Assembly: GCA_000092065.1 (NCBI GenBank)
Contig: CP000584.1
DNA length: 64,000 nucleotides
Reading direction: 5' to 3' (one strand)
Origin: Ostreococcus lucimarinus
Lineage: Eukaryota
Within the stretch, counting starts at the first letter, position 1. Every line of letters begins with the position of its first letter. The notes under the pieces were generated by a model that did not search any database, was not told where the DNA came from, and saw nothing but the letters and a program-made list of their open reading frames with translations. The position numbers were made by a program, and so were the translations under genes. Below, one piece after another: positions 1 through 64,000 of the stretch.

Positions 1-41
1 TGATAGACTGGATAACACAATGTCACTGAATACACATAGGA

Positions 42-2447
42 GTGCGAACACACGCGACGCCGCGACGCCGCGCCGCGACGCGCGGCGCGCGGCACACGCC
101 GGCGAGCGCGGGCGGGATGCCGGTCCATCGCGACAGCGACCGCGGCGATGCCTCCATCTCGATCGCGTCGCCGTCCGCGAGCGCGCGCGCGCGGAAAGAC
201 GTCGCGCCGCGTCGAAGGACGACGCCGCGGGCGACGCCGACGACGCGACGACCGACGACGACGACGCGCGCGCTGACGATTAAACCGTTCAAGCGCGCGC
301 CGGCGGTGCCGGAGGAGTTCGCGAGCGATGCGCGCGCGATGCTGCGCGACGCGATCGCGGCGGTGCAAGAGAAACGACAGACGAGGGAGAGCCACGAGAC
401 GCTGTACAGGGCGGTGGAGAATTTGTGCGTGCACAAGCGCGGCGACGACGCGTTTGAGGATTTTCGCGCGGGTGGGGACGCGCGGAGCGAAAAGGTGCTC
501 GTAGAGCTGGAAAAGAAGAAGATAGGTGACTCCATGGTGTTTCTGAGGACGTTTGATGAGGTTTGGGGAGAGTACTGCGCGCAGGCGTTGACGCTGCGGT
601 CAATTTTTTTGTATTTGGACCGCGCGCGCGCGAACGGGGGTGGGAAGGCGAGCACGCTTTGGGACGTTTCGTTGCGGTTGTTTCACGAACATTTAGAGAA
701 TTCGGCGAAGAGCGTGAAGGGGAAAGTCGTCCGCGGATTGCTCGATCTCATCGAGCGCGAGAGGATGGGTGAGAAGATTGATAGAGCGCTCGCCAAGCGC
801 GTGTTGCGCGCGCTGAGCGCGTTGGGCGTGTACGGCGAGGCGTTTGACACCGTCTTCATAGAGGCGAGCCAGGAATTTTACCGTAAAGAAGGGAACGAGT
901 ACGGGGCACAGACGGATGTTTCTGACTATTTGAAGCACTGCGAGCGACGATTGGAGGAGGAGGCGGAGCGCTGCACGAATTACTTGGACGCCAGCACGGC
1001 GCGAGGGTTGATGCGCGTGTGTGAGCAAGGTTTAATAGAGGCACACATCGGGGATATCCTCGATAAGGGGTTCGTCGATCTCATGCGTCAGCATCGAATA
1101 GACGACTTGAAGCGATTGCACTCACTCTTGGCGCGCATGGACGGATTAGATCGCCTGAGTGCGGCTTTCGTGACGTACCTCAAGCAGCAAGGCACCGCCA
1201 TCGTCAAGGACGACGCGAACGATAAAGAAATGGTCGAACGCTTGCTGGCGATGAAAAGCGCCGTCGACGAAGTGTTGAATAAATCGTTCGGCCGCTCCGC
1301 CGCGGATGGATCGAACGATATTTTCATCAACGGCGTCAAGGAGTCGTTTGAGTCGTTCATAAACTGTCGTCAAAACGTCCCCGCAGAGCTCATAGCCAAG
1401 TACATCGATTCCAAGCTCAAGAGCGGCAACAAAGGCGCGAGCGAGGAGGAATTGGAGACAACATTAGACAAAGCGTTGACGCTGTTTAGGTACATCGTCG
1501 GTAAAGATGTGTTTGAAGGCTTTTACAAGAAGGAGCTCGCCAAGCGTTTGTTACACGCGAAGAGTGCGAGCATCGACGCAGAGAAGAGCATGATTAGCAA
1601 GTTGAAGGCGGAGTGCGGGAGCCAGTTCACGCAGCATCTCGAGGGTATGTTCAAGGATATCGATCTTAGTCGCGAGATCATGCAATCGTTCCGACAGACG
1701 TTTGACGACGAGGCGTTGACAAAGGGTATAGAGATGAACGTAAACGTCATCACGCAAGGATGCTGGCCATCGTATCCAGTTATCGACGTCAATATTCCCG
1801 AGCAACTCGCTGTTTTACAGGAAAAGTTTCAAGACTTTTACCTCGGAAAGCACTCTGGGCGACAGTTGACGTGGCAAAACTCACAAGGCCACTGCGTGCT
1901 GAAGGCGCGATTCGGTAGCGGCATGAAGGAGCTCAGCGTGTCGCTCTTTCAATGCGTCGTACTCATGTTGTTCAATGACGCCGAAAAACTTTCCTACGAG
2001 GACATAGCGTCGAAGAGTGGGCTAGAGGAGAAAGAATTAAAGCGTGCGCTGCAGTCCCTTGCATGTGCCAAGGTCCGTATCTTGAACAAAGAGCCGAAAT
2101 CTCGCGACGTCAACGCGGGCGACGTCTTCGAGGTCAACGCCGCGCTCAACGAGCGCCTGTTCCGCATCAAGGTCAATTCGATTCAAATCAAAGAAACCAC
2201 GGAGGAAAATAAGCAAACCATGGAGCGCGTGTTCCAAGACCGTCAACAGCAAGTTGACGCCGCGATCGTTCGCGTGATGAAGACCCGAAAGTCGCTCACC
2301 CACGCCTTGCTCATCTCCGAGCTCATGGCGCAGCTGAAATTTCCGACAAAGGCGAGCGATTTAAAGAAGCGCATCGAGAGTCTCATCGAGCGCGAGTACA
2401 TCGAGCGCGACCGCGAGGACGCTCAAAAGTACAACTACCTCGCGTAA
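42..2447 (+). CDS. CUL4: Cullin-4-like cullin (E3 ligase scaffold)
   Basis: 801-aa ORF collinear with CUL4 from the IKPFK segment to the C-terminus. It carries the cullin homology domain, the neddylation-site motif IVRVMKTRKSL and the terminal YNYLA. The N-terminal about 85 aa are low-complexity, so the true start may be 42 or the in-frame ATG at 117. Confidence 0.9.
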   Translation: MRTHATPRRRAATRGARHTPASAGGMPVHRDSDRGDASISIASPSASARARKDVAPRRRTTPRATPTTRRPTTTTRALTIKPFKRAPAVPEEFASDARAMLRDAIAAVQEKRQTRESHETLYRAVENLCVHKRGDDAFEDFRAGGDARSEKVLVELEKKKIGDSMVFLRTFDEVWGEYCAQALTLRSIFLYLDRARANGGGKASTLWDVSLRLFHEHLENSAKSVKGKVVRGLLDLIERERMGEKIDRALAKRVLRALSALGVYGEAFDTVFIEASQEFYRKEGNEYGAQTDVSDYLKHCERRLEEEAERCTNYLDASTARGLMRVCEQGLIEAHIGDILDKGFVDLMRQHRIDDLKRLHSLLARMDGLDRLSAAFVTYLKQQGTAIVKDDANDKEMVERLLAMKSAVDEVLNKSFGRSAADGSNDIFINGVKESFESFINCRQNVPAELIAKYIDSKLKSGNKGASEEELETTLDKALTLFRYIVGKDVFEGFYKKELAKRLLHAKSASIDAEKSMISKLKAECGSQFTQHLEGMFKDIDLSREIMQSFRQTFDDEALTKGIEMNVNVITQGCWPSYPVIDVNIPEQLAVLQEKFQDFYLGKHSGRQLTWQNSQGHCVLKARFGSGMKELSVSLFQCVVLMLFNDAEKLSYEDIASKSGLEEKELKRALQSLACAKVRILNKEPKSRDVNAGDVFEVNAALNERLFRIKVNSIQIKETTEENKQTMERVFQDRQQQVDAAIVRVMKTRKSLTHALLISELMAQLKFPTKASDLKKRIESLIEREYIERDREDAQKYNYLA

Positions 2448-2518
2448 CGATCGACGCTTAGATAATCGTTTAGACTCGCGCGCACCGCGCATTTGTTTCA
2501 ATACAGTTCCCTCTCGCC

Positions 2519-5305
2519 GTGGACGCCTCGACGGCGCGACGAAAAATTCAAAAACAGTCAGCCACAGACAGTCACAGTCACCGCACTCGTCGCCGCTTCG
2601 CGTCACCGATGACGCTCGACGCCCTCGACGTTCTCGATGACGACGCCCTGAACGCGCTCGACGTCGACGGCATCGCGCGCGCGGCGGCAAATAAACGCGC
2701 GCGCGTCGACGTCGGATGCGCGCGCGTCGAGACGAATGAGAACGTGGCACCATCGGCTGACGTGCGCGCGACGCTCAAAGCGCGGTTCGGCCTCGATGCG
2801 TTTCGCCCCGGTCAGCGCGAAGTCGTCGAGGCGGTGCTCGCCGGGCGGGACGCGTGCGTGTTCTGGAGCACGGGCTCGGGGAAGTCGTTGCCGTATCAAC
2901 TCGCGGCGTTTGCGAGCGGAAAGAGCGCGGTGGTGGTGTCTCCGTTGATTTCGTTGATGCAGGATCAGGTGACGGCGTTGAACAACACGGTCGGACGCGG
3001 TGATGGGAAAGATGGTGACGTGGCGGTGTTTTTGGGGTCGGCACAGATGGATCACGGCGCGGAGGCGCGCGTGTTTGAGGGGGCGTATGAAATAGTGTAC
3101 TGCACGCCGGAAAAGTTGACGGCGAGCGATTCGTTTTTGAATGGGTTGAAAAGTCTCGCGGCGCGAGGGCGGTTGGGGTTGATCGCGATCGATGAGGCGC
3201 ATTGTATTTCTGCGTGGGGGCACGATTTTCGTCCGTCGTACACGCAGTTACACATGCTTCGCGACGCGATCCCAAATGTTCCGATCATGGCGCTCACGGC
3301 GACGGCGGTGCGTCACGTGCGCGACGATATTTCAAAGATTCTGCGTCTGCGCGATCCGTACGTGAGCGTGAACTCCGTCGATCGCACCAACTTACACATC
3401 AACGTCGTGCGCCGGACGGATTTTTCAAGAGACTTGGATTACATCGTCGAGCGCGTTCGCGCGGGTGCGCGCGTGTCGCCCGCCATCGTTTATTGTCCGA
3501 CGATTGCGGAAGTCGTCAAAGTCGCCGGTGCGCTGAAACAGCGCTTAGGCGACGATGTCGTTCGGATGTATCACGGCCAAATGTCACCGCCGGAGCGACA
3601 CGATGCGCACATGGATTTTTTGACGAGTAGAAGTCCCGTCATCGTGGCGACGACGGCGTTCGGGATGGGTATTGACAAGCCCGACGTGCGAGCGATTACG
3701 TTATTAGGCGCGTCGAAGACGATGGAAGAGTTTTATCAGCAAATCGGTCGAGCCGGCCGCGATGGACTGGCGTCCGAAGTTTCGATGCTGTTCACGGACG
3801 GCGATTTCACGCGCTACGCTTCAGACTTTTACACGAAAGATCTCACGCCTCAAGCTCGCGACGCTCAAGCAAAATCGACGAATGCGCTCAAAGAGTTTGC
3901 GCTTAATCGCGAAACGTGCAGACGGGTGATGATAATGAAACATTTCGGGGAAACTGCGCCCTTCGTCAGGTGTGGCGGTACTTGCGACAATTGTGCGCGA
4001 AGTGAGCGCGGAGACGAACGAAGAAATTTTGCAAAGGAGGCGCTGCCCGTTCTCTTTGCGCTTCGTTACGCCGGGAGTCAGCCGAGTTCGCGCTTGTTGG
4101 ATACCATCATGGGTACTACGAAGAACGCAGCGAGCTTGCAACCTTGGCAGCGACAAGCGATCGATAACGCCCGCCGACTCGATGATTTACAACCAGGATG
4201 CTCTTCGCGCGAGTTCTACAAGGAAATGCTCAGCTTGTTGTCTCAAGTTGGTTTGGTGCGCGCGAGAACCGTCAAAGGCGCTCACTCAACGTATCCAGTT
4301 TACGATCTCGACCCACAAGCACAGGACTTCTTGCAGCAGCAAAATTCAAACCAATTACCGCCGTTGATGCTCATCTGCCCCGAAAGTGTCCTCGCTGCCG
4401 AGCGCGAGATGGCCAAGAAGGCGGATGAAATCAAAGCTAGATTGGTGGGCAGCGGTGTCGACGTCGCGCGCATTCCAGCGCACGAGCTCGCGTCAGGTCG
4501 CGGCGAGCAAATCGATGCCGAATTGGAGTGGATCAATCGACTGGAGTATTACAGGGGCACACCACGCGCCGAGGCCCTCGTTGATCTATTGTCGCAAATT
4601 GAGCAGTGGCGAGACTCTCGCGCGCGCGAACTCGGTATGGCGCCTGCAGCGGTATTGAGCGCGCACTTGTGCAAAAAGATTGCGTACACCGCGCCGCGTT
4701 CGGTCGAAGCATTGCGCGCTGTTGGTGTTCGCGTCACTGGTGTCGAAAGTCTGAGTAAGTTGATTAACGATGCGATGCCAAAGGTTGATGTCGAAACTAC
4801 GAGCAATGGAGCGCTGGAGCTTTCGCTCGGCACCATCGCGCCCAACGCGCGATGGCATCTCGCCGAGTACAAACCAAAGAAAGGACCGGGCGGGACGATG
4901 GTGAAACCGAATTGGGAGGTGAGTTACGAGCGCTTCACGAGCGGCGAACACGTCGAAACGATCGCGCTCACGACGCAGCCAAAGGCGGTTCAACCGGCGA
5001 CGGTATTCAACCACCTGCTCGAGGCTCTCCTGCACGCCAAACCGCTGGATTACGATCGCGCCGCGTCTTACCTCCCCGCGTCGCAACGCTTAACCAAAAG
5101 CGACTGCGCCATGTTCGCCGACGTTCAACTCAGCAAGCGCGTCGACGTCGTCGCTGAGCGCGCGCCGAGCACGCGAGCGTTTCTCGCCGACGTAATTCGC
5201 GACGTTCCCTCCGCGTCCAAGTTCGACGCCGAGCGTCAGCGCGACGCCGTGTGGTACACCAAGCTCCGCACGTGGATCGCCTTGAGACGCGCAGGCGCCG
5301 TCTGA
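2519..5305 (+). CDS. RecQ-family DNA helicase (helicase core plus RQC-like plus HRDC-like C-terminal region)
   Basis: 928-aa ORF with RecQ motif I (FWSTGSGKSLPYQLAA), the DEAH box (IDEAHCISAWGHDFRPSY) and motif VI (QQIGRAGRDG). A downstream HRDC-like segment is present (LGMAPAAVLSAHLCKKIAYTAPRSVEALRAV). An alternative ATG lies at 2609. The gap to the upstream cullin stop is only 72 bp. Confidence 0.9.
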   Translation: MDASTARRKIQKQSATDSHSHRTRRRFASPMTLDALDVLDDDALNALDVDGIARAAANKRARVDVGCARVETNENVAPSADVRATLKARFGLDAFRPGQREVVEAVLAGRDACVFWSTGSGKSLPYQLAAFASGKSAVVVSPLISLMQDQVTALNNTVGRGDGKDGDVAVFLGSAQMDHGAEARVFEGAYEIVYCTPEKLTASDSFLNGLKSLAARGRLGLIAIDEAHCISAWGHDFRPSYTQLHMLRDAIPNVPIMALTATAVRHVRDDISKILRLRDPYVSVNSVDRTNLHINVVRRTDFSRDLDYIVERVRAGARVSPAIVYCPTIAEVVKVAGALKQRLGDDVVRMYHGQMSPPERHDAHMDFLTSRSPVIVATTAFGMGIDKPDVRAITLLGASKTMEEFYQQIGRAGRDGLASEVSMLFTDGDFTRYASDFYTKDLTPQARDAQAKSTNALKEFALNRETCRRVMIMKHFGETAPFVRCGGTCDNCARSERGDERRNFAKEALPVLFALRYAGSQPSSRLLDTIMGTTKNAASLQPWQRQAIDNARRLDDLQPGCSSREFYKEMLSLLSQVGLVRARTVKGAHSTYPVYDLDPQAQDFLQQQNSNQLPPLMLICPESVLAAEREMAKKADEIKARLVGSGVDVARIPAHELASGRGEQIDAELEWINRLEYYRGTPRAEALVDLLSQIEQWRDSRARELGMAPAAVLSAHLCKKIAYTAPRSVEALRAVGVRVTGVESLSKLINDAMPKVDVETTSNGALELSLGTIAPNARWHLAEYKPKKGPGGTMVKPNWEVSYERFTSGEHVETIALTTQPKAVQPATVFNHLLEALLHAKPLDYDRAASYLPASQRLTKSDCAMFADVQLSKRVDVVAERAPSTRAFLADVIRDVPSASKFDAERQRDAVWYTKLRTWIALRRAGAV

Positions 5306-5385
5306 CCGCGTCGCCCCTGGACATCAGAAGACGCAACCGCGGCGTCGCCAATCGCGAATTGTATCACTGAAGAAATCACGTTTGT

Positions 5386-5416
5386 TTTCCCGCGCATTTT
5401 AAGTTTTCGCGCCAAA
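5386..5416. promoter_or_regulatory. Two E2F-type sites: TTTCCCGC (5386..5393) and the palindromic TTTCGCGCCAAA (5405..5416), 37 to 67 bp upstream of the CDCA7-like ATG
   Basis: Exact matches to the E2F consensus TTTSSCGC. The second site matches on both strands. CDCA7 is a classical E2F target in animals. Confidence 0.5.
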
Positions 5417-5452
5417 ACCGATTCGACACTTCACGCCGCATTGTCCTCCGCC

Positions 5453-6805
5453 ATGCTCTCCGAATTCGAGCTCGCCCGCCTCGAACGCATCGAGCAGAAC
5501 AAGAAACGCATGCTCGAGATGGGCATCACCGGCATGGCGCGCGATCTCGCCGCGCGCGCGTCGCCGCAAAAGGTGCGTTCGGCGACGATGAAGACGCGCG
5601 CTGATTTCGTTGCCGATGGCGAAAGACGACGCGGTGGTGGCGTCGATCGACGCTCGATGGCGTCGCACGCGCGATGAAACGATGACTGACGATATAATGC
5701 GCGGATGATGACGCTCGCGACGACGCAGACGCCGCGAAAGCTGAGCATGAAGTACACGCGTAGACCGATCACGCCGGAGAGCGAACGCCGACGGTCGTCG
5801 CGCGAGCGAACGAAGATTTCGTACGTTGGAATGGATGACGGGGCGCAGGATAAGAGCGATCGTGGGTACACGAAACCGGCTCGGGCGCCGACGCGGGCGC
5901 CGCGGGCGGTGTTTTCGGTCGGGGGACGGGTTTACGATAGCGAACGAGGGGTGACGTGTCACTGGTGTCGACAAAAGACGGTGGAGACGCACGTGGCGTG
6001 CACGGGGGAGGCGTGCCAGGGTGCGCGGTTGCCGTTGTCGTTCTGTGGGATGTGTTTGAGAAATCGTCACGGGGAGGACATCGACGACGCCGTCGCGTCG
6101 GGGTGCTGGCAGTGCCCGCGATGCCGCGGATCCTGCGGCGAAGGGTGCGTGACGTGCTGCAACTGCGGACCGTGCCGGAAAAAGGCTGGTCTGGCGCCGA
6201 CGCACCAAGTCATCCAGCTCGCGCGCGCGAGTGGATTCGATAACGTGCACGATTACTTGGTGTCTCAGACCACGCGCGAAGGCCCGAAAGAAATCGCCGC
6301 GCGCAAGCTTTCGTTCCCATGGGGAAAATGGTTGCGCGACGATTTCTGCGCCCCGTGCGCGGCGGATCCCGAGTCCGAATCAGAGGAGCGACAAGTGGAC
6401 GTCGCCGCCGGTTCCTCCGCAGACGATGAAAGCGCGCAAGACGTCCCGTCACCTTTTGACTCCGACGACGATTCGAGCGGATCTGACGACGATCAGTTCA
6501 TGGTCGTCCGCCGCACTCCGACAAAGCGTCCCGCCGCGTCGCCGCGCGCGTCCGCGTCGCCGAAGAAAAAGGCTCGCCCTTCGATCAAAACGCCGGTCAA
6601 GAAACCGATCGAGTCGATCAAGTCGAAGACCGCGCCACCGACGCCCGAACCCATCGCGCACCTCGGCGAAGACGTCTACGAGTTTGAGCGCGTCTTGGCT
6701 CGCCGCAAGCGCGGTCGCGGCGAGCAGCTTCTCATCAAGTGGCGCGGGTTCGGCGAAGACGAAGCGACGTGGGAACCGGCGAGAAACATCATCACGCACG
6801 CGTGA
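5453..6805 (+). CDS. CDCA7-like zf-4CXXC_R1 protein with C-terminal chromodomain; proposed join(5453..5572,5729..6805)
   Basis: The main exon is the 5705..6805 ORF. It contains the CDCA7-type zinc finger (CHWCRQKT...FCGMCLRNRHGEDIDDAVASGCWQCPRCRGSC) and a chromodomain at the extreme C-terminus (EDVYEFERVLARRKRGRGEQLLIKWRGFGEDEATWEPARNI). A proposed 5' exon at 5453..5572 encodes LARLERIEQNKKRMLEM, which resembles the conserved N-terminal CDCA7 motif (ALNIKQNKAMLAKL). It ends at a GTGCGT donor at 5573, with an ACGCAG acceptor ending at 5728, in frame. The exon-1 assignment is the less certain part. Confidence 0.65.
5573..5728 (+). other. Candidate intron (156 nt) of the CDCA7-like gene
   Basis: The donor is GTGCGT and the acceptor is cgacgcag. 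It contains tgactgac about 30 nt upstream of the acceptor, the same signals as the five better-supported introns in this window. It joins two ORFs in frame. Confidence 0.5.
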
Positions 6806-7001
6806 GCGCGGCGAGCGCGTCACGACGACGAGCGATGCGATACTATTACTATATACTACACGACGACGCGATATTCGATATTTACGAAGTCAGCAACCAC
6901 CTACAGACGCCAACAGCACAATCCAGCGAATCAAATCTTTCTTTCTTCACTCTTCAGCGGTAATCGCCCTCGCGCTCGCGCTCGAACGGCGACGCGCGAC
7001 G

Positions 7002-10000
7002 ATGTCATCGACGACGACGATGACGACGACGCCGCCGGCGGGACGTTCGAGCGCGAGCGCGACGTCGTCCGCGAAGACCAATTCAGCGAAACCACTCGGG
7101 ACGTTCGATTGCGTGTATCGCGACCCCGACGCGCGCGCGCCCGTGCCTGGGAAGCTCAGCGTGTTCGAAACCGCGCTGTCGTTCACGTCGAACATCCTCG
7201 GGATGAATTTCGGAGGAACGAACGTCAAGATGAAGCTGCGGGACGTCAGCGAGGTGGACGGGACGACGCGGTTGGCGTTGAAGATTACGGGGAGGAACGA
7301 TAAGGTGCTGTTGCTGAGTTTTACGAATAGTGCGCCGGCGTTTGATTGCTTAGCGACGAGTTGGAAGCTGGTCCGCGCGGATGCCGACGTGCGAATCGCC
7401 ACCGGTCCGGGATTGCATCGGAAGAAGAAGTCCGGCGGCGCCGAGGCGAAGAATTTGATAGAGTACGGCAAGGACTTGTTTGAGGAGTATAAAGAGACGA
7501 TGGAGATCAAGGCGAGGAGTTTCGTAGAGGAGGCGAGTAAACTTGGGGCTAAACCGCGGCCGACGCCGAAAATGCCGATGGTCGATGTCGAGGATGAGGT
7601 GTCGAGGGCGCTGTTTATTCGCTTGGTCCGGGCGACGAATGTCGTGGCGATGGATTCGGGTGGGACGTCGGACCCGTTCGCGTCGGTGCGCTACCGTGGG
7701 CTCGAGTCGACGTCAAAAACGATCTGGAAAACGCTCGACCCGGAATGGGATGAGGTGTTCACGTTCAGAGTACCCCCCAACAAGACGACGTTGGACGAAA
7801 CAGATTTCGTAGAGATGCACATCTTTGATCGAGACGTCGCGCTCCATGATTTCATAGGTTATGTTAAACTCGATCTCACCGGTACGCGCGTGTACAGCTC
7901 AAAGCGCACGAAGATGACTCTCGAGTTGAAAAATCTTCCCGCCGACCAGCAGCCAGACTTTTTCGACGTCAATCACTTGAAGGAGAAGCTCATGTTTTGG
8001 GAGGGTGAGCGCCAAATCACGGGTACGGTGGAGATTGAATACTGGCTCGGGAATCGTCACGACGCGGACTACAGGATTGCGGGTGTGCCGTTATTGAGAA
8101 AACCTGATCCACGAGCCGGGGAAGCGATGAATCACTTCTGCGATCCGGTATCGGCACTTTTGCGCGTCGAGGTGAAGTGTGGCAGAAACATAATCAACCT
8201 AGACGACGACGACGGAAGCGATCCATACGTTGAAGTGGCTGTAGTTCAGCCAGATGGGACAGAGGAGAAACATCAAACACACTACATCGACGACGCGACC
8301 GATCCCGAATGGAACAGCACCTTCAACTTTATCGCCGCAAAGCCGTACAAGGCAGATTTAGTATTTCGCATGTACGATTACGATGGCGTGACAAGTTATG
8401 ACGATTTGATCGGCATGGTACGCATACCGATCAGTGAACTACAAACGCACAAAGGAATCACAAAGTTTCCAGACTCGCAGTGGTACACCCTGCTCGACGC
8501 TGAGGGCAAAGACTGCGACAAGGAAGGCACAAAGTACGGCGATATTGAAATCAGGGCCTACCTCGACGAAGAATATTTCGAGCACTTGCACGGTGGTAAC
8601 ACAAGTAAGGCCGTAGGTAAGCTTACATTGGACGTTTTGGAGGCAAAAGACTTAGAAGGCGCGCCGGACACGTACGTCATGGTCAAAACCGGGCCATATT
8701 GGTCGAGATTATCCGATCAAAAGGCGCAAAGCAATCCGCAGTGGAACGTGCGTTTGAGATACCCAATCATAGAACCGAGCGAACCGGTGACGGTCGGGGT
8801 GTTCAATTTATCTGATGGCTCTATGATTGGAAAGATAAGATGTGTTCTCTCTGGTTTAGACGATGGTTTGCGCTACGAGGATGATTTTCCGCTCAAGACG
8901 GTGAACAGGAGCGGTGTCGTCGTGACGAATGGCACGCTGCGCTGTTCGTTTACGTTCAAGCACAAATCGACTGCATCTTTCGCGAGTCGTTACATGCAGC
9001 CAGTACTTCCCGATAAGTGGTATATACAGCCGCTTTCGGATACCGAACGACGGCGCATGCTCAGGGCGCATTCCATGATGATGATGAAGCGACTTTACAA
9101 CTCGAATCCATCCATCCCGGAAGTTGTCTCCAAGGAACTCCTCGACTTTTCCAAGCAAGATGTCAGCATCAAGAGTATCAAGAGCTCAATCGCACGGATG
9201 GAGCGCGTCGTAACGAATTTGACATCGATCGGCGATAATCTTTCGTACGCGCTGAGCTGGGAGTCTATCCCGCTCACTATTTTCGTGCAACTGGTCATGG
9301 TGTACGTCATTCATCATCCGCACATGTTCTTTCCCATGTTCTTCTTGAGCATCGCGTTCCAGTCGCTGATGCGGTTTCCATCGCGTTACCAGCGCACGCT
9401 CGACCGCTGCGTACCTGACGATTGGCTCACCGTCGGCTTGGCGTTTCCACCGGATTCCGAAGAAGAGCTCGAGAAGAAGAAAGCGAGCGAAGCCGAGGCA
9501 AAGAAAAAACTTGAAGAGGCGAAGAAACTCGCGTTGGAGGAAGAAAAGCGTAAGGAAGCGGAAAAGAAAGAAGAAGAGAAGGAATCTGAAATTCAGAAGC
9601 CTCGCGAAGTGTTTTCGTTCGAAAGCCTAAATCCGCTCGCGGCGTTGCAGCGCCAAATGGATGAAATCACACAGATGATTACTGACGCCCAAGTCGTTTT
9701 GGATGACGCCGCCGGTATTCTCGAGCGCGTCGTGGGCATACTAGACTGGGACGAGCCTCGCGTGACCGCGTGCGTCGTCGTCGGTCTTTTCCTCATCGCT
9801 TGGGCTTTCATCTTCATCGACGCCGTCATTCGATTCATAACAACCGTCGTCGTCGGCGTCTTCGTCAAAACATTCTTCACCATCTTCTCCCCGGTCGCCA
9901 TCAAATGGGGCGTTTCATTCGCCACCCTCTTCGCTCTACGCCATCCCGCAATCTTACCCGACGCCGCCACCGCCGCGATCGAGGAAGAAAAGCGTCTTCG

Positions 10001-10169
10001 CCGCGCCGCCGCCCAAGCCGCCGCCCAAGCCTCCAGCGCCGGCGCCAAGGTCGAGAGCAAGGACAAGGCCGAAATCTTCGAGCCCAAATCCGCGGTTTTC
10101 GACCCGAGGCCGCTCGCTCCAGTGAACGTCTTCTACCGAATTCCGACCCAGGCCACGCGCGTGTTGTAA
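7002..10169 (+). CDS. Multiple-C2-domain and transmembrane-region protein (MCTP-like, with PRT_C-type C-terminal membrane region)
   Basis: The frame is open from 6231 but overlaps the upstream gene, so the start is taken at the first ATG after that gene's stop (7002). Three C2 domains are recognisable (for example DPFASVRYRG...WKTLDPEWDEVFTF, then DPYVEVAVVQPDG...DPEWNSTFNF, then a third). The C-terminus has two hydrophobic hairpin regions (LTIFVQLVMVYVIHHPHMFFPMFFL and VVVGLFLIAWAFIFIDAVIRFITTVVVGVFV). There is also a K/E-rich coiled stretch. Confidence 0.8.
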   Translation: MSSTTTMTTTPPAGRSSASATSSAKTNSAKPLGTFDCVYRDPDARAPVPGKLSVFETALSFTSNILGMNFGGTNVKMKLRDVSEVDGTTRLALKITGRNDKVLLLSFTNSAPAFDCLATSWKLVRADADVRIATGPGLHRKKKSGGAEAKNLIEYGKDLFEEYKETMEIKARSFVEEASKLGAKPRPTPKMPMVDVEDEVSRALFIRLVRATNVVAMDSGGTSDPFASVRYRGLESTSKTIWKTLDPEWDEVFTFRVPPNKTTLDETDFVEMHIFDRDVALHDFIGYVKLDLTGTRVYSSKRTKMTLELKNLPADQQPDFFDVNHLKEKLMFWEGERQITGTVEIEYWLGNRHDADYRIAGVPLLRKPDPRAGEAMNHFCDPVSALLRVEVKCGRNIINLDDDDGSDPYVEVAVVQPDGTEEKHQTHYIDDATDPEWNSTFNFIAAKPYKADLVFRMYDYDGVTSYDDLIGMVRIPISELQTHKGITKFPDSQWYTLLDAEGKDCDKEGTKYGDIEIRAYLDEEYFEHLHGGNTSKAVGKLTLDVLEAKDLEGAPDTYVMVKTGPYWSRLSDQKAQSNPQWNVRLRYPIIEPSEPVTVGVFNLSDGSMIGKIRCVLSGLDDGLRYEDDFPLKTVNRSGVVVTNGTLRCSFTFKHKSTASFASRYMQPVLPDKWYIQPLSDTERRRMLRAHSMMMMKRLYNSNPSIPEVVSKELLDFSKQDVSIKSIKSSIARMERVVTNLTSIGDNLSYALSWESIPLTIFVQLVMVYVIHHPHMFFPMFFLSIAFQSLMRFPSRYQRTLDRCVPDDWLTVGLAFPPDSEEELEKKKASEAEAKKKLEEAKKLALEEEKRKEAEKKEEEKESEIQKPREVFSFESLNPLAALQRQMDEITQMITDAQVVLDDAAGILERVVGILDWDEPRVTACVVVGLFLIAWAFIFIDAVIRFITTVVVGVFVKTFFTIFSPVAIKWGVSFATLFALRHPAILPDAATAAIEEEKRLRRAAAQAAAQASSAGAKVESKDKAEIFEPKSAVFDPRPLAPVNVFYRIPTQATRVL

Positions 10170-10501
10170 TTTAACCAAGAGCTCCTCGCGCTTCGTTTGA
10201 CACCGAATGATGTCTCGTCACTGTTCGCCCGTGTCCCGAGCGCAGTCTCGGTGAGAGACCGCACAGTGCGGCGCGCCCCTCACTCGCGCCACGCGAGCGC
10301 GCGGAAACGACGCGAAAGGCGTCCAACCGCGCGTTCGATCCGCCTCGCGCGCTCGGGCGGGTGCGATCGCGCGCGGTCGGCGAAGATCCGTCGAGTGGCG
10401 GCGGCGGCGGCTCGAGTTTGAAGATTTACGCCTCACGCGCGCGCACGACTTCGCGAGGACGACGGAGGTCGCGCTGAGAAGTCCGTGGTAACTTTTAGCG
10501 C

Positions 10502-12043
10502 ATGCCTCGCTCGAGCGCGGCGAGCATGGAGGCGACGATGACGCCCGGTCAGCTCGGATGGGACTTTTCCCAGGTTTTCGGCGAACGCGCGCCGGGGGAG
10601 GAGGTGCAGGACGCGGATGTCATATCGGCGGTAGAGTTTAACGCCGATGGAGAAAAACTGGCGACAGGTGATCGCGGTGGGCGTGTCGTGCTGTTTGAAC
10701 GCGTGTACCAGAGTAAGAGCGCGATGGAGGAGTTACGTTCGAGGTTCGACGAGAGCGGCGTGGCGAGCGACGTCGACGGCGGCGAGAAAGGGACGGACGC
10801 GGCGTTTAGTGGACGCAAGGAACCGGTGGAATATCGTTACTTGACCGAGTTTCAATCGCACGAGCCGGAGTTTGATTATCTCAAGTCGCTGGAGATTGAG
10901 GAGAAGATCAATACGTTGAAGTGGTGTCACCAAGGGGCGAACGACGCGAATTTCTTGTTGTCCACAAACGACAAGACGATCAAGCTCTGGAAGGTATATG
11001 AGAAGCACTTAGAGTGCGTGAGTGGGTTCAACGTCCATAGAGAAGAAGATAGATTCGGGTTTAGACGGACGAATGGTGGGAAGGCCGCCACGACGAGCGC
11101 GACGGGCATTGGCGCTTTGGCGAATGAGCAACACGCGGGCGCGCTGAAGATTCCCTCCGTCGTGCGTGGGGAGAGCGTGTTCACGGCGAGAAACCGGCGA
11201 ATGTATGCGAACGCGCACGCGTATCACATCAACTCGCTGAGCGTGAATAGCGATGGAGAGACGTTTATTAGTGCGGATGATTTGCGGATAAACTTGTGGC
11301 ACTTGGAGAGTACGCAGCAAAGTTTCAACATCGTGGACATCAAACCTACGAACATGGAAGACTTGAGCGAGGTGATCACCGCCGCGGAATTTCACCCGGT
11401 GCACTGTAACTATTTGGCGTTCTCGTCGAGCAAAGGAACCATACGTTTGACGGATTTACGTCAACACTCGGTGTGCGATTCGCACTGTAAGCTGTTTGAA
11501 CTCCCGGAGCCGGCGGAGAAGAGAAGTTTCTTTTCGGAAATCATAGCCAGCATCAGCGACATCAAGTTCAGTCGAGACGGTCGATACATATTATCGCGAG
11601 ATTATCTCACCATGAAACTTTGGGACGTCAACATGGACAGCAAACCTGTGGCGACGGTGAACGTGCACGAGCACCTTCGTCCCAAACTGTGCGACTTGTA
11701 CGAGAACGATTCTATTTTCGACAAGTTTCAATGCTGCGTCAACCACGACGGTTCTCAAGTCGCCACAGGTTCATACGGGAACGTGTTCAAGAGCTTTAAC
11801 ACCGCTATCGGCGACGAGGGTGAATCGGGAGGCCAATTTGAAGTGTCCAAGGATCCGCGGGGCAGATTGACTCCGAAGACGCGCGGCAACGGATATCACG
11901 GCGGCGCCGGTGACATCTTCAACCTTCCTCCGGCTGATTTCCGCGCGAACAAAATCCTCCACATGGCCTGGCACCCGAAAGAAGACATCATCGCCACTGC
12001 CGCCGCCAACTCCCTGTACTTCTTCTCCGGCGGCTCTCCGTGA
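10502..12043 (+). CDS. PP2A regulatory subunit B (B55/PR55 family, WD40)
   Basis: 513-aa ORF collinear with B55 (FSQVFG...VISAVEFNADGEKLATGDRGGRVVLFER, FQSHEPEFDYLKSLEIEEKIN, ANAHAYHINSLSVNSDGETFISADDLRINLWHLE, AWHPKEDIIATAAANSLYFF). Confidence 0.93.
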   Translation: MPRSSAASMEATMTPGQLGWDFSQVFGERAPGEEVQDADVISAVEFNADGEKLATGDRGGRVVLFERVYQSKSAMEELRSRFDESGVASDVDGGEKGTDAAFSGRKEPVEYRYLTEFQSHEPEFDYLKSLEIEEKINTLKWCHQGANDANFLLSTNDKTIKLWKVYEKHLECVSGFNVHREEDRFGFRRTNGGKAATTSATGIGALANEQHAGALKIPSVVRGESVFTARNRRMYANAHAYHINSLSVNSDGETFISADDLRINLWHLESTQQSFNIVDIKPTNMEDLSEVITAAEFHPVHCNYLAFSSSKGTIRLTDLRQHSVCDSHCKLFELPEPAEKRSFFSEIIASISDIKFSRDGRYILSRDYLTMKLWDVNMDSKPVATVNVHEHLRPKLCDLYENDSIFDKFQCCVNHDGSQVATGSYGNVFKSFNTAIGDEGESGGQFEVSKDPRGRLTPKTRGNGYHGGAGDIFNLPPADFRANKILHMAWHPKEDIIATAAANSLYFFSGGSP

Positions 12044-12234
12044 GCCGCCCGAGGCGAGAAAGCACCGCGCGGGTCCTGCCCGCGCTCATAGAACCAACAG
12101 CGCCAACGCGCAGCCGCTCGATTTTAATCACGCAAATTAGCGCCGATCGCGTTTCCGCTTCCATCGCGTCGATTTTCGCACCCGCCTTCGCGCGTCGACA
12201 CCGCACTGCGCGCAGCGGCGACGCGCTCGCCGGC

Positions 12235-12762
12235 ATGGACGCGTCCACCTTCCGAGCGTTCCGCGACCGCGGCGCCTTCGCCCCGCACGAACAGACGAAA
12301 ACGACCACCGACGACCCATCGCGCCGTCCTTCGTTTCACGACGCCGAGCGCGCGACGCGCAGCACCGCCGACCAAGCGTCGCATTCGGTCCCAGTCGGTC
12401 GGTCCCAGTCGCCGCGTCGACTCGACGGCTGGCCCGAGGAAACTCGACACATCAATATCGGCGCTCGCACCGTTCACTGGCGCCGATCCCACACGCGCGC
12501 GACGCTGCAGGCGTTGATGTGGTCGGGCGTCGTCGCGACGTCGTGCTGGTGCTACCTGCGCGTCAGCTCCGTCAGCGGCGCGCTGCTCCTCGGCGCGTGC
12601 GTGTTCGCCAAGGCGAGCTTCGACATGCTGGTCGCGCTCAGATCGTCGAAGAGCGAGACCACCGCGAATTGGTACGTCGAGGACGCGAACGAGGCCGTCC
12701 ACACGGGACCATTCGTGACGCCGCGGTACGGCGCCGAGGACGGCCGAGCCGAAGCCGCGTAG
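12235..12762 (+). CDS. Hypothetical small membrane protein (about 175 aa)
   Basis: The ATG at 12235 lies in the frame of the 12040 ORF. There is very strong GC3 codon bias throughout and a hydrophobic hairpin (LQALMWSGVVATSCWCYLRVSSVSGALLLGACVFA). I see no recognisable domain. Confidence 0.45.
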   Translation: MDASTFRAFRDRGAFAPHEQTKTTTDDPSRRPSFHDAERATRSTADQASHSVPVGRSQSPRRLDGWPEETRHINIGARTVHWRRSHTRATLQALMWSGVVATSCWCYLRVSSVSGALLLGACVFAKASFDMLVALRSSKSETTANWYVEDANEAVHTGPFVTPRYGAEDGRAEAA

Positions 12763-13412
12763 CGCGTCGCGATATCGCGAACTGTAGATCTATCTAGCCC
12801 TGAACGCCGATCGACCGCCGGTCGACGCGTCGTTCGCGCACATAGCCGTCGCTTTCTTTGTATTCACTCGTGCCGCGCACGTTTGCGATCGATCTTCGAT
12901 CGCGCTCGCGAGTCCTCGCGTCCCGCTCGACGACCCCGCGCGCGATCTTGTCCGCACTTTGAGACTCCCGAAGCGCGCGCGCCATGCTTCGAGAGATCGC
13001 TAAGCGAGTGATTCCGCGAAAGCAGTGGGCGGCCACATACGTCGATACCATGCCCGTGCGTGCGCGGTGACCGGTGACGCGCGCGCGCGACGTTTTAATT
13101 CGCTCGGGACACGGCTCGGGTGAGCTTCGTTTTATCGACAGAAAAGACTGACGACGACGCGCTTCGTGCGCTGAACCGCGCGCAGAGCATGCGACACGCG
13201 AGAGGCGCCGCGCGATGGGGCGGAGTGGCGGTGTTTGGGTTGTTTTGGTTGATCGGGGACGAGTCGTTCGCGTGGGCGAAGAGCGTCGTCGTCGGCGGAG
13301 CCTCGGAGGAGGAGGAATAGGTTGTGCGGTGCGAGATTTCGCGCATGTGATATTAAAAAAGACGTGATCGAATGCTTTTACGCTCGCGCGCGATGCGACG
13401 AATCGAGAGGCG

Positions 13413-15950
13413 TCATCGTCCCACGGTTTCGCGCGGTTTCGCGCGTTGCCGGACGCCCTGCGACGTGATATCCCCGCTCGCGTGCGCGAATTGAGAGTTT
13501 GGATCGGTCCCGGCGTGGGCGACGGTGCCACCGACCGGGGCGGCGGGGATCGGAGTGGACTCGGGCGACCAACTGCGCGCGCCCTCGTCGGCGAGTTTTT
13601 TCAGTATGCCCACGCCAACTGGGACGATTTTCGCCGCGAGGACGGTCAAGCCCGGGACCATGCCGAGCTGCATCGCGGATGTGACGTCGAGTTGATTAAA
13701 GATCGCGCGAGCGTATAAGCCCAGAGCGACGATGATGAATAGCGTCAAAGGATGCGTGAGCAACCATTTGATTTCATTCATGCCCAAGATTATCAACAGA
13801 ACAATCATCCAAATTGGCGCGCCTCCGGTGAGGGCTCGTCGCGCGGCTTCTTTCGCCGCCATGGCTTGCGAGACGGCGTAGAGAGTATCGGATTCGAACT
13901 GAAGCCAAATCGTTCGACATTCGGCAGGAGTCAAGATGACGGCGTCATCGGCGGCGTCTTCCCATTCCGTCGGCAGCGACACGGCGACTGGTTCTGCCGT
14001 CGACGGCGTTTCCGTCGCATCGTCGCCGTCTTCAACGCCCGATGTCAGCGGCGCATCCGATGGAATCAGGCCGTAAAGCGCAGTTTCGATCGATTTAATT
14101 GCCGCGTCGTCGCCCTTCTTATCTGCACGGTCGTCCAGACGCGTCACCGCGAGGAGCGATAACACCCGCAGAGCTTCTCGCTGTGCTTTTCTATTTATCG
14201 CCGCCACGTCATCCAGCGGACGCCAAATTCTCGGTAAACCCTTGGAATCTTTCGAAAACACTCGAGCAAACGCTTGTTTCATGTGTGCCAACGCAGCGGT
14301 GGCGGCGTCGCGCGATTTCCCGTCGACTACCTCGGTGATTCTATTGCGCATGTTCTGGTGCACGCGCTCTACTTCCTCATCGCTGGGCTCAAACTCACTC
14401 ACAGCATCCGCCACTTCCGAATTCCACTTTTCCGCAGCGCTCGAGCGCATTTGGCGCAGCTTGTACCACATGTCACGCGGTGCTTCCTCCAACAGTCCGA
14501 TGGCTTGCGCGCTGACGCCGCGCTCCATCGCACGTTCGCACGCGTGAATGGTCAAGTTCATGCGTTCCTTACGCAACGAGTCCACGATCGCATCGATGGT
14601 CTTGTGGAAATTTTTTGTTTCCTCCACGACAAAATCCGCCCACGCGAGATCATCGGTCGGTAAAGACTCGTCGAGTCTTTCTTCCCACTGCGCGTCGAGC
14701 TTGGTAAACGTCTCCTTCAAAAACGTCGCGAATCCAACTCTATCTTCACTTCGCTTTTTCCCCGGCACGTACGCCGCCGCGGCGTCACCAAGTGTCGCGT
14801 TCACTTCGTGCACGAGCGACTCGACAATATCTTGACGCACGTGTTCTAAATGCATCGATGCGACCTCGCCGAGCGTCTTGGCGACGCGCGCTTTCAAATC
14901 CAAGCGCTTCGCTTCGCGCACCTCCTTCACGAAGTACTTGGCTTCGTCGTCGTAAGGTGTCAAGGCTTTGTTCGTCAACTTTTCAATTTTGGACACAAGA
15001 TGCGACACCTTGGCGCTTTTGGCTTCCTTCAGTAGATTCGCCAGTTCGTCGCACTCGGTAATTTGCGCGAGCGCGGCGTCGGCGATTTCCTCGCATCGCA
15101 CTGTAGCTACCATAATCTTGTGCGCAGGCAGATCTAAGTCTTTATTCGCCTTGACCGTGTTCCACACTTCACGCAATGAAACCCCCAAACCGGAAATGGG
15201 TACCGCTGCGGCGGTGTCGCGTAAACTGTCCGCAGCGTTCGCCGGCGCGTCAAAGCGCGCGCGCAGCGCCTTCGCTTCTGCGACAAACAACTCGTGCTCA
15301 TGCTCGTAATGCGGCAGCGAAGTGAATTTCAACTCAAACAAGTCCGTAATCGCACTGTTCGCGTACCTCTCCGGCTTCGTGATGCCGCGCCAGATCGATT
15401 CTAAATCTCCGCGCAAATTCTCCACAAGCCGCTCAAACGGCGTCTTCGACCTATCCCGAATCACAAACAACAACACCGTCTTCTTCTCCGGCGAAAACAC
15501 CTTCAAGTTCACCTCAAATATCGTCCTCAACAACGGTTTCCCGCTCGCTTGTTCCCGACCGATATCGTTGCACCACATATTCACCAACAGCACGTCCGCG
15601 CTCGCCATCGCGAAGAGCGCCGTCTGCTTCTCGAACGCCGTGTCCTCCTCCCCTCGTTCGCGTCCATCCGTCCCCTCCAGATCCATCACCAGCGTCGGCG
15701 TCGTTTCACACGTTTCCGCTCGCGACAGCCACACTCCTTGCGTCGTTTGCGACCGTCCGAGGCTATCATCCATCTCCCGGAACGCCGTCCCGAACGCGTG
15801 GTTCAGCAGCGTCGACTTCCCCGAGCTCTGCGGTCCCATGATGGCGACGATTTGATACTTCGACTCCCACCCGCTCGCGTTCGCCGGCAGCGCCGCGCGC
15901 AGACTTTCATCGACGTACTCTCCGTCGAACGTCACGATCTGCGTCGCCAT
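13413..15950 (-). CDS. RHD3: RHD3/Sey1-type dynamin-like GTPase (atlastin-like ER fusion GTPase)
   Basis: 845-aa ORF whose N-terminal GTPase domain matches RHD3/Sey1 (QIVAIMGPQSSGKSTLLNHAFGTAFREMDD...GRSQTTQGVWLS). A long helical middle region follows, and there is a C-terminal double transmembrane segment (APIWMIVLLIILGMNEIKWLLTHPLTLFIIVALGLYA). Confidence 0.9.
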   Translation of the reverse strand: MATQIVTFDGEYVDESLRAALPANASGWESKYQIVAIMGPQSSGKSTLLNHAFGTAFREMDDSLGRSQTTQGVWLSRAETCETTPTLVMDLEGTDGRERGEEDTAFEKQTALFAMASADVLLVNMWCNDIGREQASGKPLLRTIFEVNLKVFSPEKKTVLLFVIRDRSKTPFERLVENLRGDLESIWRGITKPERYANSAITDLFELKFTSLPHYEHEHELFVAEAKALRARFDAPANAADSLRDTAAAVPISGLGVSLREVWNTVKANKDLDLPAHKIMVATVRCEEIADAALAQITECDELANLLKEAKSAKVSHLVSKIEKLTNKALTPYDDEAKYFVKEVREAKRLDLKARVAKTLGEVASMHLEHVRQDIVESLVHEVNATLGDAAAAYVPGKKRSEDRVGFATFLKETFTKLDAQWEERLDESLPTDDLAWADFVVEETKNFHKTIDAIVDSLRKERMNLTIHACERAMERGVSAQAIGLLEEAPRDMWYKLRQMRSSAAEKWNSEVADAVSEFEPSDEEVERVHQNMRNRITEVVDGKSRDAATAALAHMKQAFARVFSKDSKGLPRIWRPLDDVAAINRKAQREALRVLSLLAVTRLDDRADKKGDDAAIKSIETALYGLIPSDAPLTSGVEDGDDATETPSTAEPVAVSLPTEWEDAADDAVILTPAECRTIWLQFESDTLYAVSQAMAAKEAARRALTGGAPIWMIVLLIILGMNEIKWLLTHPLTLFIIVALGLYARAIFNQLDVTSAMQLGMVPGLTVLAAKIVPVGVGILKKLADEGARSWSPESTPIPAAPVGGTVAHAGTDPNSQFAHASGDITSQGVRQRAKPRETVGR

Positions 15951-16293
15951 CGTCGTCGCGCCGAGCCGTCGAGACGCGCAATCCAGTCAACCAACGGTGA
16001 ATTCGCTCGATCGTTCGTTCGCTCGCTCGCGCGCGCGCGCGCGCGTCCGTCGCTCGCGCGCGTCCGTCGGCGTCGATCGTCGCGTCGTCGGTCGATCGAT
16101 CGCTCGGCGCGCGTCGCGACGATCGCGACGAACGATTCGCGGCGAGATGTGCCGTCGCCGCGCTGTCGTCGCGCTGTCGCACTCGACGACGCGCGCGACC
16201 GAGCGAGGACGCGCGCATCGTCGCCGACGACGGCCGAGCGGCGCGAGAGAGACGCGCGCGCGCGTCGGGAGCGCGCGTCGGGGCGAACGGCGC

Positions 16294-16348
16294 GACGACG
16301 ACGACGATGACGATGACGACGATGACGACGACGACGACGATGACGATT
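16294..16348. repeat. (GAC/GAT)n trinucleotide microsatellite in a divergent intergenic region
   Basis: gacgacgacgacgatgacgatgacgacgatgacgacgacgacgacgatgacgat. It yields poly-Asp and poly-Thr spurious ORFs on both strands. Confidence 0.8.
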
Positions 16349-16384
16349 CGGACGGACCGCGCGACGACGGACCGCGCGCGACGA

Positions 16385-17152
16385 ATGCGCGCGATGACGG
16401 CGCGCGGCGCGCGACGATGCGCGACGACGCGCCGAGCGTCGACGCCGGAGGCGCGGGAGGCGAGCGATGGGAGCTTTGAGTGGTATCGCGAGCCGCAACG
16501 CGTGGCGACGGCGTGCGCGTGGGTGGCGCTCGGGTCGTTCGCGACCTTCGGGGCGCCGAGCGGGACGTCGGCGTTCGATTTAGAGCTCGTGAAATCGCTC
16601 GTGAGCGCACCGTTCACGGGGGCGGTGAACCCGTTGTTCGAGGCGTTGTTCAATTCGCTGGGCGTCGTTCCGGCGACGTACGCGTGCTTGATGATGCCCG
16701 GCGCGAAGGGGAATAAGTCGCCGTTTCCCGCGGCGCTGTGCGTCGGCGCGAGCTTTGCCCTCGGCTTTTTCGCGCTCGGACCGTATTTGGTGACTCGCGA
16801 GCCGCGAACGAGGGTGAAGAGGAGCGAATTAGGATTCGTGACGAGAAATATTTGGGAGAGCAAGCTCAACGCGGCGGCGTTGTTAGGATTCGCGGCGTAT
16901 CTGGCCTTTTACGGCGCCTCGAACGTGACGCCTGACACGCTCGCCGGTTTCGCCACGCTTTTCAAAGAGCAATCCATGCTCGCGTGCGTGAGCACGTGCG
17001 ACTTGATCGTCCTCTCGCTGTGCGTGGCGCCCGCCATCGCCGAGGACATGCGTCGCAGAGACGTCGACGACGCCAACGCCCTCGCGTTCGCCAGCGTCCC
17101 CGTCCTCGGTCCGGCGTGCTGGCTTCTCGTGCGTCCATCGTTAGAGGATTAA
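16385..17152 (+). CDS. Hypothetical multi-pass membrane protein with Arg/Ala/Thr-rich N-terminal presequence
   Basis: Good GC3 periodicity with several hydrophobic segments (ACAWVALGSFATFGAP, AALCVGASFALGFFALGPYLV, AALLGFAAYLAFYG, LIVLSLCVAPAIA). The start is placed at the ATG at 16385, because upstream of it the ORF runs through the microsatellite. The N-terminus is organellar-targeting-like. Confidence 0.5.
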   Translation: MRAMTARGARRCATTRRASTPEAREASDGSFEWYREPQRVATACAWVALGSFATFGAPSGTSAFDLELVKSLVSAPFTGAVNPLFEALFNSLGVVPATYACLMMPGAKGNKSPFPAALCVGASFALGFFALGPYLVTREPRTRVKRSELGFVTRNIWESKLNAAALLGFAAYLAFYGASNVTPDTLAGFATLFKEQSMLACVSTCDLIVLSLCVAPAIAEDMRRRDVDDANALAFASVPVLGPACWLLVRPSLED

Positions 17153-17293
17153 ATTCACTTATCGCGGTATTCTTTCGTCCATCGTTCGTCCGCGTCGACG
17201 CGCCCGTCGAGATTTTTCTAGATTTTTTCCTCCACTGGGCAAACAGTCACGCGACGTGAACGTCGACCTCCCTCTGGCGCTCGTCCTCAGAGC

Positions 17294-18335
17294 ATGTCTC
17301 GCGCCGCCGCCCGCCTCCTCGCCCGCGCCGCCGCCGCGCCCGCGCCCGCGCCCGCGCCGCCCGCGTCCGCGCGCGCGATCGCGAGCGCGGCGAACGACGC
17401 GACGTTTTCTTTCGGAAAAGCGCAAGCCCAGTTTTACGATGACGTCCTCGTCGATGGCGTCTTCAAGCCCTGGACGGAGAGCGTGTTCGCGACGTCGCGA
17501 CCGGTGACCGGTGACGCGGTCTTAGACGTCGCGTGCGGCACGGGCGTGGTGGCGCGCGAGTGCGCGGCGTTGGTGGGAGAATCGGTGGGTGACGGTCGAG
17601 CGCGGACGTCCCGAAGCGCCGCGAAGACGCGTCCCGAAGCGAAGAAGCGAAACGAAACGGCGACTGACCGCGGACGCGCGCGTTCGGTGGACGCAGGGTA
17701 AAGTGACGGCGATCGATAACTCGCCCGGGATGCTGGCGCGCGCGAAAGCGAATCCGGCGTCGAGAGGTATCGAGTATTTGGAATTCGACGCGTGCGCGCC
17801 GACGCTCCCGCGGCGCGCGTTCGATCGAGCGTACTGTCAGCAAGGCTTACAGTTCATGGCGGACCCCACGGCGGCGATGAAAGCGGTGCTGTCGAGTTTG
17901 AAACGAGGTGGACATTTCACGTGCGCGGTCTGGGCGCCCGCGAATTCGAGCGAGAATCAAATCATCTACCACCTCGGCGAGGCGCTCAGAGACGTCGGGC
18001 GCGAAGACTGGGTCGACGTCGCCGTGAAACCGATGAGCTGGTCCAACACCGACAGTCGCGGAGTGTCGAAATTAGAAGATTGCTTGATCGAAGCGGGGTT
18101 CATCAATCCCGACGTCGCGTGCGAGGACGGCACGTTCGCTTTCGATGACTTGACCCAAGCCGTGGACATTGCCAAAGTCGGCCCCTACGGCGAAGAGTTG
18201 GCGTCGGACGACGCCTTGTGGAGGGAATTTTCCGAAAACTTCCGCGCGCGTTTGAAGATGTACGTGCAAGAAGACGGCCGCGTCGTCGTTCCCGCGCGCT
18301 CTTTCATCGGTCACGGCGTCGCGCCGTGGAATTAG
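17294..18335 (+). CDS. SAM-dependent methyltransferase (class I, Methyltransf_11/25-like) with N-terminal presequence; join(17294..17584,17697..18335)
   Basis: Motif I VLDVACGTGVVARECAALVGES lies at the end of ORF 17294. The post-motif segment KVTAIDNSPGMLARAK and motif II region (GGHFTCAVWAP) are in ORF 17589, in another frame. A 112-nt intron with GTGGGT donor, cgactgac branch and acgcag acceptor joins them in frame. Confidence 0.8.
17585..17696 (+). other. Intron (112 nt) in the methyltransferase gene
   Basis: It has a GTGGGT donor, a CTGAC branch 26 nt from the 3' end and an ACGCAG acceptor. It is required to keep the conserved MTase motifs in one frame. Confidence 0.75.
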
Positions 18336-18455
18336 TTAATTTATTGCGCAGTCCAACGTGTTCAGAGCTCAAAAGTCCGTTTGGCGAATCCAACCGTCAT
18401 CACCGCACACATCGCCGCGTTCGTCGGCGCGCGCGACCCGCACGCCGCCCGCGCG

Positions 18456-21400
18456 ATGTACATCGAGGAAGTATGCATCGATGGCTTCAAGTCGTACGCC
18501 AAACGCACCGTCGTTCCGGGATTTGATCCGTTATTCAACGCGATCACCGGGTTGAACGGCTCGGGCAAGTCGAACATCTTGGATTCGATTTGTTTCGTGC
18601 TCGGGATTTCGAATCTCACGCACGTACGTCCGCGACGACGCGTCGGTGCTCGCGCACGTTGGATGGAGTTTCGTGCGCTCGGCGGCCGCGATGGATGACG
18701 ACGCGCGCGACGCGTGGGGGGGGAGATGATGACGACGCGCGCGGGGGGAACGAGCGCGCGCGAGGCGCGGTCGACGCGCGAGGGGATCGATCGCTGACGC
18801 GCGGCTCGATGCGGTAGCGATGAGAGCAGACGCGCGTAAAATTGATTGACTGACGATGTGCGCGCGTTCGGTCGAACGCAGGTGCGCGCGGCGAGCTTGC
18901 AAGAGCTCGTGTATAAGCAAGGCCAAGCGGGCGTCACCAAGGCGTCGGTGAGCGTGACGTTTAACAACGAGGATCGGACGCGGTCACCGGTCGGATACGA
19001 GCATTGCGATCGCATCACGGTGACGAGACAGATCGTGATTGGTGGGAAGAATAAGTACATGATCAATGGCGCGACGGCGCAGCCGACGCGGGTGCAGAAT
19101 TTGTTTCACTCGGTGCAGTTAAACGTGAACAATCCGCACTTTTTAATCATGCAAGGACGAATCACAAAGGTGTTGAACATGAAACCGCCGGAGATTTTGG
19201 GGATGCTCGAAGAGGCGGCGGGAACGCGGATGTACGAAAACAAAAAGGAAGGCGCGCTGAAGACGCTGGATAAGAAGCAGACCAAGGTTGATGAGATTGA
19301 CAGGTTGCTCGAGGAGGAAATCTTGCCGACGATTGAAAAGCTACGCAAAGAACGTGGCGACTACATGAAGTGGGCGGCGGCGAACGATAATCTCGAGCGC
19401 TTGCGCCGATTCTGCATCGCGTACGATTTCGTGATGGCGCAAGAAGCGGTCGAGAAGGCAAACGCGGGAACATCGAGCATCGTCGAAAAGATTGAAGAGC
19501 ACAAGAGCGCCATCGACGACGCCAATCGCGAGCAAACGGAGCTCGAGCTCCACGCGCAACGTTTGCAAACCGAAAAGGAAGAGCGCATGGGTTCAGAGAT
19601 GAAAGACCTGGTCGTTCGTACCGACACGATGTCCAAGGAGTTGGTGAAGGAAACCACCGCCTTGACGAACAAGCAAAACGAAGTGAAGAGCGAGCAAAAA
19701 GCCAAGGACAAGTTGTTGAAGGATGCTTCGGAAATGGAAGCCGCCGAGTCCAAGCGCGCCGAAAAAGTTGCTGCGCTCGAAGCCGAAGCCGCCGCCGAGC
19801 AAGCGTCGCTCGATGAGAAAGTGGCCGCCGCAGACATGGCTGAGCGCACGCTCCAAGGCGTGCAATCTGGCAAGGGAACGGGCGCAGACAAATCGTTGCA
19901 AGCGCAACTCGCCGACGCCGTCGCCGCGCAATCCTCCTGCGATGCTGAAGTGAAGTCTGCGGCACTCAAAATCAAGCACGTCGAGAAAGAGCTCGCGGTC
20001 GCGCAAAAGTCACTGAGTACGAAGCAAAAGGAAGGCGACAAGCTCACGAAGGAACTTCAATCCGCCGAGTCCGCGGTGGAGACGGCGCGCGCCAATCTCG
20101 CCAACTTTGGTGGATGCACGAGTGACAAGGCGGCCGAGCTCGAAGCGGCGTGCGACAAGGCAAACTTGGAAGTTCAAGAATTACAGCAAGAAGTTGATGT
20201 ATTGAACTCTAAGCTTGGTGACTGCGACTTTCAATTCCGCGATCCCGAGGCGAAGTTTGACCGCAAACGCGTTAAAGGCGTCGTCGCTAAGCTCATGCAA
20301 GTGAAGGACCCTGCCTCGGTCACCGCGCTCGAAGTCGTCGCCGGAGGTAAGCTGCACCAAGTTGTCGTTGATACAGACGTCACCGGTAAAGCACTTTTGG
20401 CTAAGGGTCAACTCAAGAAGCGTGTGACGATAATTCCGTTGAACAAAATCGACAGCCGAACGGCTACGGATCGTCAAATTGCCGCGGCGTCGAGCGTAAG
20501 CAAGGGCGAAGCCTCTCTCGCTCTCAGCCTCGTGACGTATGACGACGACGTGCAAAACGTGATGAAGTATGTTTTTGGTAAGGCTTTCGTCTGCAAAGAT
20601 CAGACCACGGCAAAGGCTGTCGCGTATGACAGAGATGTCATGTTGAACTGCGTCACCGTCGAGGGCGACATGTTCAACCCCAGCGGTGTCATCAGTGGAG
20701 GCTCTCGTAACACCGGCAGCGCGGTGCTGACTAAGCTTCACGCGTTGTACAAGGCTGAAGATGCATTGGCCAAAGCTAAGACTCGCGCCGAGTCCGCGTT
20801 GGAAACCGCCAAGGTGGCAGCCAAGGAGGCGAAAGAGGCGCAAAAGTTGGAAGACGAGTTGGATCGTCACGAACACGCGCTCGGTTTGTTGAAGGAGAAA
20901 GTCAGCGGTTCAGAAGTGCATCAACTCGCCGAAAAAGTTCGCAAATTCGAACAAGATCTAGCTGACGCCAAAAACACGACGGAGGAGGCCAAGGCGAAGA
21001 AGGTTGAGGCTGCACAGACAGCTGCGGCGCTTGAGAAAGAAATCAAGAGCTTTGAAAAGGAGCGCGATTCACGTTTGAAAGAAGCTGAAAAGGCTTTGAA
21101 AGAGGCGAGAAACGCAGTCACCAAAGCTCGAGCGCAAATTAAAGAGAAAGAAGAGTTTGTCACTAGCGCGCGGATCGAGAAAGAAGCTGCGGTTTCGGAA
21201 CGCGCGGCGCTCGATGAGCAAATCAACGAACGCGCCGCCGCCGTCGCGGAGTTGCGAGCCGAAGTCGAGACTATGCAAGCGGCCGTGTCGGAGAAGCAAC
21301 GTGAATACGACGTCGTCGCAGCTGAGCTTGAAGACCGGCGCGCGCGTGTCGCTGCGTGCGATGTCGAAATCTCTAAGCTGCTTAAGCGCAAGGAGAAACT

Positions 21401-22328
21401 CGAAGCCGCAGCGCAGGAACACGGGTTGGAAATGAAGAAGCTCGAGTATCAAATCACGCGCCATGAAAACGAAGCGAAGGATGCCGAGGCGCATCTCGAT
21501 AATCTTAAGAAAGAACATCAGTGGGTCGCGAGCGAGAGCGCGCTGTTTGGTCAGTCCGGAGGTGATTATGATTTCAAGAAGCGTTCCCCTTCGCAAGCGC
21601 AAGCGGAACTTGCAGAGTGCGAAGAAGCGCAGGCGACGCTCGGGAAGCGCGTGAACAAGAAGGTCATCGCCATGTTTGATAAGGCTGAAGCCGAGTTCAA
21701 AGAATTGCAAGAAAAGCGTCGCATCGTGTTGAACGATAGATCGAAGATTCAAAAGGTGATCACCGAGTTGGACGAGAAGAAGCGTGAGGCTTTGCAGCTG
21801 ACTTGGGAAAAGGTCACCAAGGACTTTGGTTCCATCTTTTCCACTTTGCTCCCAGGGACGAGCGCCAAGCTCCAACCTCCCGAAGGATGCACCGTGATGG
21901 ATGGTTTGGAAGTCAAGGTCGCTTTCGGGGAAGTTTGGAAGGAATCGCTCACCGAACTTTCGGGCGGTCAGCGATCGTTGCTCGCGTTGTCTTTAATTCT
22001 CGCGCTTTTGCTCTTCAAGCCTGCGCCGATTTACATTTTGGACGAGGTCGATGCTGCGCTGGATCTTTCGCACACGCAAAATATCGGACGCATGATCAAG
22101 CAGCACTTCCCGTTCTCCCAATTCCTCGTCGTTTCGCTGAAGGAAGGCATGTTCAACAACGCAAATGTTATTTTCCGCACCAAGTTTGTGGATGGCTTAT
22201 CGACTGTGACGCGATCGGTGCCCGCTTTGAAGGACAAGGAAGACAATACTCGTCCAGATGCGCCAAACGCACTCGCAGCGGCCGCGGCAAAACGTCGCGC
22301 GCCGACCAAACAGGGCAAAGAAAATTAA
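18456..22328 (+). CDS. SMC2: SMC2 (condensin subunit); join(18456..18623,18882..22328)
   Basis: Exon 1 encodes [56 protein letters not shown], which is the SMC2 N-terminus with the Walker A motif. Exon 2 continues [23 protein letters not shown] and runs through the coiled coils, hinge and C-terminal signature and Walker B ([36 protein letters not shown]). A 258-nt intron with GTACGT donor and acgcag acceptor lies between them. Confidence 0.92.
18624..18881 (+). other. Intron (258 nt) in SMC2
   Basis: GTACGT donor, CTGAC branch candidates and an ACGCAG acceptor. It is needed to join the conserved SMC2 N-terminal exon to the main ORF in frame. Confidence 0.8.
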
Positions 22329-22905
22329 TCTCGCGTAGACGCTCCGTGTAAGAATATGAATCCTTTTTCGTTTACGAGTCACACTAAAAATAGAATGCAG
22401 GTCAAGGAGCTTCGAGCCATGAAAAAAGTTCCAACGCAGTTCCTCCCTCTATTTGAGGTGGGTGAATCGTTCGAAGATGCCCCTGAGAAGAACGTCGCCG
22501 TCCTCCAAGACGAACCGGTGGCGCGCGAGGCTATTTTCATCACTGAAACGCCAGAGGAGAGCGCGGAGTATGATTTCGACTACGATCGATTCCATCCAAA
22601 CGCGCGAGCAGCTTTGTGTGCACTAAAGTTTGCGCTTAAACATCCACCATGCGCACCGCATTCTGACAAGCTCATCTCCGAGCTACATTACCTGAAACTC
22701 ACGGTTTCTGCGGGTAATCGAAGAGTCGCGCCGAACGAGTTAGCCGCGCAGCCGCGCGCCATCAGACGCAACGATGAATTATCCGCCGAGGAGAGTCGTA
22801 AAGTACTCGAGCTCGAGCGCACGCTTGAAGTACTGAGGCTCCGAGTGGCCCAACTAGCGTCCATGGAAGATGATCAAAGAATTAGCGATTGACTTACTAC
22901 AATGG

Positions 22906-24825
22906 TTATGCTTTCGCCGTCGAGGTTGAAGCGCCAGACAAATCTTGAATGAGTTGTCCAGCGTTCGCGAGCGAGGCGCGCATGCCTTCTAAACCTTCCG
23001 CGCGTTTGTGTAGCGCACTTTCCTGGCATGCGCGAATAAGCACGGCGAATGTGATTTCGGTGGGCATAAGTCCATCGATGCGTTGCATATCGTCGAGCAC
23101 GCTGAGTCCTCGCGTGACTTCGCCGCTTCGCACGTGCGCCCCGATGAGAGCATTGTACACCGCAGCGTTCCGTGGAACATCCCAATAGTTGCGCATTTTC
23201 TCCATCACGGCCTCCGCTTCGAGGTCTCGACCTTGGCATCCCAAGCAGTGAATGTACGCTCCGCACATGACGGTGTGCGGGATGATTCGGTTGCGCAACA
23301 TCTCCGTCCAAACGCCGTCCGCCGCGATGTACTCTCCGCTTCGCTCGGCAGCAGATATGAGCTGCGTGAAAGTGTACGAGTCTGGCTGGATTTTCGAGCG
23401 TTTCATCTCGTCATACACTTCAGTGCATCCTTCCCAGTCCCCGTACCTCGCGTATCCGCCCAAGAGCGCGTTGAAGGTGTACGTCGTGACGATCATCGTT
23501 GAGTTGCGCATAGCGTCGAAAACTTCGTTCGCGTGCGCCATGTCGCCGGCACGTCCTGCCATGGTGATGATGGCATGCATCAACGTCGCGTCCGGACGCA
23601 CGTCGTACTTTTTAATACGTTTTGCGACCGCGTTACCTTCGATCCAGCGTCGACAATTATCGAACGCCGTCAGCGTCAACGAAAACGCTAAGCTCGTCGG
23701 TTGAACTCCAGGCTCACGCGCCATCTCGTTGAGTACGGCCAACGCCTCGTCCGGCTTCGCCTCATCTCTCAACGCCGTGAGCACGGCTGTGTAAGTGTAC
23801 AAATTTCTCGGTTTGCCCTTGTCGCCCATGTCCCGAAACACTTGATACGCCCCGCTCCAATCACTCACGCGATTGAGTGCGGCGATCACCGCAGACGCGA
23901 TCTCGTTACAAATCAAGCTCTCATCATTCTCCGCGATACCGCGCTGCCACAAGTTTTGCACCGTTCGCGTTTGCGTCAGCGTCTTCGCCGCGCTGGCGAG
24001 CGACACGTACGTAAACTCATTCGGCGCGTACCGCCCTTGCTTGCGCGACATCCACAAATACAGCGCGTGCGCGCGATCGAAGCTCCCACGCTCACCGAGC
24101 TCCTTAATGGCAAAGTTAAGCGTCGACGTGGTGAATTTAAACTTCCCACCCTCGGGATTCACCGCGCTCGCGACGACGTCCCACGCGATGCGTTCGCCCT
24201 GCGCCGGCGCGTCGATAGATTCCATCGCCCGCACGATCCGTTCCCCCGCGCGCAACGGCGGCCTCCCGCTTCCACTCGCCGCGCCATCCCCGCGTCCACC
24301 GCCTCTCGTCTCCCTTTTTTGCGCGTGCGTCGGTTCCCTCTTACTCGCGTTCACGTGCCTCTGCAGCGCCCCGTGCGACGACTTCGTCACCCTCAGATCC
24401 ACCTCCGTCGTCGCCTTCCCTCGTCCTCCCTCCCTCGCGCGCGCGTCGTTCACCGTCCGTCCTCGCGCCGGCGCGTACCTCTGCCCTCGACGCGTCCCCG
24501 TCCCTCGCGCTCGCGCGTCGCTCGCGCGTCGCGTCGTCCCGACCCCGCCGCCGCGCGTCTCGTCTCGCGTCTCCTCCCCCACCCCGCGCGCGCTCGTCCC
24601 GTCGTCCCGTCGCATCGCGCGCGCGTCCCGCGTCGTCGCGTTCGCTCGCGCGCGTCCATCGCGGTCGTCGCGCGTCGCGTCGTCGTCGCGCGTCCCGTCG
24701 GTGCCGCCGCCGGCGCGCGCGCGCGCGCGCGCGATTCGTCGCGCGCCGTCGCGTCGCGCCGTCGTCGGCGCCCGCGCGACGCGCGATGGCGCGACGCGCG
24801 TCGCCGTCGTCGCCGCCGGCGCCAT
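22906..24825 (-). CDS. Pentatricopeptide-repeat (PPR) protein with basic N-terminal presequence
   Basis: 639-aa ORF with multiple 35-aa PPR-like repeats (for example YTYTAVLTALRDEAKPDEALAVLNEM and TYTFNALLGGYARYGDWEGCTEVYDEMKRSKIQPDSYTFTQLISAAERSG). The N-terminal 150 aa are Arg/Ala/Thr-rich, consistent with a targeting peptide plus low complexity. Confidence 0.8.
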   Translation of the reverse strand: MAPAATTATRVAPSRVARAPTTARRDGARRIARARARAGGGTDGTRDDDATRDDRDGRARANATTRDARAMRRDDGTSARGVGEETRDETRGGGVGTTRRASDARARGTGTRRGQRYAPARGRTVNDARAREGGRGKATTEVDLRVTKSSHGALQRHVNASKREPTHAQKRETRGGGRGDGAASGSGRPPLRAGERIVRAMESIDAPAQGERIAWDVVASAVNPEGGKFKFTTSTLNFAIKELGERGSFDRAHALYLWMSRKQGRYAPNEFTYVSLASAAKTLTQTRTVQNLWQRGIAENDESLICNEIASAVIAALNRVSDWSGAYQVFRDMGDKGKPRNLYTYTAVLTALRDEAKPDEALAVLNEMAREPGVQPTSLAFSLTLTAFDNCRRWIEGNAVAKRIKKYDVRPDATLMHAIITMAGRAGDMAHANEVFDAMRNSTMIVTTYTFNALLGGYARYGDWEGCTEVYDEMKRSKIQPDSYTFTQLISAAERSGEYIAADGVWTEMLRNRIIPHTVMCGAYIHCLGCQGRDLEAEAVMEKMRNYWDVPRNAAVYNALIGAHVRSGEVTRGLSVLDDMQRIDGLMPTEITFAVLIRACQESALHKRAEGLEGMRASLANAGQLIQDLSGASTSTAKA

Positions 24826-25106
24826 GACGTCGGCGTCGCGGCGTCGCGCGCGCGCGTCCGCGGCGACGCGCGCGCGCGCGATTCGGATAGCGCGAGTCCC
24901 CTGACCGTTGAGTCGTGATCCGTCGGTATGCGCAAACAGTCACACACGTGTCGGCGACCGACCGCGGCTCTGTTGACATTTTTTATAGAGCGTCATTGGA
25001 GGTATTCTAGTACCTCAGCGTTCATATAAGGACGGTGCGTATACCTATTTACCAGAGAAATGGCAAAGGCCCTTTCGTCAGCACGCGTCAGCACCACGCG
25101 GCAGCA

Positions 25107-25378
25107 CGCGTTTGGTGTTACGCACGCACTGGCACTGATTGCCGCGACGCGCGCGCGTCGCCACTCGCGCGCGCGATCGACCTCGTTCGACGCGACGACG
25201 CGACGGTGAAAGACGCGCGCGACGCGCGAGACCGGCGACGCGCGAAACCGGCGACGCGATCCGCGCGCGGCGTGAGAACGTTCCGCGAACGACGCGTGCG
25301 AACTTTCGACGCGTGCGAACGACGCGAGCGAACTTTCGACGCGTGAGAGTCGCGAGCGAGGACGAAAGCGCGCGGGAA
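25107..25378. repeat. Left arm of a near-identical inverted repeat (paired with 32167..32392)
   Basis: Its reverse complement is found almost base-for-base at 32167..32392. The differences are a 26-nt and a roughly 10-nt indel. It ends about 10 bp before the ATG of paralog A (25386). Confidence 0.85.
25289..25348. repeat. Tandem duplication of a 30-nt unit inside the left inverted-repeat arm
   Basis: cgaacgacgcgtgcgaactttcgacgcgtg followed by cgaacgacgcgagcgaactttcgacgcgtg. The right arm has only about 1.1 copies. Confidence 0.7.
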
Positions 25379-25385
25379 AAGCGGC

Positions 25386-28300
25386 ATGACGTCGTCTTCG
25401 AAGGGCTCGCGCGATGGTGGCGTCGCGCGGCGCGTCGCGGTGTTCGCCGCGACGGCGATCGTGGCGTACGCGGTGGCGGGCGTGGCGACGACCAGAGAGG
25501 GACTGGCGCGAGTGGTGCTCTCGACGACGAAGACGAACGATGGACGCGCGCCGATGTGGGCGAAGGAAGGACACGCGCCGCTGAAGGCGTTCTTCAACGA
25601 TGCGATGGCTGACGCGCCGACGGGATTGACGCGCGACGAGCGCCGCGCTGCGCGGGCGCTGCGCGCCGCGCGCAAAGCGGCGCGCGCCGGCAACGGGCAA
25701 TCGGAGACGACGTTCACTCTTTCAAAGTCGTGGAAGTTGCATCGCTTGGCCAAGCTCGGGATCACGGAGGTATTGACGGATGATGACGAAGAGCCGAACG
25801 CGCTCTCCGATGTGTCGTTCACGAGCGCGCAGACCAAGGGCGCGCAGACGGCGTTTGATTTCTCGGAGGAGGAAGCAGAAGCCGCACCACAAAATCAAAC
25901 TGAAGATTTTCTCGCGGACAATTACGACGCTGAAGAAAAGATCGAGACTAGCGTTGATTCGGTGATTACCTCGTCGCCGGATGCGGTGTTTGCGGCACAG
26001 TTTGGGAATCACACATGTGTACAACAGTGCGCCGACGACGCCGACGTCGCGCAAATCATCGGCGGTTCCGGCTGCACTGCGCTTCAAGCGAACGACAACG
26101 TTTTCAAGTGCTTGAACGAAAAGTGTTCATGCGAGGAAGCCGTGGCTTTACACGAAACTTTGCTCTACGTTTGTGACGCGAATGAGGTTGGGAAGAACTT
26201 TTCATTCGTTCGACTCAACCAATTCTACGTCGACACTTTGGATGACGCGATCGACGAGTGCCAGGTCACCGATCTTCTTGACTCAGTCGTTTCTTCTCAG
26301 AACACGTACTGCGACAGTAACGAAGATCAAGACTCGACTATCTCGAATGTCACCGCCGCTGCGCTGGGTCAAGGATGCCACCGCGGCGGCGACCGCCCAA
26401 AGGTGGCCAATTGCATAGTCCACAAGTACTACTTTGCACGCTGCGACTACTGGGCCGGTTGCAGACGCGGATGCAACTCCTGGGATTATCCCATCCGTTG
26501 GAAGCATTGCGGCTGGTGCTGTCATCGATGTGTAAACTTCCCGTGCGGGGTGCATTGCCGTTGTAGATGTCGGCGCTGGCGCTGTCGCTGCAGCTGCCAC
26601 ACGAGATGGTGCCGTCGTTGCTGGCATTTACCAACGTATCGACCGAGGTGCCGCAAGGATAGATATTATCGGCAAAATAAATGCGATATTTGCTCGCCCG
26701 GCTACCGCGTAACACGCAATGGACGATGTCAACTTTACGGATGGATTCAAGCCATAGTCGACGGCATCAACGCCGTGAAGCAAGGGATCAAATACATCAA
26801 AAATGTCATCCCGAACACAATTGACAACATTAAGAACATGTTCACGAACGTCAAGACGCAAGCGAATACGGCGGTTACGAAACTGACAGAGCTCGCCGAT
26901 CAAATCGCGCAGAAAGTGACGGATCTCGCCGATGAAGTGGTTTCCAGTGTCATCTTCATCAAGCCGGCGACTTTCTTGCAAGCAATCGAGAGCGCCCTCC
27001 TTTCGTGTGACAACGCTCAATCCGCGCTCGGCTCCACCAAAATCAGCGCACATGAAGCAACGTCCCTTGGATTGCTCGATCCGGCGAATTCACACGTGCT
27101 TGAGGAAAAGCTTGGTGATATTTTTGGCAAATCCCGTAGCGGAGTTTCTCCCATCCAAGAATGGCGGTCTGATGATACGTCTTCGCTCGGAGTCGGACAG
27201 TGTGTGGCTCATTGCGGCGCTGGGATGTGTCTGCCCACGACAATACCGGCAATGACATACGAAACGCCTGATCACGGTATGCCCTTTCCGGATTCTATCC
27301 ATTTGGTCAAATATAAGCCGGACGCGGTGATCGTCAACGTGGCGGCGAACCCCGTCTCAGTATGCGTCAAGATGACGGAATTCAGCATCCCTACGACCGC
27401 CGCCGAATCAATCGTCAATGCTCTGGTTGATCAAATCAAACCAATCCTACTCGCTGGCGTCGATGAAGTCAAACAGTGGGGGAAGAACGCCGCAAAAGGC
27501 ATGAAAAACGCAGCCGTCGCCGTCGAAGACGGCGCAAACGACATGGCTGGATTTGTCCAAGGGATCCCGGATAAGCTCAACAATCTGGTAGGTCGACGTC
27601 GGTTACTCGCCGATGCCACGCCGTCAGACCAAGATCTCATCGACGTCTCGTTCGCGCTCGGTCGTCTGATGGCTCAGCAAAACAGGCTTCGTGAAAAAAC
27701 CGAAGCAGACGTCAGGCTCTCCTTGGATGAGCTCCGAGCGAGGCTCCAAGCGCTTCCGCACTTTTCGCACGCTCATCCGACGCACAAGGGCGCGGCAAAT
27801 CACGCAACGGCCAATCTTGGTGGTAATTTTCTCAGTGACGCGAGCGACGGACTCGTGAACGCGATGAAGCTCGCCTTCCAAGACATGAAGAACATGAAGA
27901 TGATTGCTCGCTCGACACTGGTCTTGGATTTGAACGTCGAGTTCAACACCGATGCGACTGCCTATCGTTTCGACGATCTCTTGAACAACGGTGAAGGGTA
28001 CACGATGATGATCGATCAAAGCATCCCGATCGGTCTGGGGTTCACCATCGCCATCACCGGTCGGCTTGATGTTAAGATGCCTTACTACTTCATCGCAGAA
28101 AGTGCCGGTAACTTTGCCTACAACGTGGCGTCGAACGATTTCTGGGTCGAGTTCGGCTCCGACGAAGGTAGCGGCGTGCTGAGACTTAACGACAACCCGC
28201 AGGTGACTATCACGCCGTCTGGCACTGGGCAAAGCTCGGTATCGTTTAAGGTATCGACTACTCTTCGTGCGAGTGATTTCAAGGTTTCCGTGTGCTTTGG

Positions 28301-28751
28301 CGACATCATTTGCTCTGGCATCGAGGCGCAGTTCTTCCAAAGTGTCAGCGCTGGCGCGGACAGTCTATCGGCTACGACGGATGAGGAATGTTTCAATGGC
28401 GCGACGGAATTCAAAGCCATGTTCGCCGACACCTTCACCGGGTATTACGACGAAAACAGCGGCGAGTGCCGACTGCGCCAACGCGGCAGCATCAACGCCG
28501 CCGGTCAATACGTCGAAATCCCCAAACCCGATGTTAACGTTGCCTTCACCACCGTCGTGCTCGGTGACAAGGATTGTGTCAGTCCCGTCTCGCTCTACGA
28601 ATACTCCGCCCGCGAGTCTTGGCTCTCGGACGCACAGATGGCTACTTTAACCAGCAAAACGTGCGCGGCGCCGGCTGACGGCGACGGCGACTTTGTCACG
28701 TCGTCGTGTTCGGCATGCGACACCGCCCGCGCGCAGGGCTGCCACTCATAG
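25386..28751 (+). CDS. Large cysteine-rich secreted or signal-anchored protein, paralog A (unknown family)
   Basis: 1121-aa ORF with an N-terminal hydrophobic anchor (VAVFAATAIVAYAVAGVATT) and an acidic linker. A Cys-rich domain follows (CADDADVAQIIGGSGC...KCSCEEAVALHETLLYVCDA), then a helical Asn/Asp/Ile-rich middle and a C-terminal beta-like domain with conserved Cys, and PYYFIAESAGNF and YVEIPKP motifs. It is paralogous to the minus-strand gene at 28890..32150. It contains one anomalous Cys/Arg/Trp segment (see findings). Confidence 0.75.
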   Translation: MTSSSKGSRDGGVARRVAVFAATAIVAYAVAGVATTREGLARVVLSTTKTNDGRAPMWAKEGHAPLKAFFNDAMADAPTGLTRDERRAARALRAARKAARAGNGQSETTFTLSKSWKLHRLAKLGITEVLTDDDEEPNALSDVSFTSAQTKGAQTAFDFSEEEAEAAPQNQTEDFLADNYDAEEKIETSVDSVITSSPDAVFAAQFGNHTCVQQCADDADVAQIIGGSGCTALQANDNVFKCLNEKCSCEEAVALHETLLYVCDANEVGKNFSFVRLNQFYVDTLDDAIDECQVTDLLDSVVSSQNTYCDSNEDQDSTISNVTAAALGQGCHRGGDRPKVANCIVHKYYFARCDYWAGCRRGCNSWDYPIRWKHCGWCCHRCVNFPCGVHCRCRCRRWRCRCSCHTRWCRRCWHLPTYRPRCRKDRYYRQNKCDICSPGYRVTRNGRCQLYGWIQAIVDGINAVKQGIKYIKNVIPNTIDNIKNMFTNVKTQANTAVTKLTELADQIAQKVTDLADEVVSSVIFIKPATFLQAIESALLSCDNAQSALGSTKISAHEATSLGLLDPANSHVLEEKLGDIFGKSRSGVSPIQEWRSDDTSSLGVGQCVAHCGAGMCLPTTIPAMTYETPDHGMPFPDSIHLVKYKPDAVIVNVAANPVSVCVKMTEFSIPTTAAESIVNALVDQIKPILLAGVDEVKQWGKNAAKGMKNAAVAVEDGANDMAGFVQGIPDKLNNLVGRRRLLADATPSDQDLIDVSFALGRLMAQQNRLREKTEADVRLSLDELRARLQALPHFSHAHPTHKGAANHATANLGGNFLSDASDGLVNAMKLAFQDMKNMKMIARSTLVLDLNVEFNTDATAYRFDDLLNNGEGYTMMIDQSIPIGLGFTIAITGRLDVKMPYYFIAESAGNFAYNVASNDFWVEFGSDEGSGVLRLNDNPQVTITPSGTGQSSVSFKVSTTLRASDFKVSVCFGDIICSGIEAQFFQSVSAGADSLSATTDEECFNGATEFKAMFADTFTGYYDENSGECRLRQRGSINAAGQYVEIPKPDVNVAFTTVVLGDKDCVSPVSLYEYSARESWLSDAQMATLTSKTCAAPADGDGDFVTSSCSACDTARAQGCHS

Positions 28752-28889
28752 CGTTGTGACGCACAATTTTCACACGCGCAAAGATCTCGATTGCGCTTTT
28801 CATTTCGTCTATCCTACGGTGTAATGAAATATTCAGTAGTGCACACTTTTGATTAAAACGTGAAAATTGGCCCTGCGCGCACGAAACGG

Positions 28890-31800
28890 CTAGGCGTAGA
28901 TCGGGCAGTCGGTCGGACACGCGTCGACAGCGGCGCCACAATCCTCCACAGGATCTGTGCTGGCAGCGCACGACGTCGAATGGCTGGATCTATACTGTGC
29001 GCGGCTCGTCATGTCCAAGAGCGACAGAGGCTGGACGCACTCGGTGTCGCCGCGTACTTCGGTGATAATATCGGTAGTCACGAACGGTTTGGGATACTCG
29101 ACGTACAAGCCGGCGCCGACGACGTTGGCACTTGCGCTGCATTGGTTTGAAGTTGTCGGGTAGGACGTGAGGAATTCGCCAAAGACGGGAGACAAACCGG
29201 TGCGTCCGTTGTAACAAGAGGAGTCCGTGGACGCGCCGACCCCGTCGTTTAGAACGGAATCCGCGCCGAATTGAATCCCTTGTTTGATTGTGACTTCGGG
29301 GCCGATGCAGATGATGCCGCCCCAGCAGAGTTTGATGTGGAATTCTTCGAGCGCTGCCACGACGCCGACCTTGAGGCTCGAGGAAATCGTGCCGTCGATC
29401 GTCGGCGTGATGTCCAAGCTTGCCGAAGACTTAGGCGCGACGGTGGCGACGCCGTCGGAGATGCTCACCGTGTAACCAACATTTTTACCCTTGATCTTGT
29501 ACCCGAGCTTTCCGCTGCCTTCTGCGAGCAAGAAATATGGGAGTTGAACTTTCGCGACGCCTCCGACGACCAAAACGAATCCAGTCGGGCCGATGGGTGT
29601 GATCTTGAACAATTCCTGATTGGCTTGGCCGTCAAGGAGATCACCTTCTTGAAAGAGAGCTCCTTTGGCGTCGAATTCCAATGTTTGCTCAAAATCGACG
29701 TCGAAAGAAACGCCAGTGGAGATCGTATTCAAGGCGCCTCGAAGAACTGATATGATACCGTCCTCGATGACGCTGAAGTCGAGCTTGAATCCGCCGAGGT
29801 GGGCGATGTCTCGGCGCGCTCTAGATTTGGGATCCGCCATAGGTTTCATGTTGTGCATGTGCGGATCATTCGAAACCAAGTTATGAATTTCGGCAATAGC
29901 GCTCAACGCCTTCTTCTGCATCAAGTTGACGCGTTGGATGTACTCCTCGACGATGTGTCCAAGCACCAGCGCTCGTTCGTGTTTGGTTAGTTGCTCGAAT
30001 TCTTGCGTGTCACCAGACAAGAGCTTACGTCCAAAGCCCGGGACGTTAATGTTTGCGACGGTCGATTTCACCGACGAAAAGATGTCCGTGAGCGATTCGC
30101 CGATTTCGTTCACGAAGTCGGTGATTCCATCGGCCCAACCCGTGATGGCTTTGACTGCGTCATCGACGATCGGCTCGACAACTTTGACGAACTCAAGTGC
30201 GACGTCGTTCAACACACTCATGTCCAACCCAAAATGCGTTACCCCGGCGCATGCTTTGATGTTGCCATCGACAAATGCCTTGACGTAATCGGGTTGGAAA
30301 CGCTCAAACCGAGGCTCGTCCGGGACAGAGCTCGTTTTGGTGAGTGAGAAAACGCCATCTGAGTAATCTGGGTGCTTTTTTAGGATGTCCTTGACGTCGA
30401 GCTGGTAGCACAGCGCGCCTGCGCAAAGATTGTGACTGCACGAACCTCCGAGTGGAGCGCTTTCAGAAGGTGCGGCGTAGTGCGATGCGATTTCCACACC
30501 GTATACTGCCTCCAACACGCGCTTGCGCACGTCGTGGTGCCGCCTCGACTTCACTGTTTTTCGATCGGCGCCCAAAGACGCGCTGTCGTCGTTGTTGCAT
30601 CCCGCAGCCTGACTGAGTCCGTTCATGAGGGCGTTGGCATTCGGCACAACGGCTGACACTTCGTCATAAACCAAATCGGCGAGTTTTGAGCCGAGATCTG
30701 CGAGGTCACCCGCGAGAGACGCGATCGCGTTCCCGATGCCGTGTATGTCTTCGATGAGATCATTCTTGAAATCGTTTATGGTATCCAAACCATCGTCGAT
30801 CTTGTTCTTCAAAGAGTCCAGCTCTGACGCCCAGTCGTCCCAGAATGCTCCGAGTGCAGCTACGCGAAGCTTAGCTCCGAGCTCAGGGTCCGACGTATCG
30901 ATCGACGCTTTGAACATCTCTTCAGCTTGCTTCAAGTCCTCATCCGTCATGTTGAAGTCTTTCTTCAAAGCTTCAGTATCCTCGACGCACGCCCCGGAGC
31001 TGTCCATCTTGAAATATTGATCGCACGAGTCGCACTCACGCGTCTCGCTGTTCATCAACCAGCCGTACTCGCACTCGATGCACTCACCTTTGCGGGTTCC
31101 TTCGTACGCGCACGGCATGGAGTATGCTTCATGCGTGCTCGTGCAAATCCTACGTGTCCAAGTGCAGCGAGAACACGTATCACCATCGCACGTATCGCAG
31201 GTGTATGCCGGGCAGCTCCATTTCTCTGTCGTGCTGCCGTGTACACGAAGAATACCCGTGCGCGACGAGTTGGCGCCGCACATTGGTGCCTCATATGAGC
31301 AAGTAGAGATGACGTTAGCTTGAGCGACGCAGTGCGCCGGCGCCGGATCATCCGCTGGCAACGAGCAGGGCGCGGCCTTAATATTGCCAGAGTCGTCCGT
31401 GTCTCGGATAGGGGTCAGAATGCTGAGCACACTGTGAGCCTTTCCACAGTGCGCTTCGACCGCCGAGACGGTTTCGTCCAGAAAATTGGCGTATTCGGGG
31501 CCGTTAAACTTTCCGTCCGCCTTCATCGGCGCGTCGCAAATGTAAAACAACGCCTCGATGAGTTGATACGATTCGTGACAACCGCACGCGTCGTGAATGC
31601 ACGAGATGAGCTCGTCATTGTCACTACTCACGGCGTGATCGCACGTCGACTCGACGTCAATGTCGCCGCCGCACGTCGCCGCGCACGGGAACGTCAACTT
31701 TAAATCGGAAAATATCCTACCCGGCGACGTCGCATCGTACGAATTCACCTGATTGTACATAATATCCGTTTCCGTATCGTCGGACGGATCGCCCACGACG

Positions 31801-32150
31801 TTCCCAGAGCCCTCGGTTGAGATTACCAGCGCGTCCGCGTCGACGTTCGCGCTCGCCGTCGTCCCCAAGCTCGGCGCGCTCGGCGTCGACCACGCCGTCG
31901 TCTCCGGCCTCGCCGCTGTCGTCGTCGTTGGAATCCATCGTCCCACGCTCATCTTCCACGTCGTTTCCCCGCCGTCGAGCGCGAGCGCGACGCCCACGGT
32001 CACGCCCAGCACGCACGCGAGCGCGTCCAATCCCCAGCCGCGTCCGCGTCCTCGCGTCCGCGTCTCCCCCAACAACGGCGTGGACGCGTCCGCGCCCGAA
32101 AATCCGAGGCGCGCTCGAGATCCGAGACCCGCGCCCGAATACCGACCCAT
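28890..32150 (-). CDS. Large cysteine-rich secreted or signal-anchored protein, paralog B (unknown family)
   Basis: 1086-aa ORF with the same architecture as paralog A. It has an N-terminal anchor (LDALACVLGVTVGVALAL), a Cys-rich domain (CGGDIDVESTC...CGCHESYQLIEALFYICDA), a helical middle and a C-terminal domain (LPYFLLAEGSGKLGY, YVEYPKP, multiple conserved Cys). It is convergent with A, and their stops are 139 bp apart. Confidence 0.75.
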   Translation of the reverse strand: MGRYSGAGLGSRARLGFSGADASTPLLGETRTRGRGRGWGLDALACVLGVTVGVALALDGGETTWKMSVGRWIPTTTTAARPETTAWSTPSAPSLGTTASANVDADALVISTEGSGNVVGDPSDDTETDIMYNQVNSYDATSPGRIFSDLKLTFPCAATCGGDIDVESTCDHAVSSDNDELISCIHDACGCHESYQLIEALFYICDAPMKADGKFNGPEYANFLDETVSAVEAHCGKAHSVLSILTPIRDTDDSGNIKAAPCSLPADDPAPAHCVAQANVISTCSYEAPMCGANSSRTGILRVHGSTTEKWSCPAYTCDTCDGDTCSRCTWTRRICTSTHEAYSMPCAYEGTRKGECIECEYGWLMNSETRECDSCDQYFKMDSSGACVEDTEALKKDFNMTDEDLKQAEEMFKASIDTSDPELGAKLRVAALGAFWDDWASELDSLKNKIDDGLDTINDFKNDLIEDIHGIGNAIASLAGDLADLGSKLADLVYDEVSAVVPNANALMNGLSQAAGCNNDDSASLGADRKTVKSRRHHDVRKRVLEAVYGVEIASHYAAPSESAPLGGSCSHNLCAGALCYQLDVKDILKKHPDYSDGVFSLTKTSSVPDEPRFERFQPDYVKAFVDGNIKACAGVTHFGLDMSVLNDVALEFVKVVEPIVDDAVKAITGWADGITDFVNEIGESLTDIFSSVKSTVANINVPGFGRKLLSGDTQEFEQLTKHERALVLGHIVEEYIQRVNLMQKKALSAIAEIHNLVSNDPHMHNMKPMADPKSRARRDIAHLGGFKLDFSVIEDGIISVLRGALNTISTGVSFDVDFEQTLEFDAKGALFQEGDLLDGQANQELFKITPIGPTGFVLVVGGVAKVQLPYFLLAEGSGKLGYKIKGKNVGYTVSISDGVATVAPKSSASLDITPTIDGTISSSLKVGVVAALEEFHIKLCWGGIICIGPEVTIKQGIQFGADSVLNDGVGASTDSSCYNGRTGLSPVFGEFLTSYPTTSNQCSASANVVGAGLYVEYPKPFVTTDIITEVRGDTECVQPLSLLDMTSRAQYRSSHSTSCAASTDPVEDCGAAVDACPTDCPIYA

Positions 32151-32166
32151 CTCTCACGTCCTCGCG

Positions 32167-32392
32167 TTCCCGCGCGCTTTCGTCCTCGCTCGCGTCGTTC
32201 GCACGCGTCGAAAGTTCGCACGCGTCGTTCGCGGAACGTTCTCACGCCGCGCGCGGATCGCGTCGCCGGTTTCGCGCGTCGCCGGTCGCGCGCGTCTTTC
32301 ACCGTCGCGTCGTCGCGTCGAACGAGGTCGATCGCGCGCGCGAGTGGCGACGCGCGCGCGCGTCGCGGCAATCGAGCGTAACACCAAACGCG
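32167..32392. repeat. Right arm of the inverted repeat (pairs with 25107..25378)
   Basis: It is the reverse complement of the left arm. This is confirmed because the + ORF at 31817 and the minus ORF at 24993 encode the same peptide string (LASFARVESSHASFAERSHAARGSRRRFRASPV) across the two arms. The arm abuts the ATG of paralog B (32150). Confidence 0.85.
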
Positions 32393-32545
32393 CGGTCGGT
32401 CGCCGAAATCGTAAAGCACGTCGCACTGCGTGCGCATACCGACGGATCACGACTCAACGGTCCGGGGACTCGACGCCGACGCGAAAACGACCGTTGGCGT
32501 CGCGGCGACGCGCGCGGCGACGCGACACACGACGACGCGCGCGCG

Positions 32546-35500
32546 ATGCGCGCGAATCGCACGCCGACGACGATGCGAAAACGCGCGTTCGGCGCCGAGG
32601 TGACGAACTCTCCCGACGCGCGCGACGCGCGCGATGGAGGTCGAACGACGACGCCGAACGACGCGAAGACGCGCGCGATGTCGACGCCGAGAGGGACGGG
32701 CGCGGTGACGCCGCGAGCGACGCTGACGCCGCGAGCGAGCGCGCTGCTGCGAGATCAGCGACAGTTGGCGTCGCCGCTTCGAGCGGCGATATCGCCGACG
32801 CGACCGAGCTCGATGGTGAAGTCGAGCGTGAAGTCGAGCGAGAGCGCGACGAAGCGGGACGCGGCGCGGTTGCGCGAGCTGAATTCGATGCTGTTGAAAC
32901 AGTTGTCGACGGCGCGGTCGGCGGCGGCGGAGGCGGAGAGCGCGAGGGAGACACTCGGGGAGGCGATGGCGCGGGAGGTGGCGAAGTCGAAGACGCTGGC
33001 GAAGGATGTGGAGGATAAGGCGGAGGCGCTGCGCGCGGCGGCGAAGCGAGCGAAGAAGGAAAGTAAGGATTCGGCGGAGGACGTCAAGGCGGAGGCGGAG
33101 CGATTGCGAACGTTGAACGCGAGGCTTATGAAGGAGGTTTCCATCGCGAGAGCGGTGGTGAAGGCTCGAGAGCACGAGGAGGCGACTTTGAAGGCAATCG
33201 CGGGGAAATCGGACGAGCGCGCCAACGCGCTCGAGGCTGAGATTGACGCCAAGCAACGGACGCTCGAAAGAGTTCAACTCGCGCTAGTTTCGGCGACAGA
33301 GCGAGCTGCGGATAGCTTGCGAGCAAATATGAAGGTGGAGAAGCTCGCCGAGACGAACGCGGTGTTGATGGGCGAGTTGGCTGCGTTGCGCGAATCCGCG
33401 GCGAGCGATTCCCAGGCGCTGCGCGCGCAAATCGCCGCCAAATCGGATGCCTTGATCGAGGCCAAGGCCGATCTCGCGGCCGCGGAGGACGAGGTCAATG
33501 CGCTGAGCGGCGCGAAATCCGACGTTGATAACCTTCGTTCTCTGAACGCGACGCTGATGCAGCAAATAAAGTCTCTTCGTTTCAAGGCTGACGAGGCGCT
33601 CGACGTCTCTCGCGCGCTCGAGGGCAAGGAACGCGAATTGGCCAAGGTGTGCGATGATCTGAAGGTTGCTGAAGACGCCAAGAGCGCGGCTGAGGACGAC
33701 GTCATGAAGTTGCGACAACTCAACGTGACGTTGCTTCAACAAATCTCCGCGCTTAAGGAGAATTCAGAGGTGGACGGAGCGGCGCTCGAAGCCAAGCAGT
33801 CGGAACTCGAGGCGGCGCAAATGGCGCTCGAACTCGTCGAAGAGGAACAAGAGCGCACGCAGAACGACGTCACGAAGCTTCGCGAATTGAACACCGTCAT
33901 CATGTCTCAAGTCAAAACGCTGAAGAAGTCGTCCTTGGATGATCGAGCAGCGTTCAAGGCGGACATGGATGCCAAGAATGCCGAGTTGTCGCGCGCGCGT
34001 GTCGAACTCGCGCGACTCGAACAGTCCAACGGCACGTCCGAAAGTGCTCTCGAAAAGGCTCGCATGAGACAAGCGGCGTTGGACGGCGAAGTCACGACTT
34101 TGAAAAAGATTGCTGAAGAGAACATGGCGACGAACGCGCATCTCACCGGCCAAATCGAAGCAAAACAGCTCGAACTCGCCGATGTCAAGGAATCTCTCGC
34201 GACGGCCGAGGCCAAGGCTGCGAAACTCGAAGCGGCAGAATATGACGTATCCAAGCTTCGCGAGCTGAACTCTGTCCTCATCGCGCAAGTGAAGACGTTG
34301 CGATCCGTCGAAGCGGAGAATGCGTCTCTCACCGCGGCCTTGCGCTCGCGCTCAGCTGAGCTCGAAAAAGCGCAGCTTCAACTCGCTGCCGCCGAGCGTG
34401 CCAAGGCTACAGGTGAAAAGGTTTCGGAAAGTGAAATCGCCAACTTGCGCGAGCTCAACACGCGCATCATCCAGCGCATGGGCGAGGTAAAGGAGGAGCA
34501 GGAAAAGAAGTTCCAACAACTCATCGACACGAAGACGCTTGAGCTTGCGAGTGTCAAGGCGGAGCTGGCAGAGGCGACGAAGGAGCTCGCCATCGGTCGC
34601 AAAGATGCGATGGCGCTCGAAAAATCGCTCGAAAAGTTGAGAACGATGAATGCAGAGTTGAACGGGTCGATCAAGGCGTTGGAAGCGGAGATTGAGGGCG
34701 AGAAGAAAGCGACGCTTGAGATGCGCCAGGCGATTCTCGACGCGCAGGCAGAGTGCGCTAGTCTCAAAGGGCGTTTGTCGGCGAAAGACGACGAACTCGA
34801 ATCTGCATGGTCTGCGCTTATGTGTGTGAACGCCGATTTGAAACACGCTTTGCACGACGCCACGGGTATGCGTGCTCTGGCGGAGAAGCGCCACGGAGAG
34901 CTCGAAGAGGCGAACGTCAACGTCGATCGCTTGCGTGAGCTGAATCACATGATGATTGAACGTCTGCACAACGCCAAGAAGGCTGCGCTCGAAGCGGAGG
35001 CATTGAACGCTGAATTTGCCGCCGCGCGTACTCAAGCCGAAGTTACGGTTCGTTCAGAAGAGGCGAAGGTTGCCGCGCTTGAACAAAAGCTCAAGGAGAA
35101 GGACGAGGAGTACGCGACGACGACGCTCGCGCTGCGCGCCGAGATGGAATCCGGAAACTCAGCCTCCGCGCAACGTTTGGCCAATCTCCAAGCGCAAATG
35201 CATTCCCAGACCCACTCGCTTGAGCGCCAACTCGAGTACGCCAACTTGGACCTGCAAAAGGTTCAACGATCGGAGGCGGCGCACATTGAAGACCAACGGC
35301 GAAGCGCCGAAGAAATCGAATCTCTCGTCGCGCAACTCGAGCTCACGGAGAGCGACGCGAAGAAGGACGCCAACGCGATGAACAAACATATCTTCGCCCT
35401 CCAATCCAAGGTAGCCGCGCACGAAGCATCCAATAAAGCCTTGACGAAGAAGTTGAACTCGTCCAAAGCTGAGATCAAAGCGCTCGAGCAAAAGCTCGCC

Positions 35501-36400
35501 GACGCGCAAAGCACGTCGAGCAAGAGATGGACTGATTTGGCTGCGGCATCGCGAGATTTACAAGAAGCGTTTACAGCCAACAAAGTTAAAGATACCATCA
35601 TTGCAACCATGCGCACAGAACTCAAGGAGCTCACGAACACGGCTGAGTACTTCACCCGACTCGCGCGAGAGCACGGCGAAGAGGCGAAAGACTTCAGCGT
35701 CAAGTTATCGCAAGCGGAGGGTCAAGTCGTCTCGCAAGAGAAACGAATCGGACACCTCTGCGCGTCGTTGGAAGAAACCGAGATCGCGCGAAACGAGTTG
35801 TCCCAGAAGGTTGTCGCGCTCGAGCGCAAGGGTGGCGTCGCAGAGATGACCATTCGCGCCGCTGCTGAGCACCTGTATAAAGCGAACGAACGCGCGCGGT
35901 CTTTGGAGCACCAACTCAAATCGGAACGCGCTGATTTTGAGCGAACGCAAGCGGCGTTGACTGAAACGCTGAACGCTGCCGAACGTTCTATGGAAGCCAA
36001 CATGCAAATCATTTGCGACCTCGAAGCCAAGTACCAAGAAACTTTGCAGCTCTTACTCGTCGAGCGCGAGCACAGTGCCGAAGTGCGCGACGAGATGCGC
36101 AAGGAACTTCAATTCGTCAACGAAGAGCTCGACGCCACGTCTGCGGATCTCGAAATCATGATTGAACGGAATAACTCTGGCATCTTGCTCAAAGTCGCGG
36201 ACAACGCGATGTGCAAGCTTGTGTTCTCCGCCGCGCCAAAGATTTCTGCGCGCGGCGTCAAAGCCGTCATTCGTCTCGGCATGCTCGGCGGTATCGCCGC
36301 GTTGATTGGTCAAACCGTGCGTCAACTCAAGACTAAGGTGGTCGACAAAGCCACCTCGCAAACGCCGCGCGCGTCTTTCCGCTTCGCCTTCCGAGGTTGA
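32546..36400 (+). CDS. Tail-anchored long coiled-coil protein (golgin-like) with about 10 internal tandem repeats
   Basis: The frame is open from 31817, but upstream of about 32440 it crosses the inverted repeat, so the start is set at the first ATG beyond it (32546; others lie at 32573 and 32678). There are about 1280 aa of heptad-rich sequence. A motif L-R-E/T/S-L-N-x-x-L/I-x-x-Q/E recurs every 50 to 60 aa (LRELNSMLLKQ, LRTLNARLMKE, LRSLNATLMQQ, LRQLNVTLLQQ, LRELNTVIMSQ, LRELNSVLIAQ, LRELNTRIIQR, LRTMNAELNGS, LRELNHMMIER). There is a C-terminal hydrophobic anchor (AVIRLGMLGGIAALIGQTV). Confidence 0.75.
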   Translation: MRANRTPTTMRKRAFGAEVTNSPDARDARDGGRTTTPNDAKTRAMSTPRGTGAVTPRATLTPRASALLRDQRQLASPLRAAISPTRPSSMVKSSVKSSESATKRDAARLRELNSMLLKQLSTARSAAAEAESARETLGEAMAREVAKSKTLAKDVEDKAEALRAAAKRAKKESKDSAEDVKAEAERLRTLNARLMKEVSIARAVVKAREHEEATLKAIAGKSDERANALEAEIDAKQRTLERVQLALVSATERAADSLRANMKVEKLAETNAVLMGELAALRESAASDSQALRAQIAAKSDALIEAKADLAAAEDEVNALSGAKSDVDNLRSLNATLMQQIKSLRFKADEALDVSRALEGKERELAKVCDDLKVAEDAKSAAEDDVMKLRQLNVTLLQQISALKENSEVDGAALEAKQSELEAAQMALELVEEEQERTQNDVTKLRELNTVIMSQVKTLKKSSLDDRAAFKADMDAKNAELSRARVELARLEQSNGTSESALEKARMRQAALDGEVTTLKKIAEENMATNAHLTGQIEAKQLELADVKESLATAEAKAAKLEAAEYDVSKLRELNSVLIAQVKTLRSVEAENASLTAALRSRSAELEKAQLQLAAAERAKATGEKVSESEIANLRELNTRIIQRMGEVKEEQEKKFQQLIDTKTLELASVKAELAEATKELAIGRKDAMALEKSLEKLRTMNAELNGSIKALEAEIEGEKKATLEMRQAILDAQAECASLKGRLSAKDDELESAWSALMCVNADLKHALHDATGMRALAEKRHGELEEANVNVDRLRELNHMMIERLHNAKKAALEAEALNAEFAAARTQAEVTVRSEEAKVAALEQKLKEKDEEYATTTLALRAEMESGNSASAQRLANLQAQMHSQTHSLERQLEYANLDLQKVQRSEAAHIEDQRRSAEEIESLVAQLELTESDAKKDANAMNKHIFALQSKVAAHEASNKALTKKLNSSKAEIKALEQKLADAQSTSSKRWTDLAAASRDLQEAFTANKVKDTIIATMRTELKELTNTAEYFTRLAREHGEEAKDFSVKLSQAEGQVVSQEKRIGHLCASLEETEIARNELSQKVVALERKGGVAEMTIRAAAEHLYKANERARSLEHQLKSERADFERTQAALTETLNAAERSMEANMQIICDLEAKYQETLQLLLVEREHSAEVRDEMRKELQFVNEELDATSADLEIMIERNNSGILLKVADNAMCKLVFSAAPKISARGVKAVIRLGMLGGIAALIGQTVRQLKTKVVDKATSQTPRASFRFAFRG

Positions 36401-36513
36401 TTGTTTATTTCGTCGTGTCGGCGTCGCGTTTCATTAATATTAACACGCAGCGCCTCACAAAGCCACGCTGAACGACACCGCCTCGCGCCTTCGAGTTCGC
36501 CTTCGTAGACCAA

Positions 36514-37446
36514 ATGCGCCTGGTGTCGTCACCGACCGCGTGCGCTCCGCACCGCGCGCACGCGCGCCGTCGTCGCGGCGTTTCCGTCGCCTCGACGAGC
36601 GCCTCGTGTCCCGAGCTGTCGCGCGTTTTAGACGTCATCACCACGCGCGGTACGCCGTTCGCGCTCGCGCGCGACGACATCGCCGAAAATTGCGTACACA
36701 TCACAGACATACGCGCGACGCGCGGGCGCGACGACGTCGCGGCGATGCACGAGCGGTACGTTGAGAGAGCCGGGACGGATTTGAGAGAAGTATCTCACGC
36801 GACGGTGTCGTTGCGGGCGGTGGCGCAGAACGAGTACGTGGTGCAGTGGTCGACAACCTTCGTGCCAGAAAAGATGAAGTTTTTGTACGATTTAGCGCTG
36901 AATTGGCCGCTCGGGGCGTTGGAGATCGAGAAGAAAGACATCCTCGATCGACAAGGCGAGATTAGCAAGTTTACGTATCGCGCGTTATTCGCTCTGCTCA
37001 AACGCGCCGCTCTGGAGGGAAAGATGCGGATCCCGATAGCAAAAATTGAGGGTGCGAGTCGCCTAGTATTTGACGGCGGAAAACTCGAGCGGCACGAGGA
37101 ATCGCTGACGCTCGTGTCCGCGATTAACGCGGGTCGCGTTCGCAACAAGCGCGTCGCGCGAGACCTACTCGAGTACCTCGATTGCCGCAAACCTCCCGGG
37201 ACGTCGTTAGAAGCGTGGGACGACGCGGTGCTAGAAAAGTGCGATTATTACTCCGTGCCTGGAATGCGTCAGCTCGACGTGGACGGCATGGATGCGACGT
37301 CTTCCAACGTCGAAGACGCCACCGCCGTGCTCGGCTTCTTCACGCTCGTCACCATCGCATTCGGTTTCGGTTTCGGCGCGTGGTACATGCACGGCGTGCA
37401 ACAAGAAGCCGTGTTCCGACAAATGCTCGCCGAAGGCGCGTATTGA
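36514..37446 (+). CDS. Hypothetical protein with N-terminal presequence and C-terminal transmembrane anchor
   Basis: 310-aa ORF with consistent GC3 bias, a basic N-terminus (MRLVSSPTACAPHRAHARRRRG) and a C-terminal hydrophobic segment (AVLGFFTLVTIAFGFGFGAWYM). I see no recognisable domain. Confidence 0.5.
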   Translation: MRLVSSPTACAPHRAHARRRRGVSVASTSASCPELSRVLDVITTRGTPFALARDDIAENCVHITDIRATRGRDDVAAMHERYVERAGTDLREVSHATVSLRAVAQNEYVVQWSTTFVPEKMKFLYDLALNWPLGALEIEKKDILDRQGEISKFTYRALFALLKRAALEGKMRIPIAKIEGASRLVFDGGKLERHEESLTLVSAINAGRVRNKRVARDLLEYLDCRKPPGTSLEAWDDAVLEKCDYYSVPGMRQLDVDGMDATSSNVEDATAVLGFFTLVTIAFGFGFGAWYMHGVQQEAVFRQMLAEGAY

Positions 37447-37525
37447 CGTCGTTTTTCTGTATCGATTATTACACAAAGAAGACGCGTCTCCTCCGCCCCG
37501 CGCGCGCGTCTCGTCGTACCCCCCC

Positions 37526-37963
37526 TCATCGTCCCGGCGGTCGCATTCCCGGCGGCGGTCCTCCTCCCGGCATCATCATCCCCACCGGCGGTCCTCCCAC
37601 TCGCGGCGCCCCCATCGCGGTCGCCGGCGGCATCCCTCGTCCCGCCCCGCTCGCCGTCCCCGTCCCCGCGCTCGCGATTCTCGCCTTTTTCCCGCTCCCC
37701 ACCGGCGGTCCCTCCACCGTCAGCGACACCACTTCCTCGCCCCGGACCAGCACGAATCCCAGCACCCGTCGCACGTGTCGCTCGTCCTCGTCGACGCCCT
37801 TCTTCGGCGGCAGCTTCCGATGCTCCTCGCAATCGCTCAGCACGACGTTGACGTGCCGATCGAACGCGGTGAACGTGCCGACGAGCGCGCGTCCGTCGAC
37901 GAGGGTGACGCGCACGCGGTGGTTGATGAAGGCGAGCATCTTGCTCGTGCGCGAGACGCCCAT
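37526..37963 (-). CDS. SNRPB: Small nuclear ribonucleoprotein-associated protein B (SmB), Sm fold plus Gly/Pro/Met-rich tail
   Basis: The N-terminus MGVSRTSKMLAFINHRVRVTLVDGRALVGTFTAFDRHVNVVLSDCEEHRK...RVLGFVLVRGEEVVSLTVEGPP aligns along its full length with SmB/B'. The C-terminal PPGMRPPG repeats are typical of the family. Confidence 0.9.
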   Translation of the reverse strand: MGVSRTSKMLAFINHRVRVTLVDGRALVGTFTAFDRHVNVVLSDCEEHRKLPPKKGVDEDERHVRRVLGFVLVRGEEVVSLTVEGPPVGSGKKARIASAGTGTASGAGRGMPPATAMGAPRVGGPPVGMMMPGGGPPPGMRPPGR

Positions 37964-38100
37964 GGCGAGCGTCGCTCGGCGCGCGCGCGTGTGCCGCGCG
38001 CGGCGCCGCGCGGCGGCGCGGGGTCGCGGGATGGGTTTGTCGGGTGTATGTATTTAGGGTTTACGTTGATAGTCGTATGCGCGCGTAGAGTATACGTGTC

Positions 38101-40143
38101 GTGCGCGTGTATTCGACGGGTGGTGACTCAACGCGAGGGGGGTCGGGCGCGCGCGACGCCCGGGTGTTTCCGACACTCGCCGACGCGCGCGCGATGCTCG
38201 ACCTCGTCGCGGGCGTCGCGCTGTGGGCGAGCCCGCCGGCGATCAAGTTCCCGGGACTCGTCGTCCTCGGCGTCGCGCGACGCGCGAGGGCGCGAAAGCG
38301 CGACGATGGGACGCACCGACGCGATGACGACGACGCGGGCGCGCGCGACCGCGCGGTCGATCTGCGCTGGCGCGACGTCGCGCTGACGATTCGCGACAAG
38401 AAAACGACGCGCGCGAGGCGCGTGCTCGAGGCGTGCGACGGCGAGGCCAGGGCGGGGCGATTGCTGGCGATCATGGGACCGAGCGGGGCGGGGAAGTCGT
38501 CGCTGCTGAACGCGCTCGCGGGACAGACGCCGCGGAGCGCGAGGGCGACGCTGCGAGGCGCGCTCGAGGCGAACGGACGGCGCGCGAACGGTGGGGGTGG
38601 GTTTAAAAAGGCGTACGTGCAGCAGGAGGATGCGTTTTACTCGATGCTGACGTGTCGGGAGACGCTGGAGACGGCGGCGCGGTTGGGAGGCGCGAGCGAC
38701 GTGCGAGCGACGACGGAGCGGTTGTTGAACGATCTTGGGTTGGTGGCGTGCGCGGATACGCGCGTGGGAGACGGGAAAACGCGCGGGATCAGCGGAGGAG
38801 AGAAGAAGCGGTTGGCGCTTGGGGTGCAGTTGGTTGGCGCGCCGAGCGTGATTTTCGCCGACGAACCGACGAGCGGGTTGGATTCTTTCCAAGCCGAGCG
38901 CGTGATGAAGACGCTGTCCAAATTGGCGCGCGAGGGTGGTAAAACCATCGTTTGTTCGATTCATCAGCCGCGATCGAGCATCGTGGATTTGTTCGATGAC
39001 TTGTACTTGCTCGCCGGCGGGCGATGCGCGTACTTTGGACCGATGAAGTCGGCGCGCGAGTGGTTCGGATCCACCGCCGGTCACGCGATACCGTCCGACG
39101 TGAACGTGGCGGAGTATCTCATCGATCTCGTGAGTATCGATGCGACGTCGGCGGAGACGATAACGGCGACGGAAAAGCGCGTCGCGAGCATCGTCGCCGC
39201 GATGAAGTCGTCGCCGCCGAGGCTCGCCGACGCGAGCGCGGACGCCGGGAAGCGAGACTCTAGCGACGCTTTACCCGTCGTCGACGGCAAGCGCGTCGGA
39301 TTTTGGGGACAGTTTCCGTTACTTTTAACGCGTTCCTGGCGACAAGTCACTCGGGACAAGGCGACGAACCGGGTGCGTTTCATGACGTCGCTCAACAGCG
39401 CCATGGTTTTCGGATCCATCTTTTGGAAAATGTCGCTGAAACAAACCGCAATTCAGGACCGAATGGGCCTGCTGCAAGTCTCCGCGATCAACGCCGCGAT
39501 GAGCGCGTTGATGAAAACCCTCACCGCGTTCACGAAGGAGAAGGTCATCGTGAACAGAGAGCGCGCGAGCGCGGCGTACGGCGTCTTGCCGTATTTCACG
39601 TCAAAGCTCGTCGCCGAGCTGCCAATCGGCGCCTTCTTTCCACTCGCCTTCGGCGCGTGCGTGTACCCGATGGCTGGCTTGCATCCGACGCTCGGGCACT
39701 TTGCACGATTTTGCGGCATCTTGACTCTCGAATCGTTCTCCTCCGCGGCGATGGGATTGGCCATCAGCTCCGTGGCGCCGAGCACCGACGCCGCCGTCGC
39801 CATGGGACCCGCGGTCATGGTTCTCTTCATCGTCTTCGGTGGTTACTACGTCAACCCCGACAACGTCCCGATCTATTTCAAGTGGCTCAACAAGTGTTCG
39901 CTCATTAAGTGGGCGTTCCAAGGCTTGTGCGTCAACGAGTTCACCGGGCTGGAGTTTGAAGCCAAGCGCCCCTTCGACCAAAAAACCGGCGAAGACGTTC
40001 TCGCGCGTCTCTCTTTCCAAGACGCCACCGCGATGTCGAGCCTCAAGGCGCAGGGAAACATTCTTTCGTTCCTGTACTTGTTGACGCTATATTTGCTCGA
40101 CACCACTGGACCCAAGTTTTGCGTCATGGAGCCTCCGGAATAA
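38101..40143 (+). CDS. ABCG-family half-transporter (NBD then TMD)
   Basis: Walker A (MGPSGAGKSSLLNALAG), ABC signature (ISGGEKKRLALGVQLV), Walker B (VIFADEPTSGLDS) and H-loop (CSIHQPRS), followed by six predicted transmembrane helices. The start is uncertain, at 38101 or 38194. Confidence 0.88.
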   Translation: MRVYSTGGDSTRGGSGARDARVFPTLADARAMLDLVAGVALWASPPAIKFPGLVVLGVARRARARKRDDGTHRRDDDDAGARDRAVDLRWRDVALTIRDKKTTRARRVLEACDGEARAGRLLAIMGPSGAGKSSLLNALAGQTPRSARATLRGALEANGRRANGGGGFKKAYVQQEDAFYSMLTCRETLETAARLGGASDVRATTERLLNDLGLVACADTRVGDGKTRGISGGEKKRLALGVQLVGAPSVIFADEPTSGLDSFQAERVMKTLSKLAREGGKTIVCSIHQPRSSIVDLFDDLYLLAGGRCAYFGPMKSAREWFGSTAGHAIPSDVNVAEYLIDLVSIDATSAETITATEKRVASIVAAMKSSPPRLADASADAGKRDSSDALPVVDGKRVGFWGQFPLLLTRSWRQVTRDKATNRVRFMTSLNSAMVFGSIFWKMSLKQTAIQDRMGLLQVSAINAAMSALMKTLTAFTKEKVIVNRERASAAYGVLPYFTSKLVAELPIGAFFPLAFGACVYPMAGLHPTLGHFARFCGILTLESFSSAAMGLAISSVAPSTDAAVAMGPAVMVLFIVFGGYYVNPDNVPIYFKWLNKCSLIKWAFQGLCVNEFTGLEFEAKRPFDQKTGEDVLARLSFQDATAMSSLKAQGNILSFLYLLTLYLLDTTGPKFCVMEPPE

Positions 40144-40258
40144 CCCTTCAACTTAATAACGACTTTGATCAACCAAAAAAAACGCTTCGATGTAAAAACG
40201 CCCGCGCGGGCGCGACACAACGCGACGCATTCGCGCGCGCCCACGCGCCGCGCGCGCG

Positions 40259-41138
40259 ATGAAACGCCGCGACTCGCTCGACGATAGCGCGATGTCCCGA
40301 ACGTCGTCCTCGTCGTCCCCTCGCGCGCCGCGCACGCGCGTCGAGCTGAAAGAAATCGGCAACGAAGCGTTTCGCTCGCAAAAGTTTCAACAGGTGCGCG
40401 AGGCGCCGCGCGGACCGTCAGCGCGAACGCTCGACTGACGCGCGCGCGCCGCAGGCCATCGACGCGTACACGTATGCGCTCGAGAAGTACGGCGAAGACG
40501 TGGCCACGCTCACCAATCTCAGCGCGACGTACTTGGAATTGGGCGAGTACGAGCTCGCGGCGGCCACGGCGAACCGCGCGCTCGAGGAAAACGCGGCGTG
40601 GAGAAAAGGGTACCACCGCATGGGAGTGGCGTATGAGAAAATGGGTAAGAAGCGCGAGGCGATGGAGGTGTACAGGCGTGGAATCGCGCGGTGTGGGGTC
40701 AACGCGCAGATGCAGGGTCGATTGGACGCGCTCGCGGCGGCTACGGCGCGCGAGGAGGCGTCGCCCGAGGAATTAAAGGCACGAGGGAATGCATTTCTTC
40801 GAGAAGGCGACACCGTGCGCGCGGAGGAGACGTACACGTTAGCGATTGACAAGGGCGACGCGACGGGAGCGACACTCGTGGCGCTATACAACAACAGAGC
40901 CGAAGCGCGACGGCGAGCTGGCGCGTACGACGCCGTCGTCGAAGACTGCACTAAAGTCTTGGAGCTTGATCCTCGAAACTTAAAGGCCACCCTTCGTCGC
41001 GGCGGGACGTACGAAATCCTCGAGAAGTACTCGCGGGCGTGCGAGGATTACGAATTCGCGCTCGAGATCGATCCCATGGATCCTTGTCGCGTGCGTACTC
41101 GGTTGGCGAGATGTCGAAGCCTCGCGCGCGGCGCGTAA
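40259..41138 (+). CDS. TPR-repeat protein (Hop/TTC1-like co-chaperone-type TPR); join(40259..40393,40455..41138)
   Basis: Exon 1 encodes MKRRDSLDDSAMSRTSSSSSPRAPRTRVELKEIGNEAFRSQKFQQ, the classic first half of a TPR1 motif. Exon 2 continues AIDAYTYALEKYGEDVATLTNLSATYLELGEYELA and carries further TPRs. A 61-nt intron with GTGCGC donor, cgactgac branch and ccgcag acceptor separates them. Confidence 0.75.
40394..40454 (+). other. Intron (61 nt) in the TPR gene
   Basis: GTGCGC donor, CTGAC branch 16 nt upstream of the CAG acceptor. It splits a TPR motif that is continuous after splicing. Confidence 0.7.
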
Positions 41139-41182
41139 GAGCGTTGTTACAGGGTCTAAACTCGCTAATTCGTGCTATGCTT

Positions 41183-42079
41183 TCACTGTATCGCGCGATA
41201 CAAAGTGATTTCTTGTTGTTTGAAGTACCGCCTGTCCCACTCGTCCACGAGAACGAGGTTGAGATAATACTTGACGCTGAACCGATTGTTTACGTTTTTG
41301 TACGTCGGTGTCAAATCGTACGGCGACAAAAACAGCCGCACCGGAATCGACTCTCCTCGCACGGGCGCCCCGTCCATGACTTCGTACTTTGCAATCGTCT
41401 CGCTTTCGTTGTGCGCGCTCGCTCCGCCCTCCGTGCTCTCCCGTCGCCGAATCTCAAGCTCCATGTGTTTGATTTTTATCTTCACCAACAAAAAGTAAAT
41501 CTTCCCAACGACGACGTCTTTCAACGAATACTTCGCCCTGGCGTACTCAAACTCGATGTGCAAACAATCCTCGATCCCAACCTCCATTCGAATCGAATTA
41601 TTCATCTCTGGCACCGCGGGCACGGGATTTTGCACCCAGAACTTGAACTCTTGCGCGACGCCGCTCGCGTACGACCGACTCACGACGACGCGCAGAAAAT
41701 ATCTCAACCGCACGTTTATCCCGTGGTAACTCTCGTGCTGCATCTCGACGTGTTTAAACTCAAATCCCAAGCTCTTCGGCGCGCTCAGTTCTCCCGGCGG
41801 TTCGAGGTCTCGCGTCGACGCCAAAAAATCGACGACGGATCTATCGCCGTACCGTTCAATCTGTCCGATCAACTCCACGCGCACGCCGCGGTGTTCAAAC
41901 TTTTTGCCGGGTATCGGCGCGACGTGCACCTTGCCCACGATCGTCTGTCCCGTGGAGAACAGCGGGAGGTGCTCGTGCGCGGTGCCTTGCTCGTTTTTCA
42001 CGCTCACCATCGGTTGGGCGTCCCCGGCGTCGTGCGTGAGGTCGACGGTGCACACCTTGCCGAAACCGAGGAACGACAT
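41183..42079 (-). CDS. VPS26: Vacuolar protein sorting 26 (retromer subunit)
   Basis: 298-aa ORF with near full-length collinearity with VPS26 (MSFLGFGK..., ESYHGINVRLRYFLRV, NNSIRMEVGIEDCLHIEFEYARAKYSLKDVVVGKIYFLLVKIKIKHMELEI, ETIAKYEVMDGAPVRGESIPVRLFL, VLVDEWDRRYFKQQEITLYR). Confidence 0.95.
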   Translation of the reverse strand: MSFLGFGKVCTVDLTHDAGDAQPMVSVKNEQGTAHEHLPLFSTGQTIVGKVHVAPIPGKKFEHRGVRVELIGQIERYGDRSVVDFLASTRDLEPPGELSAPKSLGFEFKHVEMQHESYHGINVRLRYFLRVVVSRSYASGVAQEFKFWVQNPVPAVPEMNNSIRMEVGIEDCLHIEFEYARAKYSLKDVVVGKIYFLLVKIKIKHMELEIRRRESTEGGASAHNESETIAKYEVMDGAPVRGESIPVRLFLSPYDLTPTYKNVNNRFSVKYYLNLVLVDEWDRRYFKQQEITLYRAIQ

Positions 42080-42274
42080 GGCGCCGCGCGCGCGCGAGTC
42101 GCTCGGTTCGCTTCGAGCGCGGGCGCGAGCGACGCCGGGCGTGGACGCGCGTCGCGGTGTGCGGGACGCGCGCGCGCGAGCGGCGAGCGGGACGACGAGA
42201 CGGCGTCGAATCGGCGAAACAAAACGTTTAATCGGGCTATGCTACACAACGACACGCGACACAATATTTCTCAC

Positions 42275-43453
42275 TCACTTGCGCCCGTTTGAATCGCGGG
42301 ATTTCTTCTTGGCGGCTTTGGCGGCTTCTTTTTCCATGGCGCGGCGTTGCGCGCGCGGCAGCTTGGCGTACTCGGCTTCGGCGGCTTTGCGCTTGTTGTC
42401 GGCTTCGAGCTCCTCGGGCGTCGGCACGGGAGGCGTCGAGGACGCGATCCAAAGCTGAGAAACCCACTTTTCGTGACCTTCTTTCGCGGGCGTGGCGGTG
42501 TGCAGGGTTCGGGCGTCCGGCATGCACGCGGCGGAGCTCGGGAAGAAGACCAACGCCTTGCCCTTCTTCGGCGCGACTTCGATGCCCAGGTGCTCGAAAC
42601 GCGTCTCACCACCCTCGTCGACGTCGTTCAGGTACACCAAAATAGTCGCGCGTCGTTGATACCCCTTATCCGCGGCGACAGCGATCGGAAAGCCGTCTTC
42701 GTGCGCCTTGAAATACTCGCCGCCAGAGTAGTGCGCCACCTGCGGCAACTCAAACGACCACTTGCCTTCGCCCGCCTCGGGCGCTCGGAACGCATCCGCA
42801 TCCTTACTCAACCCCTCCACCGCGGGCAACAAGTACTCCGCGCGGCTCAAAATCGCCTTCTTCGTCGCGTGATTCTCCAACCCGTGCGAATTCAGCGCCA
42901 CCGTCCTCGACGTTCGAATGTTTTCGTTCGCCGCGCCGCCGATGGCGCTCACCTTCAACCCTCCGCTCGCCTCCGCGCTCGCCGTCAACATATCGCACTC
43001 GTTCGCGCTCAAAAAGTCATCCACCGTGAAAACGGGCGGGTCGATGTTTAACACGCGCAGCCCTGGCATGTCGTTCGTGCGCACGCCCATGAATTCAAAC
43101 GACAGAAATCCCGTAAACGACGTTCGCCACTCCTCCGGGGCGTCCCTGAGCAGCACGCCGCCCTCGAGCAATTGTTCGGGAAGAATCTTCGACAGCGTCG
43201 TGCGCTCGTGCGCCGGCACGAACCGAGGCTTTTCTTCGCTCGGTTCCGCCGCGCCGTCGGCGTCGGCGCGGCGCAGAACGCGCGCGCGACGGGGGGTTCC
43301 GACGCGAAGTTGACCTAGACCCTGAATGGCGTTCGAGCGATGCGCGCGCGACGCGGCGGTGACGCGCGCGACGGCGTGACGCGGCGAGTGCGTCGCGCTC
43401 GTCGTGCGCATCGCGCCGCGGGTGAACGGCGAGGCTCGGGCGATGGACGCCAT
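42275..43453 (-). CDS. Prolyl 4-hydroxylase-like 2OG-Fe(II) oxygenase with N-terminal presequence and Lys-rich tail
   Basis: HxD motif (KAHEDGF), a P4H-alpha type core (RRATILVYLNDVDEGGETRFEHLGIEVAPKKGKALVFFPS) and a distal His (TLHTATP). The N-terminus is Arg/Ser/Thr-rich. Confidence 0.82.
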   Translation of the reverse strand: MASIARASPFTRGAMRTTSATHSPRHAVARVTAASRAHRSNAIQGLGQLRVGTPRRARVLRRADADGAAEPSEEKPRFVPAHERTTLSKILPEQLLEGGVLLRDAPEEWRTSFTGFLSFEFMGVRTNDMPGLRVLNIDPPVFTVDDFLSANECDMLTASAEASGGLKVSAIGGAANENIRTSRTVALNSHGLENHATKKAILSRAEYLLPAVEGLSKDADAFRAPEAGEGKWSFELPQVAHYSGGEYFKAHEDGFPIAVAADKGYQRRATILVYLNDVDEGGETRFEHLGIEVAPKKGKALVFFPSSAACMPDARTLHTATPAKEGHEKWVSQLWIASSTPPVPTPEELEADNKRKAAEAEYAKLPRAQRRAMEKEAAKAAKKKSRDSNGRK

Positions 43454-43550
43454 GTCGGATTGTGAGGTGGGAGGGGAGGGGGCGCGGACGGCGGCGGCGA
43501 GCGGGACGGACGGCGACGCGTAATGTCGAGCGGTGACGTTCGTGCGTGGG

Positions 43551-44861
43551 CTACATGCGAGCTAAGACAGTTTTGCCGAACGCGATTCCGAGGAAGGTGG
43601 CGACGGTGTACCCGAGAACGCCTACGAGCATGGCGGGGACGACGAGGGATTTCCAATTTTTCGCCGAAGCCATCGCGGCGGCTGTGGTGGGACCGCCGAC
43701 GCACGCGTTGGAGGCTAGTAAAGCGTTCGCTTTGTCGAATCTGAGCGCTTTGCCGACGGCGAGGAGGAATGCTAAGTGAATGGCGACCTGTAGGCAGGAG
43801 AAGACGAATAAGGACGGCGCAGTGGTGAGCATGTGGGTGATGGATCCCGACGCGCCGACGGCGACGAAGAAGGCTTGCATGACGAGCGTCGCGAGCGCCT
43901 CGCCCGAGCCCGCGAGCGCTCCGAGACGTCTAGGTATCGCCGTCGCGAGAACGACCGTTATCAACGTGATGATCGGGATGTCCATGCCACGCAGATTGAG
44001 CGCGGCGGAGATGAGCTTCGCCGCGTATCCGACGGAGGCCGCCACGGCGAGCGCGTACGACGCGCGCAACGCGCTGAAAGGCTCACCCGCGCCCTCGCCC
44101 TCAACGAGCGCGACCGTGTCGAGCGCGACGTCGCCATCGCCCTGGCTCTCGCGCGCGTCGACGTCTCCGCCGTCGCGCGTTTTCGGCATCACGCCCTTCG
44201 CCAGCGCGAACAATCCCATAAAGTACAACGCGTTCATCAAATTATCCGCCGCCAAACCCGCCGCCATGATATTCGGTGTCATCTCCAACGCGTTCGCCAC
44301 GGCGACGAAATTCACCGCCCCCCCGATGTGTCGCGCCATCAACGCGCTCGCCATCTTCCACCCCTCCGCTCCTAGCGCCGTCATCGGCACCGCCGCGAAC
44401 GCCCCCAGCGTCCCGAGCGTCGTCCCGAGCGCGCCGACGACGAAACACGGCAACAAGCGCGCCGATCCGCGCAGCACTCGTCGCACGTCCGCCGTGAACA
44501 GCAACATGGGCACCGCGAGCGGTAACAAGAACCCATTAATCATCCCGTACGTCGGCGCGTCCGTCGGCATGATTCCCGCGTTCGCGAGCGCGAGCGCCGC
44601 GAGCGTGCTCACCAGCGGCGCGCCGCCCGCGTTCGCTCCCCACGGGCGCTTCTCCGCCCAAAGCCCGAACGCACCGCACGCGAGCACCGCGGTCCAAACA
44701 CCGAGCGCGTCGGTCGGCGCGATGAGCGCGCGCGTCGCGGCGTCGCGCGTTCGGCGCGTTCGGGACGCACCGCCGTCCCGAACGCGCGACTTCGCGCGGC
44801 GTTCGCGCGCCGGCGCGGGCGCGCGCGCGCGCGCGACCGACGCGAGCGCGTCGCGCGACAT
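43551..44861 (-). CDS. DUF819-family integral membrane protein with N-terminal transit-peptide-like extension
   Basis: 436-aa polytopic protein carrying the C-terminal DUF819 signature (LLASNACVGGPTTAAAMASAKNW) and about 10 hydrophobic helices. The N-terminal 50 aa are basic and hydroxylated. Confidence 0.7.
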   Translation of the reverse strand: MSRDALASVARARAPAPARERRAKSRVRDGGASRTRRTRDAATRALIAPTDALGVWTAVLACGAFGLWAEKRPWGANAGGAPLVSTLAALALANAGIMPTDAPTYGMINGFLLPLAVPMLLFTADVRRVLRGSARLLPCFVVGALGTTLGTLGAFAAVPMTALGAEGWKMASALMARHIGGAVNFVAVANALEMTPNIMAAGLAADNLMNALYFMGLFALAKGVMPKTRDGGDVDARESQGDGDVALDTVALVEGEGAGEPFSALRASYALAVAASVGYAAKLISAALNLRGMDIPIITLITVVLATAIPRRLGALAGSGEALATLVMQAFFVAVGASGSITHMLTTAPSLFVFSCLQVAIHLAFLLAVGKALRFDKANALLASNACVGGPTTAAAMASAKNWKSLVVPAMLVGVLGYTVATFLGIAFGKTVLARM

Positions 44862-45282
44862 GCGCGCGATCGACGCGCGCGCGTTCGGGCGCCGGCGCGC
44901 GCGTCGCGCGCGAGGAGAGCCGCGAGAGCGTCACTTTAACGCGCGCGGTGCGGTGCCGCCGCGACGCGAAGCGAACCGACGCCGCGCTCGATGTCGTCGC
45001 TCGCGCAGCCGGCGGCGTCGCAGGCGAAGGTGCTCGTCGGCGTGCTGGCGGGGTGCGCGATCGCGGCGGTACCGTTCGCGTTCAAGACGGTTCGACAGAG
45101 GGAACAGGTGGTGGCGGAGGCGCGGGACGGGGCGTACGACGCGCGGGACGACGCTCGCAACGCGCGACTGAGCGCGAAAAAGCGTTAGATTATCGTTGTA
45201 GTGATATGTGATCTGTGTGTGTGTTCGTTCACGCGCGCGTGGGCTGGCTAGTGTGTGGGTGGTACTACAGAACGGGGCTGCG

Positions 45283-47379
45283 CTACGCGACGGGCTCGTC
45301 GGCTACGCGCGGCGGCGCGGCGGCGGCTCGCGCGCTCGGCACGAGTCTCGGTAACGCGTCCTTGATGTGCTGCAAACTGCGCACGAGAAGCTCTTCAGAT
45401 TCTGGCACGGAGTCGAGGCTGTGCACGGTGCGGCGATCGTTCACAGGGTCGGTGTGGACGACCAATTGAAACGTCGGCGACAGGAGAATTTCGCGCTCGT
45501 CGTAAAAGTTGACTTGAATCGTTTTGTTGGATAAACGCCACATGACGCCCTTGGAGGTGCGGAGCCAGCTCTTTACGTATGGTGGCATCGTTTGTGGATC
45601 CCGCGCGCGCGACTCGCCGTCGTGCGAAAGACCGCCGATGGACTGGTACACCGAGCCGCGATGTTTGGTGTCGGAGAGATACTCGCGGAAATGCCCGGCG
45701 AGCAAAACCTTCTTCGCCACGTCACGACCATACTTTCGCGCCTCTGCGGGATAGACAAGCATGCGACCGAAATCGCTCCCTAGTGCTCGCGCCTTCTCAG
45801 GATCGATCACGGTGTCTTCGATCGGGGGATCGGGGTTTTGCGAGTGCGGCGACGCCATGTACACGATGGGCGAGTCGGCGGTCCCCTCCATAAACATCAT
45901 TCTTGTATCGTCGTTGAACGCCACGCCAATCGTGCCATCGCTCAGTTTATACCCCATGCCGTACTTCGATGTGAAATCGACCCACGAATCGACCCATAGA
46001 TGCGGGAAGTAGCTCGCCATCGCGCGAGATTCGTCTTCAGAATCCGTGCGCAATTGCAAACTGTCGAGCTTGTCGCCCAGAAGCGACGTGGGGTGGCCGG
46101 TCTCGATATCACCGTCGGTCGAAGCGCTCGCGTACTCCGGTTCGCGACACCGATTCGTCGCGAGCAGTCCATTGGAGGCGCTTTCCACCGCTACGACGTC
46201 TCTCTCCATCGCCCTCGCGTGCGCGCCCGCCGTGAGCCTATTCTGATCTAAACTTTGCAGCGGCGAACGCAATTGCTGCGTCGCCGCGGACGGATTCGTC
46301 GCCTTCGATGGCGCTTCGGCACAGATTGTGTCACCGTCTCGAGCGTCGAGTCTGCGCGATTTCGTCACCGGCTTTTTCGGTGACGATACCGTCGTCGTCT
46401 TTGATCGTCGTTCGACGTACGGTGCCGGCTTTTCGTCAGCTAATTTCCAGTCCTCCGCACCGAGCTTCATGAACGGGTGCGCCGCTATCTGTTGCAATGT
46501 CGGTCGCTTCTCGGGCTCGGCGCTCAGAGCGGCGCGAATCAAATCCTTGGTAGAGTCCGCGATCGGAGGGTCATCTGGTATGTCGTACTCGTTGGCTCGA
46601 ATGCGTTTGTACGTCAACTTGACATCCTTGGTTTGAAACGGCGGCGAGCCGAAGAGCAACGTGTACAGAATTACCCCCAACGACCACGTATCGACTTCGT
46701 AGGAGTGACCGGGACCTTCTTTACCCTTGAGAACTTCTGGTGCGATGTAATTCGGTGTCCCGCAAATCGTCCTTCGCCGCTCGTCGTCGTGATCCATCGC
46801 GCACGCCAAACCGAAATCTCCAATCTTCACTCGCTTCGCCGCGCCGAGCTTATTCAACTCGGCGTCCGTTCCAGGTCCGCCGCCCTCCGCTTTGATCTCC
46901 TCCAACCCTTCTTTGGTCAAAAACAGATTTCCGAGCTTCAAGTCTCTGTGAATCACTCGCATCGCGTGCAGGTGCGCCGTCGCCGACACCGCCTCTCGCA
47001 TGTAACACGCCGCCGCCATCTCTCTCATGGCACCGCGAGACTTTACGATATCCGCCAACGTCCTGTTCGAACACATCTCCATCAAGATGTACACGTGATT
47101 ATCGTCCTCGAAACAACGCTCAAACCGCACCACTTGATCGCACGAGACGCTCTTGTGAATCCGAATCTCCGTCACCATCTTCTTCCTCGCCCGCGGTTTC
47201 TCCAGCGTCGACTTCGCCACCACCTTACACGCGAACGACCTCCCCGTCGCCGCTTCCTGCACCGCAAACACCACCGCGAACCCTCCTTTCCCTAACGCGC
47301 GTCCTCGAATGTACCGCCGCGCCCGCTTCGCGCCGTCGCCGCCGTCGTAATACTCCGTGATGACGCGCGGACACCTCAC
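45283..47379 (-). CDS. PLK1: Polo-like kinase (Ser/Thr kinase domain plus two polo boxes)
   Basis: Kinase subdomains (LGKGGFAVVF, HRDLKLGNLFL, DFGLA, GTPNYIAPEV) and a C-terminal polo-box domain (WVDFTSKYGMGYKLSDGTIGVAFNDDTRMMF and LSNKTIQVNFYDEREILLSP). Confidence 0.92.
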   Translation of the reverse strand: MRCPRVITEYYDGGDGAKRARRYIRGRALGKGGFAVVFAVQEAATGRSFACKVVAKSTLEKPRARKKMVTEIRIHKSVSCDQVVRFERCFEDDNHVYILMEMCSNRTLADIVKSRGAMREMAAACYMREAVSATAHLHAMRVIHRDLKLGNLFLTKEGLEEIKAEGGGPGTDAELNKLGAAKRVKIGDFGLACAMDHDDERRRTICGTPNYIAPEVLKGKEGPGHSYEVDTWSLGVILYTLLFGSPPFQTKDVKLTYKRIRANEYDIPDDPPIADSTKDLIRAALSAEPEKRPTLQQIAAHPFMKLGAEDWKLADEKPAPYVERRSKTTTVSSPKKPVTKSRRLDARDGDTICAEAPSKATNPSAATQQLRSPLQSLDQNRLTAGAHARAMERDVVAVESASNGLLATNRCREPEYASASTDGDIETGHPTSLLGDKLDSLQLRTDSEDESRAMASYFPHLWVDSWVDFTSKYGMGYKLSDGTIGVAFNDDTRMMFMEGTADSPIVYMASPHSQNPDPPIEDTVIDPEKARALGSDFGRMLVYPAEARKYGRDVAKKVLLAGHFREYLSDTKHRGSVYQSIGGLSHDGESRARDPQTMPPYVKSWLRTSKGVMWRLSNKTIQVNFYDEREILLSPTFQLVVHTDPVNDRRTVHSLDSVPESEELLVRSLQHIKDALPRLVPSARAAAAPPRVADEPVA

Positions 47380-47523
47380 CTCCTTCGCTCGATCTTGCCT
47401 GCGTCGCCGTCGCCGCGTCTCCGACCGTCAGTCGGCGTTCGCGCTTACCACCGCGTTTCTCGATCCTCACCGCGCGCCCTCGTCGCCCGCGCCGCCGTCG
47501 ATTCGCCCGCGCGCGTCGTCATC

Positions 47524-47547
47524 GCGAATTTCAAATTTCAAATCGCG
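47524..47547. promoter_or_regulatory. Near-palindromic element with tandem CHR-like TTTGAA motifs about 150 bp upstream of the polo-like kinase ATG
   Basis: In the gene's sense orientation it reads CGCGATTTGAAATTTGAAATTCGCG. CHR (TTYGAA) elements with an adjacent GC-rich CDE are hallmarks of G2/M promoters such as PLK1 and CCNB1. Confidence 0.4.
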
Positions 47548-47946
47548 TCCCGTCGCACCTCGGCGTTTTCTTCATCGGCGCGTCCTCGCGCGCGAGCGCC
47601 GCGGACGGCGTCGCGTCGTTCGCGCGGCGATTTCTCGGCGCGATGTTTTCATCGTTCAGCAGCGACATCGCGCGCGCGCGCGTCTCGCGCGTCGCGTTAA
47701 GACGTACATCCGGGGACGCGCCGACGGTCGCCGGCGTCGGTCCGCGCTCGACGCGCGTTGACTTTTGTTTTCGCGCGACGCGACGGCTCGGACGTCGCGG
47801 GCGCGACGACGACGCGGGAAAAAAGTGACGGTCGCGACGGTGGCGCGCGGTCGCGCGGTGCGCTCGCGATCCGACGCGCGCGACGCGCGACGGCGCGTCG
47901 TCGCTCGCGGTTTCTTCGCGCGGAACGCGAACCGACGAATATCGGA

Positions 47947-47996
47947 GACGACGACGACGACGAATATCGGAGACGACGACGACGACGGCGACGGCG
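47947..47996. repeat. Two tandem copies of a 25-nt unit (gaatatcggagacgacgacgacgac) in the PLK/oxidoreductase divergent intergenic region
   Basis: Direct tandem duplication visible in the sequence. Confidence 0.7.
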
Positions 47997-48014
47997 CGCA
48001 CACCGCGGCGCGCC

Positions 48015-49181
48015 ATGCGTCGATTCCGAAGGGCCGTGTTCGCGAAGCGCGCGCCCGCGGGCGTCGTCGTCGCGACCGTCGCGCCGTCGCGAAGGTTTCG
48101 GACGTCGGACGCGCCGCGCGCGCGGTCGCTCGCGCGCGAGATTGGACGCTTCGCGCGGCGCGCGTGGACGCGCTTTTGGGCGAACGTTTGGGGCGACGGC
48201 GAGGTCGATCCGCCTCGGCCGCGCGTGCTGGTGAAGGTGCGCGCGTGCTCGTTGAATCCGGTGGACGCCAAGTATCTGTACGGCGATAAGTGTCCGAGGA
48301 TGTTTCGGCCGTTCGTGCGCGGCGTCGTGGACGGCCGAGGCGTGGGATTTGACTTTAGCGGCGTCGTCGTCGAGGCGGACGCGAACGCGGAATTTAGACG
48401 AGGTCAAGCCGTGTTCGGGGTCGCACCGCCGCTTGAGGGCGCGTGCGCTGAGTACGTGGAGTGCTACGCCGATATGATCGCGGAGAAGAGCGTCAACATG
48501 ACGCACGCCGAAGCCGCGGCGATCGGCCTGTGCGGCGCGACGATTTGCCAAGCGCTCGACGCGTTTTGCAAAGTCGTTCCGTCACCCGTGCTCGTCATCG
48601 GCGCCTCTGGTGGATTGGGTCATTTAGCGGTGCAAATCTGCAAATGCGAGGGCGCAGAAGTCGTCGGCGTTTCGTCGGCGCGAAATTTGGAGTTTGTGCG
48701 TTCGCTCGGCGTCGACGCCGCGGCGCCGTACGACGATCCGGACTCGACGTTGGAAGAACACCTCGCCGAATGGGGGCACGGTCACAAGAAGTTCAAGCTC
48801 ATACTAGACACGGTCACGTCCAACGCCGCGGTGGACGCGCAGTACGATTACTGCTCGCGCCTGCGCGAAATCGTCGACGATGACTGTCGCTACGTAAAGT
48901 TCGGAGGAACGCCCACGCAATGGGCGTTCGCCCACATTCGTCGCATCGGGTTGACAGTGCCGTTCTCCGACTTTCACAAGCGCGCGCCACCGTTCTGGAT
49001 CTACTTCCGCGGCCTCGAGCGCCAATTGCGCTACTTGCGAGACATGTACGACGCCGGCGACTTGAAACCGCGCGTCGGTAATCGCTTCCCGTTCACGAAC
49101 GACGGCGTTCGCGACGCGTTCGCTCTCTTGCGCTCGCGCCGCGCCGTCGGTAAAGTCATCATCGACATCGATGAAAATTGA
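48015..49181 (+). CDS. Medium-chain dehydrogenase/reductase (zinc-free quinone-oxidoreductase-like) with N-terminal presequence
   Basis: MDR fold with an NAD(P) Rossmann motif (VLVIGASGGLGHLAVQICKCEGAEVVGVSSARNLEFVRSLGVD) and the N-terminal GroES-like region (RVLVKVRACSLNPVDAKYLYGDK). The N-terminus is basic. Confidence 0.8.
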   Translation: MRRFRRAVFAKRAPAGVVVATVAPSRRFRTSDAPRARSLAREIGRFARRAWTRFWANVWGDGEVDPPRPRVLVKVRACSLNPVDAKYLYGDKCPRMFRPFVRGVVDGRGVGFDFSGVVVEADANAEFRRGQAVFGVAPPLEGACAEYVECYADMIAEKSVNMTHAEAAAIGLCGATICQALDAFCKVVPSPVLVIGASGGLGHLAVQICKCEGAEVVGVSSARNLEFVRSLGVDAAAPYDDPDSTLEEHLAEWGHGHKKFKLILDTVTSNAAVDAQYDYCSRLREIVDDDCRYVKFGGTPTQWAFAHIRRIGLTVPFSDFHKRAPPFWIYFRGLERQLRYLRDMYDAGDLKPRVGNRFPFTNDGVRDAFALLRSRRAVGKVIIDIDEN

Positions 49182-49215
49182 ATACACGAACACCGTCCCG
49201 CGCGGCGGCGCGCCG

Positions 49216-49228
49216 TTTTCAAATCGCG
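49216..49228. promoter_or_regulatory. TTTTCAAATCGCG element (CHR-like TTTGAA on the opposite strand) about 85 bp upstream of the FANCJ-like helicase ATG
   Basis: The same CGCGATTTGAA core as the PLK upstream element. Confidence 0.3.
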
Positions 49229-49309
49229 ACAGCTGCGCCGCGCCTCACACATCGTCGCGCGTCGCGCGCGTCTTCCGCGGCCCCACCGAACGCGGCGCGG
49301 TGGCGAAGC

Positions 49310-52225
49310 ATGTCGCGCGACGAAGATTGCGACCTGAGTCCGCGCGAGATCGCGTCGCCGCGCGACGCCGACGACGAGGGCGATGATGTTCGCGTCGTGT
49401 GCATCGACGAAGGCGACGACGCGACGCCGCGCGCGCGCGCGTCCGCGGACGCGCCGGACGCGACGACGTCGACGCGAGCATTCCCAGGCGCGTCCACGGC
49501 GCCGGACGCGCGCGCGGCGCGGTTCAAACCGGAACTGAGCGTCAAGTCGTACTTTAAGAAGATTGAACCAAACGACGCGACGCGCGACGGCGACGCGACG
49601 ACGCCGGAGGACGCCTCGCCGAAGCGTCGGCGAGGGTTGGTGAAGATTGAATTCGAAAAGGACAGGCGCGAATTCACGACGAAGGCGATCGGGGGATGTA
49701 AGGTGAAGTTTCCGGAGGGACTGAATCCACATCCGGCGCAGACGATGACGATGTCGAGCATCATTCGAGCGTTGACGAAACGCGAGCACGCGATGATTGA
49801 GTCGCCCACGGGGACGGGGAAAACGTTAGCGCTGTTGTGCGGGGCGTTGGCGTGGCAGGAACGAGAGGTGGCGCTTTCGATGGAGAAGAACAAGGGCTAT
49901 TGGTCGGAAAAGATGAAGTATCAAACGGCGCGGAACGCGTACAAAGACGCGGTGGAGAACGGGAAGACGCCGACGGTGGAGCGCGGCGTCGGTTGGGCCT
50001 CGAATGATCCGTATTTTCCGAATCCGCACGGTTCGACGCTCCGACCGAAGATTTTCATCTGTTCGCGAACGCATTCGCAGATTAATCAAATTTTGCGTGA
50101 ACTCAAGCGAACGGGGTATTCGCCGCGGTACAGCGTGCTGTCCTCGAGACAACGGATGTGCCCGATGGAAAAGAACGACGCGCAGTGCAAAGAATTACTC
50201 GGCACTGGAGTGGCTCAACAGAGCGGTCGCACGGCGTGCGGGTTTTTCAATCGACACAAGCACGTGTCGTCGAACATGGAGCGATACCCGAAGGCGGGCG
50301 AAGAAGGCATGTTTCCGAGCGCGTGGGACATGGAAGACTTTGAGCGCGTCGTGAATGAAATCGAAGGTTGTTCGTTTTACGCGCTTCGCGAGATGGTGAA
50401 GACCGCGGATTTGATCTTTTGCCCGTACAATTATCTGTTTGACGTGAACATTCGACGAAAGATGAAGATAGATCTGAAGGACGCCGCCGTCATCATCGAT
50501 GAAGGGCACAATCTTGAAGACGTGTGCAGAGAAGGTTCGTCGATTGAGTTTTCGCTCGACACCATCGGAAAAGGTATGGATGAGTTGTCGAAGACTTGGG
50601 GGAAAATCAACAACGAAACGAGTTTGATCGCCAGATTCTTTCGAGCGATTTCCGCGTTCATGGAGGGTCTTTTCTGCACCAACACCGCGCCGACGACGGT
50701 GATTCAATCGAACCAGCTCGAGTACTTCGTAAACGACATGCTGAAAACATTCAACGCGGTGGGTGAGTACACGCAGGACATCATAGACGTCGTAGAAAAG
50801 TTACTCACTGAGGACAGCAATTTGATGTCGCCTATCATCGCGCCGCACATTACGTTCGCCGGAGATCTAGCCGAAGTTTTGCAAAACGCCGTCAAGCACG
50901 CGGCTGCGTACAACATTTTCATCGGCTCGCGGGTTGAAATCGACGGCGATGAATGTCCAGGTATGGTGATTCAGTGCATGAAGCCGTCAGTCGCGTTTCA
51001 CGCCGTTGCGGAGAAAGCGCGCTCGGTAATCATCACCTCTGGTACGTTGTCGCCGATGAATACGTTCGAGGCGGAGCTCGCCGAGAAGTTTCCGACGAAA
51101 ATCGAAGCGCCCCACGTGGTGCCAAACGATCACGTGTACGTCGAAGTGACGAGCGCGATTGGCGAGGTGACGTACAAGGCGACAGATGGACACGTCCAAG
51201 GACCGAAGTTCGCGAAAAAGTTGGGCGAATACTTGTTGAAATACGCTCAAGTCATCCCGGGAGGGATGCTCGTGTTTCTTCCAAAGTATAGTCTCATCGA
51301 CCGCGTCTTGCGCGAATGGCACGTGACTGGTTTGTTTGGGAAGATGAACGATTACAAACGCGTCGTCGTGGAAACGCGGGGCGCGCGAGGTTTCCAGGAC
51401 ACCCTGAACGAATTCAATCTCGGAAACACGAACGGTAAAGGATCGTTGATGCTTGCCGTGTACCGCGGTAAAGTGTCCGAAGGTATCGATTTCAAAGACG
51501 ACAGCGCGCGGGCTGTGTTTTGCGTCGGCATTCCGTTTCCGAGCGTCTACGACATCAAGGTGAAGGCGAAGAAAGAATTTAACGATTTACCCGTTTCTCG
51601 AGCGCAAGGCATGCTATCGGGCGGCGAGTGGTACCGCGCGCAGGCGTACCGCGCGTACAACCAAGCGCTCGGTCGTTGCATTCGCCATCCGAAGGATTAC
51701 GCCGCGTTGTTCCTCGTCGACTCGCGTTTTCGCGAAAGTCGTTGGATGCTGAACAACATCTCTAAATGGATTCGCAACAACGCGCAGGCGTCCGACGACG
51801 TCAATCAAAGCGTGCGAGTGGTGGATGGATTCTTTAAGCGCCTTCGCGGCGCATCCGACGGAAACGCGCCGGCGGGGTCGACGGCAAAGCACGAGGAAAC
51901 TCAACAAAAAGAAAATCTCCTCTGCGGCCTGGGGTGCGAGAAAAACGCCGCGCTCTGCGCCGCGCTCGAGAGACTCCACGAAGCGAGTATGCTTTCGCCC
52001 GAGGAGCCGATGAAAGTGAACGCGTATGCGAAAGCGTTGACGTCCATTCGCGCGTTGAAGTACGAAGTCACGAGTGGCGCGAAGATGAGTAAAGCGGGTC
52101 CCGACAAAGTGCAGCACGTCGGACCGTCCATGGGCGCGCAAATCGATTTCTTTCTCAAGCACGGCGTCTTCGAACGAATGGAGTATTACGAGCGCAAAGA
52201 GCTTCCCCCGTCGTCGGCGAAGTAG
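49310..52225 (+). CDS. FANCJ/RTEL-family Fe-S DNA helicase (DEAD_2 plus Helicase_C_2) with C-terminal Pol-beta-like 8-kDa HhH domain
   Basis: Motif I ESPTGTGKTLALLCGALAWQ, IFICSRTHSQI, an Fe-S Cys cluster (CPMEKNDAQCKELLG...GRTACGFF), the DEAH box (IIDEGHNLED) and C-terminal helicase motifs (IITSGTLSP, VFCVGIPFP, GRCIRHPKDY). It is most similar to BRIP1/FANCJ around the Fe-S and arch regions. The last about 90 aa align to the Pol beta lyase/HhH domain. The start is set at the ATG at 49310, because the 49178 ORF start overlaps the upstream gene. Confidence 0.85.
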   Translation: MSRDEDCDLSPREIASPRDADDEGDDVRVVCIDEGDDATPRARASADAPDATTSTRAFPGASTAPDARAARFKPELSVKSYFKKIEPNDATRDGDATTPEDASPKRRRGLVKIEFEKDRREFTTKAIGGCKVKFPEGLNPHPAQTMTMSSIIRALTKREHAMIESPTGTGKTLALLCGALAWQEREVALSMEKNKGYWSEKMKYQTARNAYKDAVENGKTPTVERGVGWASNDPYFPNPHGSTLRPKIFICSRTHSQINQILRELKRTGYSPRYSVLSSRQRMCPMEKNDAQCKELLGTGVAQQSGRTACGFFNRHKHVSSNMERYPKAGEEGMFPSAWDMEDFERVVNEIEGCSFYALREMVKTADLIFCPYNYLFDVNIRRKMKIDLKDAAVIIDEGHNLEDVCREGSSIEFSLDTIGKGMDELSKTWGKINNETSLIARFFRAISAFMEGLFCTNTAPTTVIQSNQLEYFVNDMLKTFNAVGEYTQDIIDVVEKLLTEDSNLMSPIIAPHITFAGDLAEVLQNAVKHAAAYNIFIGSRVEIDGDECPGMVIQCMKPSVAFHAVAEKARSVIITSGTLSPMNTFEAELAEKFPTKIEAPHVVPNDHVYVEVTSAIGEVTYKATDGHVQGPKFAKKLGEYLLKYAQVIPGGMLVFLPKYSLIDRVLREWHVTGLFGKMNDYKRVVVETRGARGFQDTLNEFNLGNTNGKGSLMLAVYRGKVSEGIDFKDDSARAVFCVGIPFPSVYDIKVKAKKEFNDLPVSRAQGMLSGGEWYRAQAYRAYNQALGRCIRHPKDYAALFLVDSRFRESRWMLNNISKWIRNNAQASDDVNQSVRVVDGFFKRLRGASDGNAPAGSTAKHEETQQKENLLCGLGCEKNAALCAALERLHEASMLSPEEPMKVNAYAKALTSIRALKYEVTSGAKMSKAGPDKVQHVGPSMGAQIDFFLKHGVFERMEYYERKELPPSSAK

Positions 52226-52286
52226 AACTGAAATGTAAATGTACAATAAATAGCTTTGGTAATACGAATACAAACGCGCGCATCGT

Positions 52287-52988
52287 TTAGAACCGCCGAC
52301 GCGCCTCCGCGCTCGCCTCTCGCGCCTCGAAAAATCGCGACAACGCGATCACCGCCGCGTGCGTGACGCTCAACGACTCGATCAAGCGTCCCATCGGTAT
52401 GCTGCACAGCGCGTCGCACAGCGCCAGCTCTCGCTCCGACAACCCATCCGCCTCGTTCCCGAACACCAACGCCAATTTCCCTCCGTCTTCGCCTCCTCCC
52501 GGATACGCCGCCGTCAGCGCCGCCAAATCGTCGAATCGCGCGCGCGACGCCTCCGCCTCCGCGTCGTCGAGCCTCCACGGATGAAATCCGACCACCGTTC
52601 CCACCGTCCCGCGCAGCGCGTCCTCCAGGCTCGCGTGCGCGTCCGCCGCGCGCGGCACCAACCACTGCGCCCCCTTCGCCGCGTTCACGCACGCGCGGCA
52701 CTCGACGTCGCACAGCGGCGTCGCCACGCGAAAATCGCAGCACTCGAACGCCGCGCACGCCCTCGCCATCGCCCCGACGTTCGACGCCGTCTTGGGCGAG
52801 CAGAATATCACGCACACGTCGCGAAGCGTCCCCGGCGGGTCCTCGAGCGCGCCTCGCGGGCCTCGGCGAAGCGACGCCGCCCAGCGGTCGCGATGTCGGT
52901 TATCGCCGCGCCGCGCGCCGCGCGCGCGCTTCGCCGCGCCCTCGCGCGCCGGTTCGCCCGCGAGACGCGCGCGCGCCGCCGCGAACAT
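52287..52988 (-). CDS. SpoU/TrmH-family RNA 2'-O-ribose methyltransferase
   Basis: SpoU-type motifs (VIFCSPKTASNVGAMARACAAFE, LALVFGNEADGLSERELALCDALCSIPMGRLIESLSVTHAAVIALSRF). Confidence 0.75.
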   Translation of the reverse strand: MFAAARARLAGEPAREGAAKRARGARRGDNRHRDRWAASLRRGPRGALEDPPGTLRDVCVIFCSPKTASNVGAMARACAAFECCDFRVATPLCDVECRACVNAAKGAQWLVPRAADAHASLEDALRGTVGTVVGFHPWRLDDAEAEASRARFDDLAALTAAYPGGGEDGGKLALVFGNEADGLSERELALCDALCSIPMGRLIESLSVTHAAVIALSRFFEAREASAEARRRF

Positions 52989-53008
52989 GACGCTTTTCGC
53001 GGCGACGA

Positions 53009-55060
53009 ATGGCGCGTCACATCGCCGCGCGCTCGACCGCGCGCGCGCCGGCGCGCATGCGCTTCGAGCTCGACCCCGACGACGTCTTCTACCGCGCCGC
53101 GGACGCGCGCGCGTCGCGCGACGACGACGACGACGCGAATCGCGTGCGCGTCGAGGTGCACTTTTCGGGACATCGCTCGACGCTCGACGCGAATTGCGAC
53201 GCGGTGCGCGCGACGATCGCGCGCGTCGCGCGCGGACACGTGTGGGCGCGCGATGCGCCGCGCGTGGCGCCGATCGCGGGGTCGAACGCGTGCGAGTGGT
53301 CGGTGTGGGTCGGAGACGACGTCGACGACGCGTGGTTGGCGGCGGCGTGCGCGCTCGAGACGTCGAGCGAGCGCGCGGACGTCGCGCGCGCGGTGCGAGT
53401 CTGGGACGACGACGGGGAGTTCACGCTGATCGAAACCGCGGAGGCGCTGCCGGCGTGGGTGACGCCGGAGCGCGCGACGGGGACGACGTTTTTGGTGAAG
53501 GGCGAGCTGGTGGTGCGGGACGGCGGGGCGACGGAACGCGCGGGGGGCGGGGCGAACGCGCGAGCGCGGACGAACGCGGCGTTGGAGACGCTCGACGACG
53601 CGGAGAGGATGCCGGAGGAAGCGCAGAAGATTTTGAGGGCGAGAACGGACGCGGCGACGCGCAAGGCGAAGGAAAATCGTCACGACGCGTTTGCGATTAC
53701 GCCGAGGCGCGTCGCGCGCGTGCTGCGACGAGAACCGCAACTCGTGGCGGCGGCGATCGAGAGTTTGCGAGCGCGCGATCCCGCGGGCGTGCGCGCGGCG
53801 GCGAAGATGACGCACTTCGAGCCGGTGGATTTTCACCCGACGCTGGTGCGAATGTCGCGATGGTTGTTCTCGGAAATCAGTCGCGAGCGTTTCGAAGCGC
53901 CGGAGCGATATCCGATGCCGCCAAAGAGCGCGGATGATTTCATCGCGCGCGAGCTCGGGATGAAGATCGCGTGCGGGTTCGAGATGTTACTCGCCGATCG
54001 CGGACCGGTCGTCGACGCGTCCGCGAGCGACGCCGAACCGGTGGACGATCGGGCGTGGACGACGTTTAAGGCGAGTTTGACGGAGAACGGGTATTTTAGA
54101 AACGAAATGGTTGGAAGCGCGATGTACAGGACGCTCCTGGCGAACGCGGTGCGCGAGTACAACGCGTCGCCACAAGCGTCGACGTCTCGCCGTGCGCAAC
54201 GTTCGGCGCCCGCCGAACGCGTTCGCGAGATTCTCGCCGCGCCCGAGAGCGACGACGACGCGTTGCGCGCGGCTTCGCCGAGCGACGCGAGCGATGAGAC
54301 TTGGCTTCTTGAAGCCGACAAAGCGCTGAACGAGGAGTTAGCCAAGCTAGAAAAAGAGCGCGAGCGCACGGTGTGCGACGCGACGAGGAGCGCGAGATCG
54401 TTCGTCGAGCGCGAATCCGGATTCGAAGGCGTGGAGACGCGATCGCGGCGGGTGAATCACAACGCCGCGCCGGGCGCGTGTCCGGGTGATTTAAACATCC
54501 CCGACGGCGATGCCGGGTTCAGCTTAGACGCTCGAAAGTTCCTCAGCGAACTCGGCAAGGCGCTCGCGATCGAGGACGACGACAAGTTGCGACGGTACCT
54601 GGACGCCGACGGCGCGGACTTTGATTCCGACGACTCCGACGACGACTTCAATTTCCCCGACGACTCCGACTCCGACGCCGCGCGTCGCCGCGCGCGCGAC
54701 TCCGACGACTTACCCGAGGACGATTTCTTCGCGTCGTCTTCCGATTCCCTCGACGCGGACTCCACCGACTTCGTCCACGTCGGCGACGACGCCTCCGACA
54801 GCGACGACGACGACGACGACGACGCCTTCGCCGCCCACTACGACGCCGTCCTCCGCCGACAACTCGCGTCCACCGACCTCGACGTCACGCCATCCGACGC
54901 CACCGACGCCGACGTCTCCGCCGCCCTCGCGCGCGGTTTTCTCCACAGCGCCTCCGCCGACGCCTCGCGCGCCGGTCCCGCCGCGAGTCTCCTCGCCGCC
55001 GCCGGCGTCCCCGCCGACGTCGCCCGCGCGCTCCACCTCCACCGCCCCGACGCCCCGTGA
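53009..55060 (+). CDS. ECD: Ecdysoneless (ECD/hSGT1) homolog
   Basis: It aligns with ECD in several segments (DDDGEFTLIETAEALPAWVTPE, EPQLVAAAIESL, RELGMKIACGFEML, NGYFRNEMVGSAMYRTLL) and has an acidic C-terminal tail. The start is at 53009 or the in-frame ATG at 53057. Confidence 0.8.
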   Translation: MARHIAARSTARAPARMRFELDPDDVFYRAADARASRDDDDDANRVRVEVHFSGHRSTLDANCDAVRATIARVARGHVWARDAPRVAPIAGSNACEWSVWVGDDVDDAWLAAACALETSSERADVARAVRVWDDDGEFTLIETAEALPAWVTPERATGTTFLVKGELVVRDGGATERAGGGANARARTNAALETLDDAERMPEEAQKILRARTDAATRKAKENRHDAFAITPRRVARVLRREPQLVAAAIESLRARDPAGVRAAAKMTHFEPVDFHPTLVRMSRWLFSEISRERFEAPERYPMPPKSADDFIARELGMKIACGFEMLLADRGPVVDASASDAEPVDDRAWTTFKASLTENGYFRNEMVGSAMYRTLLANAVREYNASPQASTSRRAQRSAPAERVREILAAPESDDDALRAASPSDASDETWLLEADKALNEELAKLEKERERTVCDATRSARSFVERESGFEGVETRSRRVNHNAAPGACPGDLNIPDGDAGFSLDARKFLSELGKALAIEDDDKLRRYLDADGADFDSDDSDDDFNFPDDSDSDAARRRARDSDDLPEDDFFASSSDSLDADSTDFVHVGDDASDSDDDDDDDAFAAHYDAVLRRQLASTDLDVTPSDATDADVSAALARGFLHSASADASRAGPAASLLAAAGVPADVARALHLHRPDAP

Positions 55061-55212
55061 CGTCGCCCCGACGTCGACGTTCGCTCGCATCGCGCGTTTA
55101 ATCCGATCCGTTCCGGTCGCGCGTCCCGAGCGTCCCGAGCGTCCTTCGCCGTCGTTCGCGCCTTCGCGCTCGTCGCCGTCCCGAGCGTTTATTTAAACCG
55201 GGTGTAATTGAA

Positions 55213-56421
55213 ATGCAAATTGCGATTGAAATCGCGTCGTCTTCCGCGTCCGACGCCGCGCCGCACTCGCCGACGGCCGTCATGCCCCCCGGCGACGCGC
55301 GCGACGGCGCGTCCGCGCTCGACGTCGCCGCGCGCGCGGCGTCGCGCGCGGAAGACGACGCGTGGGACGCGCACCACGACGCCCTGCTCGCGTGGTCCGT
55401 CGCGGACGGCCGCGACGGCGCGTGCAACGCGCCCTGGCGCGCGACGCACGCGGGACTCAACATCGGCGCGTGGCTGCAGAACCAGCGCGCGAAGCTAAGG
55501 GCGAAAAAGATGCCGAGGGAGCGGGCGACGAGGCTGGACGCGCTGACGGCGGCGGGACGATTGTGGATCGACGCGCCGGGACGGAAGGGATGGAACGAAC
55601 AGCTCGAGAAGCTCGCGGCGTGGGCGGAAAAGACGAACGGAGGGGTTGATTATAACGCGCCGGTCGGGACGACGCACGAGGGGGCGAAGATCGGGGCGTG
55701 GTTGGCGACGCAGCGAACGCGGCGAAGAGACGGCGAGAACGCGCGGCGACCGCTCAAGCCGGAGCAAGCGGCGGCGCTGGACGCGCTCGTCCTGAGGGGG
55801 GTGCTGAGGTGCGAGAAAGCGGATCCTTGGCCGAGGAAGTGGGCGCTGGTGCTGAAGTGGGGGGAAGAGCGCGCGAACGGGGAGCACTTTAACGTGCCGT
55901 ACGATTACAAGGATGGCGACGAACGCGTGGGGGTGTGGTTGAACACGCAGCGACAGCGGTTCCGCGGAGGGACGACGAAGAATTTGCCGCTCACGCCTTG
56001 GCAGACAGAGCAAATGCAAGCGATGATCGACGCCGGTAAGCTCTGGGTGCACGCCCCGGACGACGTGTGGGAGAAGAAGTTCGCGCTGCTCTTGCGATGG
56101 GGCAAAGAGAAGACGCGAGGCGTCAACTACAACGTGCCGCAGGGCGAGGAGTACGAGGGCGTCAACCTCGGCTCGTGGTTGAGCACGCAGCGCGCTCGAC
56201 TGTTGCACGAGACTCTCGGGAAAAACAGACCGCTCAGCGATGACGAACGTCGAAAGTTGCAGAAACTCATCGACGACGGCAAGCTGCGACCGTCGACGCC
56301 GCGAGGCAAGAACGCGGCGAAGGGACAGGGCAAGCGCGCGCCGCGAGGCAATCTCGACGACGTCGACGCCGCGCTCAACGTCGACCTGCCGCACACGTCG
56401 AAGAGAGGACGTAAAACGTAA
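55213..56421 (+). CDS. HA (helicase-associated, PF03457-like) domain repeat protein, 5 repeats
   Basis: A unit of about 65 aa occurs five times with the pattern W.....L..W......NVP.......G..LG.WL..QR........L...R...L......LW. Examples are HAGLNIGAWLQNQRAKLRAKKMPRERATRLDALTAAGRLW and EGVNLGSWLSTQRARLLHETLGKNRPLSDDERRKLQKLIDDGKL. The start is uncertain, at 55213 or 55282. Confidence 0.7.
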   Translation: MQIAIEIASSSASDAAPHSPTAVMPPGDARDGASALDVAARAASRAEDDAWDAHHDALLAWSVADGRDGACNAPWRATHAGLNIGAWLQNQRAKLRAKKMPRERATRLDALTAAGRLWIDAPGRKGWNEQLEKLAAWAEKTNGGVDYNAPVGTTHEGAKIGAWLATQRTRRRDGENARRPLKPEQAAALDALVLRGVLRCEKADPWPRKWALVLKWGEERANGEHFNVPYDYKDGDERVGVWLNTQRQRFRGGTTKNLPLTPWQTEQMQAMIDAGKLWVHAPDDVWEKKFALLLRWGKEKTRGVNYNVPQGEEYEGVNLGSWLSTQRARLLHETLGKNRPLSDDERRKLQKLIDDGKLRPSTPRGKNAAKGQGKRAPRGNLDDVDAALNVDLPHTSKRGRKT

Positions 56422-56519
56422 GAAATGCCTTAGCGCGACGTGTAAAGAAATGTTCCCATACGAAACGCCGCGTCGCGAGCGCGCCCCACACGCGAGCGCG
56501 CTCGCGAGTCGTCGCCGCG

Positions 56520-58468
56520 ATGGATCTCTCGGAGGCGCACAAGGAATACGTCAAGCGCATGCTCGACGTCGCGAAGGGCGGCATGAAGGCCCTGGTGTGC
56601 GATCCGGTGACGGTGCGCGCGATCGACGACTCAACGACTTTGCGATTTGACGACGCATTCGACGCGACGGCGACGCGATCGAGGCACTGACGGCGAATTC
56701 GTTCGACGCAGGTGAACATATTGAGTGTGGTGATGTCACAGAGCGAAGTTCTCGCGCGTGAGGTGCGTGTGCGAGGACGTGGGCGCGCGATTTCGGAATG
56801 TTGAAAGTGACAAGTGACGCGTTCGAGCGCGCAAAGCGCGACGTCGCGTTCGAGCGCGCGAAGCGCCGATTCGAGGCGCGAGACTGATGCTCGTATATTT
56901 TGTGCGCGTTCTAGGTGTTTTTGATCGAGCAGTTGCACGAGCGCCCGCACGAGGAGATGCCGCACCTGAAGGCGGTGGTGTTCGTGAGGCCGACGAGGGA
57001 AAACGTGCGAACGCTCGGGAAACAGTTGAAACAGCGGACGTACGGAGAGTATCACGTCTTCTTTTCGAACGTGTGCCCAGAAGGATTGCTGCAGGAGCTC
57101 GCGGCGGAGGATGACGACGAGCTCGTGGTGCAGGTGCAAGAGTATTACGCGGACGCGACGGCGGTGGATCGAAACACGTTTGCGCTAGAGTTGGGAGAGT
57201 CGAATAGCGCGCTCATGAACCCGGGGCAGTGGTCTCGCAGCGTGGGGATGGCGGTAGATAGATGTGTGGAAGGAATCACGAGCGTGTTGCTGTCGCTGAA
57301 GCGTAGACCGTTCATTAGGCACCAGCGCTCGAGTGAGGCGGCGAGACGACTGGCGGCGGACGTCGCGAGAGTGGTGTACGAGCAAGAGGCGGGATTGTTT
57401 GATTTCCCTCGCGCGGATGGCGCGGCGCATTTATTAGTTCTCGATCGTTTCGACGACGCCGTCACGCCGCTGCTGTCGCAGTGGACCTATCAAGCCATGG
57501 TGCACGAGATTTTTGGCATTTCGAGCACGAACAGAGTAGATTTACGGCACGTCAAGGCGCTGAGCAAAGAGCTTCGTGAACTCGTGCTGAGCGCGCGCGA
57601 GGATGCATTTTTCGCAGAGAACATGTACGCCAACTACGGCGATTTGGGGGCGAGCGTCAAGGCTTTGGTGGATGAGTTCCAACAACAGACAAAGATGAGC
57701 AAGAAGATTGAATCCATAGACGACATGGCGCGATTCGTGGAATCGTACCCAGAGTTTAGGGCGAAGAGTGGAAATGTCTCCAAACACGTCGCGCTGATGT
57801 CCGAACTGAGCTCTGTGATATCACAGCGGCGTCTGATGGCGGCGTCGCAGGTTGAACAAGAGGTTGTGTGCGGCACGGATCGCGCCGGCGCGTTTACGCA
57901 AGTCGTCGACGCGCTACGCAATCCACAGCTTCTAGAGGAGGAGCGACTGAAACTCGTGCTGCTGTTCGCGTTGCGCTACGAAAATGAGCAAAGCCAAATC
58001 GCAGACTTGACGGAAATTCTCATGCAACAAGGCGTCAGTCGCTCGCGCATCGGACTCGTGCGCACAATTTTAAAGCACGGCGGGGAAGCCGCGCGCACGG
58101 GCGATTTGTTCGGCAACCGCTCATTCCTCGGCCGTGCGAGCAAGGTCGTCGGCAGTCTCAAAGGCGTCGAAAACGTCTACACGCAGCACCAACCGCTGTT
58201 AAGTTCGACGATTCAATCCGCCGCCAAGGGCTCGCTGAAAAATGAAGATTATCCATTCGTCGGCCCGTCGCCCAACGGCGCCGCCGCCGCCAAGCCCACC
58301 GAACTCATCGTCTTCATCATCGGTGGCATTTGCTACGAAGAGACCAAGGTATGCGAGCAGTTTAATGCCCTCAAAACCGGTGTCACCGTCGTCCTCGGCG
58401 GCTCCACCGTCTTAAACGCGCGAGCCTTCGTCGACGATTTACGAAAGCTTCAAGAAGCAGGCGGATAG
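56520..58468 (+). CDS. VPS45: VPS45 (Sec1/Munc18 family); join(56520..56612,56711..56761,56915..58468)
   Basis: The main ORF at 56915 is collinear with VPS45 from LHERPHEEMPHLKAVVFVRPTRENV to the C-terminus. The missing N-terminus is recovered as two micro-exons, MDLSEAHKEYVKRMLDVAKGGMKALVCDPVT and VNILSVVMSQSEVLARE, matching VPS45 ([42 protein letters not shown]). The introns have GTGCGC and GTGCGT donors. Confidence 0.85.
56613..56710 (+). other. Intron 1 (98 nt) of VPS45
   Basis: GTGCGC donor, cactgac branch and cgacgcag acceptor. The exon junction restores the conserved VPS45 N-terminus. Confidence 0.7.
56762..56914 (+). other. Intron 2 (153 nt) of VPS45
   Basis: GTGCGT donor, gactgat branch and ttctag acceptor. 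The second exon (VNILSVVMSQSEVLARE) joins in frame to VFLIEQLHERP. Confidence 0.7.
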
Positions 58469-58682
58469 CCGACATCGAGTCGCCGACGCCGAGCCGCCGA
58501 CGGCGTCCCCACCACCCCCGCGAACCTCGCGAACGACACCACCCTCCAAATGAATAAAATATCGCGTCATTATCGCTCCGTTCTCGTCTGGTCCGTCTTC
58601 GCTCTCGCGCGCGACGGGCGTCGGGTCGCCTCGGGTTTGCCGGCTCGCGGTCGCCTCGGCCTCGCCTCACACCTCGTCCGCG

Positions 58683-61391
58683 ATGTCCGACGCCGAGCCC
58701 TCGGCTCGGTCCGGACCGAGCGATGTCCGTCACGCGCGCAACCGCAGCCTCAGCGCGCCCCTGCGCATCGACATAACCGACGCCGCGATCGACCCACCGG
58801 GACAAAGCAACCGACCGGACGCGAGAAACGCCGCCGACGCGCCCGGTTCGCGCTCTCCCCTGCGCCACGCGTCGTCGTCGAGCAAGCCCGAAGCGCCCGC
58901 GATCGCGCTGCCGCGGCAGCGCGACGCCGTGCGACACTTCGCGATGGATCTCGGTGGGTCCCTGGTGAAGCTCGTGTACTTTAGCCCGAGCGGGACGGAC
59001 GCGAGCGGACGCGCGGTGGCGGGAGGACGATTGCACTTTCGAAAGTTTCCCTCGGCGCATTTGAACGATTGCATGGACTTTATAGAGTTCAAAAAATTGC
59101 ACGTGGGAGGGTCGGGCACGACGGAGGGCGACGGCGAGGATGGCGGCGTGACGGTGAAGGCGACGGGGGGCGGCGCGTACAAGTTTTCAAAGACGTTTCA
59201 GGATCGGTTGGGGATCACGCTGCAGAAGGAGGATGAGATGGCGTGCGCGGTGGCGGGGGCGAATTTTTTGTTGGAGACGATTCGCGACGAGGCGTTTACG
59301 TATACTGATGATGAGAAGGCATTTATATCAAAAGACGCGTTGACGCGTGAATCGTTGTTTCCGTACCTGTTGGTGAACATCGGGAGCGGGGTGAGCATCA
59401 TCAAGGTTGATAAGGATGGGCACGAGCGCGTGAGTGGTAGTAATATAGGTGGGGGGACGTTTTGGGGATTGTGCCGGTTGTTGACCGGGCTCAAGGATTA
59501 CGATGAAATGTTAAAGTTGAGCGCGCAGGCGGACAATGCGAAGGTGGACATGCTCGTCGGGGATATTTATGGCGGCCGCGACTACCCCAACATCGGTCTG
59601 TCTAGCGAGACTATCGCGAGTTCTTTCGGGCGAGTCGTCATGGACGAAGGAAGCTTGGAAGATTACTCGAAAGCCGACATAACGCTTTCTCTGTTGCGTA
59701 TGATCTCGTACAACATCGCGCACATTTCAACCATGAACGCCGTCAAATACGGGCTCAAGCGCATCTTTTTTGGAGGTTACTTCATCCGAAACCACGCATA
59801 CACGATGAACACAATTTCGTTCGCCGTCGATTTCTGGTCTAAAGGATCATTGAAAGCGAGTTTCCTGCGTCACGAGGGCTTCCTCGGCGCCCTAGGGGCA
59901 TTTCTGCAAGACGTCGAGGCGCAGAAAAATCTTAGCAATGCCGCGCAGCAAGGGACGTGGATCGAGAAGTTTATCAAGTGTTCGGTGCCGCCTACAGGCA
60001 TGGATCGCAAACGATCGGCCAGAACGTCGCACTCATCAAAAGGTAGTCTGACGACGCCAGCGACGCCGCCCAGGGCACGCCGCGACAGTGAAGAAGAAAC
60101 GATTGGCGAAGCGATGCGAAAAGTAAGCTTCGACGGTGCCTTGAGGACGTACTCAAACGACAACTTGGCCAATGTCCGCGTGCCGCGCGTCGCTGGAGAT
60201 GTCGCGTCATCGGAAGAGCACTCCTCAGGAGAAGAAACGCCGTCGGATCGGAACGATCCCACGCAGTTGCTCAACTCTGCAGGCTTACAAGTTGGTGTTT
60301 TGCACCTCGAGCCGACGTTGGAAACTTTTCCATTGCTTCGCGAAGGGCGCGATTACGACCCAAACATCTTTGACATGCTCACCAATACCACTGAACGAGA
60401 TTACTGGTTGGACACGCTGGAACGCTTGCAATCTGGGCTCGTGGAGCGCGCGCTAGTGAGCGAACCATCGAGCTCTGACGCAAAAGAACGCGCAGAAAAT
60501 TTTGACAACGTGTTTAAATCGCACTTGTCGCGACTTCGCGAAGAGCCGGCGGCGTACGGACGCATCGGTCTCGCGGATTTGTTCGAGATGCGCGAAGAGT
60601 GTTTGAGATTCTTTCGCTTTAACGACGTGTACGAAGACGTAAAAAAGCAAGAGAATGAGTCCGCGCTCTTGGTTCTTCCCGACTTGCTCGCTGAAATTGA
60701 TAGCTTGAACGACGACGAACGGCTGTTAGCCATCGTCGAGGGCGTTTTGGCGGGTAACATTTTCGATTGGGGATCCCAAGGCACGCTCGATTTGTATCGC
60801 AACGGTACGATTTTAGAAATCTATCGCAACGCGAGAAGCACGGTGAACAGGCCGTGGGCCATCGATGACTACGACGCTCTGCGCGATCGATTGAACGCTC
60901 CGAATGCGAAGCAGTACCGCAAAGCGTTGCTCTTTTGCGATAATTCCGGCGCCGACATCATCTTGGGCATGCTTCCGTTCGCTCGCGAGCTTTTGAAGCG
61001 AGGCACGTCCGTCGTTCTCGTCGCCAACTCCCTCCCCGCCATCAACGACATCACCGCGACCGAGCTTACGGGGATATTACAAGCCACCAAGTCTCTCGAC
61101 TCGCAGCTCGAAATCGCCATCGATTCCGGCGCGCTCTCCGTCGTGAGCTCGGGCTCTGGTTCGCCCTGCTTGGACTTCCGCCGTCTCTCCAACGAAGCGT
61201 GCGTCGCCGCTCGAGACGCCGATCTCATCGTCCTCGAAGGCATGGGACGCGCCATTCACACCAACTATCGCGCCCAATTTTCGTGCGACACCATCAAGCT
61301 CGCCATGATTAAAAACCAGCGTCTCGCCGAGAAGCTCTTCGGTCCGCGCGGCGAGATCTGGGACTGCGTCGTTCGCTTCGAAGCCGCGTAG
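58683..61391 (+). CDS. PANK4: Pantothenate kinase 4-like bifunctional protein (type II PanK/fumble domain plus C-terminal DUF89/ARMT1-like phosphatase domain)
   Basis: The PanK region (FAMDLGGSLVKLVYF, VKATGGGAYKF, NIGSGVSIIKV) is followed by the DUF89 region (NIFDWGSQ..., LLFCDNSGADIILGMLPFARELL, IVLEGMGRAIHTNY). Confidence 0.88.
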   Translation: MSDAEPSARSGPSDVRHARNRSLSAPLRIDITDAAIDPPGQSNRPDARNAADAPGSRSPLRHASSSSKPEAPAIALPRQRDAVRHFAMDLGGSLVKLVYFSPSGTDASGRAVAGGRLHFRKFPSAHLNDCMDFIEFKKLHVGGSGTTEGDGEDGGVTVKATGGGAYKFSKTFQDRLGITLQKEDEMACAVAGANFLLETIRDEAFTYTDDEKAFISKDALTRESLFPYLLVNIGSGVSIIKVDKDGHERVSGSNIGGGTFWGLCRLLTGLKDYDEMLKLSAQADNAKVDMLVGDIYGGRDYPNIGLSSETIASSFGRVVMDEGSLEDYSKADITLSLLRMISYNIAHISTMNAVKYGLKRIFFGGYFIRNHAYTMNTISFAVDFWSKGSLKASFLRHEGFLGALGAFLQDVEAQKNLSNAAQQGTWIEKFIKCSVPPTGMDRKRSARTSHSSKGSLTTPATPPRARRDSEEETIGEAMRKVSFDGALRTYSNDNLANVRVPRVAGDVASSEEHSSGEETPSDRNDPTQLLNSAGLQVGVLHLEPTLETFPLLREGRDYDPNIFDMLTNTTERDYWLDTLERLQSGLVERALVSEPSSSDAKERAENFDNVFKSHLSRLREEPAAYGRIGLADLFEMREECLRFFRFNDVYEDVKKQENESALLVLPDLLAEIDSLNDDERLLAIVEGVLAGNIFDWGSQGTLDLYRNGTILEIYRNARSTVNRPWAIDDYDALRDRLNAPNAKQYRKALLFCDNSGADIILGMLPFARELLKRGTSVVLVANSLPAINDITATELTGILQATKSLDSQLEIAIDSGALSVVSSGSGSPCLDFRRLSNEACVAARDADLIVLEGMGRAIHTNYRAQFSCDTIKLAMIKNQRLAEKLFGPRGEIWDCVVRFEAA

Positions 61392-61551
61392 CGTTGTCAT
61401 TTATTCGCGCATTCGTCGCGTTCATGCCGGCGACCGACCACCCGTCCGTGTTTATCCTCGATACTCGTCAACACCCGCAGCGCGCGACGCGCCGGTCGCC
61501 GCACACGACCGCGCGTCGCGCGCGCCTCGAGCGAGGCGCCGCGAACGTCCG

Positions 61552-64000
61552 ATGGCCGCGTCGAGCGAGCGCATCGCGCTCCTCGGCGCGCGCGCGCGCG
61601 AATCGGCGTCGACGAGCGACGATTCAACGCGAGATCGACCGTCAACACTAAAGGTGTCTCGATGGCGAAAAATCGCCCTCGGCGCGCTCGCGTGCGGCGC
61701 GCTCGTCGCGGTCGCGACGCGCGCGCGCGGACGCGGACTCGATGCGCCCGGTCTCGGTCGCGGATGGCTGTCGACGCGCGACGGCGCGATGGACGACGAC
61801 GCGGGAACGACGGGCGGGGCGGGACGCGCGTTCGAAGACGCCGCCGACGGGGGGTTGATCGACTCGCAATACGAGGACGCGGACGTCCCGCGCGATGCGA
61901 GGTACGGTGATATGGGCGTGATCGAGCGCGAGGCCGCGCGGAGGACGCGACGGGGGCGTCGCGGGCGAGGTCGAGGAGGAGAAGCCGAGGGCGCGCTGGG
62001 ACACACGTACATTCGCGTGTACGAAGACGGAAACGACGCGCGCGGGGGAGGCGCGTCGACGCGGAACGGCGGCGCGCAGAGATATAGGACGGTTACGGTA
62101 CCGATACCCACGCGAGTGCGAGTGCCGATGGAACCGGCGAGCGTTGGACCGGCGCCGCGAGCGCAGAGACGAGGACACTCGCCGCTGCCGCCCATCGAAA
62201 CCACGGGTGGTGACTTGTTCGGACTTGGAACCGGCTACTCGTATTACATCGATCCCGCCGATTGGGCGTATCCACCAACGGTAGTCGTAGAGTTGCCCGA
62301 GGGCGTCGAGTTCGCGGACGCCGAGTTGTTCGCGCGCGGCGCGAGCGAGCATCCGCCGAACGAAGCCGGGCTCGTCATGCGAGTGAACGGACAGCGAACG
62401 AGCCCGAATACCTTGGTGAAAAATTTAGATGTGCTCGAAATTGACGCACAAGCTCACAACGTTCTGAACGATGTACGCACGGTGGTATTGCGATACACGT
62501 GGCGCGATCCCGGCGCGGGCGGCGCGCGCAAGCAACGACGGGGTTTGATTAGACTGAACACCAACGGAGATGCGAGGACGGGTGAGACGCAGCCGCATAG
62601 ATGGCCAATCGTCGAGCATCCGGACACTCCATCGGTGCCAGCGCCGAATGTGCCAGCGCCGACGCCAGGGACATATGTGCCAGCGCCGAATGTGCCAGCG
62701 CCGACGCCAGGGACATATGTGCCAGCGCCGGATGTGCCAGCGCCGGATGTGCCAGCGCCGGATGTGCCAGTTCCGGCGCAAGCACCGAATGTACCAGCAC
62801 CGAATGTGCCAGCGCCGACGCCGGCTTATTTTGCTCCGCCTATTGCGTGGCCACCACCACCTGCTCCGGCGATCGTGAGCATTGAGGAGGAAGATATTTT
62901 AGCCGCGAACGAATTGGTTATTCCTGTTCCACCCAATATGTTGATCGGTATACCCACTGATGGACATTTCACGGTGAGTGGCTTGCCGGACTTCGATTCC
63001 GACAACACGCCGCACCGACAAATGATCATGTTTAGCTTCGGTTGGACAGGGAATAACGGCGCCGAGGCTGAGCTCGGGGCTAGCGACAGCCAATTCGTAG
63101 ACCCGCCAGTTATGGACACGTCATCGACGCCGCCGGATTGGATTAGTATTCGAGTGAACGGCCAGTTACATGCGCTGCCGTACGCCGCTCAAAATGGTGA
63201 TCGCATCGTGCTGCGTGTTCGTGCGCCCAGTGAGCCAAACTCGAGTAGAATGGCACAGATGCTCATCGGAGATTTGCATCCGAAAGTTGTTCTCACTACG
63301 TTGGACATTGCCGCGCCGCCATCTCTCGAGGAGACTATGGACGCGATGGAACCGCCGGCGCCACCCATGGTGTCACCACCGCCGCCGCGAGAGTTTACAT
63401 CGCCGCCGCCGCCGCGTGTTCTCACCGCCGCGCCGCCGTCGCCTCCGATGCCACCATCACCGATTAGTGTAGTTGCTGACGACGATGCTTCGTACTACGA
63501 CACGGGCACGCCGAGTTCCACACCGGCACCAGCGGCCGATGACGCGTCATACTACGACACGGGCGCGCCAACGCCGACGGATGACGACGCGTCGTATTAC
63601 GACACTAGTACGCCGAGTGCGACGCCAACGCCAACGCCAACGCCAACGCCGACGGATGACGACGCGTCGTACTACGACACTAGTACGCCGACGACGCCAA
63701 CGCCAACGCCAGCACCGACGGATGACGACGCGTCGTATTACGATACTAGTACGCCGACGACGCCAACGCCAACGCCAGCACCGACGGATGACGACGCGTC
63801 GTATTACGATACTAGTACGCCGACGACGCCAACGCCAACGCCAGCACCGACGGATGACGACGCGTCGACGGACGACACGGCTTCGTCAAGTCCGACACCA
63901 GCGCCGACGGACGACACGGCTTCGCCGAGTCTGACGCCGGCGCCGACGGACGACACGGCTTCGTCAAGTCCGACGCCGGCGCCGACGGACGACACGGCTT
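61552..64000 (+). CDS. Signal-anchored, mucin-like Pro/Thr-rich repeat protein (partial, continues beyond the window end)
   Basis: The frame is open from 61552 to the window end and is not in the ORF track because it has no stop. The putative start MAASSERIALLGAR is followed by a hydrophobic segment (KIALGALACGALVAVA). Later come VPAPNVPAPTPGTY and VPAPD repeats, PPPP stretches, then at least 6 near-identical copies of DDDASYYDTSTPTTPTPTPAPT. The start codon assignment is tentative. Confidence 0.6.
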   Translation, partial: MAASSERIALLGARARESASTSDDSTRDRPSTLKVSRWRKIALGALACGALVAVATRARGRGLDAPGLGRGWLSTRDGAMDDDAGTTGGAGRAFEDAADGGLIDSQYEDADVPRDARYGDMGVIEREAARRTRRGRRGRGRGGEAEGALGHTYIRVYEDGNDARGGGASTRNGGAQRYRTVTVPIPTRVRVPMEPASVGPAPRAQRRGHSPLPPIETTGGDLFGLGTGYSYYIDPADWAYPPTVVVELPEGVEFADAELFARGASEHPPNEAGLVMRVNGQRTSPNTLVKNLDVLEIDAQAHNVLNDVRTVVLRYTWRDPGAGGARKQRRGLIRLNTNGDARTGETQPHRWPIVEHPDTPSVPAPNVPAPTPGTYVPAPNVPAPTPGTYVPAPDVPAPDVPAPDVPVPAQAPNVPAPNVPAPTPAYFAPPIAWPPPPAPAIVSIEEEDILAANELVIPVPPNMLIGIPTDGHFTVSGLPDFDSDNTPHRQMIMFSFGWTGNNGAEAELGASDSQFVDPPVMDTSSTPPDWISIRVNGQLHALPYAAQNGDRIVLRVRAPSEPNSSRMAQMLIGDLHPKVVLTTLDIAAPPSLEETMDAMEPPAPPMVSPPPPREFTSPPPPRVLTAAPPSPPMPPSPISVVADDDASYYDTGTPSSTPAPAADDASYYDTGAPTPTDDDASYYDTSTPSATPTPTPTPTPTDDDASYYDTSTPTTPTPTPAPTDDDASYYDTSTPTTPTPTPAPTDDDASYYDTSTPTTPTPTPAPTDDDASTDDTASSSPTPAPTDDTASPSLTPAPTDDTASSSPTPAPTDDTA
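62636..62830. repeat. Coding tandem repeats (42-nt unit twice, then 15-nt gtgccagcgccggat three times, with variants)
   Basis: Direct repeats within the Pro-rich gene, encoding VPAPNVPAPTPGTY and VPAPD. Confidence 0.8.
63478..64000. repeat. Coding tandem array of a 66-nt unit (at least 6 copies, nearly identical at DNA level), truncated by the window end
   Basis: gatgacgacgcgtcgtattacgatactagtacgccgacgacgccaacgccaacgccagcaccgacg repeated head-to-tail, encoding DDDASYYDTSTPTTPTPTPAPT. Later units degenerate to TDDTASSSPTPAP. Confidence 0.85.

Follow-up and report, generated by a model that had tools for sequence, protein, structure and literature searches.

A class II CDCA7-like zinc finger joined to a C-terminal chromodomain that lacks its last helix in Ostreococcus lucimarinus

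Does the locus at positions 5453..6805 (+) of a 64,000-nucleotide stretch of Ostreococcus lucimarinus DNA (contig CP000584.1; the window) encode one protein that joins a CDCA7-type zinc finger to a chromodomain, and could such a protein read DNA methylation together with histone marks? Loss of the CDCA7-HELLS remodelling module causes ICF syndrome, and the question bears on how this module gets targeted to heterochromatin. We analyzed the gene model, the individual domains and their homologs. The features identified are collected in Table 1.

The locus is a single two-exon nuclear gene with a 398 amino acid product. An upstream micro-exon and the intron following it had been proposed in the initial annotation and both are borne out. 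The two exons join in frame and the joined product occurs verbatim as an entry (P0121) in a public collection. A contig (L001, run SRR28369019) aligns to window positions 2918-5572 and 5727-6911 at 99.8% identity, with an exact exon-exon junction (CAAAAG joined to ACGCCG) and only positions 5573-5728 missing. Because this GT..AG deletion is precise, the contig is probably a transcript. Its first 80 nt do not match the window, probably represent a chimeric assembly end and are irrelevant to the gene. The exon 1 peptide is kept in Ostreococcus tauri (P0149), in P0002 and in exon 1 of an ortholog on contig L004, as well as in Micromonas-like and Bathycoccus homologs. The L004 ortholog uses the same GTGCGT donor at the same intron position, the annotation of the O. 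tauri protein (P0149/CEF97425.1) shows an identical exon structure, and two homologs (P0074 and P0012) run through the exon junction without a break. In Bathycoccus, the spliced form P0012 is found as against the read-through forms P0016 and P0017. Gene order (Cullin-RecQ-gene-C2) is conserved and no tRNA genes were found in the window.

A wrong gene model, with either two separate open reading frames (5441-5677 and 5705-6805) or a missed 3' exon (6802 to ca. 6957), is hardly credible. The downstream frame does have its own ATG at 5705 and is returned alone, as a 366 amino acid protein (P0001), by prokaryote-style gene callers, but two separate genes are ruled out by P0121, L001, the O. tauri annotation and the L004 intron. 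Likewise, a GTGAGC is present at 6802, the candidate donor from which a further exon had been suspected. That suspicion did not hold, as L001 is collinear and unspliced past the stop from 6802 to 6911, while the stop position is identical in all orthologs, every one of which ends 1-12 residues beyond a WEPxxN[IL][IL] motif. The product of a hypothetical 6802/6958 splice (NIITHAGNRPRARARTATRDDVIDDDDDDD...) would be of low complexity and would run out of frame across the next gene.

Table 1. Features of the two-exon gene and its product, with window coordinates.
Feature	Window position	Strand	Residues	Details
Exon 1	5453..5572	+	40 codons	ATG at 5453; in frame with exon 2; peptide MLSEFELARLERIEQNKKRMLEMGITGMARDLAARASPQK
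Intron	5573..5728	+		156 nt; GTGCGT...CAG; in-frame stop inside; missing from contig L001
Exon 2	5729..6805	+		Open reading frame and translation; TGA stop at 6803-6805
Amphipathic helix	5462..5557	+	4-35	AF2 helices 4-22 and 25-35, pLDDT >90
zf-4CXXC_R1/HMZF-like domain with C-terminal helices, class II	5933..6343	+	109-245	Pfam, PDB, AF2, Foldseek
Cys-rich insertion SCGEGCVT	6131..6154	+	175-182	8 residues; gap in HMMER alignment to 8tlk
Low-complexity linker	6344..6667	+	246-353	Acidic/Ser-rich, then Lys/Pro/Ser-rich basic; AF2 pLDDT 41-50
Chromodomain without C-terminal helix	6668..6793	+	354-395	Cage Y357, W378, F381

The zinc finger shares the fold and the DNA-contacting residues of CDCA7. 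The Pfam zf-4CXXC_R1 profile (PF10497) matches residues 109-217 over its full length (positions 1-99) with an E-value of 6.3e-31 and 106.9 bits, the Pfam cut-off being 22.7 bits. A PDB sequence search returned CDCA7 structures, with 8tlk, 8tle and 8yv8 spanning 1e-22 to 2e-23 (8tlk, 2.1e-23). The finger is modeled by AF2 with a pLDDT above 90 and is matched by Foldseek to CDCA7 on the nucleosome (8yv8_K) with a TM score of 0.83 and an rmsd of 2.5 Å. Key residues are C117, C120, R121 (human R274), Q122 (human Q275), L143 (human G294), R153 (human R304) and G187 (human S330), the correspondence of G294 and L143 being based on the HMMER alignment and on a MUSCLE alignment of close homologs. In human CDCA7, R274 and Q275 contact 5mC and provide selectivity for hemimethylation, and R304 makes a backbone contact (PMC11343034). 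Across 96 homologs R153 is invariant and R121 and Q122 are nearly so (at least 90%).

Other positions set the finger apart from class I CDCA7 proteins. The ICF glycine (G294) is replaced by L143 within a loop that is two residues longer, and the phosphate-contacting S330 is replaced by G187. Compared with the class I 11-cysteine spacing, CXXCX10CX4CX7CXXCX19CXXCX3CXCXXC, X7 has become X9, and the last cysteine cluster reads CX3CX2CCXCX2C through an eight-residue insertion that adds three cysteines (C176, C180 and C183). This insertion is missing from human and class I CDCA7, where class I sequences read CRDLCNCSFC, and over the 96 homologs C176, G177, G179 and C180 are invariant with C183 nearly so (at least 90%). 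Of the residues that define class I, R121 and R153 are kept while G294 aligns with L143. Since class I and class II are defined in PMC10538959 and the ICF glycine is replaced here, the finger is by its sequence a green-algal class II paralog and not a class I CDCA7 ortholog. The fingers published for the class II members Bathycoccus XP_007512509 and Micromonas XP_003056019 (RVYDSEKGTTCHWCRQKTVETHVEC...PVQFCGMCLRNRHGEDIDLA) agree with P0012/P0016 and with the window protein at nearly every residue. The initial designation of a CDCA7-type finger is therefore right as to the zf-4CXXC_R1 family but does not extend to CDCA7 orthology, given L143, G187 and the Cys-rich insertion. Separate class I CDCA7 paralogs exist in the same lineage, represented by fragments matched by a published Micromonas class I finger, and such a class I protein may be the genuine partner of HELLS. 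With that finger as query, only 30 short exon-sized fragments were recovered, all without N-termini.

The protein begins with a conserved helix that is a candidate HELLS-binding helix. The initial annotation had pointed to a CDCA7-like motif at the N-terminus, and the motif is real: in the form [FY]E..R..RI..N..[KR]M..[LM]G[ILV] it is found in 45 distinct zf-4CXXC_R1 proteins from green algae and Amoebozoa. CDCA7 uses an N-terminal helix of this kind to bind HELLS (PMC11343034), and the predicted helix may be similar to this HLBH. When human CDCA7 was scanned with an HMM of the motif, RALNIKQNKAMLAKL (118-132) was selected with a weak score of 5.5 bits, and one of 2000 shuffles scored as high.

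The chromodomain has an intact aromatic cage and naturally lacks its C-terminal helix. Pfam Chromo (PF00385) matches residues 357-395 with an E-value of 1e-10 and 41.8 bits (gathering cut-off 25.1 bits) over profile positions 1-40 of 53 only, in agreement with the earlier remark that the domain ends just past the WEP motif. The match to the CDYL2 chromodomain in the PDB has an E-value of 5.3e-07 with the whole protein and of 1.4e-08 with the C-terminus alone, with 50 chromodomain hits in the PDB at E ≤1e-3. In the alignments Y357, W378 and F381 fall on the cage positions of CDYL2, HP1 and other chromodomains, with W378 invariant in A3. The protein ends three residues past NII, an end point common to all Mamiellales orthologs. 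In the full-length AF2 model the chromodomain is not folded and is wrongly given as helical (pLDDT ca. 45), since no more than about 14 of the 96 alignment rows cover it. A 55-residue model calculated with a chromodomain-only alignment reaches a pLDDT of 87.8 with strands at 16-25, 28-35 and 44-47, and Foldseek matches it to CBX7, CDYL2, CBX8, MPP8 and LHP1 with TM scores of about 0.7 and rmsd values of 0.8-2 Å. Of the usual sheet and C-terminal helix, the sheet is thus predicted and the helix, corresponding to profile positions 41-53, is missing. In other chromodomains this helix normally completes the hydrophobic core, and its absence makes stability and ligand binding uncertain. The cage and the structural likeness to the ligand-bound CBX, CDYL2, MPP8 and LHP1 domains are consistent with a putative function in methyl-lysine histone binding.

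The missing profile positions and the low confidence of this region in the full-length model could also be taken to indicate a decaying, non-functional remnant, i.e. a truncated relic of a fusion without a ligand. We consider this very improbable. At least nine diverged Ostreococcus-like lineages and a Micromonas-like one (P0177) share the same truncated end, the cage is intact, and the confident model from the chromodomain alignment superposes on ligand-bound chromodomains. In addition, ortholog identity is 67-98% in the chromodomain but 42-54% in the adjacent linker; the corresponding values are 79-89% for the finger and 42-60% for the N-terminal linker.

The fusion of finger and chromodomain is real and is not new. 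HMMER searches against Pfam, proposed together with the initial annotation, returned both profiles above cut-off at the positions where the fusion had been placed. The architecture had also been described as an unusual combination of readers, and this part needs to be softened, as it is shared with Acanthamoeba, Taphrina, further Amoebozoa and the annotated O. tauri ortholog. Proteins with zf-4CXXC_R1 and CHROMO domains were reported for Acanthamoeba (XP_004340890) and the fungus Taphrina (CCG81269) (PMC10538959), and we found the same combination in Balamuthia (KAL6077673.1), Protostelium and Clastostelium. When the best 117 library representatives were scanned alongside the query, both domains were found in 10 of them. 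The architecture is therefore present in databases and partly in the literature.

Mamiellophyceae keep dense CG methylation through DNMT5. The domains, their folds and conserved residues and the lineage context suggest to us, with reasonable though not high confidence, that the window protein acts as a CDCA7-like chromatin adaptor, a bivalent reader of both methyl-CpG DNA and methyl-lysine through which a HELLS/DDM1-type remodeller would be recruited. The zinc finger would dock on methylated or hemimethylated CpG DNA, the chromodomain would dock on a methylated histone lysine (H3K9me or H3K27me type) of the nucleosome bound by the finger or of a neighbouring one, and the N-terminal helix would bring in the remodeller, so that CG methylation could be maintained. 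What the analysis shows is the gene model, the domains and their folds, the conserved residues and the conservation across species; which DNA and histone ligands are bound, which remodeller is the partner and how DNMT5 is linked to the protein are put forward as predictions. CDCA7, HELLS and DNMT5 are present and DNMT1 is absent in Mamiellophyceae, and in O. lucimarinus UHRF1 was not detected while EZH and EED are present (PMC10538959).

Because the finger is a class II paralog, methyl-DNA reading can only be attributed to it provisionally. The CDCA7-family literature cited here reports no class II domain binding hemimethylated DNA (PMC10538959, PMC11343034), and other class II proteins, the plant DDR1-3, work with ISWI (PMC10538959). 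The protein might instead be a class II chromatin protein unrelated to the maintenance of DNA methylation, serving more generally as a reader or adaptor of the heterochromatin or Polycomb type with a partner other than HELLS, and its finger might bind unmethylated or structure-specific DNA or act only as a nucleosome anchor. The replacement of G294 and S330, the Cys-rich insertion, the ISWI or demethylase-linked roles of known class II/III relatives, none of them in 5mC maintenance (PMC10538959), and the retention of a separate class I CDCA7 in the same lineage would fit such a role. We nevertheless regard it as rather unlikely, as the equivalents of the 5mC- and hemimethylation-reading residues R274, Q275 and R304 are conserved in all or at least 90% of the 96 homologs, the finger superposes on nucleosome-bound CDCA7, and the N-terminal helix is shared with Amoebozoa CDCA7-like proteins that carry CHQCRQKT...CNCSFCR fingers. 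The adaptor reading is accordingly the one we prefer. A bolder form of it, in which the protein is a functional replacement of UHRF1 that couples hemimethylated CpG and methyl-lysine to HELLS or DNMT5, appears doubtful to us. It would have the modified HMZF read hemimethylated CpG and the minimal, helix-less chromodomain read methyl-lysine, and the histone reader would have been exchanged among sister lineages, with Micromonas using a PHD finger and Bathycoccus having none.

O. tauri is a genetically tractable and very compact system without DNMT1 or UHRF1, and is suited to asking whether maintenance by DNMT5 is supported by an adaptor of this kind. That a CDCA7-type finger is naturally fused to a methyl-lysine reader suggests repeated selection, in green picoalgae as well as in Amoebozoa, for linking the sensing of DNA methylation to histone marks; other relatives use PHD or Tudor modules instead. 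The conserved helix-less chromodomain is a structural curiosity that may define a minimal functional chromodomain.

Among known systems, UHRF1 (SRA, tandem Tudor/PHD and RING) places readers of hemimethylated CpG and of histone methyl-lysine in one polypeptide, as is proposed for the window protein. The two proteins are not homologous, since the window protein lacks SRA, Tudor, UBL and RING domains as well as ubiquitin-ligase activity, and the likeness is one of functional analogy only. CDCA7 and CDCA7L represent the class I HMZF sensor of hemimethylated CpG and activator of HELLS (structures 8tlk, 8tle and 8yv8). The window protein resembles CDCA7 in its fold (TM 0.83), the first eight cysteines, the R274/Q275/R304 equivalents, the C-terminal helices of the domain and, on a weak match, an N-terminal helix with an E..R..[RN]I..NK..[ML] motif. 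It differs in the G294 to L and S330 to G replacements, in two additional residues in the loop before the fifth cysteine, in the eight-residue insertion with its three extra conserved cysteines and in the added chromodomain.

The fusions of Amoebozoa and Taphrina also combine a YE..R..RI..N helix and a zf-4CXXC_R1 finger with one chromodomain of intact cage. In contrast to the window protein, their fingers are of the CHQCRQKT...CNCSFCR type without the Cys-rich insertion, and they have complete chromodomains that retain the C-terminal helix and lie at the N-terminus in some proteins and at the C-terminus in others. An independent origin of the fusion is probable.

Class II members of the green lineage include Bathycoccus XP_007512509, Micromonas XP_003056019, O. 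lucimarinus XP_001417133 and Chlamydomonas eustigma GAX81623 (PMC10538959). They share with the window protein the N-terminal helix, the CHWCRQKT...FCGMCLRNRHGED...CRGSCGEGCVTCCNCGPCRK finger sequence and the substitution of the ICF glycine. Unlike in the window protein, the chromodomain is missing from the members of Bathycoccus, from most Micromonas-like members and from those of core chlorophytes, and a PHD finger takes its place in some Micromonas forms. The O. tauri ortholog (CEF97425.1/XP_022838683.1) matches the window protein in exon structure and in its C-terminal chromodomain without the helix, and the two are 69% (BLASTP) to 74% (phmmer) identical.

The gene is real, conserved and already annotated, and lies in eukaryotic sequence of about 60% G+C that is densely packed with genes. 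Its two exons join in frame across a 156-nt GTGCGT...CAG intron to encode 398 amino acids, exactly matching P0121 from the public protein collection. P0121 is encoded on a 3.9-kb contig, L001 (run SRR28369019), that aligns to window positions 2918-5572 and 5727-6911 with 99.8% identity. The exon-exon junction of L001 is exactly CAAAAG/ACGCCG, so the proposed intron is precisely missing, and L001 is most simply read as a spliced transcript. Its first 80 nt (1-80) do not match the window, are higher in A+T and probably represent a chimeric assembly end. The same N-terminal exon is annotated in the 408-amino acid O. tauri ortholog (CEF97425.1/XP_022838683.1), while an ortholog on metagenome contig L004 keeps the exon-1 peptide, the GTGCGT donor and an in-frame acceptor around a diverged intron. 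Among Bathycoccus and Micromonas-like homologs, some are contiguous across the junction (P0012, P0074) and others are ORFs that read through the intron (P0016, P0017, P0013). The micro-exon and intron of the initial annotation are thereby confirmed.

The proposed fusion is likewise supported far above chance, with Pfam matches to zf-4CXXC_R1 (E = 6.3e-31, residues 109-217, entire profile) and Chromo (E = 1e-10, residues 357-395). The best PDB sequence match of the finger is CDCA7 (8tlk, 2.1e-23), and the AF2 model of residues 101-245 (pLDDT above 90) matches nucleosome-bound CDCA7 (8yv8_K) with a TM score of 0.83. Aligned to human CDCA7, the 5mC-contacting R274 corresponds to R121, Q275, which confers selectivity against full methylation, to Q122, and the phosphate-contacting R304 and S330 to R153 and G187 (roles from PMC11343034). 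The human ICF glycine, G294, is L143 in a loop longer by 2 residues. Among 96 homologs R153 is invariant and R121 and Q122 are nearly so (at least 90%). An 8-residue insertion, SCGEGCVT (residues 175-182), brings three extra cysteines, and across the same homologs C176 and C180 are invariant and C183 nearly so. Such an insertion is present in all green-lineage class II fingers, which carry NRHGE (H154 here) where class I has NRYGE; judged from sequence, the extra cysteines and this histidine could form an additional zinc site. Under the classification of Funabiki et al. (2023; PMC10538959) the finger belongs to class II, and its sequence nearly equals that of published class II members from Bathycoccus (XP_007512509) and Micromonas (XP_003056019). 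The same study records for these algae a distinct CDCA7 of class I (O. lucimarinus XP_001421158), and class I fingers (CHQCRQKT...RGQFCGDC...CNCSFCR) were obtained from related metagenomes. By these sequence criteria we regard the protein as a paralog of CDCA7 and not its ortholog.

The Chromo match covers only profile positions 1-40 of 53, and the initial annotation had considered a missed 3' exon possible. L001 is unspliced through the stop codon (6803-6805) up to 6911, and all chromodomain-bearing orthologs, drawn from at least nine diverged Ostreococcus-like clusters and a Micromonas-like one (P0177), terminate 1-12 residues past WEPxxN[IL][IL]. A 6802 to 6958 splice would add GNRPRARARTATRDDVIDDDDDDD... 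out of frame, overlapping the start of the next gene. The missed exon is thus rejected and the chromodomain is natively helix-less. Though truncated, the domain is under constraint, with an ortholog identity of 67-98%, close to the 79-89% of the zinc finger and well above the 42-60% of the linkers. Its best PDB sequence matches are CDYL2, CDYL, CBX, MPP8 and LHP1. AF2 with a chromodomain-specific alignment predicts three strands (pLDDT 87.8) that superpose on ligand-bound CBX7, CDYL2, CBX8, MPP8 and LHP1 with TM scores of about 0.7 and rmsd of 0.8-2 Å. In sequence alignments Y357, W378 and F381 fall at the methyl-lysine aromatic cage positions.

The conserved N-terminal motif also stood: a helix at residues 4-35 (pLDDT above 90) carries [FY]E..R..RI..N..[KR]M..[LM]G[ILV], found N-terminally in 45 distinct zf-4CXXC_R1 proteins of green algae and Amoebozoa. 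In human CDCA7, an HMM built from the motif as it occurs in algae and Amoebozoa picks RALNIKQNKAMLAKL with only 5.5 bits (1 of 2000 shuffles scored as high), presumably the position of the leucine zipper/HELLS-binding helix. This possible correspondence is a lead, not proof. The N-terminal helix with which CDCA7 binds HELLS is shared by plants and animals (PMC11343034).

The domain anatomy, key residues, folds and conservation shown above are best explained by a bivalent chromatin adaptor, whose ligands, partner and pathway we infer: the finger would dock on CpG in its methylated or hemimethylated state, the chromodomain would bind a histone tail bearing methyl-lysine, and a HELLS/DDM1-type remodeller would be recruited by the helix at the N-terminus. 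The leading alternative gives class II fingers a role other than 5mC reading, with the class I paralog as the true partner of HELLS. Caution is called for chiefly because the finger deviates structurally and the chromodomain lacks its helix. The lineage context fits a bivalent adaptor, as Mamiellophyceae retain CDCA7, HELLS and DNMT5 and lack DNMT1, and in O. lucimarinus EZH and EED are present while UHRF1 was not detected (PMC10538959). The finding would gain in interest if the protein turned out to act in DNMT5-based methylation as a coupler of the UHRF1 kind.

The gene order Cullin, RecQ helicase, CDCA7-like gene and C2/PRT_C membrane protein (window 42-10169) is common to the window, L004 and L005, the latter two contigs from a diverged Ostreococcus-like metagenome lineage. 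A WD40 gene follows in L005 and the window alike; MCM2 lies downstream in the Micromonas-like ortholog locus L002. The RecQ ORF is listed with a GTG start, and the L001 gene call starts at about window position 2957. Three very long ORFs gave no Pfam match at E <= 1e-5.

Coordinates of features in the window
Feature	Position	Strand
RecQ ORF	2519-5305	
Small upstream ORF	5441-5677	+
Exon 1	5453-5572	+
Downstream ORF	5705-6805	+
Exon 2	5729-6805	+
SCGEGCVT insertion	6131-6154	+
ATG of next gene	7002	
Very long ORF, 1121 aa	25386-28751	+
Very long ORF, 1086 aa	28890-32150	-
Very long ORF, 1527 aa	31817-36400	+

A HMMER scan of 1.84 billion representatives returned 1701 matches. Among the query and the 117 best new representatives of these, zf-4CXXC_R1 was found in 116, Chromo in 11, WHIM1 in 5, PHD in 4, a PTM/DIR17-type Tudor in 2 and Tudor-knot in 1. 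Within Mamiellales the reader is a chromodomain in Ostreococcus and P0177 and a PHD in Micromonas pusilla (P0045, P0063); Bathycoccus and P0013 have no reader module. Fusion of the finger to chromatin readers has apparently recurred. PHD, PTM/DIR17-type Tudor or Tudor-knot replaces the chromodomain in Micromonas-like P0045, P0063, P0089 and P0115 and in representatives of the homolog alignment. Homologs without a chromodomain carry a short conserved [DE]D[IVM][RK]D[YMAF]F motif close to the C-terminus; C-termini of this type are REDMRDYFPRASKRARVVA (P0013/P0014), QLDIRDAFSS (P0045) and QDIKDF (P0079), and in P0177 the motif (SRDIRDMFRAAAKK) stands before the chromodomain.

Funabiki et al. do not mention a chromodomain in Ostreococcus in their main text, and among the supplementary passages inspected none mentions one alongside the O. 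lucimarinus entries (PMC10538959). The zf-4CXXC_R1 and CHROMO combination was already noted there in Acanthamoeba and Taphrina. In the HMMER scan, the other Chromo-bearing proteins with a traceable organism are amoebozoan (Balamuthia KAL6077673.1, Clastostelium, Protostelium) and the remainder come from environmental contigs. The fusion is real but a less unusual combined-reader architecture than initially proposed. The architecture is known, and its new member differs in two respects: its finger is of class II and carries a Cys-rich insertion, and its chromodomain has no C-terminal helix. The amoebozoan and environmental proteins all possess CDCA7-like CNCSFCR fingers and full chromodomains including this helix.

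Follow-up and report, generated by a model that had tools for sequence, protein, structure and literature searches.

Mirror-image copies of a candidate regulatory module upstream of two convergent, diverged paralogs in Ostreococcus lucimarinus

Two tail-to-tail genes in the nuclear DNA of the minute marine alga Ostreococcus lucimarinus CCE9901, here called A and B, have strongly diverged coding regions and are preceded by upstream sequences that are near-identical reverse complements of each other. How this upstream identity arose, and what keeps it, is the question that the locus raises. We studied it within a 64-kb stretch of DNA (the window), in which the inverted repeat around A and B is the sole long high-identity repeat, all others being CG-rich low-complexity matches or coding tandem repeats. 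The features of the locus are as follows.

22906 to 24825, minus strand: flanking PPR gene, divergent from A, recognised by Pfam PPR families
24893 to 24940, plus strand: distal block of the left arm (CGAGTCCCCTGACCGTTGAGTCGTGATCCGTCGGTATGCGCA...), the outer repeat end, 67 nt from the putative PPR start codon at 24825; found in both arms of other strains
24941 to 25106, plus strand: left-arm spacer with an AT-rich segment at about 24976-25090; specific to the A arm and polymorphic among strains
25107 to 25137, plus strand: left-arm motif zone CGCGTTTGGTGTTACGC (YAACACC/GGTGTTR) and 11 arm-specific nt
25138 to 25378, plus strand: left-arm core, 241 nt, putative proximal promoter and 5' leader of A, holding both A-arm insertions and the tandem duplication described below
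25386 to 28751, plus strand: gene A, 1121 aa, XP_001417142.1 ('predicted protein'), A-type member of an orphan family
28752 to 28889, no strand: AT-rich spacer of 138 nt between the convergent 3' ends of A and B, read directly from the sequence
28890 to 32150, minus strand: gene B, 1086 aa, with a GAFWDDW motif, B-type member of the same orphan family
32167 to 32373, minus strand: right-arm core, 207 nt, putative proximal promoter and 5' leader of B, from the repeat search and global alignment
32374 to 32392, minus strand: right-arm motif zone (GCGTAACACCAAACGCG on the plus strand), from the global alignment
32393 to 32424, minus strand: right-arm spacer, short here, with a 100-147-nt insertion at the same place in other strains
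32425 to 32472, minus strand: distal block of the right arm, the outer repeat end, about 75-100 nt from the coiled-coil start (ATG 32546 or 32573)
32546 to 36400, plus strand: flanking coiled-coil gene, about 1280 aa, divergent from B, without a Pfam family in the Pfam scan

The first-pass annotation had placed two reverse-complementary arms at 25107-25378 and 32167-32392, and both a repeat search and a blastn self-comparison recovered them there. The repeat is, however, longer than had been described, as a distal block of 48 nt and a hypervariable spacer had been missed; the complete arms span 24893-25378 on the left (486 nt) and 32167-32472 on the right (306 nt). That the arms differ by small indels only is borne out for the core, where global alignment of 25138-25378 with 32373-32167 gave 204 matches and 0 mismatches in 204 aligned columns, interrupted by 2 additional nt in the B arm (32361-32362) and by 9 nt (25221-25229) and 28 nt (25323-25350) in the A arm. 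Uninterrupted stretches of 111 nt and 82 nt are shared between the arms in the repeat search (98-99%), and the 30-nt tandem duplication reported for the left arm is present (25285-25314 and 25315-25344, 97%). Outside the core, the motif zone (25107-25125 against 32392-32374) has 1 mismatch in 19 nt and is followed by 11 additional nt in A, and the distal block (24893-24940 against 32425-32472) prolongs the inverted repeat with 3 mismatches in 48 nt (94%); an AT-rich spacer of about 165 nt sets this block apart from the core in the left arm, with no such spacer in the right.

Nearly all of the sequence 5' of both ATGs falls within the arms. The distance from arm to ATG, previously given as 10-20 bp for both genes, is 16 nt for B (ATG at 32150) and only 7 nt for A (ATG at 25386). 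Neither core contains a sense-strand ATG, as expected of a 5' leader, and gene B has an in-frame TGA two codons 5' of its ATG. The repeat is no assembly artefact, since independent assemblies, both metagenomic and from Logan, show the same structure. The Logan unitigs, 6914 bp long (25302..32215), stop exactly 30 nt into the identical stretch on both sides, which is how a k=31 graph behaves at a true repeat. The end of contig L001 at 25302 is such a k=31 branch point, and its interpretation as a transcript was rejected. Short-read assemblies break at the A/B locus owing to the repeat.

The description of A and B as convergent, strongly diverged paralogs proved correct: about 990 aa can be aligned at 22-23% identity (E = 5e-53). 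At the nucleotide level, the blastn self-comparison found no similarity between the two coding regions, in agreement with the claim that identity is limited to the non-coding upstream module. No Pfam family reached the gathering score for either protein, and the A/B family gave no PDB sequence match and no informative fold match; its membership was established by exhaustive HMM search. Protein A consists of an N-terminal hydrophobic anchor, a Cys/Arg/Trp-rich block, long helices and a beta-rich C-terminal domain, and its AF2 model has a pLDDT of 59.7 overall and of 80-89 in the C-terminal domain. The family, a small one, comprises uncharacterised large, Cys-rich membrane or secreted proteins of Mamiellophyceae that occur in pairs of A-type and B-type genes. 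Members are only about 30% identical between congeneric lineages, and one region of A is hypervariable between strains, a pattern typical of recognition molecules, for instance in mating or virus interaction.

The A-type group (A, P0107 and P0110) and the B-type group (B, P0108, P0201 and P0109, an O. tauri protein) are separate in several lineages. Judged from these sequence groupings, the split predates Ostreococcus speciation and the paralogy is old, which makes the identity of the arms secondary. As both types exist in other Ostreococcus lineages, the arms are no relic of the A/B gene duplication; one module was copied later. In two other lineages (L019-L024 and the O. tauri-like contigs L030-L032), A-type and B-type genes lie head-to-head on one intergenic region, which lends indirect support, from gene order, to the earlier suggestion that A and B are co-regulated. 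This shared region carries the YAACACC motif, and no flanking inverted repeats surround the head-to-head pairs of other lineages. Two lineages whose pair genes are about 76% identical in DNA gave no alignment whatever of the shared intergenic region, indicating that unassisted promoters of the A/B family diverge fast. In a third lineage, the regions upstream of P0107 and P0108 have blocks in common.

The motif also links the arms to the wider family. In the window, TGGTGTTAC occurs in the two arms only, and YAACACC/GGTGTTR, in either orientation, is present in every arm of every strain and, in three other lineages, precedes family genes. The upstream zones of the family hold 18 copies in 2.4 kb, compared with about 0.18 per kb elsewhere, an enrichment that is inflated because the motif was defined post hoc and several copies are in tandem. 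We infer that YAACACC is a transcription-factor site.

The explanation that we favour, with moderate confidence, is that a duplicated promoter and 5'-leader module, homogenised between the arms, co-regulates the functionally paired genes A and B. The arms would be two copies of one upstream regulatory module in mirror orientation, each arranged as distal block, variable spacer, YAACACC motif zone and a core of 207-241 nt that reaches almost to the ATG. Taken to contain promoter and 5' UTR, they would let the same promoter and leader drive both an A-type and a B-type gene. The pair would form a functional unit, elsewhere placed head-to-head on one shared intergenic region, and we infer that A and B function jointly and have to be co-expressed. 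A tail-to-tail pair cannot have a single shared promoter, so two copies would serve instead. Intrachromosomal gene conversion between the arms would keep the copies alike, probably aided by selection on a shared leader or promoter.

Variation among strains supports the first-pass proposal of gene conversion or homogenisation, as variants specific to one strain recur in the two arms of a single genome. In CCE9901 both arms carry GCGTTTGGTGTTACGC; in contig JACLAB010005148 a strain-specific stretch of 50 nt (CGCGTAACACCACACGCGTAACACCAAACGCACTGTTGGCGCTG...) is the same in the two arms; and in Ga0206682_10000043 both carry CACACAAATCGCGYAACACCAAACG. An A arm matched the B arm on its own contig best (79/90), with other A arms reaching at most 70/90. 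In three of four strains such variants, among them a flipped motif orientation, lie immediately beside the core in both arms, a count drawn from metagenome contigs, in which assemblers can blur near-identical repeats; in the fourth strain (L004) the motif zone shows no co-variation. Indels behave differently from each other. The 9-nt indel is polymorphic, being confined to the A arm in some strains and present in the B arms too of L025, L026 and L027; the 28-nt insertion is stable and A-only in all strains, so conversion tracts do not sweep the entire arm. At the position of the left-arm spacer, L004 has an unrelated 59 nt and L005 about 480 nt; the spacer matched no Rfam family. Across 10 aligned arms the core has two single-base differences, with a further one in the B arm of L006, although strains diverge by only about 0.4-0.9% over most of the locus, and core invariance among strains is therefore by itself no proof of constraint.

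The same low divergence bears on another explanation, in which the arms are young, having arisen by inverted duplication when A-B was inserted, too recently to diverge and with no conversion or constraint needed. Comparison of orthologous loci, proposed earlier as a check, showed that in three related lineages (L033-L035) the PPR gene directly adjoins the coiled-coil orthologue (1277-1282 aa) and the A-B pair is absent. A-B and its arms thus represent a lineage-specific insertion of approximately 7.6 kb, and the outer repeat ends lie within tens of nt of its boundaries. The lineage-specific structure, the position of the repeat ends and the conspecific contigs, all with an identity of 99% or more along most of the locus, are what recent origin would predict. 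Divergence along the arms is, however, very uneven: the core has 0 mismatches in 204 positions and the distal block 3 in 48 (Fisher p = 0.0066), the spacers are unrelated, and simple shared age cannot yield changes beside the core that are common to both arms in three of four strains. We therefore consider youth of the arms an unlikely explanation.

An insertion bracketed by inverted repeats also invites the view that a mobile cassette carries the gene pair and that the arms, as its terminal inverted repeats or recombination ends, have a primarily structural role, and the pair indeed occupies three different genomic neighbourhoods in three lineages. The signs of mobility that we looked for were missing. 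There is no visible target-site duplication, the left flank ending in ...GGATAGCG and the right flank starting with ACGCCGACG... without a direct repeat; no transposase or recombinase was found among neighbouring ORFs, and the cargo is A and B only, neither matching a Pfam family at gathering score. A core 37-mer gave five matches in the JGI metagenome collection, namely two on each of two long contigs of 108 kb and 39 kb, where they mark the two arms, and one on a short contig, where it lies in a B arm; the core was found in arms only, with no third copy of the arm in that collection. The pairs of other lineages are not flanked by inverted repeats, as noted above, and no viral relative was found, the left spacer also lacking a viral match. 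Moreover, the arms are the sole upstream sequence of A and B and so would have to carry their promoters, whatever their origin. A primarily structural role is accordingly quite doubtful.

An inside-out variant of the cassette is, in our judgement, equally doubtful, and it is suggested by an imperfect palindrome of about 84 nt, built of the YAACACC motif, in the shared intergenic region of L019. The palindromic bidirectional promoter of a head-to-head pair would have been cut at its fragile centre, so that its halves became the outer inverted repeats, and excision via a circular or tandem intermediate would have been followed by re-insertion between the PPR and coiled-coil genes. Such an event would account both for the start of the repeat at the insertion boundaries and for its end at two start codons. 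If it took place, a fast-evolving, strain-hypervariable pair of putative surface proteins would be a relocating cassette in Ostreococcus genomes.

Two further readings we regard as very improbable. The first-pass annotation had pointed to flip-flop inversion of the 6.8-kb A-B segment, for which inverted repeats about 6.8 kb apart with 111 nt of uninterrupted identity are a formal substrate; recombination inside the arms would nevertheless leave each gene the same proximal module and switch nothing, a Pfam scan of 20 neighbouring ORFs found no recombinase, and all five junction-spanning contigs (left L004, L005 and L028; right L025 and L026), a small sample from at least four strains, have the orientation of the window, with PPR beside A and B beside the coiled-coil gene. 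A conserved structured RNA or small gene in each arm could explain the near-invariance of the core throughout arms and strains, but Rfam gave no match at gathering or at E <=1, minimum free energies were no better than those of dinucleotide shuffles (z = -0.09 for the right core, +0.26 for the left), the arms share no open reading frame, and other lineages have no counterpart of the core.

With the homogenised promoter and leader module as the favoured reading, the locus would be a clean natural case of regulatory rather than coding sequence evolving in concert, in which partner genes of ancient divergence could no longer rely on one bidirectional promoter and each have a homogenised copy of the module instead. 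Ostreococcus genomes are extremely compact and transformable, which leaves the case open to experiment.

Several known systems resemble parts of this arrangement. Bidirectional promoters of head-to-head pairs serve two neighbouring, functionally linked genes with one regulatory sequence, and the A/B family has precisely this layout in two Ostreococcus lineages, one of them O. tauri-like; in the window, by contrast, A and B lie tail-to-tail and the sequence that they share is present twice, as mirror-image copies separated by about 6.8 kb. In Plasmodium, the var ups classes are conserved 5' flanks before highly diverged surface-protein genes, for which recombination or conversion has been invoked. 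Here too the coding sequence diverges strongly and the 5' flanks stay alike, but var genes form a large dispersed family with mutually exclusive expression, whereas this locus has just two copies, which are probably required together. As with the terminal inverted repeats of DNA transposons, inverted repeats end a segment that is inserted relative to related genomes; unlike those, they come without target-site duplication, transposase or extra copies, are far longer and abut start codons. A further parallel comes from Caenorhabditis, in which paralogous gene pairs lie within long, almost perfect inverted repeats that an active mechanism maintains (Zhao, Chang, Varley & Stormo 2007, PMC1803023). 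The Caenorhabditis structures likewise join a long near-perfect inverted repeat, complete intergenic sequence included, to a convergent homologous pair, and evidence exists that their copies are actively kept alike, as concerted evolution in three of four strains indicates here. The Caenorhabditis repeats include the genes and the structure is kept across species, whereas in Ostreococcus the coding sequence is excluded, only the upstream module is repeated, and the whole segment is missing from the site in three related lineages.

The inverted repeat that the first-pass annotation placed at 25107-25378 and 32167-32392 was recovered both by a repeat search and by self-blastn of the window, and the repeat search also bore out the 30-nt tandem duplication reported in the left arm. 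Each arm lies upstream of one of the tail-to-tail paralogs A (25386-28751, +) and B (28890-32150, -) and runs, from its outer to its inner end, through a distal block, a spacer, a zone containing the YAACACC motif and a core. The paired segments are as follows.

Paired segments of the two arms (A side against B side, in mirror orientation)
Core, 25138-25378 against 32373-32167: 204 aligned positions, no mismatch; indels of 2 nt, 9 nt and 28 nt in the alignment
Motif zone, 25107-25125 against 32392-32374: 19 nt directly outside the core, 1 mismatch
Distal block, 24893-24940 against 32425-32472: 48 nt, 3 mismatches; not listed in the first-pass annotation

The arms end 7 nt before the start codon of A and 16 nt before that of B, and B allows no upstream extension because an in-frame TGA lies two codons 5' of its ATG. 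The repeat search of the whole window revealed no further long high-identity repeats in the 64 kb. The same structure is found in independent assemblies, and the Logan unitigs end at 25302 and 32215, which are branch points of the k=31 graph; an assembly artefact is therefore excluded. The contig L001 was rejected as a transcript marking the 5' UTR, since four genomic Logan unitigs also stop at the position of its 5' end (25302), a k=31 branch point of the repeat. An AT-rich spacer piece, without a match in Rfam or a viral match in IMG/VR, separates the distal block from the core in the left arm and is absent from the right. Both arms have a hotspot of indels at the spacer site, at the junction of distal block and core (window 24941-25106 and, in conspecific contigs, L005:7151-7636, L025:2063-2186 and L026:8475-8623): the left-arm spacer measures 59 nt, ~165 nt or ~480 nt depending on the strain, and the unrelated sequence of the right-arm spacer is ~30 nt or 100-147 nt long. 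Intergenic DNA in 24001-25000 and 32001-33000 has long (CG)n runs and a G+C of 0.70-0.71, compared with 0.53-0.56 in the adjoining coding sequence; intergenic G+C above that of coding sequence is the opposite of the usual pattern.

Gene A (XP_001417142.1) is annotated as a 'predicted protein'. Over their full lengths, A (1121 aa) and B (1086 aa) share 22-23% identity (E = 5e-53). Each has 39-45 cysteines and a hydrophobic segment at its N terminus, and neither reaches the gathering threshold of any Pfam family. The family comprises only 39 clusters among 1.84 billion representatives in an exhaustive HMM profile search, word-indexed protein searches, started from A by itself or from a profile of six sequences, returned nothing beyond A's own cluster, and a search of IMG/VR gave no viral relative of A. 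The AlphaFold model is confident only in the helical parts and a beta-rich C-terminal domain, and its structural matches are limited to generic helical bundles. The long members are of two types, the A-type with a Cys/Arg/Trp-rich block (A, and P0107 and P0110 of other lineages) and the B-type marked by a GAFWDDW motif (B, and P0108, P0109 and P0201), P0109 being in the same cluster as O. tauri XP_022839997.1. The A/B split is thus older than the separation of the Ostreococcus lineages, and the identity of the arms cannot have survived from the duplication that gave rise to A and B.

The Cys/Arg/Trp-rich block of A (26400-26750, aa ~340-450) is hypervariable among conspecific strains: one 250-nt bin has 33 substitutions, and the JACLAB010005148 strain has 28 amino-acid differences across residues 339-447. 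The pattern resembles that of diversifying selection acting on a recognition surface. All of B and the remainder of A differ by <1% between strains, and a 4-aa indel separates the 1121-aa from the 1125-aa forms of A. A 'small residue-x-Leu-Gly' motif (AALG, SALG, ASLG, AHLG, ANLG and others) occurs five times in A and five times in B, and across 26 family members the LG positions at A residues 548-549, 602 and 811-812 are invariant or nearly so; these motifs could be processing sites or domain linkers.

The A-type/B-type pair is arranged differently in other lineages. On the Tara contigs L019-L024, the B-type P0201 (76% identical to O. tauri P0109) and the A-type P0110 stand head-to-head, 192 nt apart as called, and the O. 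tauri-like contigs L030-L032 likewise carry head-to-head A-type (80% identical to P0110) and B-type genes. Neither set of pairs is flanked by inverted repeats, and the gene neighbourhoods of the window, L019 and L030 pairs are all three different. A fourth organism encodes P0107 and P0108 on separate contigs, and the upstream regions of these two genes share a 60-nt block (87% identical) and a second block of 37 nt containing CGCGCGTAACACC. Identity between the O. lucimarinus proteins and the pairs of the two other lineages is only ~27-34%, against 76-80% between the pairs of those two lineages, so O. lucimarinus may have a second A-type/B-type pair that is deeply diverged.

The open reading frames near the repeat encode cullin, RecQ, C2-domain, PP2A-B, RHD3, SMC, PPR, ABC-G, polo kinase, Sec1 and other eukaryotic proteins, and those around it are without visible introns. 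PPR orthologues (88%, 84% and 82% identity) lie on the long contigs L033-L035 from other lineages, which match the window collinearly between ~13.5 kb and 42 kb. In all three, the PPR and coiled-coil genes that flank the arms in the window (22906-24825, -, and 32546-36400, +) adjoin directly, head-to-head, and window ~24,407-32,718 corresponds to only ~1.0-1.4 kb between the flanking alignments. This adjacency and short interval indicate a lineage-specific insertion of roughly 7.6 kb, with approximate boundaries, that comprises A, B and both arms. The outer ends of the repeat fall within tens of nucleotides of those boundaries, and no target-site duplication is visible at the insertion. A ~60-nt direct duplication around the whole insertion (24826-24885 against 32488-32560) is not claimed, its likeness being no better than that of many CG-rich matches in the window. 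Related lineages have a similar element in front of the coiled-coil gene, from which the CCGTTGAG element of the distal block may derive. L036, with the closest non-conspecific PPR orthologue (89%), was uninformative as a comparison: in L036:1-900 the match to the window breaks off beyond position 24229 and gives way to unrelated sequence, and the contig is probably a chimeric assembly. A 48-nt stretch over the first candidate ATG (32546) of the coiled-coil gene (32505-32552) is 77% identical to 38153-38200, close to where the ABC-transporter ORF begins; this likeness, GCGAC...CGACGCGCGCGCGATGC, may reflect a start context common to the two. Tandem repeats with periods of 15/42 nt and 66 nt occupy 62635-62864 and 63464-64000, up to the window end.

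The two arms show signs of homogenisation. Mismatches number 0/204 in the core compared with 3/48 in the distal block (Fisher p = 0.0066), and the spacers of the two arms are unrelated and highly polymorphic. Family promoters diverge fast when left alone, as the genes of L019 and L030 are ~76% identical in DNA, yet their shared intergenic regions do not align at all. Strain-specific variants adjoining the core are common to both arms of one genome: the motif reads GTTTGGTGTTAC in both arms of CCE9901 and CACACAAATCGCGYAACACCAAACG in both arms of Ga0206682_10000043, and an identical 50-nt variant stretch is present in both arms of the JACLAB010005148 contig, strain L004 being the exception. Some strains have the 9-nt indel in the A arm only, others in both arms. 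The 28-nt insertion is found in the A arm only in all strains, so conversion tracts fall short of the whole arm. Between-strain divergence is ~0.4-0.9% over most of the locus, so the invariance of the core among strains is by itself uninformative.

Directly outside the core, no arm of any strain lacks YAACACC/GGTGTTR, the orientation of which differs between strains; within the window, TGGTGTTAC is confined to the two arms. Comparison of window 25107-25125 and 32374-32392 with the conspecific contigs L026, L028 and L029 shows that where CCE9901 has the 16-nt element GCGTTTGGTGTTACGC, other strains have its exact reverse complement, GCGTAACACCAAACGC, which indicates that the element was flipped in situ in both arms. 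There are eight copies of YAACACC in the O. tauri-like shared intergenic region and five, as an imperfect palindrome, in L019, and the motif also lies upstream of P0107 and P0108. Altogether, 18 copies in 2.4 kb of family upstream sequence compare with ~0.18 per kb elsewhere, for a motif defined post hoc with many copies in tandem; the enrichment is a lead, not proof.

In the JGI metagenome collection, a core 37-mer had five matches, two each on a 108-kb and a 39-kb contig (both arms) and one on a short contig (B arm). Searched against the PPR/coiled-coil intergenic regions of related lineages and family promoters elsewhere, the core gave only CG-rich low-complexity matches. Sense-strand ATG is absent from both cores, which is compatible with a 5' leader but alone is not significant. 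E2F/MCB sites (TTTSSCGC, ACGCGT) occur in the arms without enrichment over the rest of the window.

We propose, as the best-supported interpretation, that one putative promoter/5'-leader module acquired a second, mirror-oriented copy, that gene conversion between the arms keeps the copies alike, and that the twin modules would place the A-type/B-type pair under common control, the role that a single shared intergenic region may have in other Ostreococcus lineages. Promoter copying, a cut palindromic promoter and cassette ends are candidates for the origin of the arms when the pair was inserted. The observation made in the first-pass annotation was correct and most of its interpretation holds. 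Flip-flop inversion of the intervening segment is not supported: all five contigs that span an arm together with adjoining unique sequence, three at the left arm (L004, L005 and L028) and two at the right (L025 and L026), have the window arrangement, and crossing-over within the arms leaves the same proximal module on each gene, which makes a function as an inversion switch unlikely. Structured RNA in the arms was rejected, as Rfam gave no match to them, whether at gathering thresholds or at E ≤ 1, and their folding energies equal those of shuffled sequences. Concerted evolution of inverted repeats and bidirectional promoters are known phenomena, of which mirror-image modules held alike by gene conversion in O. 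lucimarinus would be a new variant.

What the first reader, a model, noticed from the sequence alone, without database searches (positions are those of the whole stretch)
51930..52225. Fe-S (FANCJ/RTEL-type) helicase fused to a Pol-beta-like 8-kDa helix-hairpin-helix domain
After the complete Rad3/XPD-family helicase core, the last about 90 aa (LCAALERLHEASMLSPEEPMKVNAYAKALTSIRALKYEVTSGAKMSKAGPDKVQHVGPSMGAQIDFFLKHGVFERME) align residue-by-residue with the N-terminal 8-kDa dRP-lyase/HhH domain of DNA polymerase beta ([68 protein letters not shown]). Shared positions include N-A-Y-x-K-A, the SGA and G-x-x-I HhH elements, and the I-D-x-F-L helix. The lyase Lys (Pol beta K72) is Gln here, suggesting a 5'-phosphate and gap DNA-binding module rather than catalysis. 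I do not know this helicase and Pol-X-domain fusion from characterised FANCJ or RTEL1 proteins.
Basis: partly seen in the sequence, partly recalled or inferred. Interest (0 to 1): 0.55.

Follow-up and report, generated by a model that had tools for sequence, protein, structure and literature searches.

The report
FANCJ-like helicase with borrowed HhH tail
A DNA-repair helicase gene of the tiny green alga Ostreococcus really does end in a small DNA-polymerase-beta-type helix-hairpin-helix domain, but the domain is catalytically dead, was copied from a PARP-like protein of the same alga rather than from a polymerase, and is a lineage-restricted add-on rather than a new kind of system.

The parts
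49310..52225 (+). Complete CDS of the helicase-HHH_8 fusion (971 aa plus stop). The mechanical ORF begins at 49178 (TTG), but the public model and the orthologs start at the ATG at 49310.
   Evidence: Exact 971-aa product found in the protein collection.
49799..49825 (+). Walker A / helicase motif I (ESPTGTGKT), invariant in all orthologs and aligned to human FANCJ ESPTGSGKS.
50057..50557 (+). DEAD_2 region with the Fe-S cluster domain. The four invariant Cys codons are at 50159-50161, 50186-50188, 50237-50239 and 50369-50371. The DEGH box is at 50498-50509. The four Cys lie in register with the four cysteines in this segment of human FANCJ (9ej9).
   Evidence: Pfam E 2e-38; invariant columns; alignment to 9ej9.
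51236..51778 (+). Helicase_C_2 (second motor domain). It is the most conserved region, with 78% mean pairwise identity among the tailed orthologs.
   Evidence: Pfam E 9e-47.
51842..51931 (+). Variable, indel-rich linker between the helicase core and the tail (27% mean identity, 51% gaps among orthologs). Inferred to be a flexible tether.
   Evidence: The AF2 tail model has pLDDT below 50 for the residues of this segment that it includes.
51908..51916 (+). K-E-N tripeptide inside the linker. It is present in 9 of the 11 aligned sequences (8 of 10 distinct orthologs), including both tail-less ones. It may be a KEN-box degron; this was not tested.
51941..52165 (+). HHH_8 (Pol X 8-kDa-type helix-hairpin-helix) domain. 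Ser (52127-52129) sits at the Pol beta K68 position and Gln (52139-52141) at the K72 nucleophile position. There is a 5-residue loop insertion (KAGPD) before the HhH hairpin.
52166..52222 (+). Conserved C-terminal extension (ERMEYYERKELPPSSAK region) beyond the Pfam domain. It is shared with the Ostreococcus SAP-PADR1-HHH_8 paralog (FERMEYYERGEIPPSTKK) and, more weakly, with a Gymnochlora zf-PARP-HHH_8 protein.

Best explanation
Shown: this is one gene of Ostreococcus lucimarinus. It encodes a FANCJ-family Fe-S (Rad3/XPD-type) DNA helicase. Behind a poorly conserved, length-variable linker, its C-terminus carries a well-conserved HHH_8 domain with the fold of the Pol X 8-kDa domain. The domain lacks the Pol beta Schiff-base lysine (Gln in 8/8 orthologs) and K68 (Ser in 8/8), so it is not a Pol beta-type dRP lyase. 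It is most closely related to the C-terminal HHH_8 of a SAP + PADR1-zinc-ribbon protein encoded in Ostreococcus, not to any polymerase. That protein belongs to a wider algal/protist family that also includes zf-PARP + HHH_8 proteins. The simplest history is a domain duplication or shuffling event within the Ostreococcus lineage. The sister algal FANCJ-like group has no tail, and the tail was lost again in one sub-lineage. Inferred: the tail acts as a tethered, non-catalytic targeting module. It would occupy the place of the partner-binding C-terminal region of animal FANCJ and would concentrate the helicase at the same DNA structure or partner that the PARP-like paralog recognises. If the ligand is DNA, binding would run through the retained HhH hairpin (x-V/I-G) and K35/K41/K61 rather than a Pol beta-style 5'-phosphate pocket. 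At a gap, an anchor at the downstream junction would sit behind a 5'->3' translocase and favour its loading onto the gap's single strand.
For: Continuous ORF and in-frame tail in eight orthologs of 52-99% identity from independent assemblies. O. tauri annotated protein of 970 aa in the same cluster. Identical synteny (Polo kinase, ADH, helicase, SpoU, SGT1) in L001-L003. HHH_8 above the Pfam cutoff. Fold match to Pol beta/lambda/X. Tail as conserved as the Fe-S domain (62% against 65% mean pairwise identity), while the linker is at 27% with 51% gaps. Core closest to human FANCJ (383 bits, against 173 for CHL1 and 172/140 for XPD). Four Fe-S Cys, Walker A and DEGH aligned. Core lies outside the RTEL1 clade (100% bootstrap), and no RTEL1-specific Pfam domains are found. 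Gln at K72 together with Asn/His at G64 is shared only by the helicase tails and the Zn-ribbon paralog family, out of about 180 related domains. Tails plus paralogs group at 90% bootstrap, with 53-58% identity against at most 47% to other relatives and 29% to Pol beta. The paralog aligns end to end with SAP-PADR1-HHH_8 proteins (hhalign E 1e-29 and 1e-20), and relatives carry zf-PARP. The tail-less ortholog nests inside the tailed clade (83% bootstrap, against 13% for a tailed-only clade), and its locus has no remnant of the tail.
Against: No experiment and no transcript evidence was available. DNA binding is not demonstrated. Six of the eight Pol beta DNA-contact residues are replaced (K60, K68, K72, R83, H34, R40), and the tails are near neutral (net -1 to +2) against +7 for Pol beta. 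A protein-binding role is therefore a serious alternative. One lineage lost the tail, so it is dispensable at least there. The NJ trees rest on short or few sequences. The direction of transfer (paralog to helicase, or the reverse) is inferred only from the wider distribution of the SAP/PADR1/zf-PARP + HHH_8 architecture.
Confidence: 0.6

Rival explanations
1. The tail is a protein-protein interaction module rather than a DNA binder. It would recruit the helicase to a partner (possibly the same partner as the SAP-PADR1-HHH_8 paralog, or the paralog itself), in the way the MUS81 N-terminal HhH serves as an interaction platform.
Confidence: 0.3
2. The tail is still a dRP/AP lyase and uses a different lysine (for example the K35, K41 or K61 equivalents, or the Lys in the inserted loop) as nucleophile. 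That would give the helicase an end-cleaning activity.
For: K35 (K/R), K41 and K61 equivalents are conserved, and Y39 is kept in 5 of 8. Most non-polymerase relatives keep Lys at the K72 position (87 of about 160 domains), so the ancestral module may have been catalytic.
Against: K72 is the main catalytic residue, and K72A abolishes dRP lyase activity in Pol beta (PMC2241857). Here K72 is Gln and K68 is Ser in all 16 helicase and paralog sequences, and E26 is Ala/Ser.
Confidence: 0.05
3. The fusion is an artefact: two adjacent genes joined by a sequencing or assembly error, or the similarity to Pol beta is chance.
For: None found. The only hint is that the 971-aa product has no exact match among NCBI/UniProt O. 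lucimarinus proteins although its neighbours do, so the deposited model may differ.
Confidence: 0.02

Closest known systems
FANCJ / BRIP1 (human; PDB 9ej9)
   Same: Rad3/XPD-type SF2 motor. Walker A, DE(G/A)H box, four-Cys Fe-S domain and Helicase_C_2 all align. It is the best solved relative by a wide margin (E 3.7e-113, 383 bits). JGI/KEGG-style annotation of the orthologs is 'Fanconi anemia group J protein' (K15362).
   Different: The alignment skips human FANCJ residues 84-235, an insertion in the first motor domain. By general knowledge that insertion holds the MLH1-binding lysines. Nothing aligns beyond human residue 881, so the C-terminal region (by general knowledge the BRCA1-BRCT-binding region) has no counterpart. 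A linker plus HHH_8 sits there instead.
8-kDa (dRP lyase) domain of DNA polymerase beta / lambda / bacterial Pol X (Pfam HHH_8, PF14716)
   Different: It is C-terminal on a helicase and has no nucleotidyltransferase domain. K72->Q, K68->S, R83->E, K60/H34/R40 not kept. There is a 5-residue loop insertion and an extra conserved C-terminal extension. Net charge is about 0 instead of +7.
SAP - PADR1 zinc ribbon - HHH_8 proteins of Ostreococcus (e.g. O. tauri BE221DRAFT_78223, P0376) and the wider zf-PARP/SAP/PADR1 + HHH_8 family (Gymnochlora P0213, diatom Mayamaea P0254, P0251, P0262)
   Same: The HHH_8 is the tail's nearest relative (53-58% identity, 90% bootstrap). It has the same Ser/Gln at K68/K72, the same Asn/His at G64, the same loop insertion and the same FERMEYY-RGE-PP ending. 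It is also C-terminal.
   Different: The N-terminal partner is a PARP1-like break-sensor module, not a helicase. The paralog domains are more basic (net +2 to +5). The wider family mostly keeps Lys at the K72 position.
MUS81 N-terminal HhH (PDB 2kp7)
   Different: Lower structural similarity than to Pol X domains. N-terminal position. Attached to a nuclease, not a helicase.
RTEL1
   Same: Fe-S Rad3-family helicase, similar overall scores in the homology search.
   Different: The window's helicase lies outside the RTEL1 clade (100% bootstrap). It lacks the RTEL1-associated Pfam domains PF23109/PF23116 that the RTEL1 hits carry.

Membership tests
HHH_8 / Pol X 8-kDa domain fold family (PF14716) | Profile match above Pfam's curated gathering score over most of the model | tested here: met
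   43.6 bits (whole protein) and 45.9-46.9 bits (tail alone) against a cutoff of 30; profile positions 2-71/72 of 73.
HHH_8 / Pol X 8-kDa domain fold family (PF14716) | Helical 8-kDa fold superposable on solved Pol X domains | tested here: met
HHH_8 / Pol X 8-kDa domain fold family (PF14716) | HhH hairpin (G-h-G) of the second helix-hairpin-helix | tested here: inconclusive
   G66 is invariant and V/I65 is kept, but G64 is His/Asn in 5 of 8 orthologs (Gly in 154 of about 160 other relatives).
Pol X dRP lyase (functional class) | Schiff-base nucleophile Lys72 (Pol beta numbering) with K35/Y39/K68 pocket | tested here: not met
   K72->Gln in 8/8 and K68->Ser in 8/8. K35 is kept as K/R. Y39 is Tyr in 5 of 8 and Ile in 3 of 8. 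Residue roles from PMC2241857.
Pol X dRP lyase (functional class) | Pol beta DNA / 5'-phosphate-binding residues K41, K60, H34, R40, Y39, K68, K72, R83 | tested here: not met
   Only K41 (7 K, 1 R) and Y39 (5 of 8) are retained. Net charge about +0.75 against +7.
Pol X DNA polymerase | Nucleotidyltransferase palm/fingers/thumb domains following the 8-kDa domain | tested here: not met
   No polymerase domain in the protein. The HHH_8 lies within about 20 residues of the C-terminus, followed only by a short conserved extension.
FANCJ (BRIP1) helicase family | Rad3/XPD-type SF2 motifs (Walker A, DEAH-type box) and Helicase_C_2 | tested here: met
   Pfam DEAD_2 at 2e-38 and Helicase_C_2 at 9e-47. 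Motifs invariant and aligned to human FANCJ.
FANCJ (BRIP1) helicase family | Four-cysteine Fe-S cluster domain between motifs Ia and II | tested here: met
   C328, C337, C354 and C398 (ORF numbering) are invariant in 11 sequences and lie in register with the four cysteines of this segment of human FANCJ.
FANCJ (BRIP1) helicase family | Closer to FANCJ than to XPD, DDX11/CHL1 or RTEL1 | tested here: met
   383 bits to FANCJ against 173 (CHL1) and 172/140 (Rad3/XPD). Outside the RTEL1 clade at 100% bootstrap. The deep placement relative to metazoan FANCJ is not resolved (metazoan FANCJ clade at only 60%).
FANCJ (BRIP1) helicase family | Animal FANCJ partner-binding regions (insertion at residues 84-235; C-terminal BRCA1-BRCT-binding region) | tested here: not met
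   The HMMER alignment skips human residues 84-235 and ends at human residue 881. The partner-binding roles of those regions are from general knowledge.
FANCJ (BRIP1) helicase family | 5'->3' helicase activity, G4/fork unwinding, role in crosslink repair | not testable with these tools
   Needs biochemistry or genetics.
RTEL1 | RTEL1-specific accessory domains (Pfam PF23109, PF23116) and clade membership | tested here: not met
   Absent at E up to 10, while present in the named RTEL1 hits. Excluded from the RTEL1 clade.
zf-PARP/SAP/PADR1 + HHH_8 family (source of the tail) | HHH_8 subtype with loop insertion and C-terminal extension, grouping with the family's domains | tested here: met
zf-PARP/SAP/PADR1 + HHH_8 family (source of the tail) | N-terminal SAP / PADR1 zinc ribbon / zf-PARP modules | tested here: not met
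   None of these are in the helicase. Only the HHH_8 module is shared.

The most novel reading that the evidence does not exclude
HHH_8 is a widespread, overlooked, polymerase-independent DNA-discontinuity reader in algae and protists, occurring as tandem arrays and on PARP-type zinc-finger/SAP/PADR1 proteins. Helicase recruitment to gaps or nicks would then be hard-coded in cis, instead of depending on BRCA1/TopBP1-type phospho-protein adaptors. The tail-less sister lineage would be a natural knockout.
Probability: 0.2. Interest if true: 0.55.

Novelty: new variant of a known kind. Interest (0 to 1): 0.35.

Why it matters
It shows that the Pol X 8-kDa domain is a portable module used outside polymerases. 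It also gives a concrete, genetically tractable case in which a FANCJ-type helicase replaced the adaptor-binding tail of its animal counterparts with a structured HhH domain; O. tauri has the same gene and, by general knowledge, supports homologous gene replacement. If the tail reads a DNA structure, this would be a simple model for how Fe-S helicases are targeted in organisms with a reduced repair network. If it binds a protein, it links FANCJ to a PARP-like sensor family of unknown function. Either way it is an incremental finding about domain shuffling in DNA-repair proteins, not a new system.

Tried and rejected
(1) A tail-only word-index homology search found nothing, probably because the query is too short for the index. 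It was replaced by the exhaustive profile search. (2) The 4340-aa, 11-stretch hit P0216 is an ankyrin/NACHT protein, a helical-repeat false positive. (3) The AFDB fold library was unavailable. (4) The AF2 model of the paralog was uninformative for its N-terminal 111 residues (pLDDT below 50), so profile comparison was used instead. (5) The synonymous/non-synonymous comparison of the window with the 99.5%-identical MAG locus L001 was uninformative: 14 differing codons, none in the linker or tail. (7) The bacterial promoter/terminator scan is irrelevant for this eukaryote. (8) Rfam found no RNA family in the window. (9) 'RTEL1' was rejected as the subfamily. (10) 'Domain captured from Pol lambda/beta' was rejected, because Pol beta is only 29% identical while a non-polymerase paralog is 53-58% identical and shares derived residues. 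(11) 'Missed stop or frameshift' was rejected. Limitation: the exhaustive search used a profile of these tails at a whole-library E of 1e-3 or better. A Rad3-family helicase carrying a typical Pol X-like HHH_8, which scores only about 24 bits with this profile, would have been missed. Pfam architectures were seen for only the best 120 of 1002 helicase hits.
Full report
WHAT IS THERE. The window is from Ostreococcus lucimarinus CCE9901. The neighbouring ORF products match XP_001417147.1 and XP_001417430.1 exactly, on a 930,724-bp record. A single uninterrupted ORF runs 49178..52225 on the + strand. The public gene model for a 99%-identical MAG, and all orthologs, start at the ATG at 49310, giving 971 aa. 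Pfam finds DEAD_2 (E 2e-38), Helicase_C_2 (E 9e-47) and, at ORF residues 922-996 (nt 51941-52165), HHH_8 (PF14716). The HHH_8 hit scores 43.6 bits against a curated cutoff of 30 and covers almost the whole profile. The tail on its own scores 46-47 bits.

IS THE FUSION REAL? Yes. Eight orthologs of 52-99% identity from independent assemblies have the tail in frame and in register. One 90% cluster contains the annotated O. tauri protein XP_003078600.1 / Q01BG6 ('DEAD2', 970 aa). Gene order is the same in three loci examined: Polo kinase, ADH, helicase, SpoU methylase, SGT1. Among the tailed orthologs the HHH_8 region is as conserved as the Fe-S domain (62% against 65% mean pairwise identity). 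The 30-residue linker before it is 27% identical with 51% gaps. That is the signature of a constrained module on a flexible tether. Two orthologs (P0009, P0010) stop directly after the core. In locus L002 the stop codon lies about 60 bp from the convergent SpoU gene, and tblastn finds no remnant of the tail. In an NJ tree of the helicase core the tail-less form nests inside the tailed clade (83% bootstrap, against 13% for a tailed-only clade). The sister algal group (100% bootstrap) has no tail. The reading is one gain followed by one loss.

WHICH HELICASE? The best solved relative is human FANCJ (9ej9, E 3.7e-113, 383 bits). CHL1/DDX11 scores 173 bits and Rad3/XPD 172 and 140 bits. Walker A, the DE(G/A)H box and all four Fe-S cysteines are in register with FANCJ. 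The protein lies outside the RTEL1 clade (100% bootstrap) and lacks the RTEL1-associated Pfam domains that the RTEL1 hits carry. JGI names the orthologs 'Fanconi anemia group J protein'. Human FANCJ's insertion at residues 84-235 and everything beyond residue 881 have no counterpart.

WHAT KIND OF HHH_8? An exhaustive profile search of 1.84 billion representative proteins gave only 133 hits. The only proteins over 800 aa with a C-terminal copy are P0005 and P0006, which represent this helicase's own orthologs; P0216 is an ankyrin false positive. No Pol X polymerase was seen among the non-helicase hits. In the 20 scanned with Pfam, the hits fell into two groups: (a) proteins of 230-450 aa with two to four tandem HHH_8 copies, and (b) proteins with zf-PARP, SAP and/or PADR1 zinc-ribbon domains followed by a C-terminal HHH_8, for example from Gymnochlora and the diatom Mayamaea. 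The strongest single-domain hit, P0186 (117 bits), belongs to a family present in O. tauri (BE221DRAFT_78223). That family aligns end to end with the SAP-PADR1-HHH_8 proteins (hhalign E 1e-29 and 1e-20). Its HHH_8 shares several derived features with the helicase tail: Ser at the K68 position, Gln at K72, Asn/His at G64 and Glu at R83. It also shares the ending FERMEYY-R(G/K)E-PP. The loop insertion before the hairpin is also shared, but it occurs more widely in the non-polymerase relatives too. The combination of Gln at K72 with Asn/His at G64 occurs only in these two groups, out of about 180 related domains. The two groups cluster with 90% bootstrap. Identity is 53-58%, against at most 47% to other relatives and 29% to Pol beta. 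The tail is therefore a paralog of a PARP-like sensor protein's HHH_8, acquired within the Ostreococcus lineage.

FUNCTION. [quoted passage not shown] The residues reported as important for DNA binding are K41, K60, H34, R40, Y39, K68, K72 and R83 (PMC2241857). In the eight helicase tails K72 is Gln and K68 is Ser (8/8 each), R83 is Glu (8/8), and K60, H34 and R40 are not kept. K41 is kept (7 K, 1 R), Y39 is Tyr in 5 of 8, and K35 is K/R. Net charge over the domain is -1 to +2 (mean +0.75), against +7 for Pol beta. So 'not a Pol beta-type lyase' is well supported, but 'a 5'-phosphate/gap binder like Pol beta' is not supported by sequence. The retained features are the HhH hairpin (x-V/I-G) and a few lysines. 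My best reading is a tethered, non-catalytic targeting module. It would take the place of animal FANCJ's adaptor-binding C-terminus and direct the helicase to whatever the PARP-like paralog's HHH_8 recognises. I put DNA as the ligand at about 50% and a protein at about 30%. The association of this HHH_8 subtype with zf-PARP, SAP and PADR1 modules favours a DNA-damage context. This functional step is inference, and no tool here can test binding.

NOVELTY. No paper in the searched library mentions the fusion. The protein is in public databases with PF14716 precomputed but without a functional name. It is a lineage-restricted domain-architecture variant of two well-known families, so I rate it a new variant of a known kind with moderate-to-low interest.

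LIMITS. The trees are neighbour-joining on few or short sequences. Most orthologs come from unnamed metagenome contigs, so the lineages with and without the tail cannot be named. There is no transcript evidence. There was no PAE or docking information. The survey would miss helicases carrying a more typical Pol X-like HHH_8.

Noticed in passing
Related proteins P0024-P0027 (sister algal FANCJ-like group): These helicases carry an N-terminal RNase H1-type hybrid-binding domain (Cauli_VI, PF01693; E 6.5e-16 and 8e-18). One also has a G-patch. Different lineages of the same helicase family have therefore bolted on different nucleic-acid-binding modules, here suggesting an R-loop link.
   Followed up: partly
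Related proteins P0183-P0185, P0188, P0189, P0192, P0196, P0236: Proteins of 240-450 aa made of two to four tandem HHH_8 domains and no polymerase domain (Pfam totals up to 202 bits). JGI auto-names one 'DNA polymerase/3'-5' exonuclease PolX', which looks like a misannotation. Organisms and function are unknown.
   Followed up: partly
Related proteins P0213, P0217, P0251, P0254, P0262, and P0186/P0375-P0381: A family combining PARP-type zinc finger, SAP and/or PADR1 zinc ribbon with a C-terminal HHH_8 and no PARP catalytic domain. It is found in Gymnochlora (chlorarachniophyte), Mayamaea (diatom) and Ostreococcus. I found no description of it in the papers searched.
   Followed up: partly
window 51908-51916: A K-E-N tripeptide in the otherwise variable linker is present in 9 of the 11 aligned sequences (8 of 10 distinct orthologs), including both tail-less ones (EKENVVES, EKENVLKS). 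It may be a KEN-box (APC/C) degron and so hint at cell-cycle control of the helicase.
   Followed up: no
window 49310-52225 and 53009-55060: The 971-aa helicase product has no exact match among NCBI/UniProt O. lucimarinus proteins, although the flanking ADH and SpoU products do. The SGT1-like neighbour is annotated as 667 aa against the 683-aa ORF. The deposited gene models for these two genes probably differ from the full ORFs.
   Followed up: partly
window 50001-52000: GC content dips to 54% across the helicase gene, while the adjacent 2-kb bins (48001-50000 and 52001-54000) are at 65-68%. Similar dips occur at 8001-10000, 20001-24000 and 26001-28000. The cause was not examined.
   Followed up: no
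window 49310-51841 versus L001 3001-5532: Against the 99.5%-identical MAG copy, the helicase core shows 11 non-synonymous but only 3 synonymous codon differences, and the linker plus tail show none. The numbers are too small to interpret, but the ratio is odd.
   Followed up: no
window 51614-52273 (- strand): A 219-aa antisense ORF overlaps the whole tail, and there are many other long ORFs in alternative frames. This is typical of GC-rich sequence. No homology supports them.
   Followed up: no
window 1-64000: No Rfam family reaches its gathering score anywhere in the 64-kb window.
   Followed up: yes
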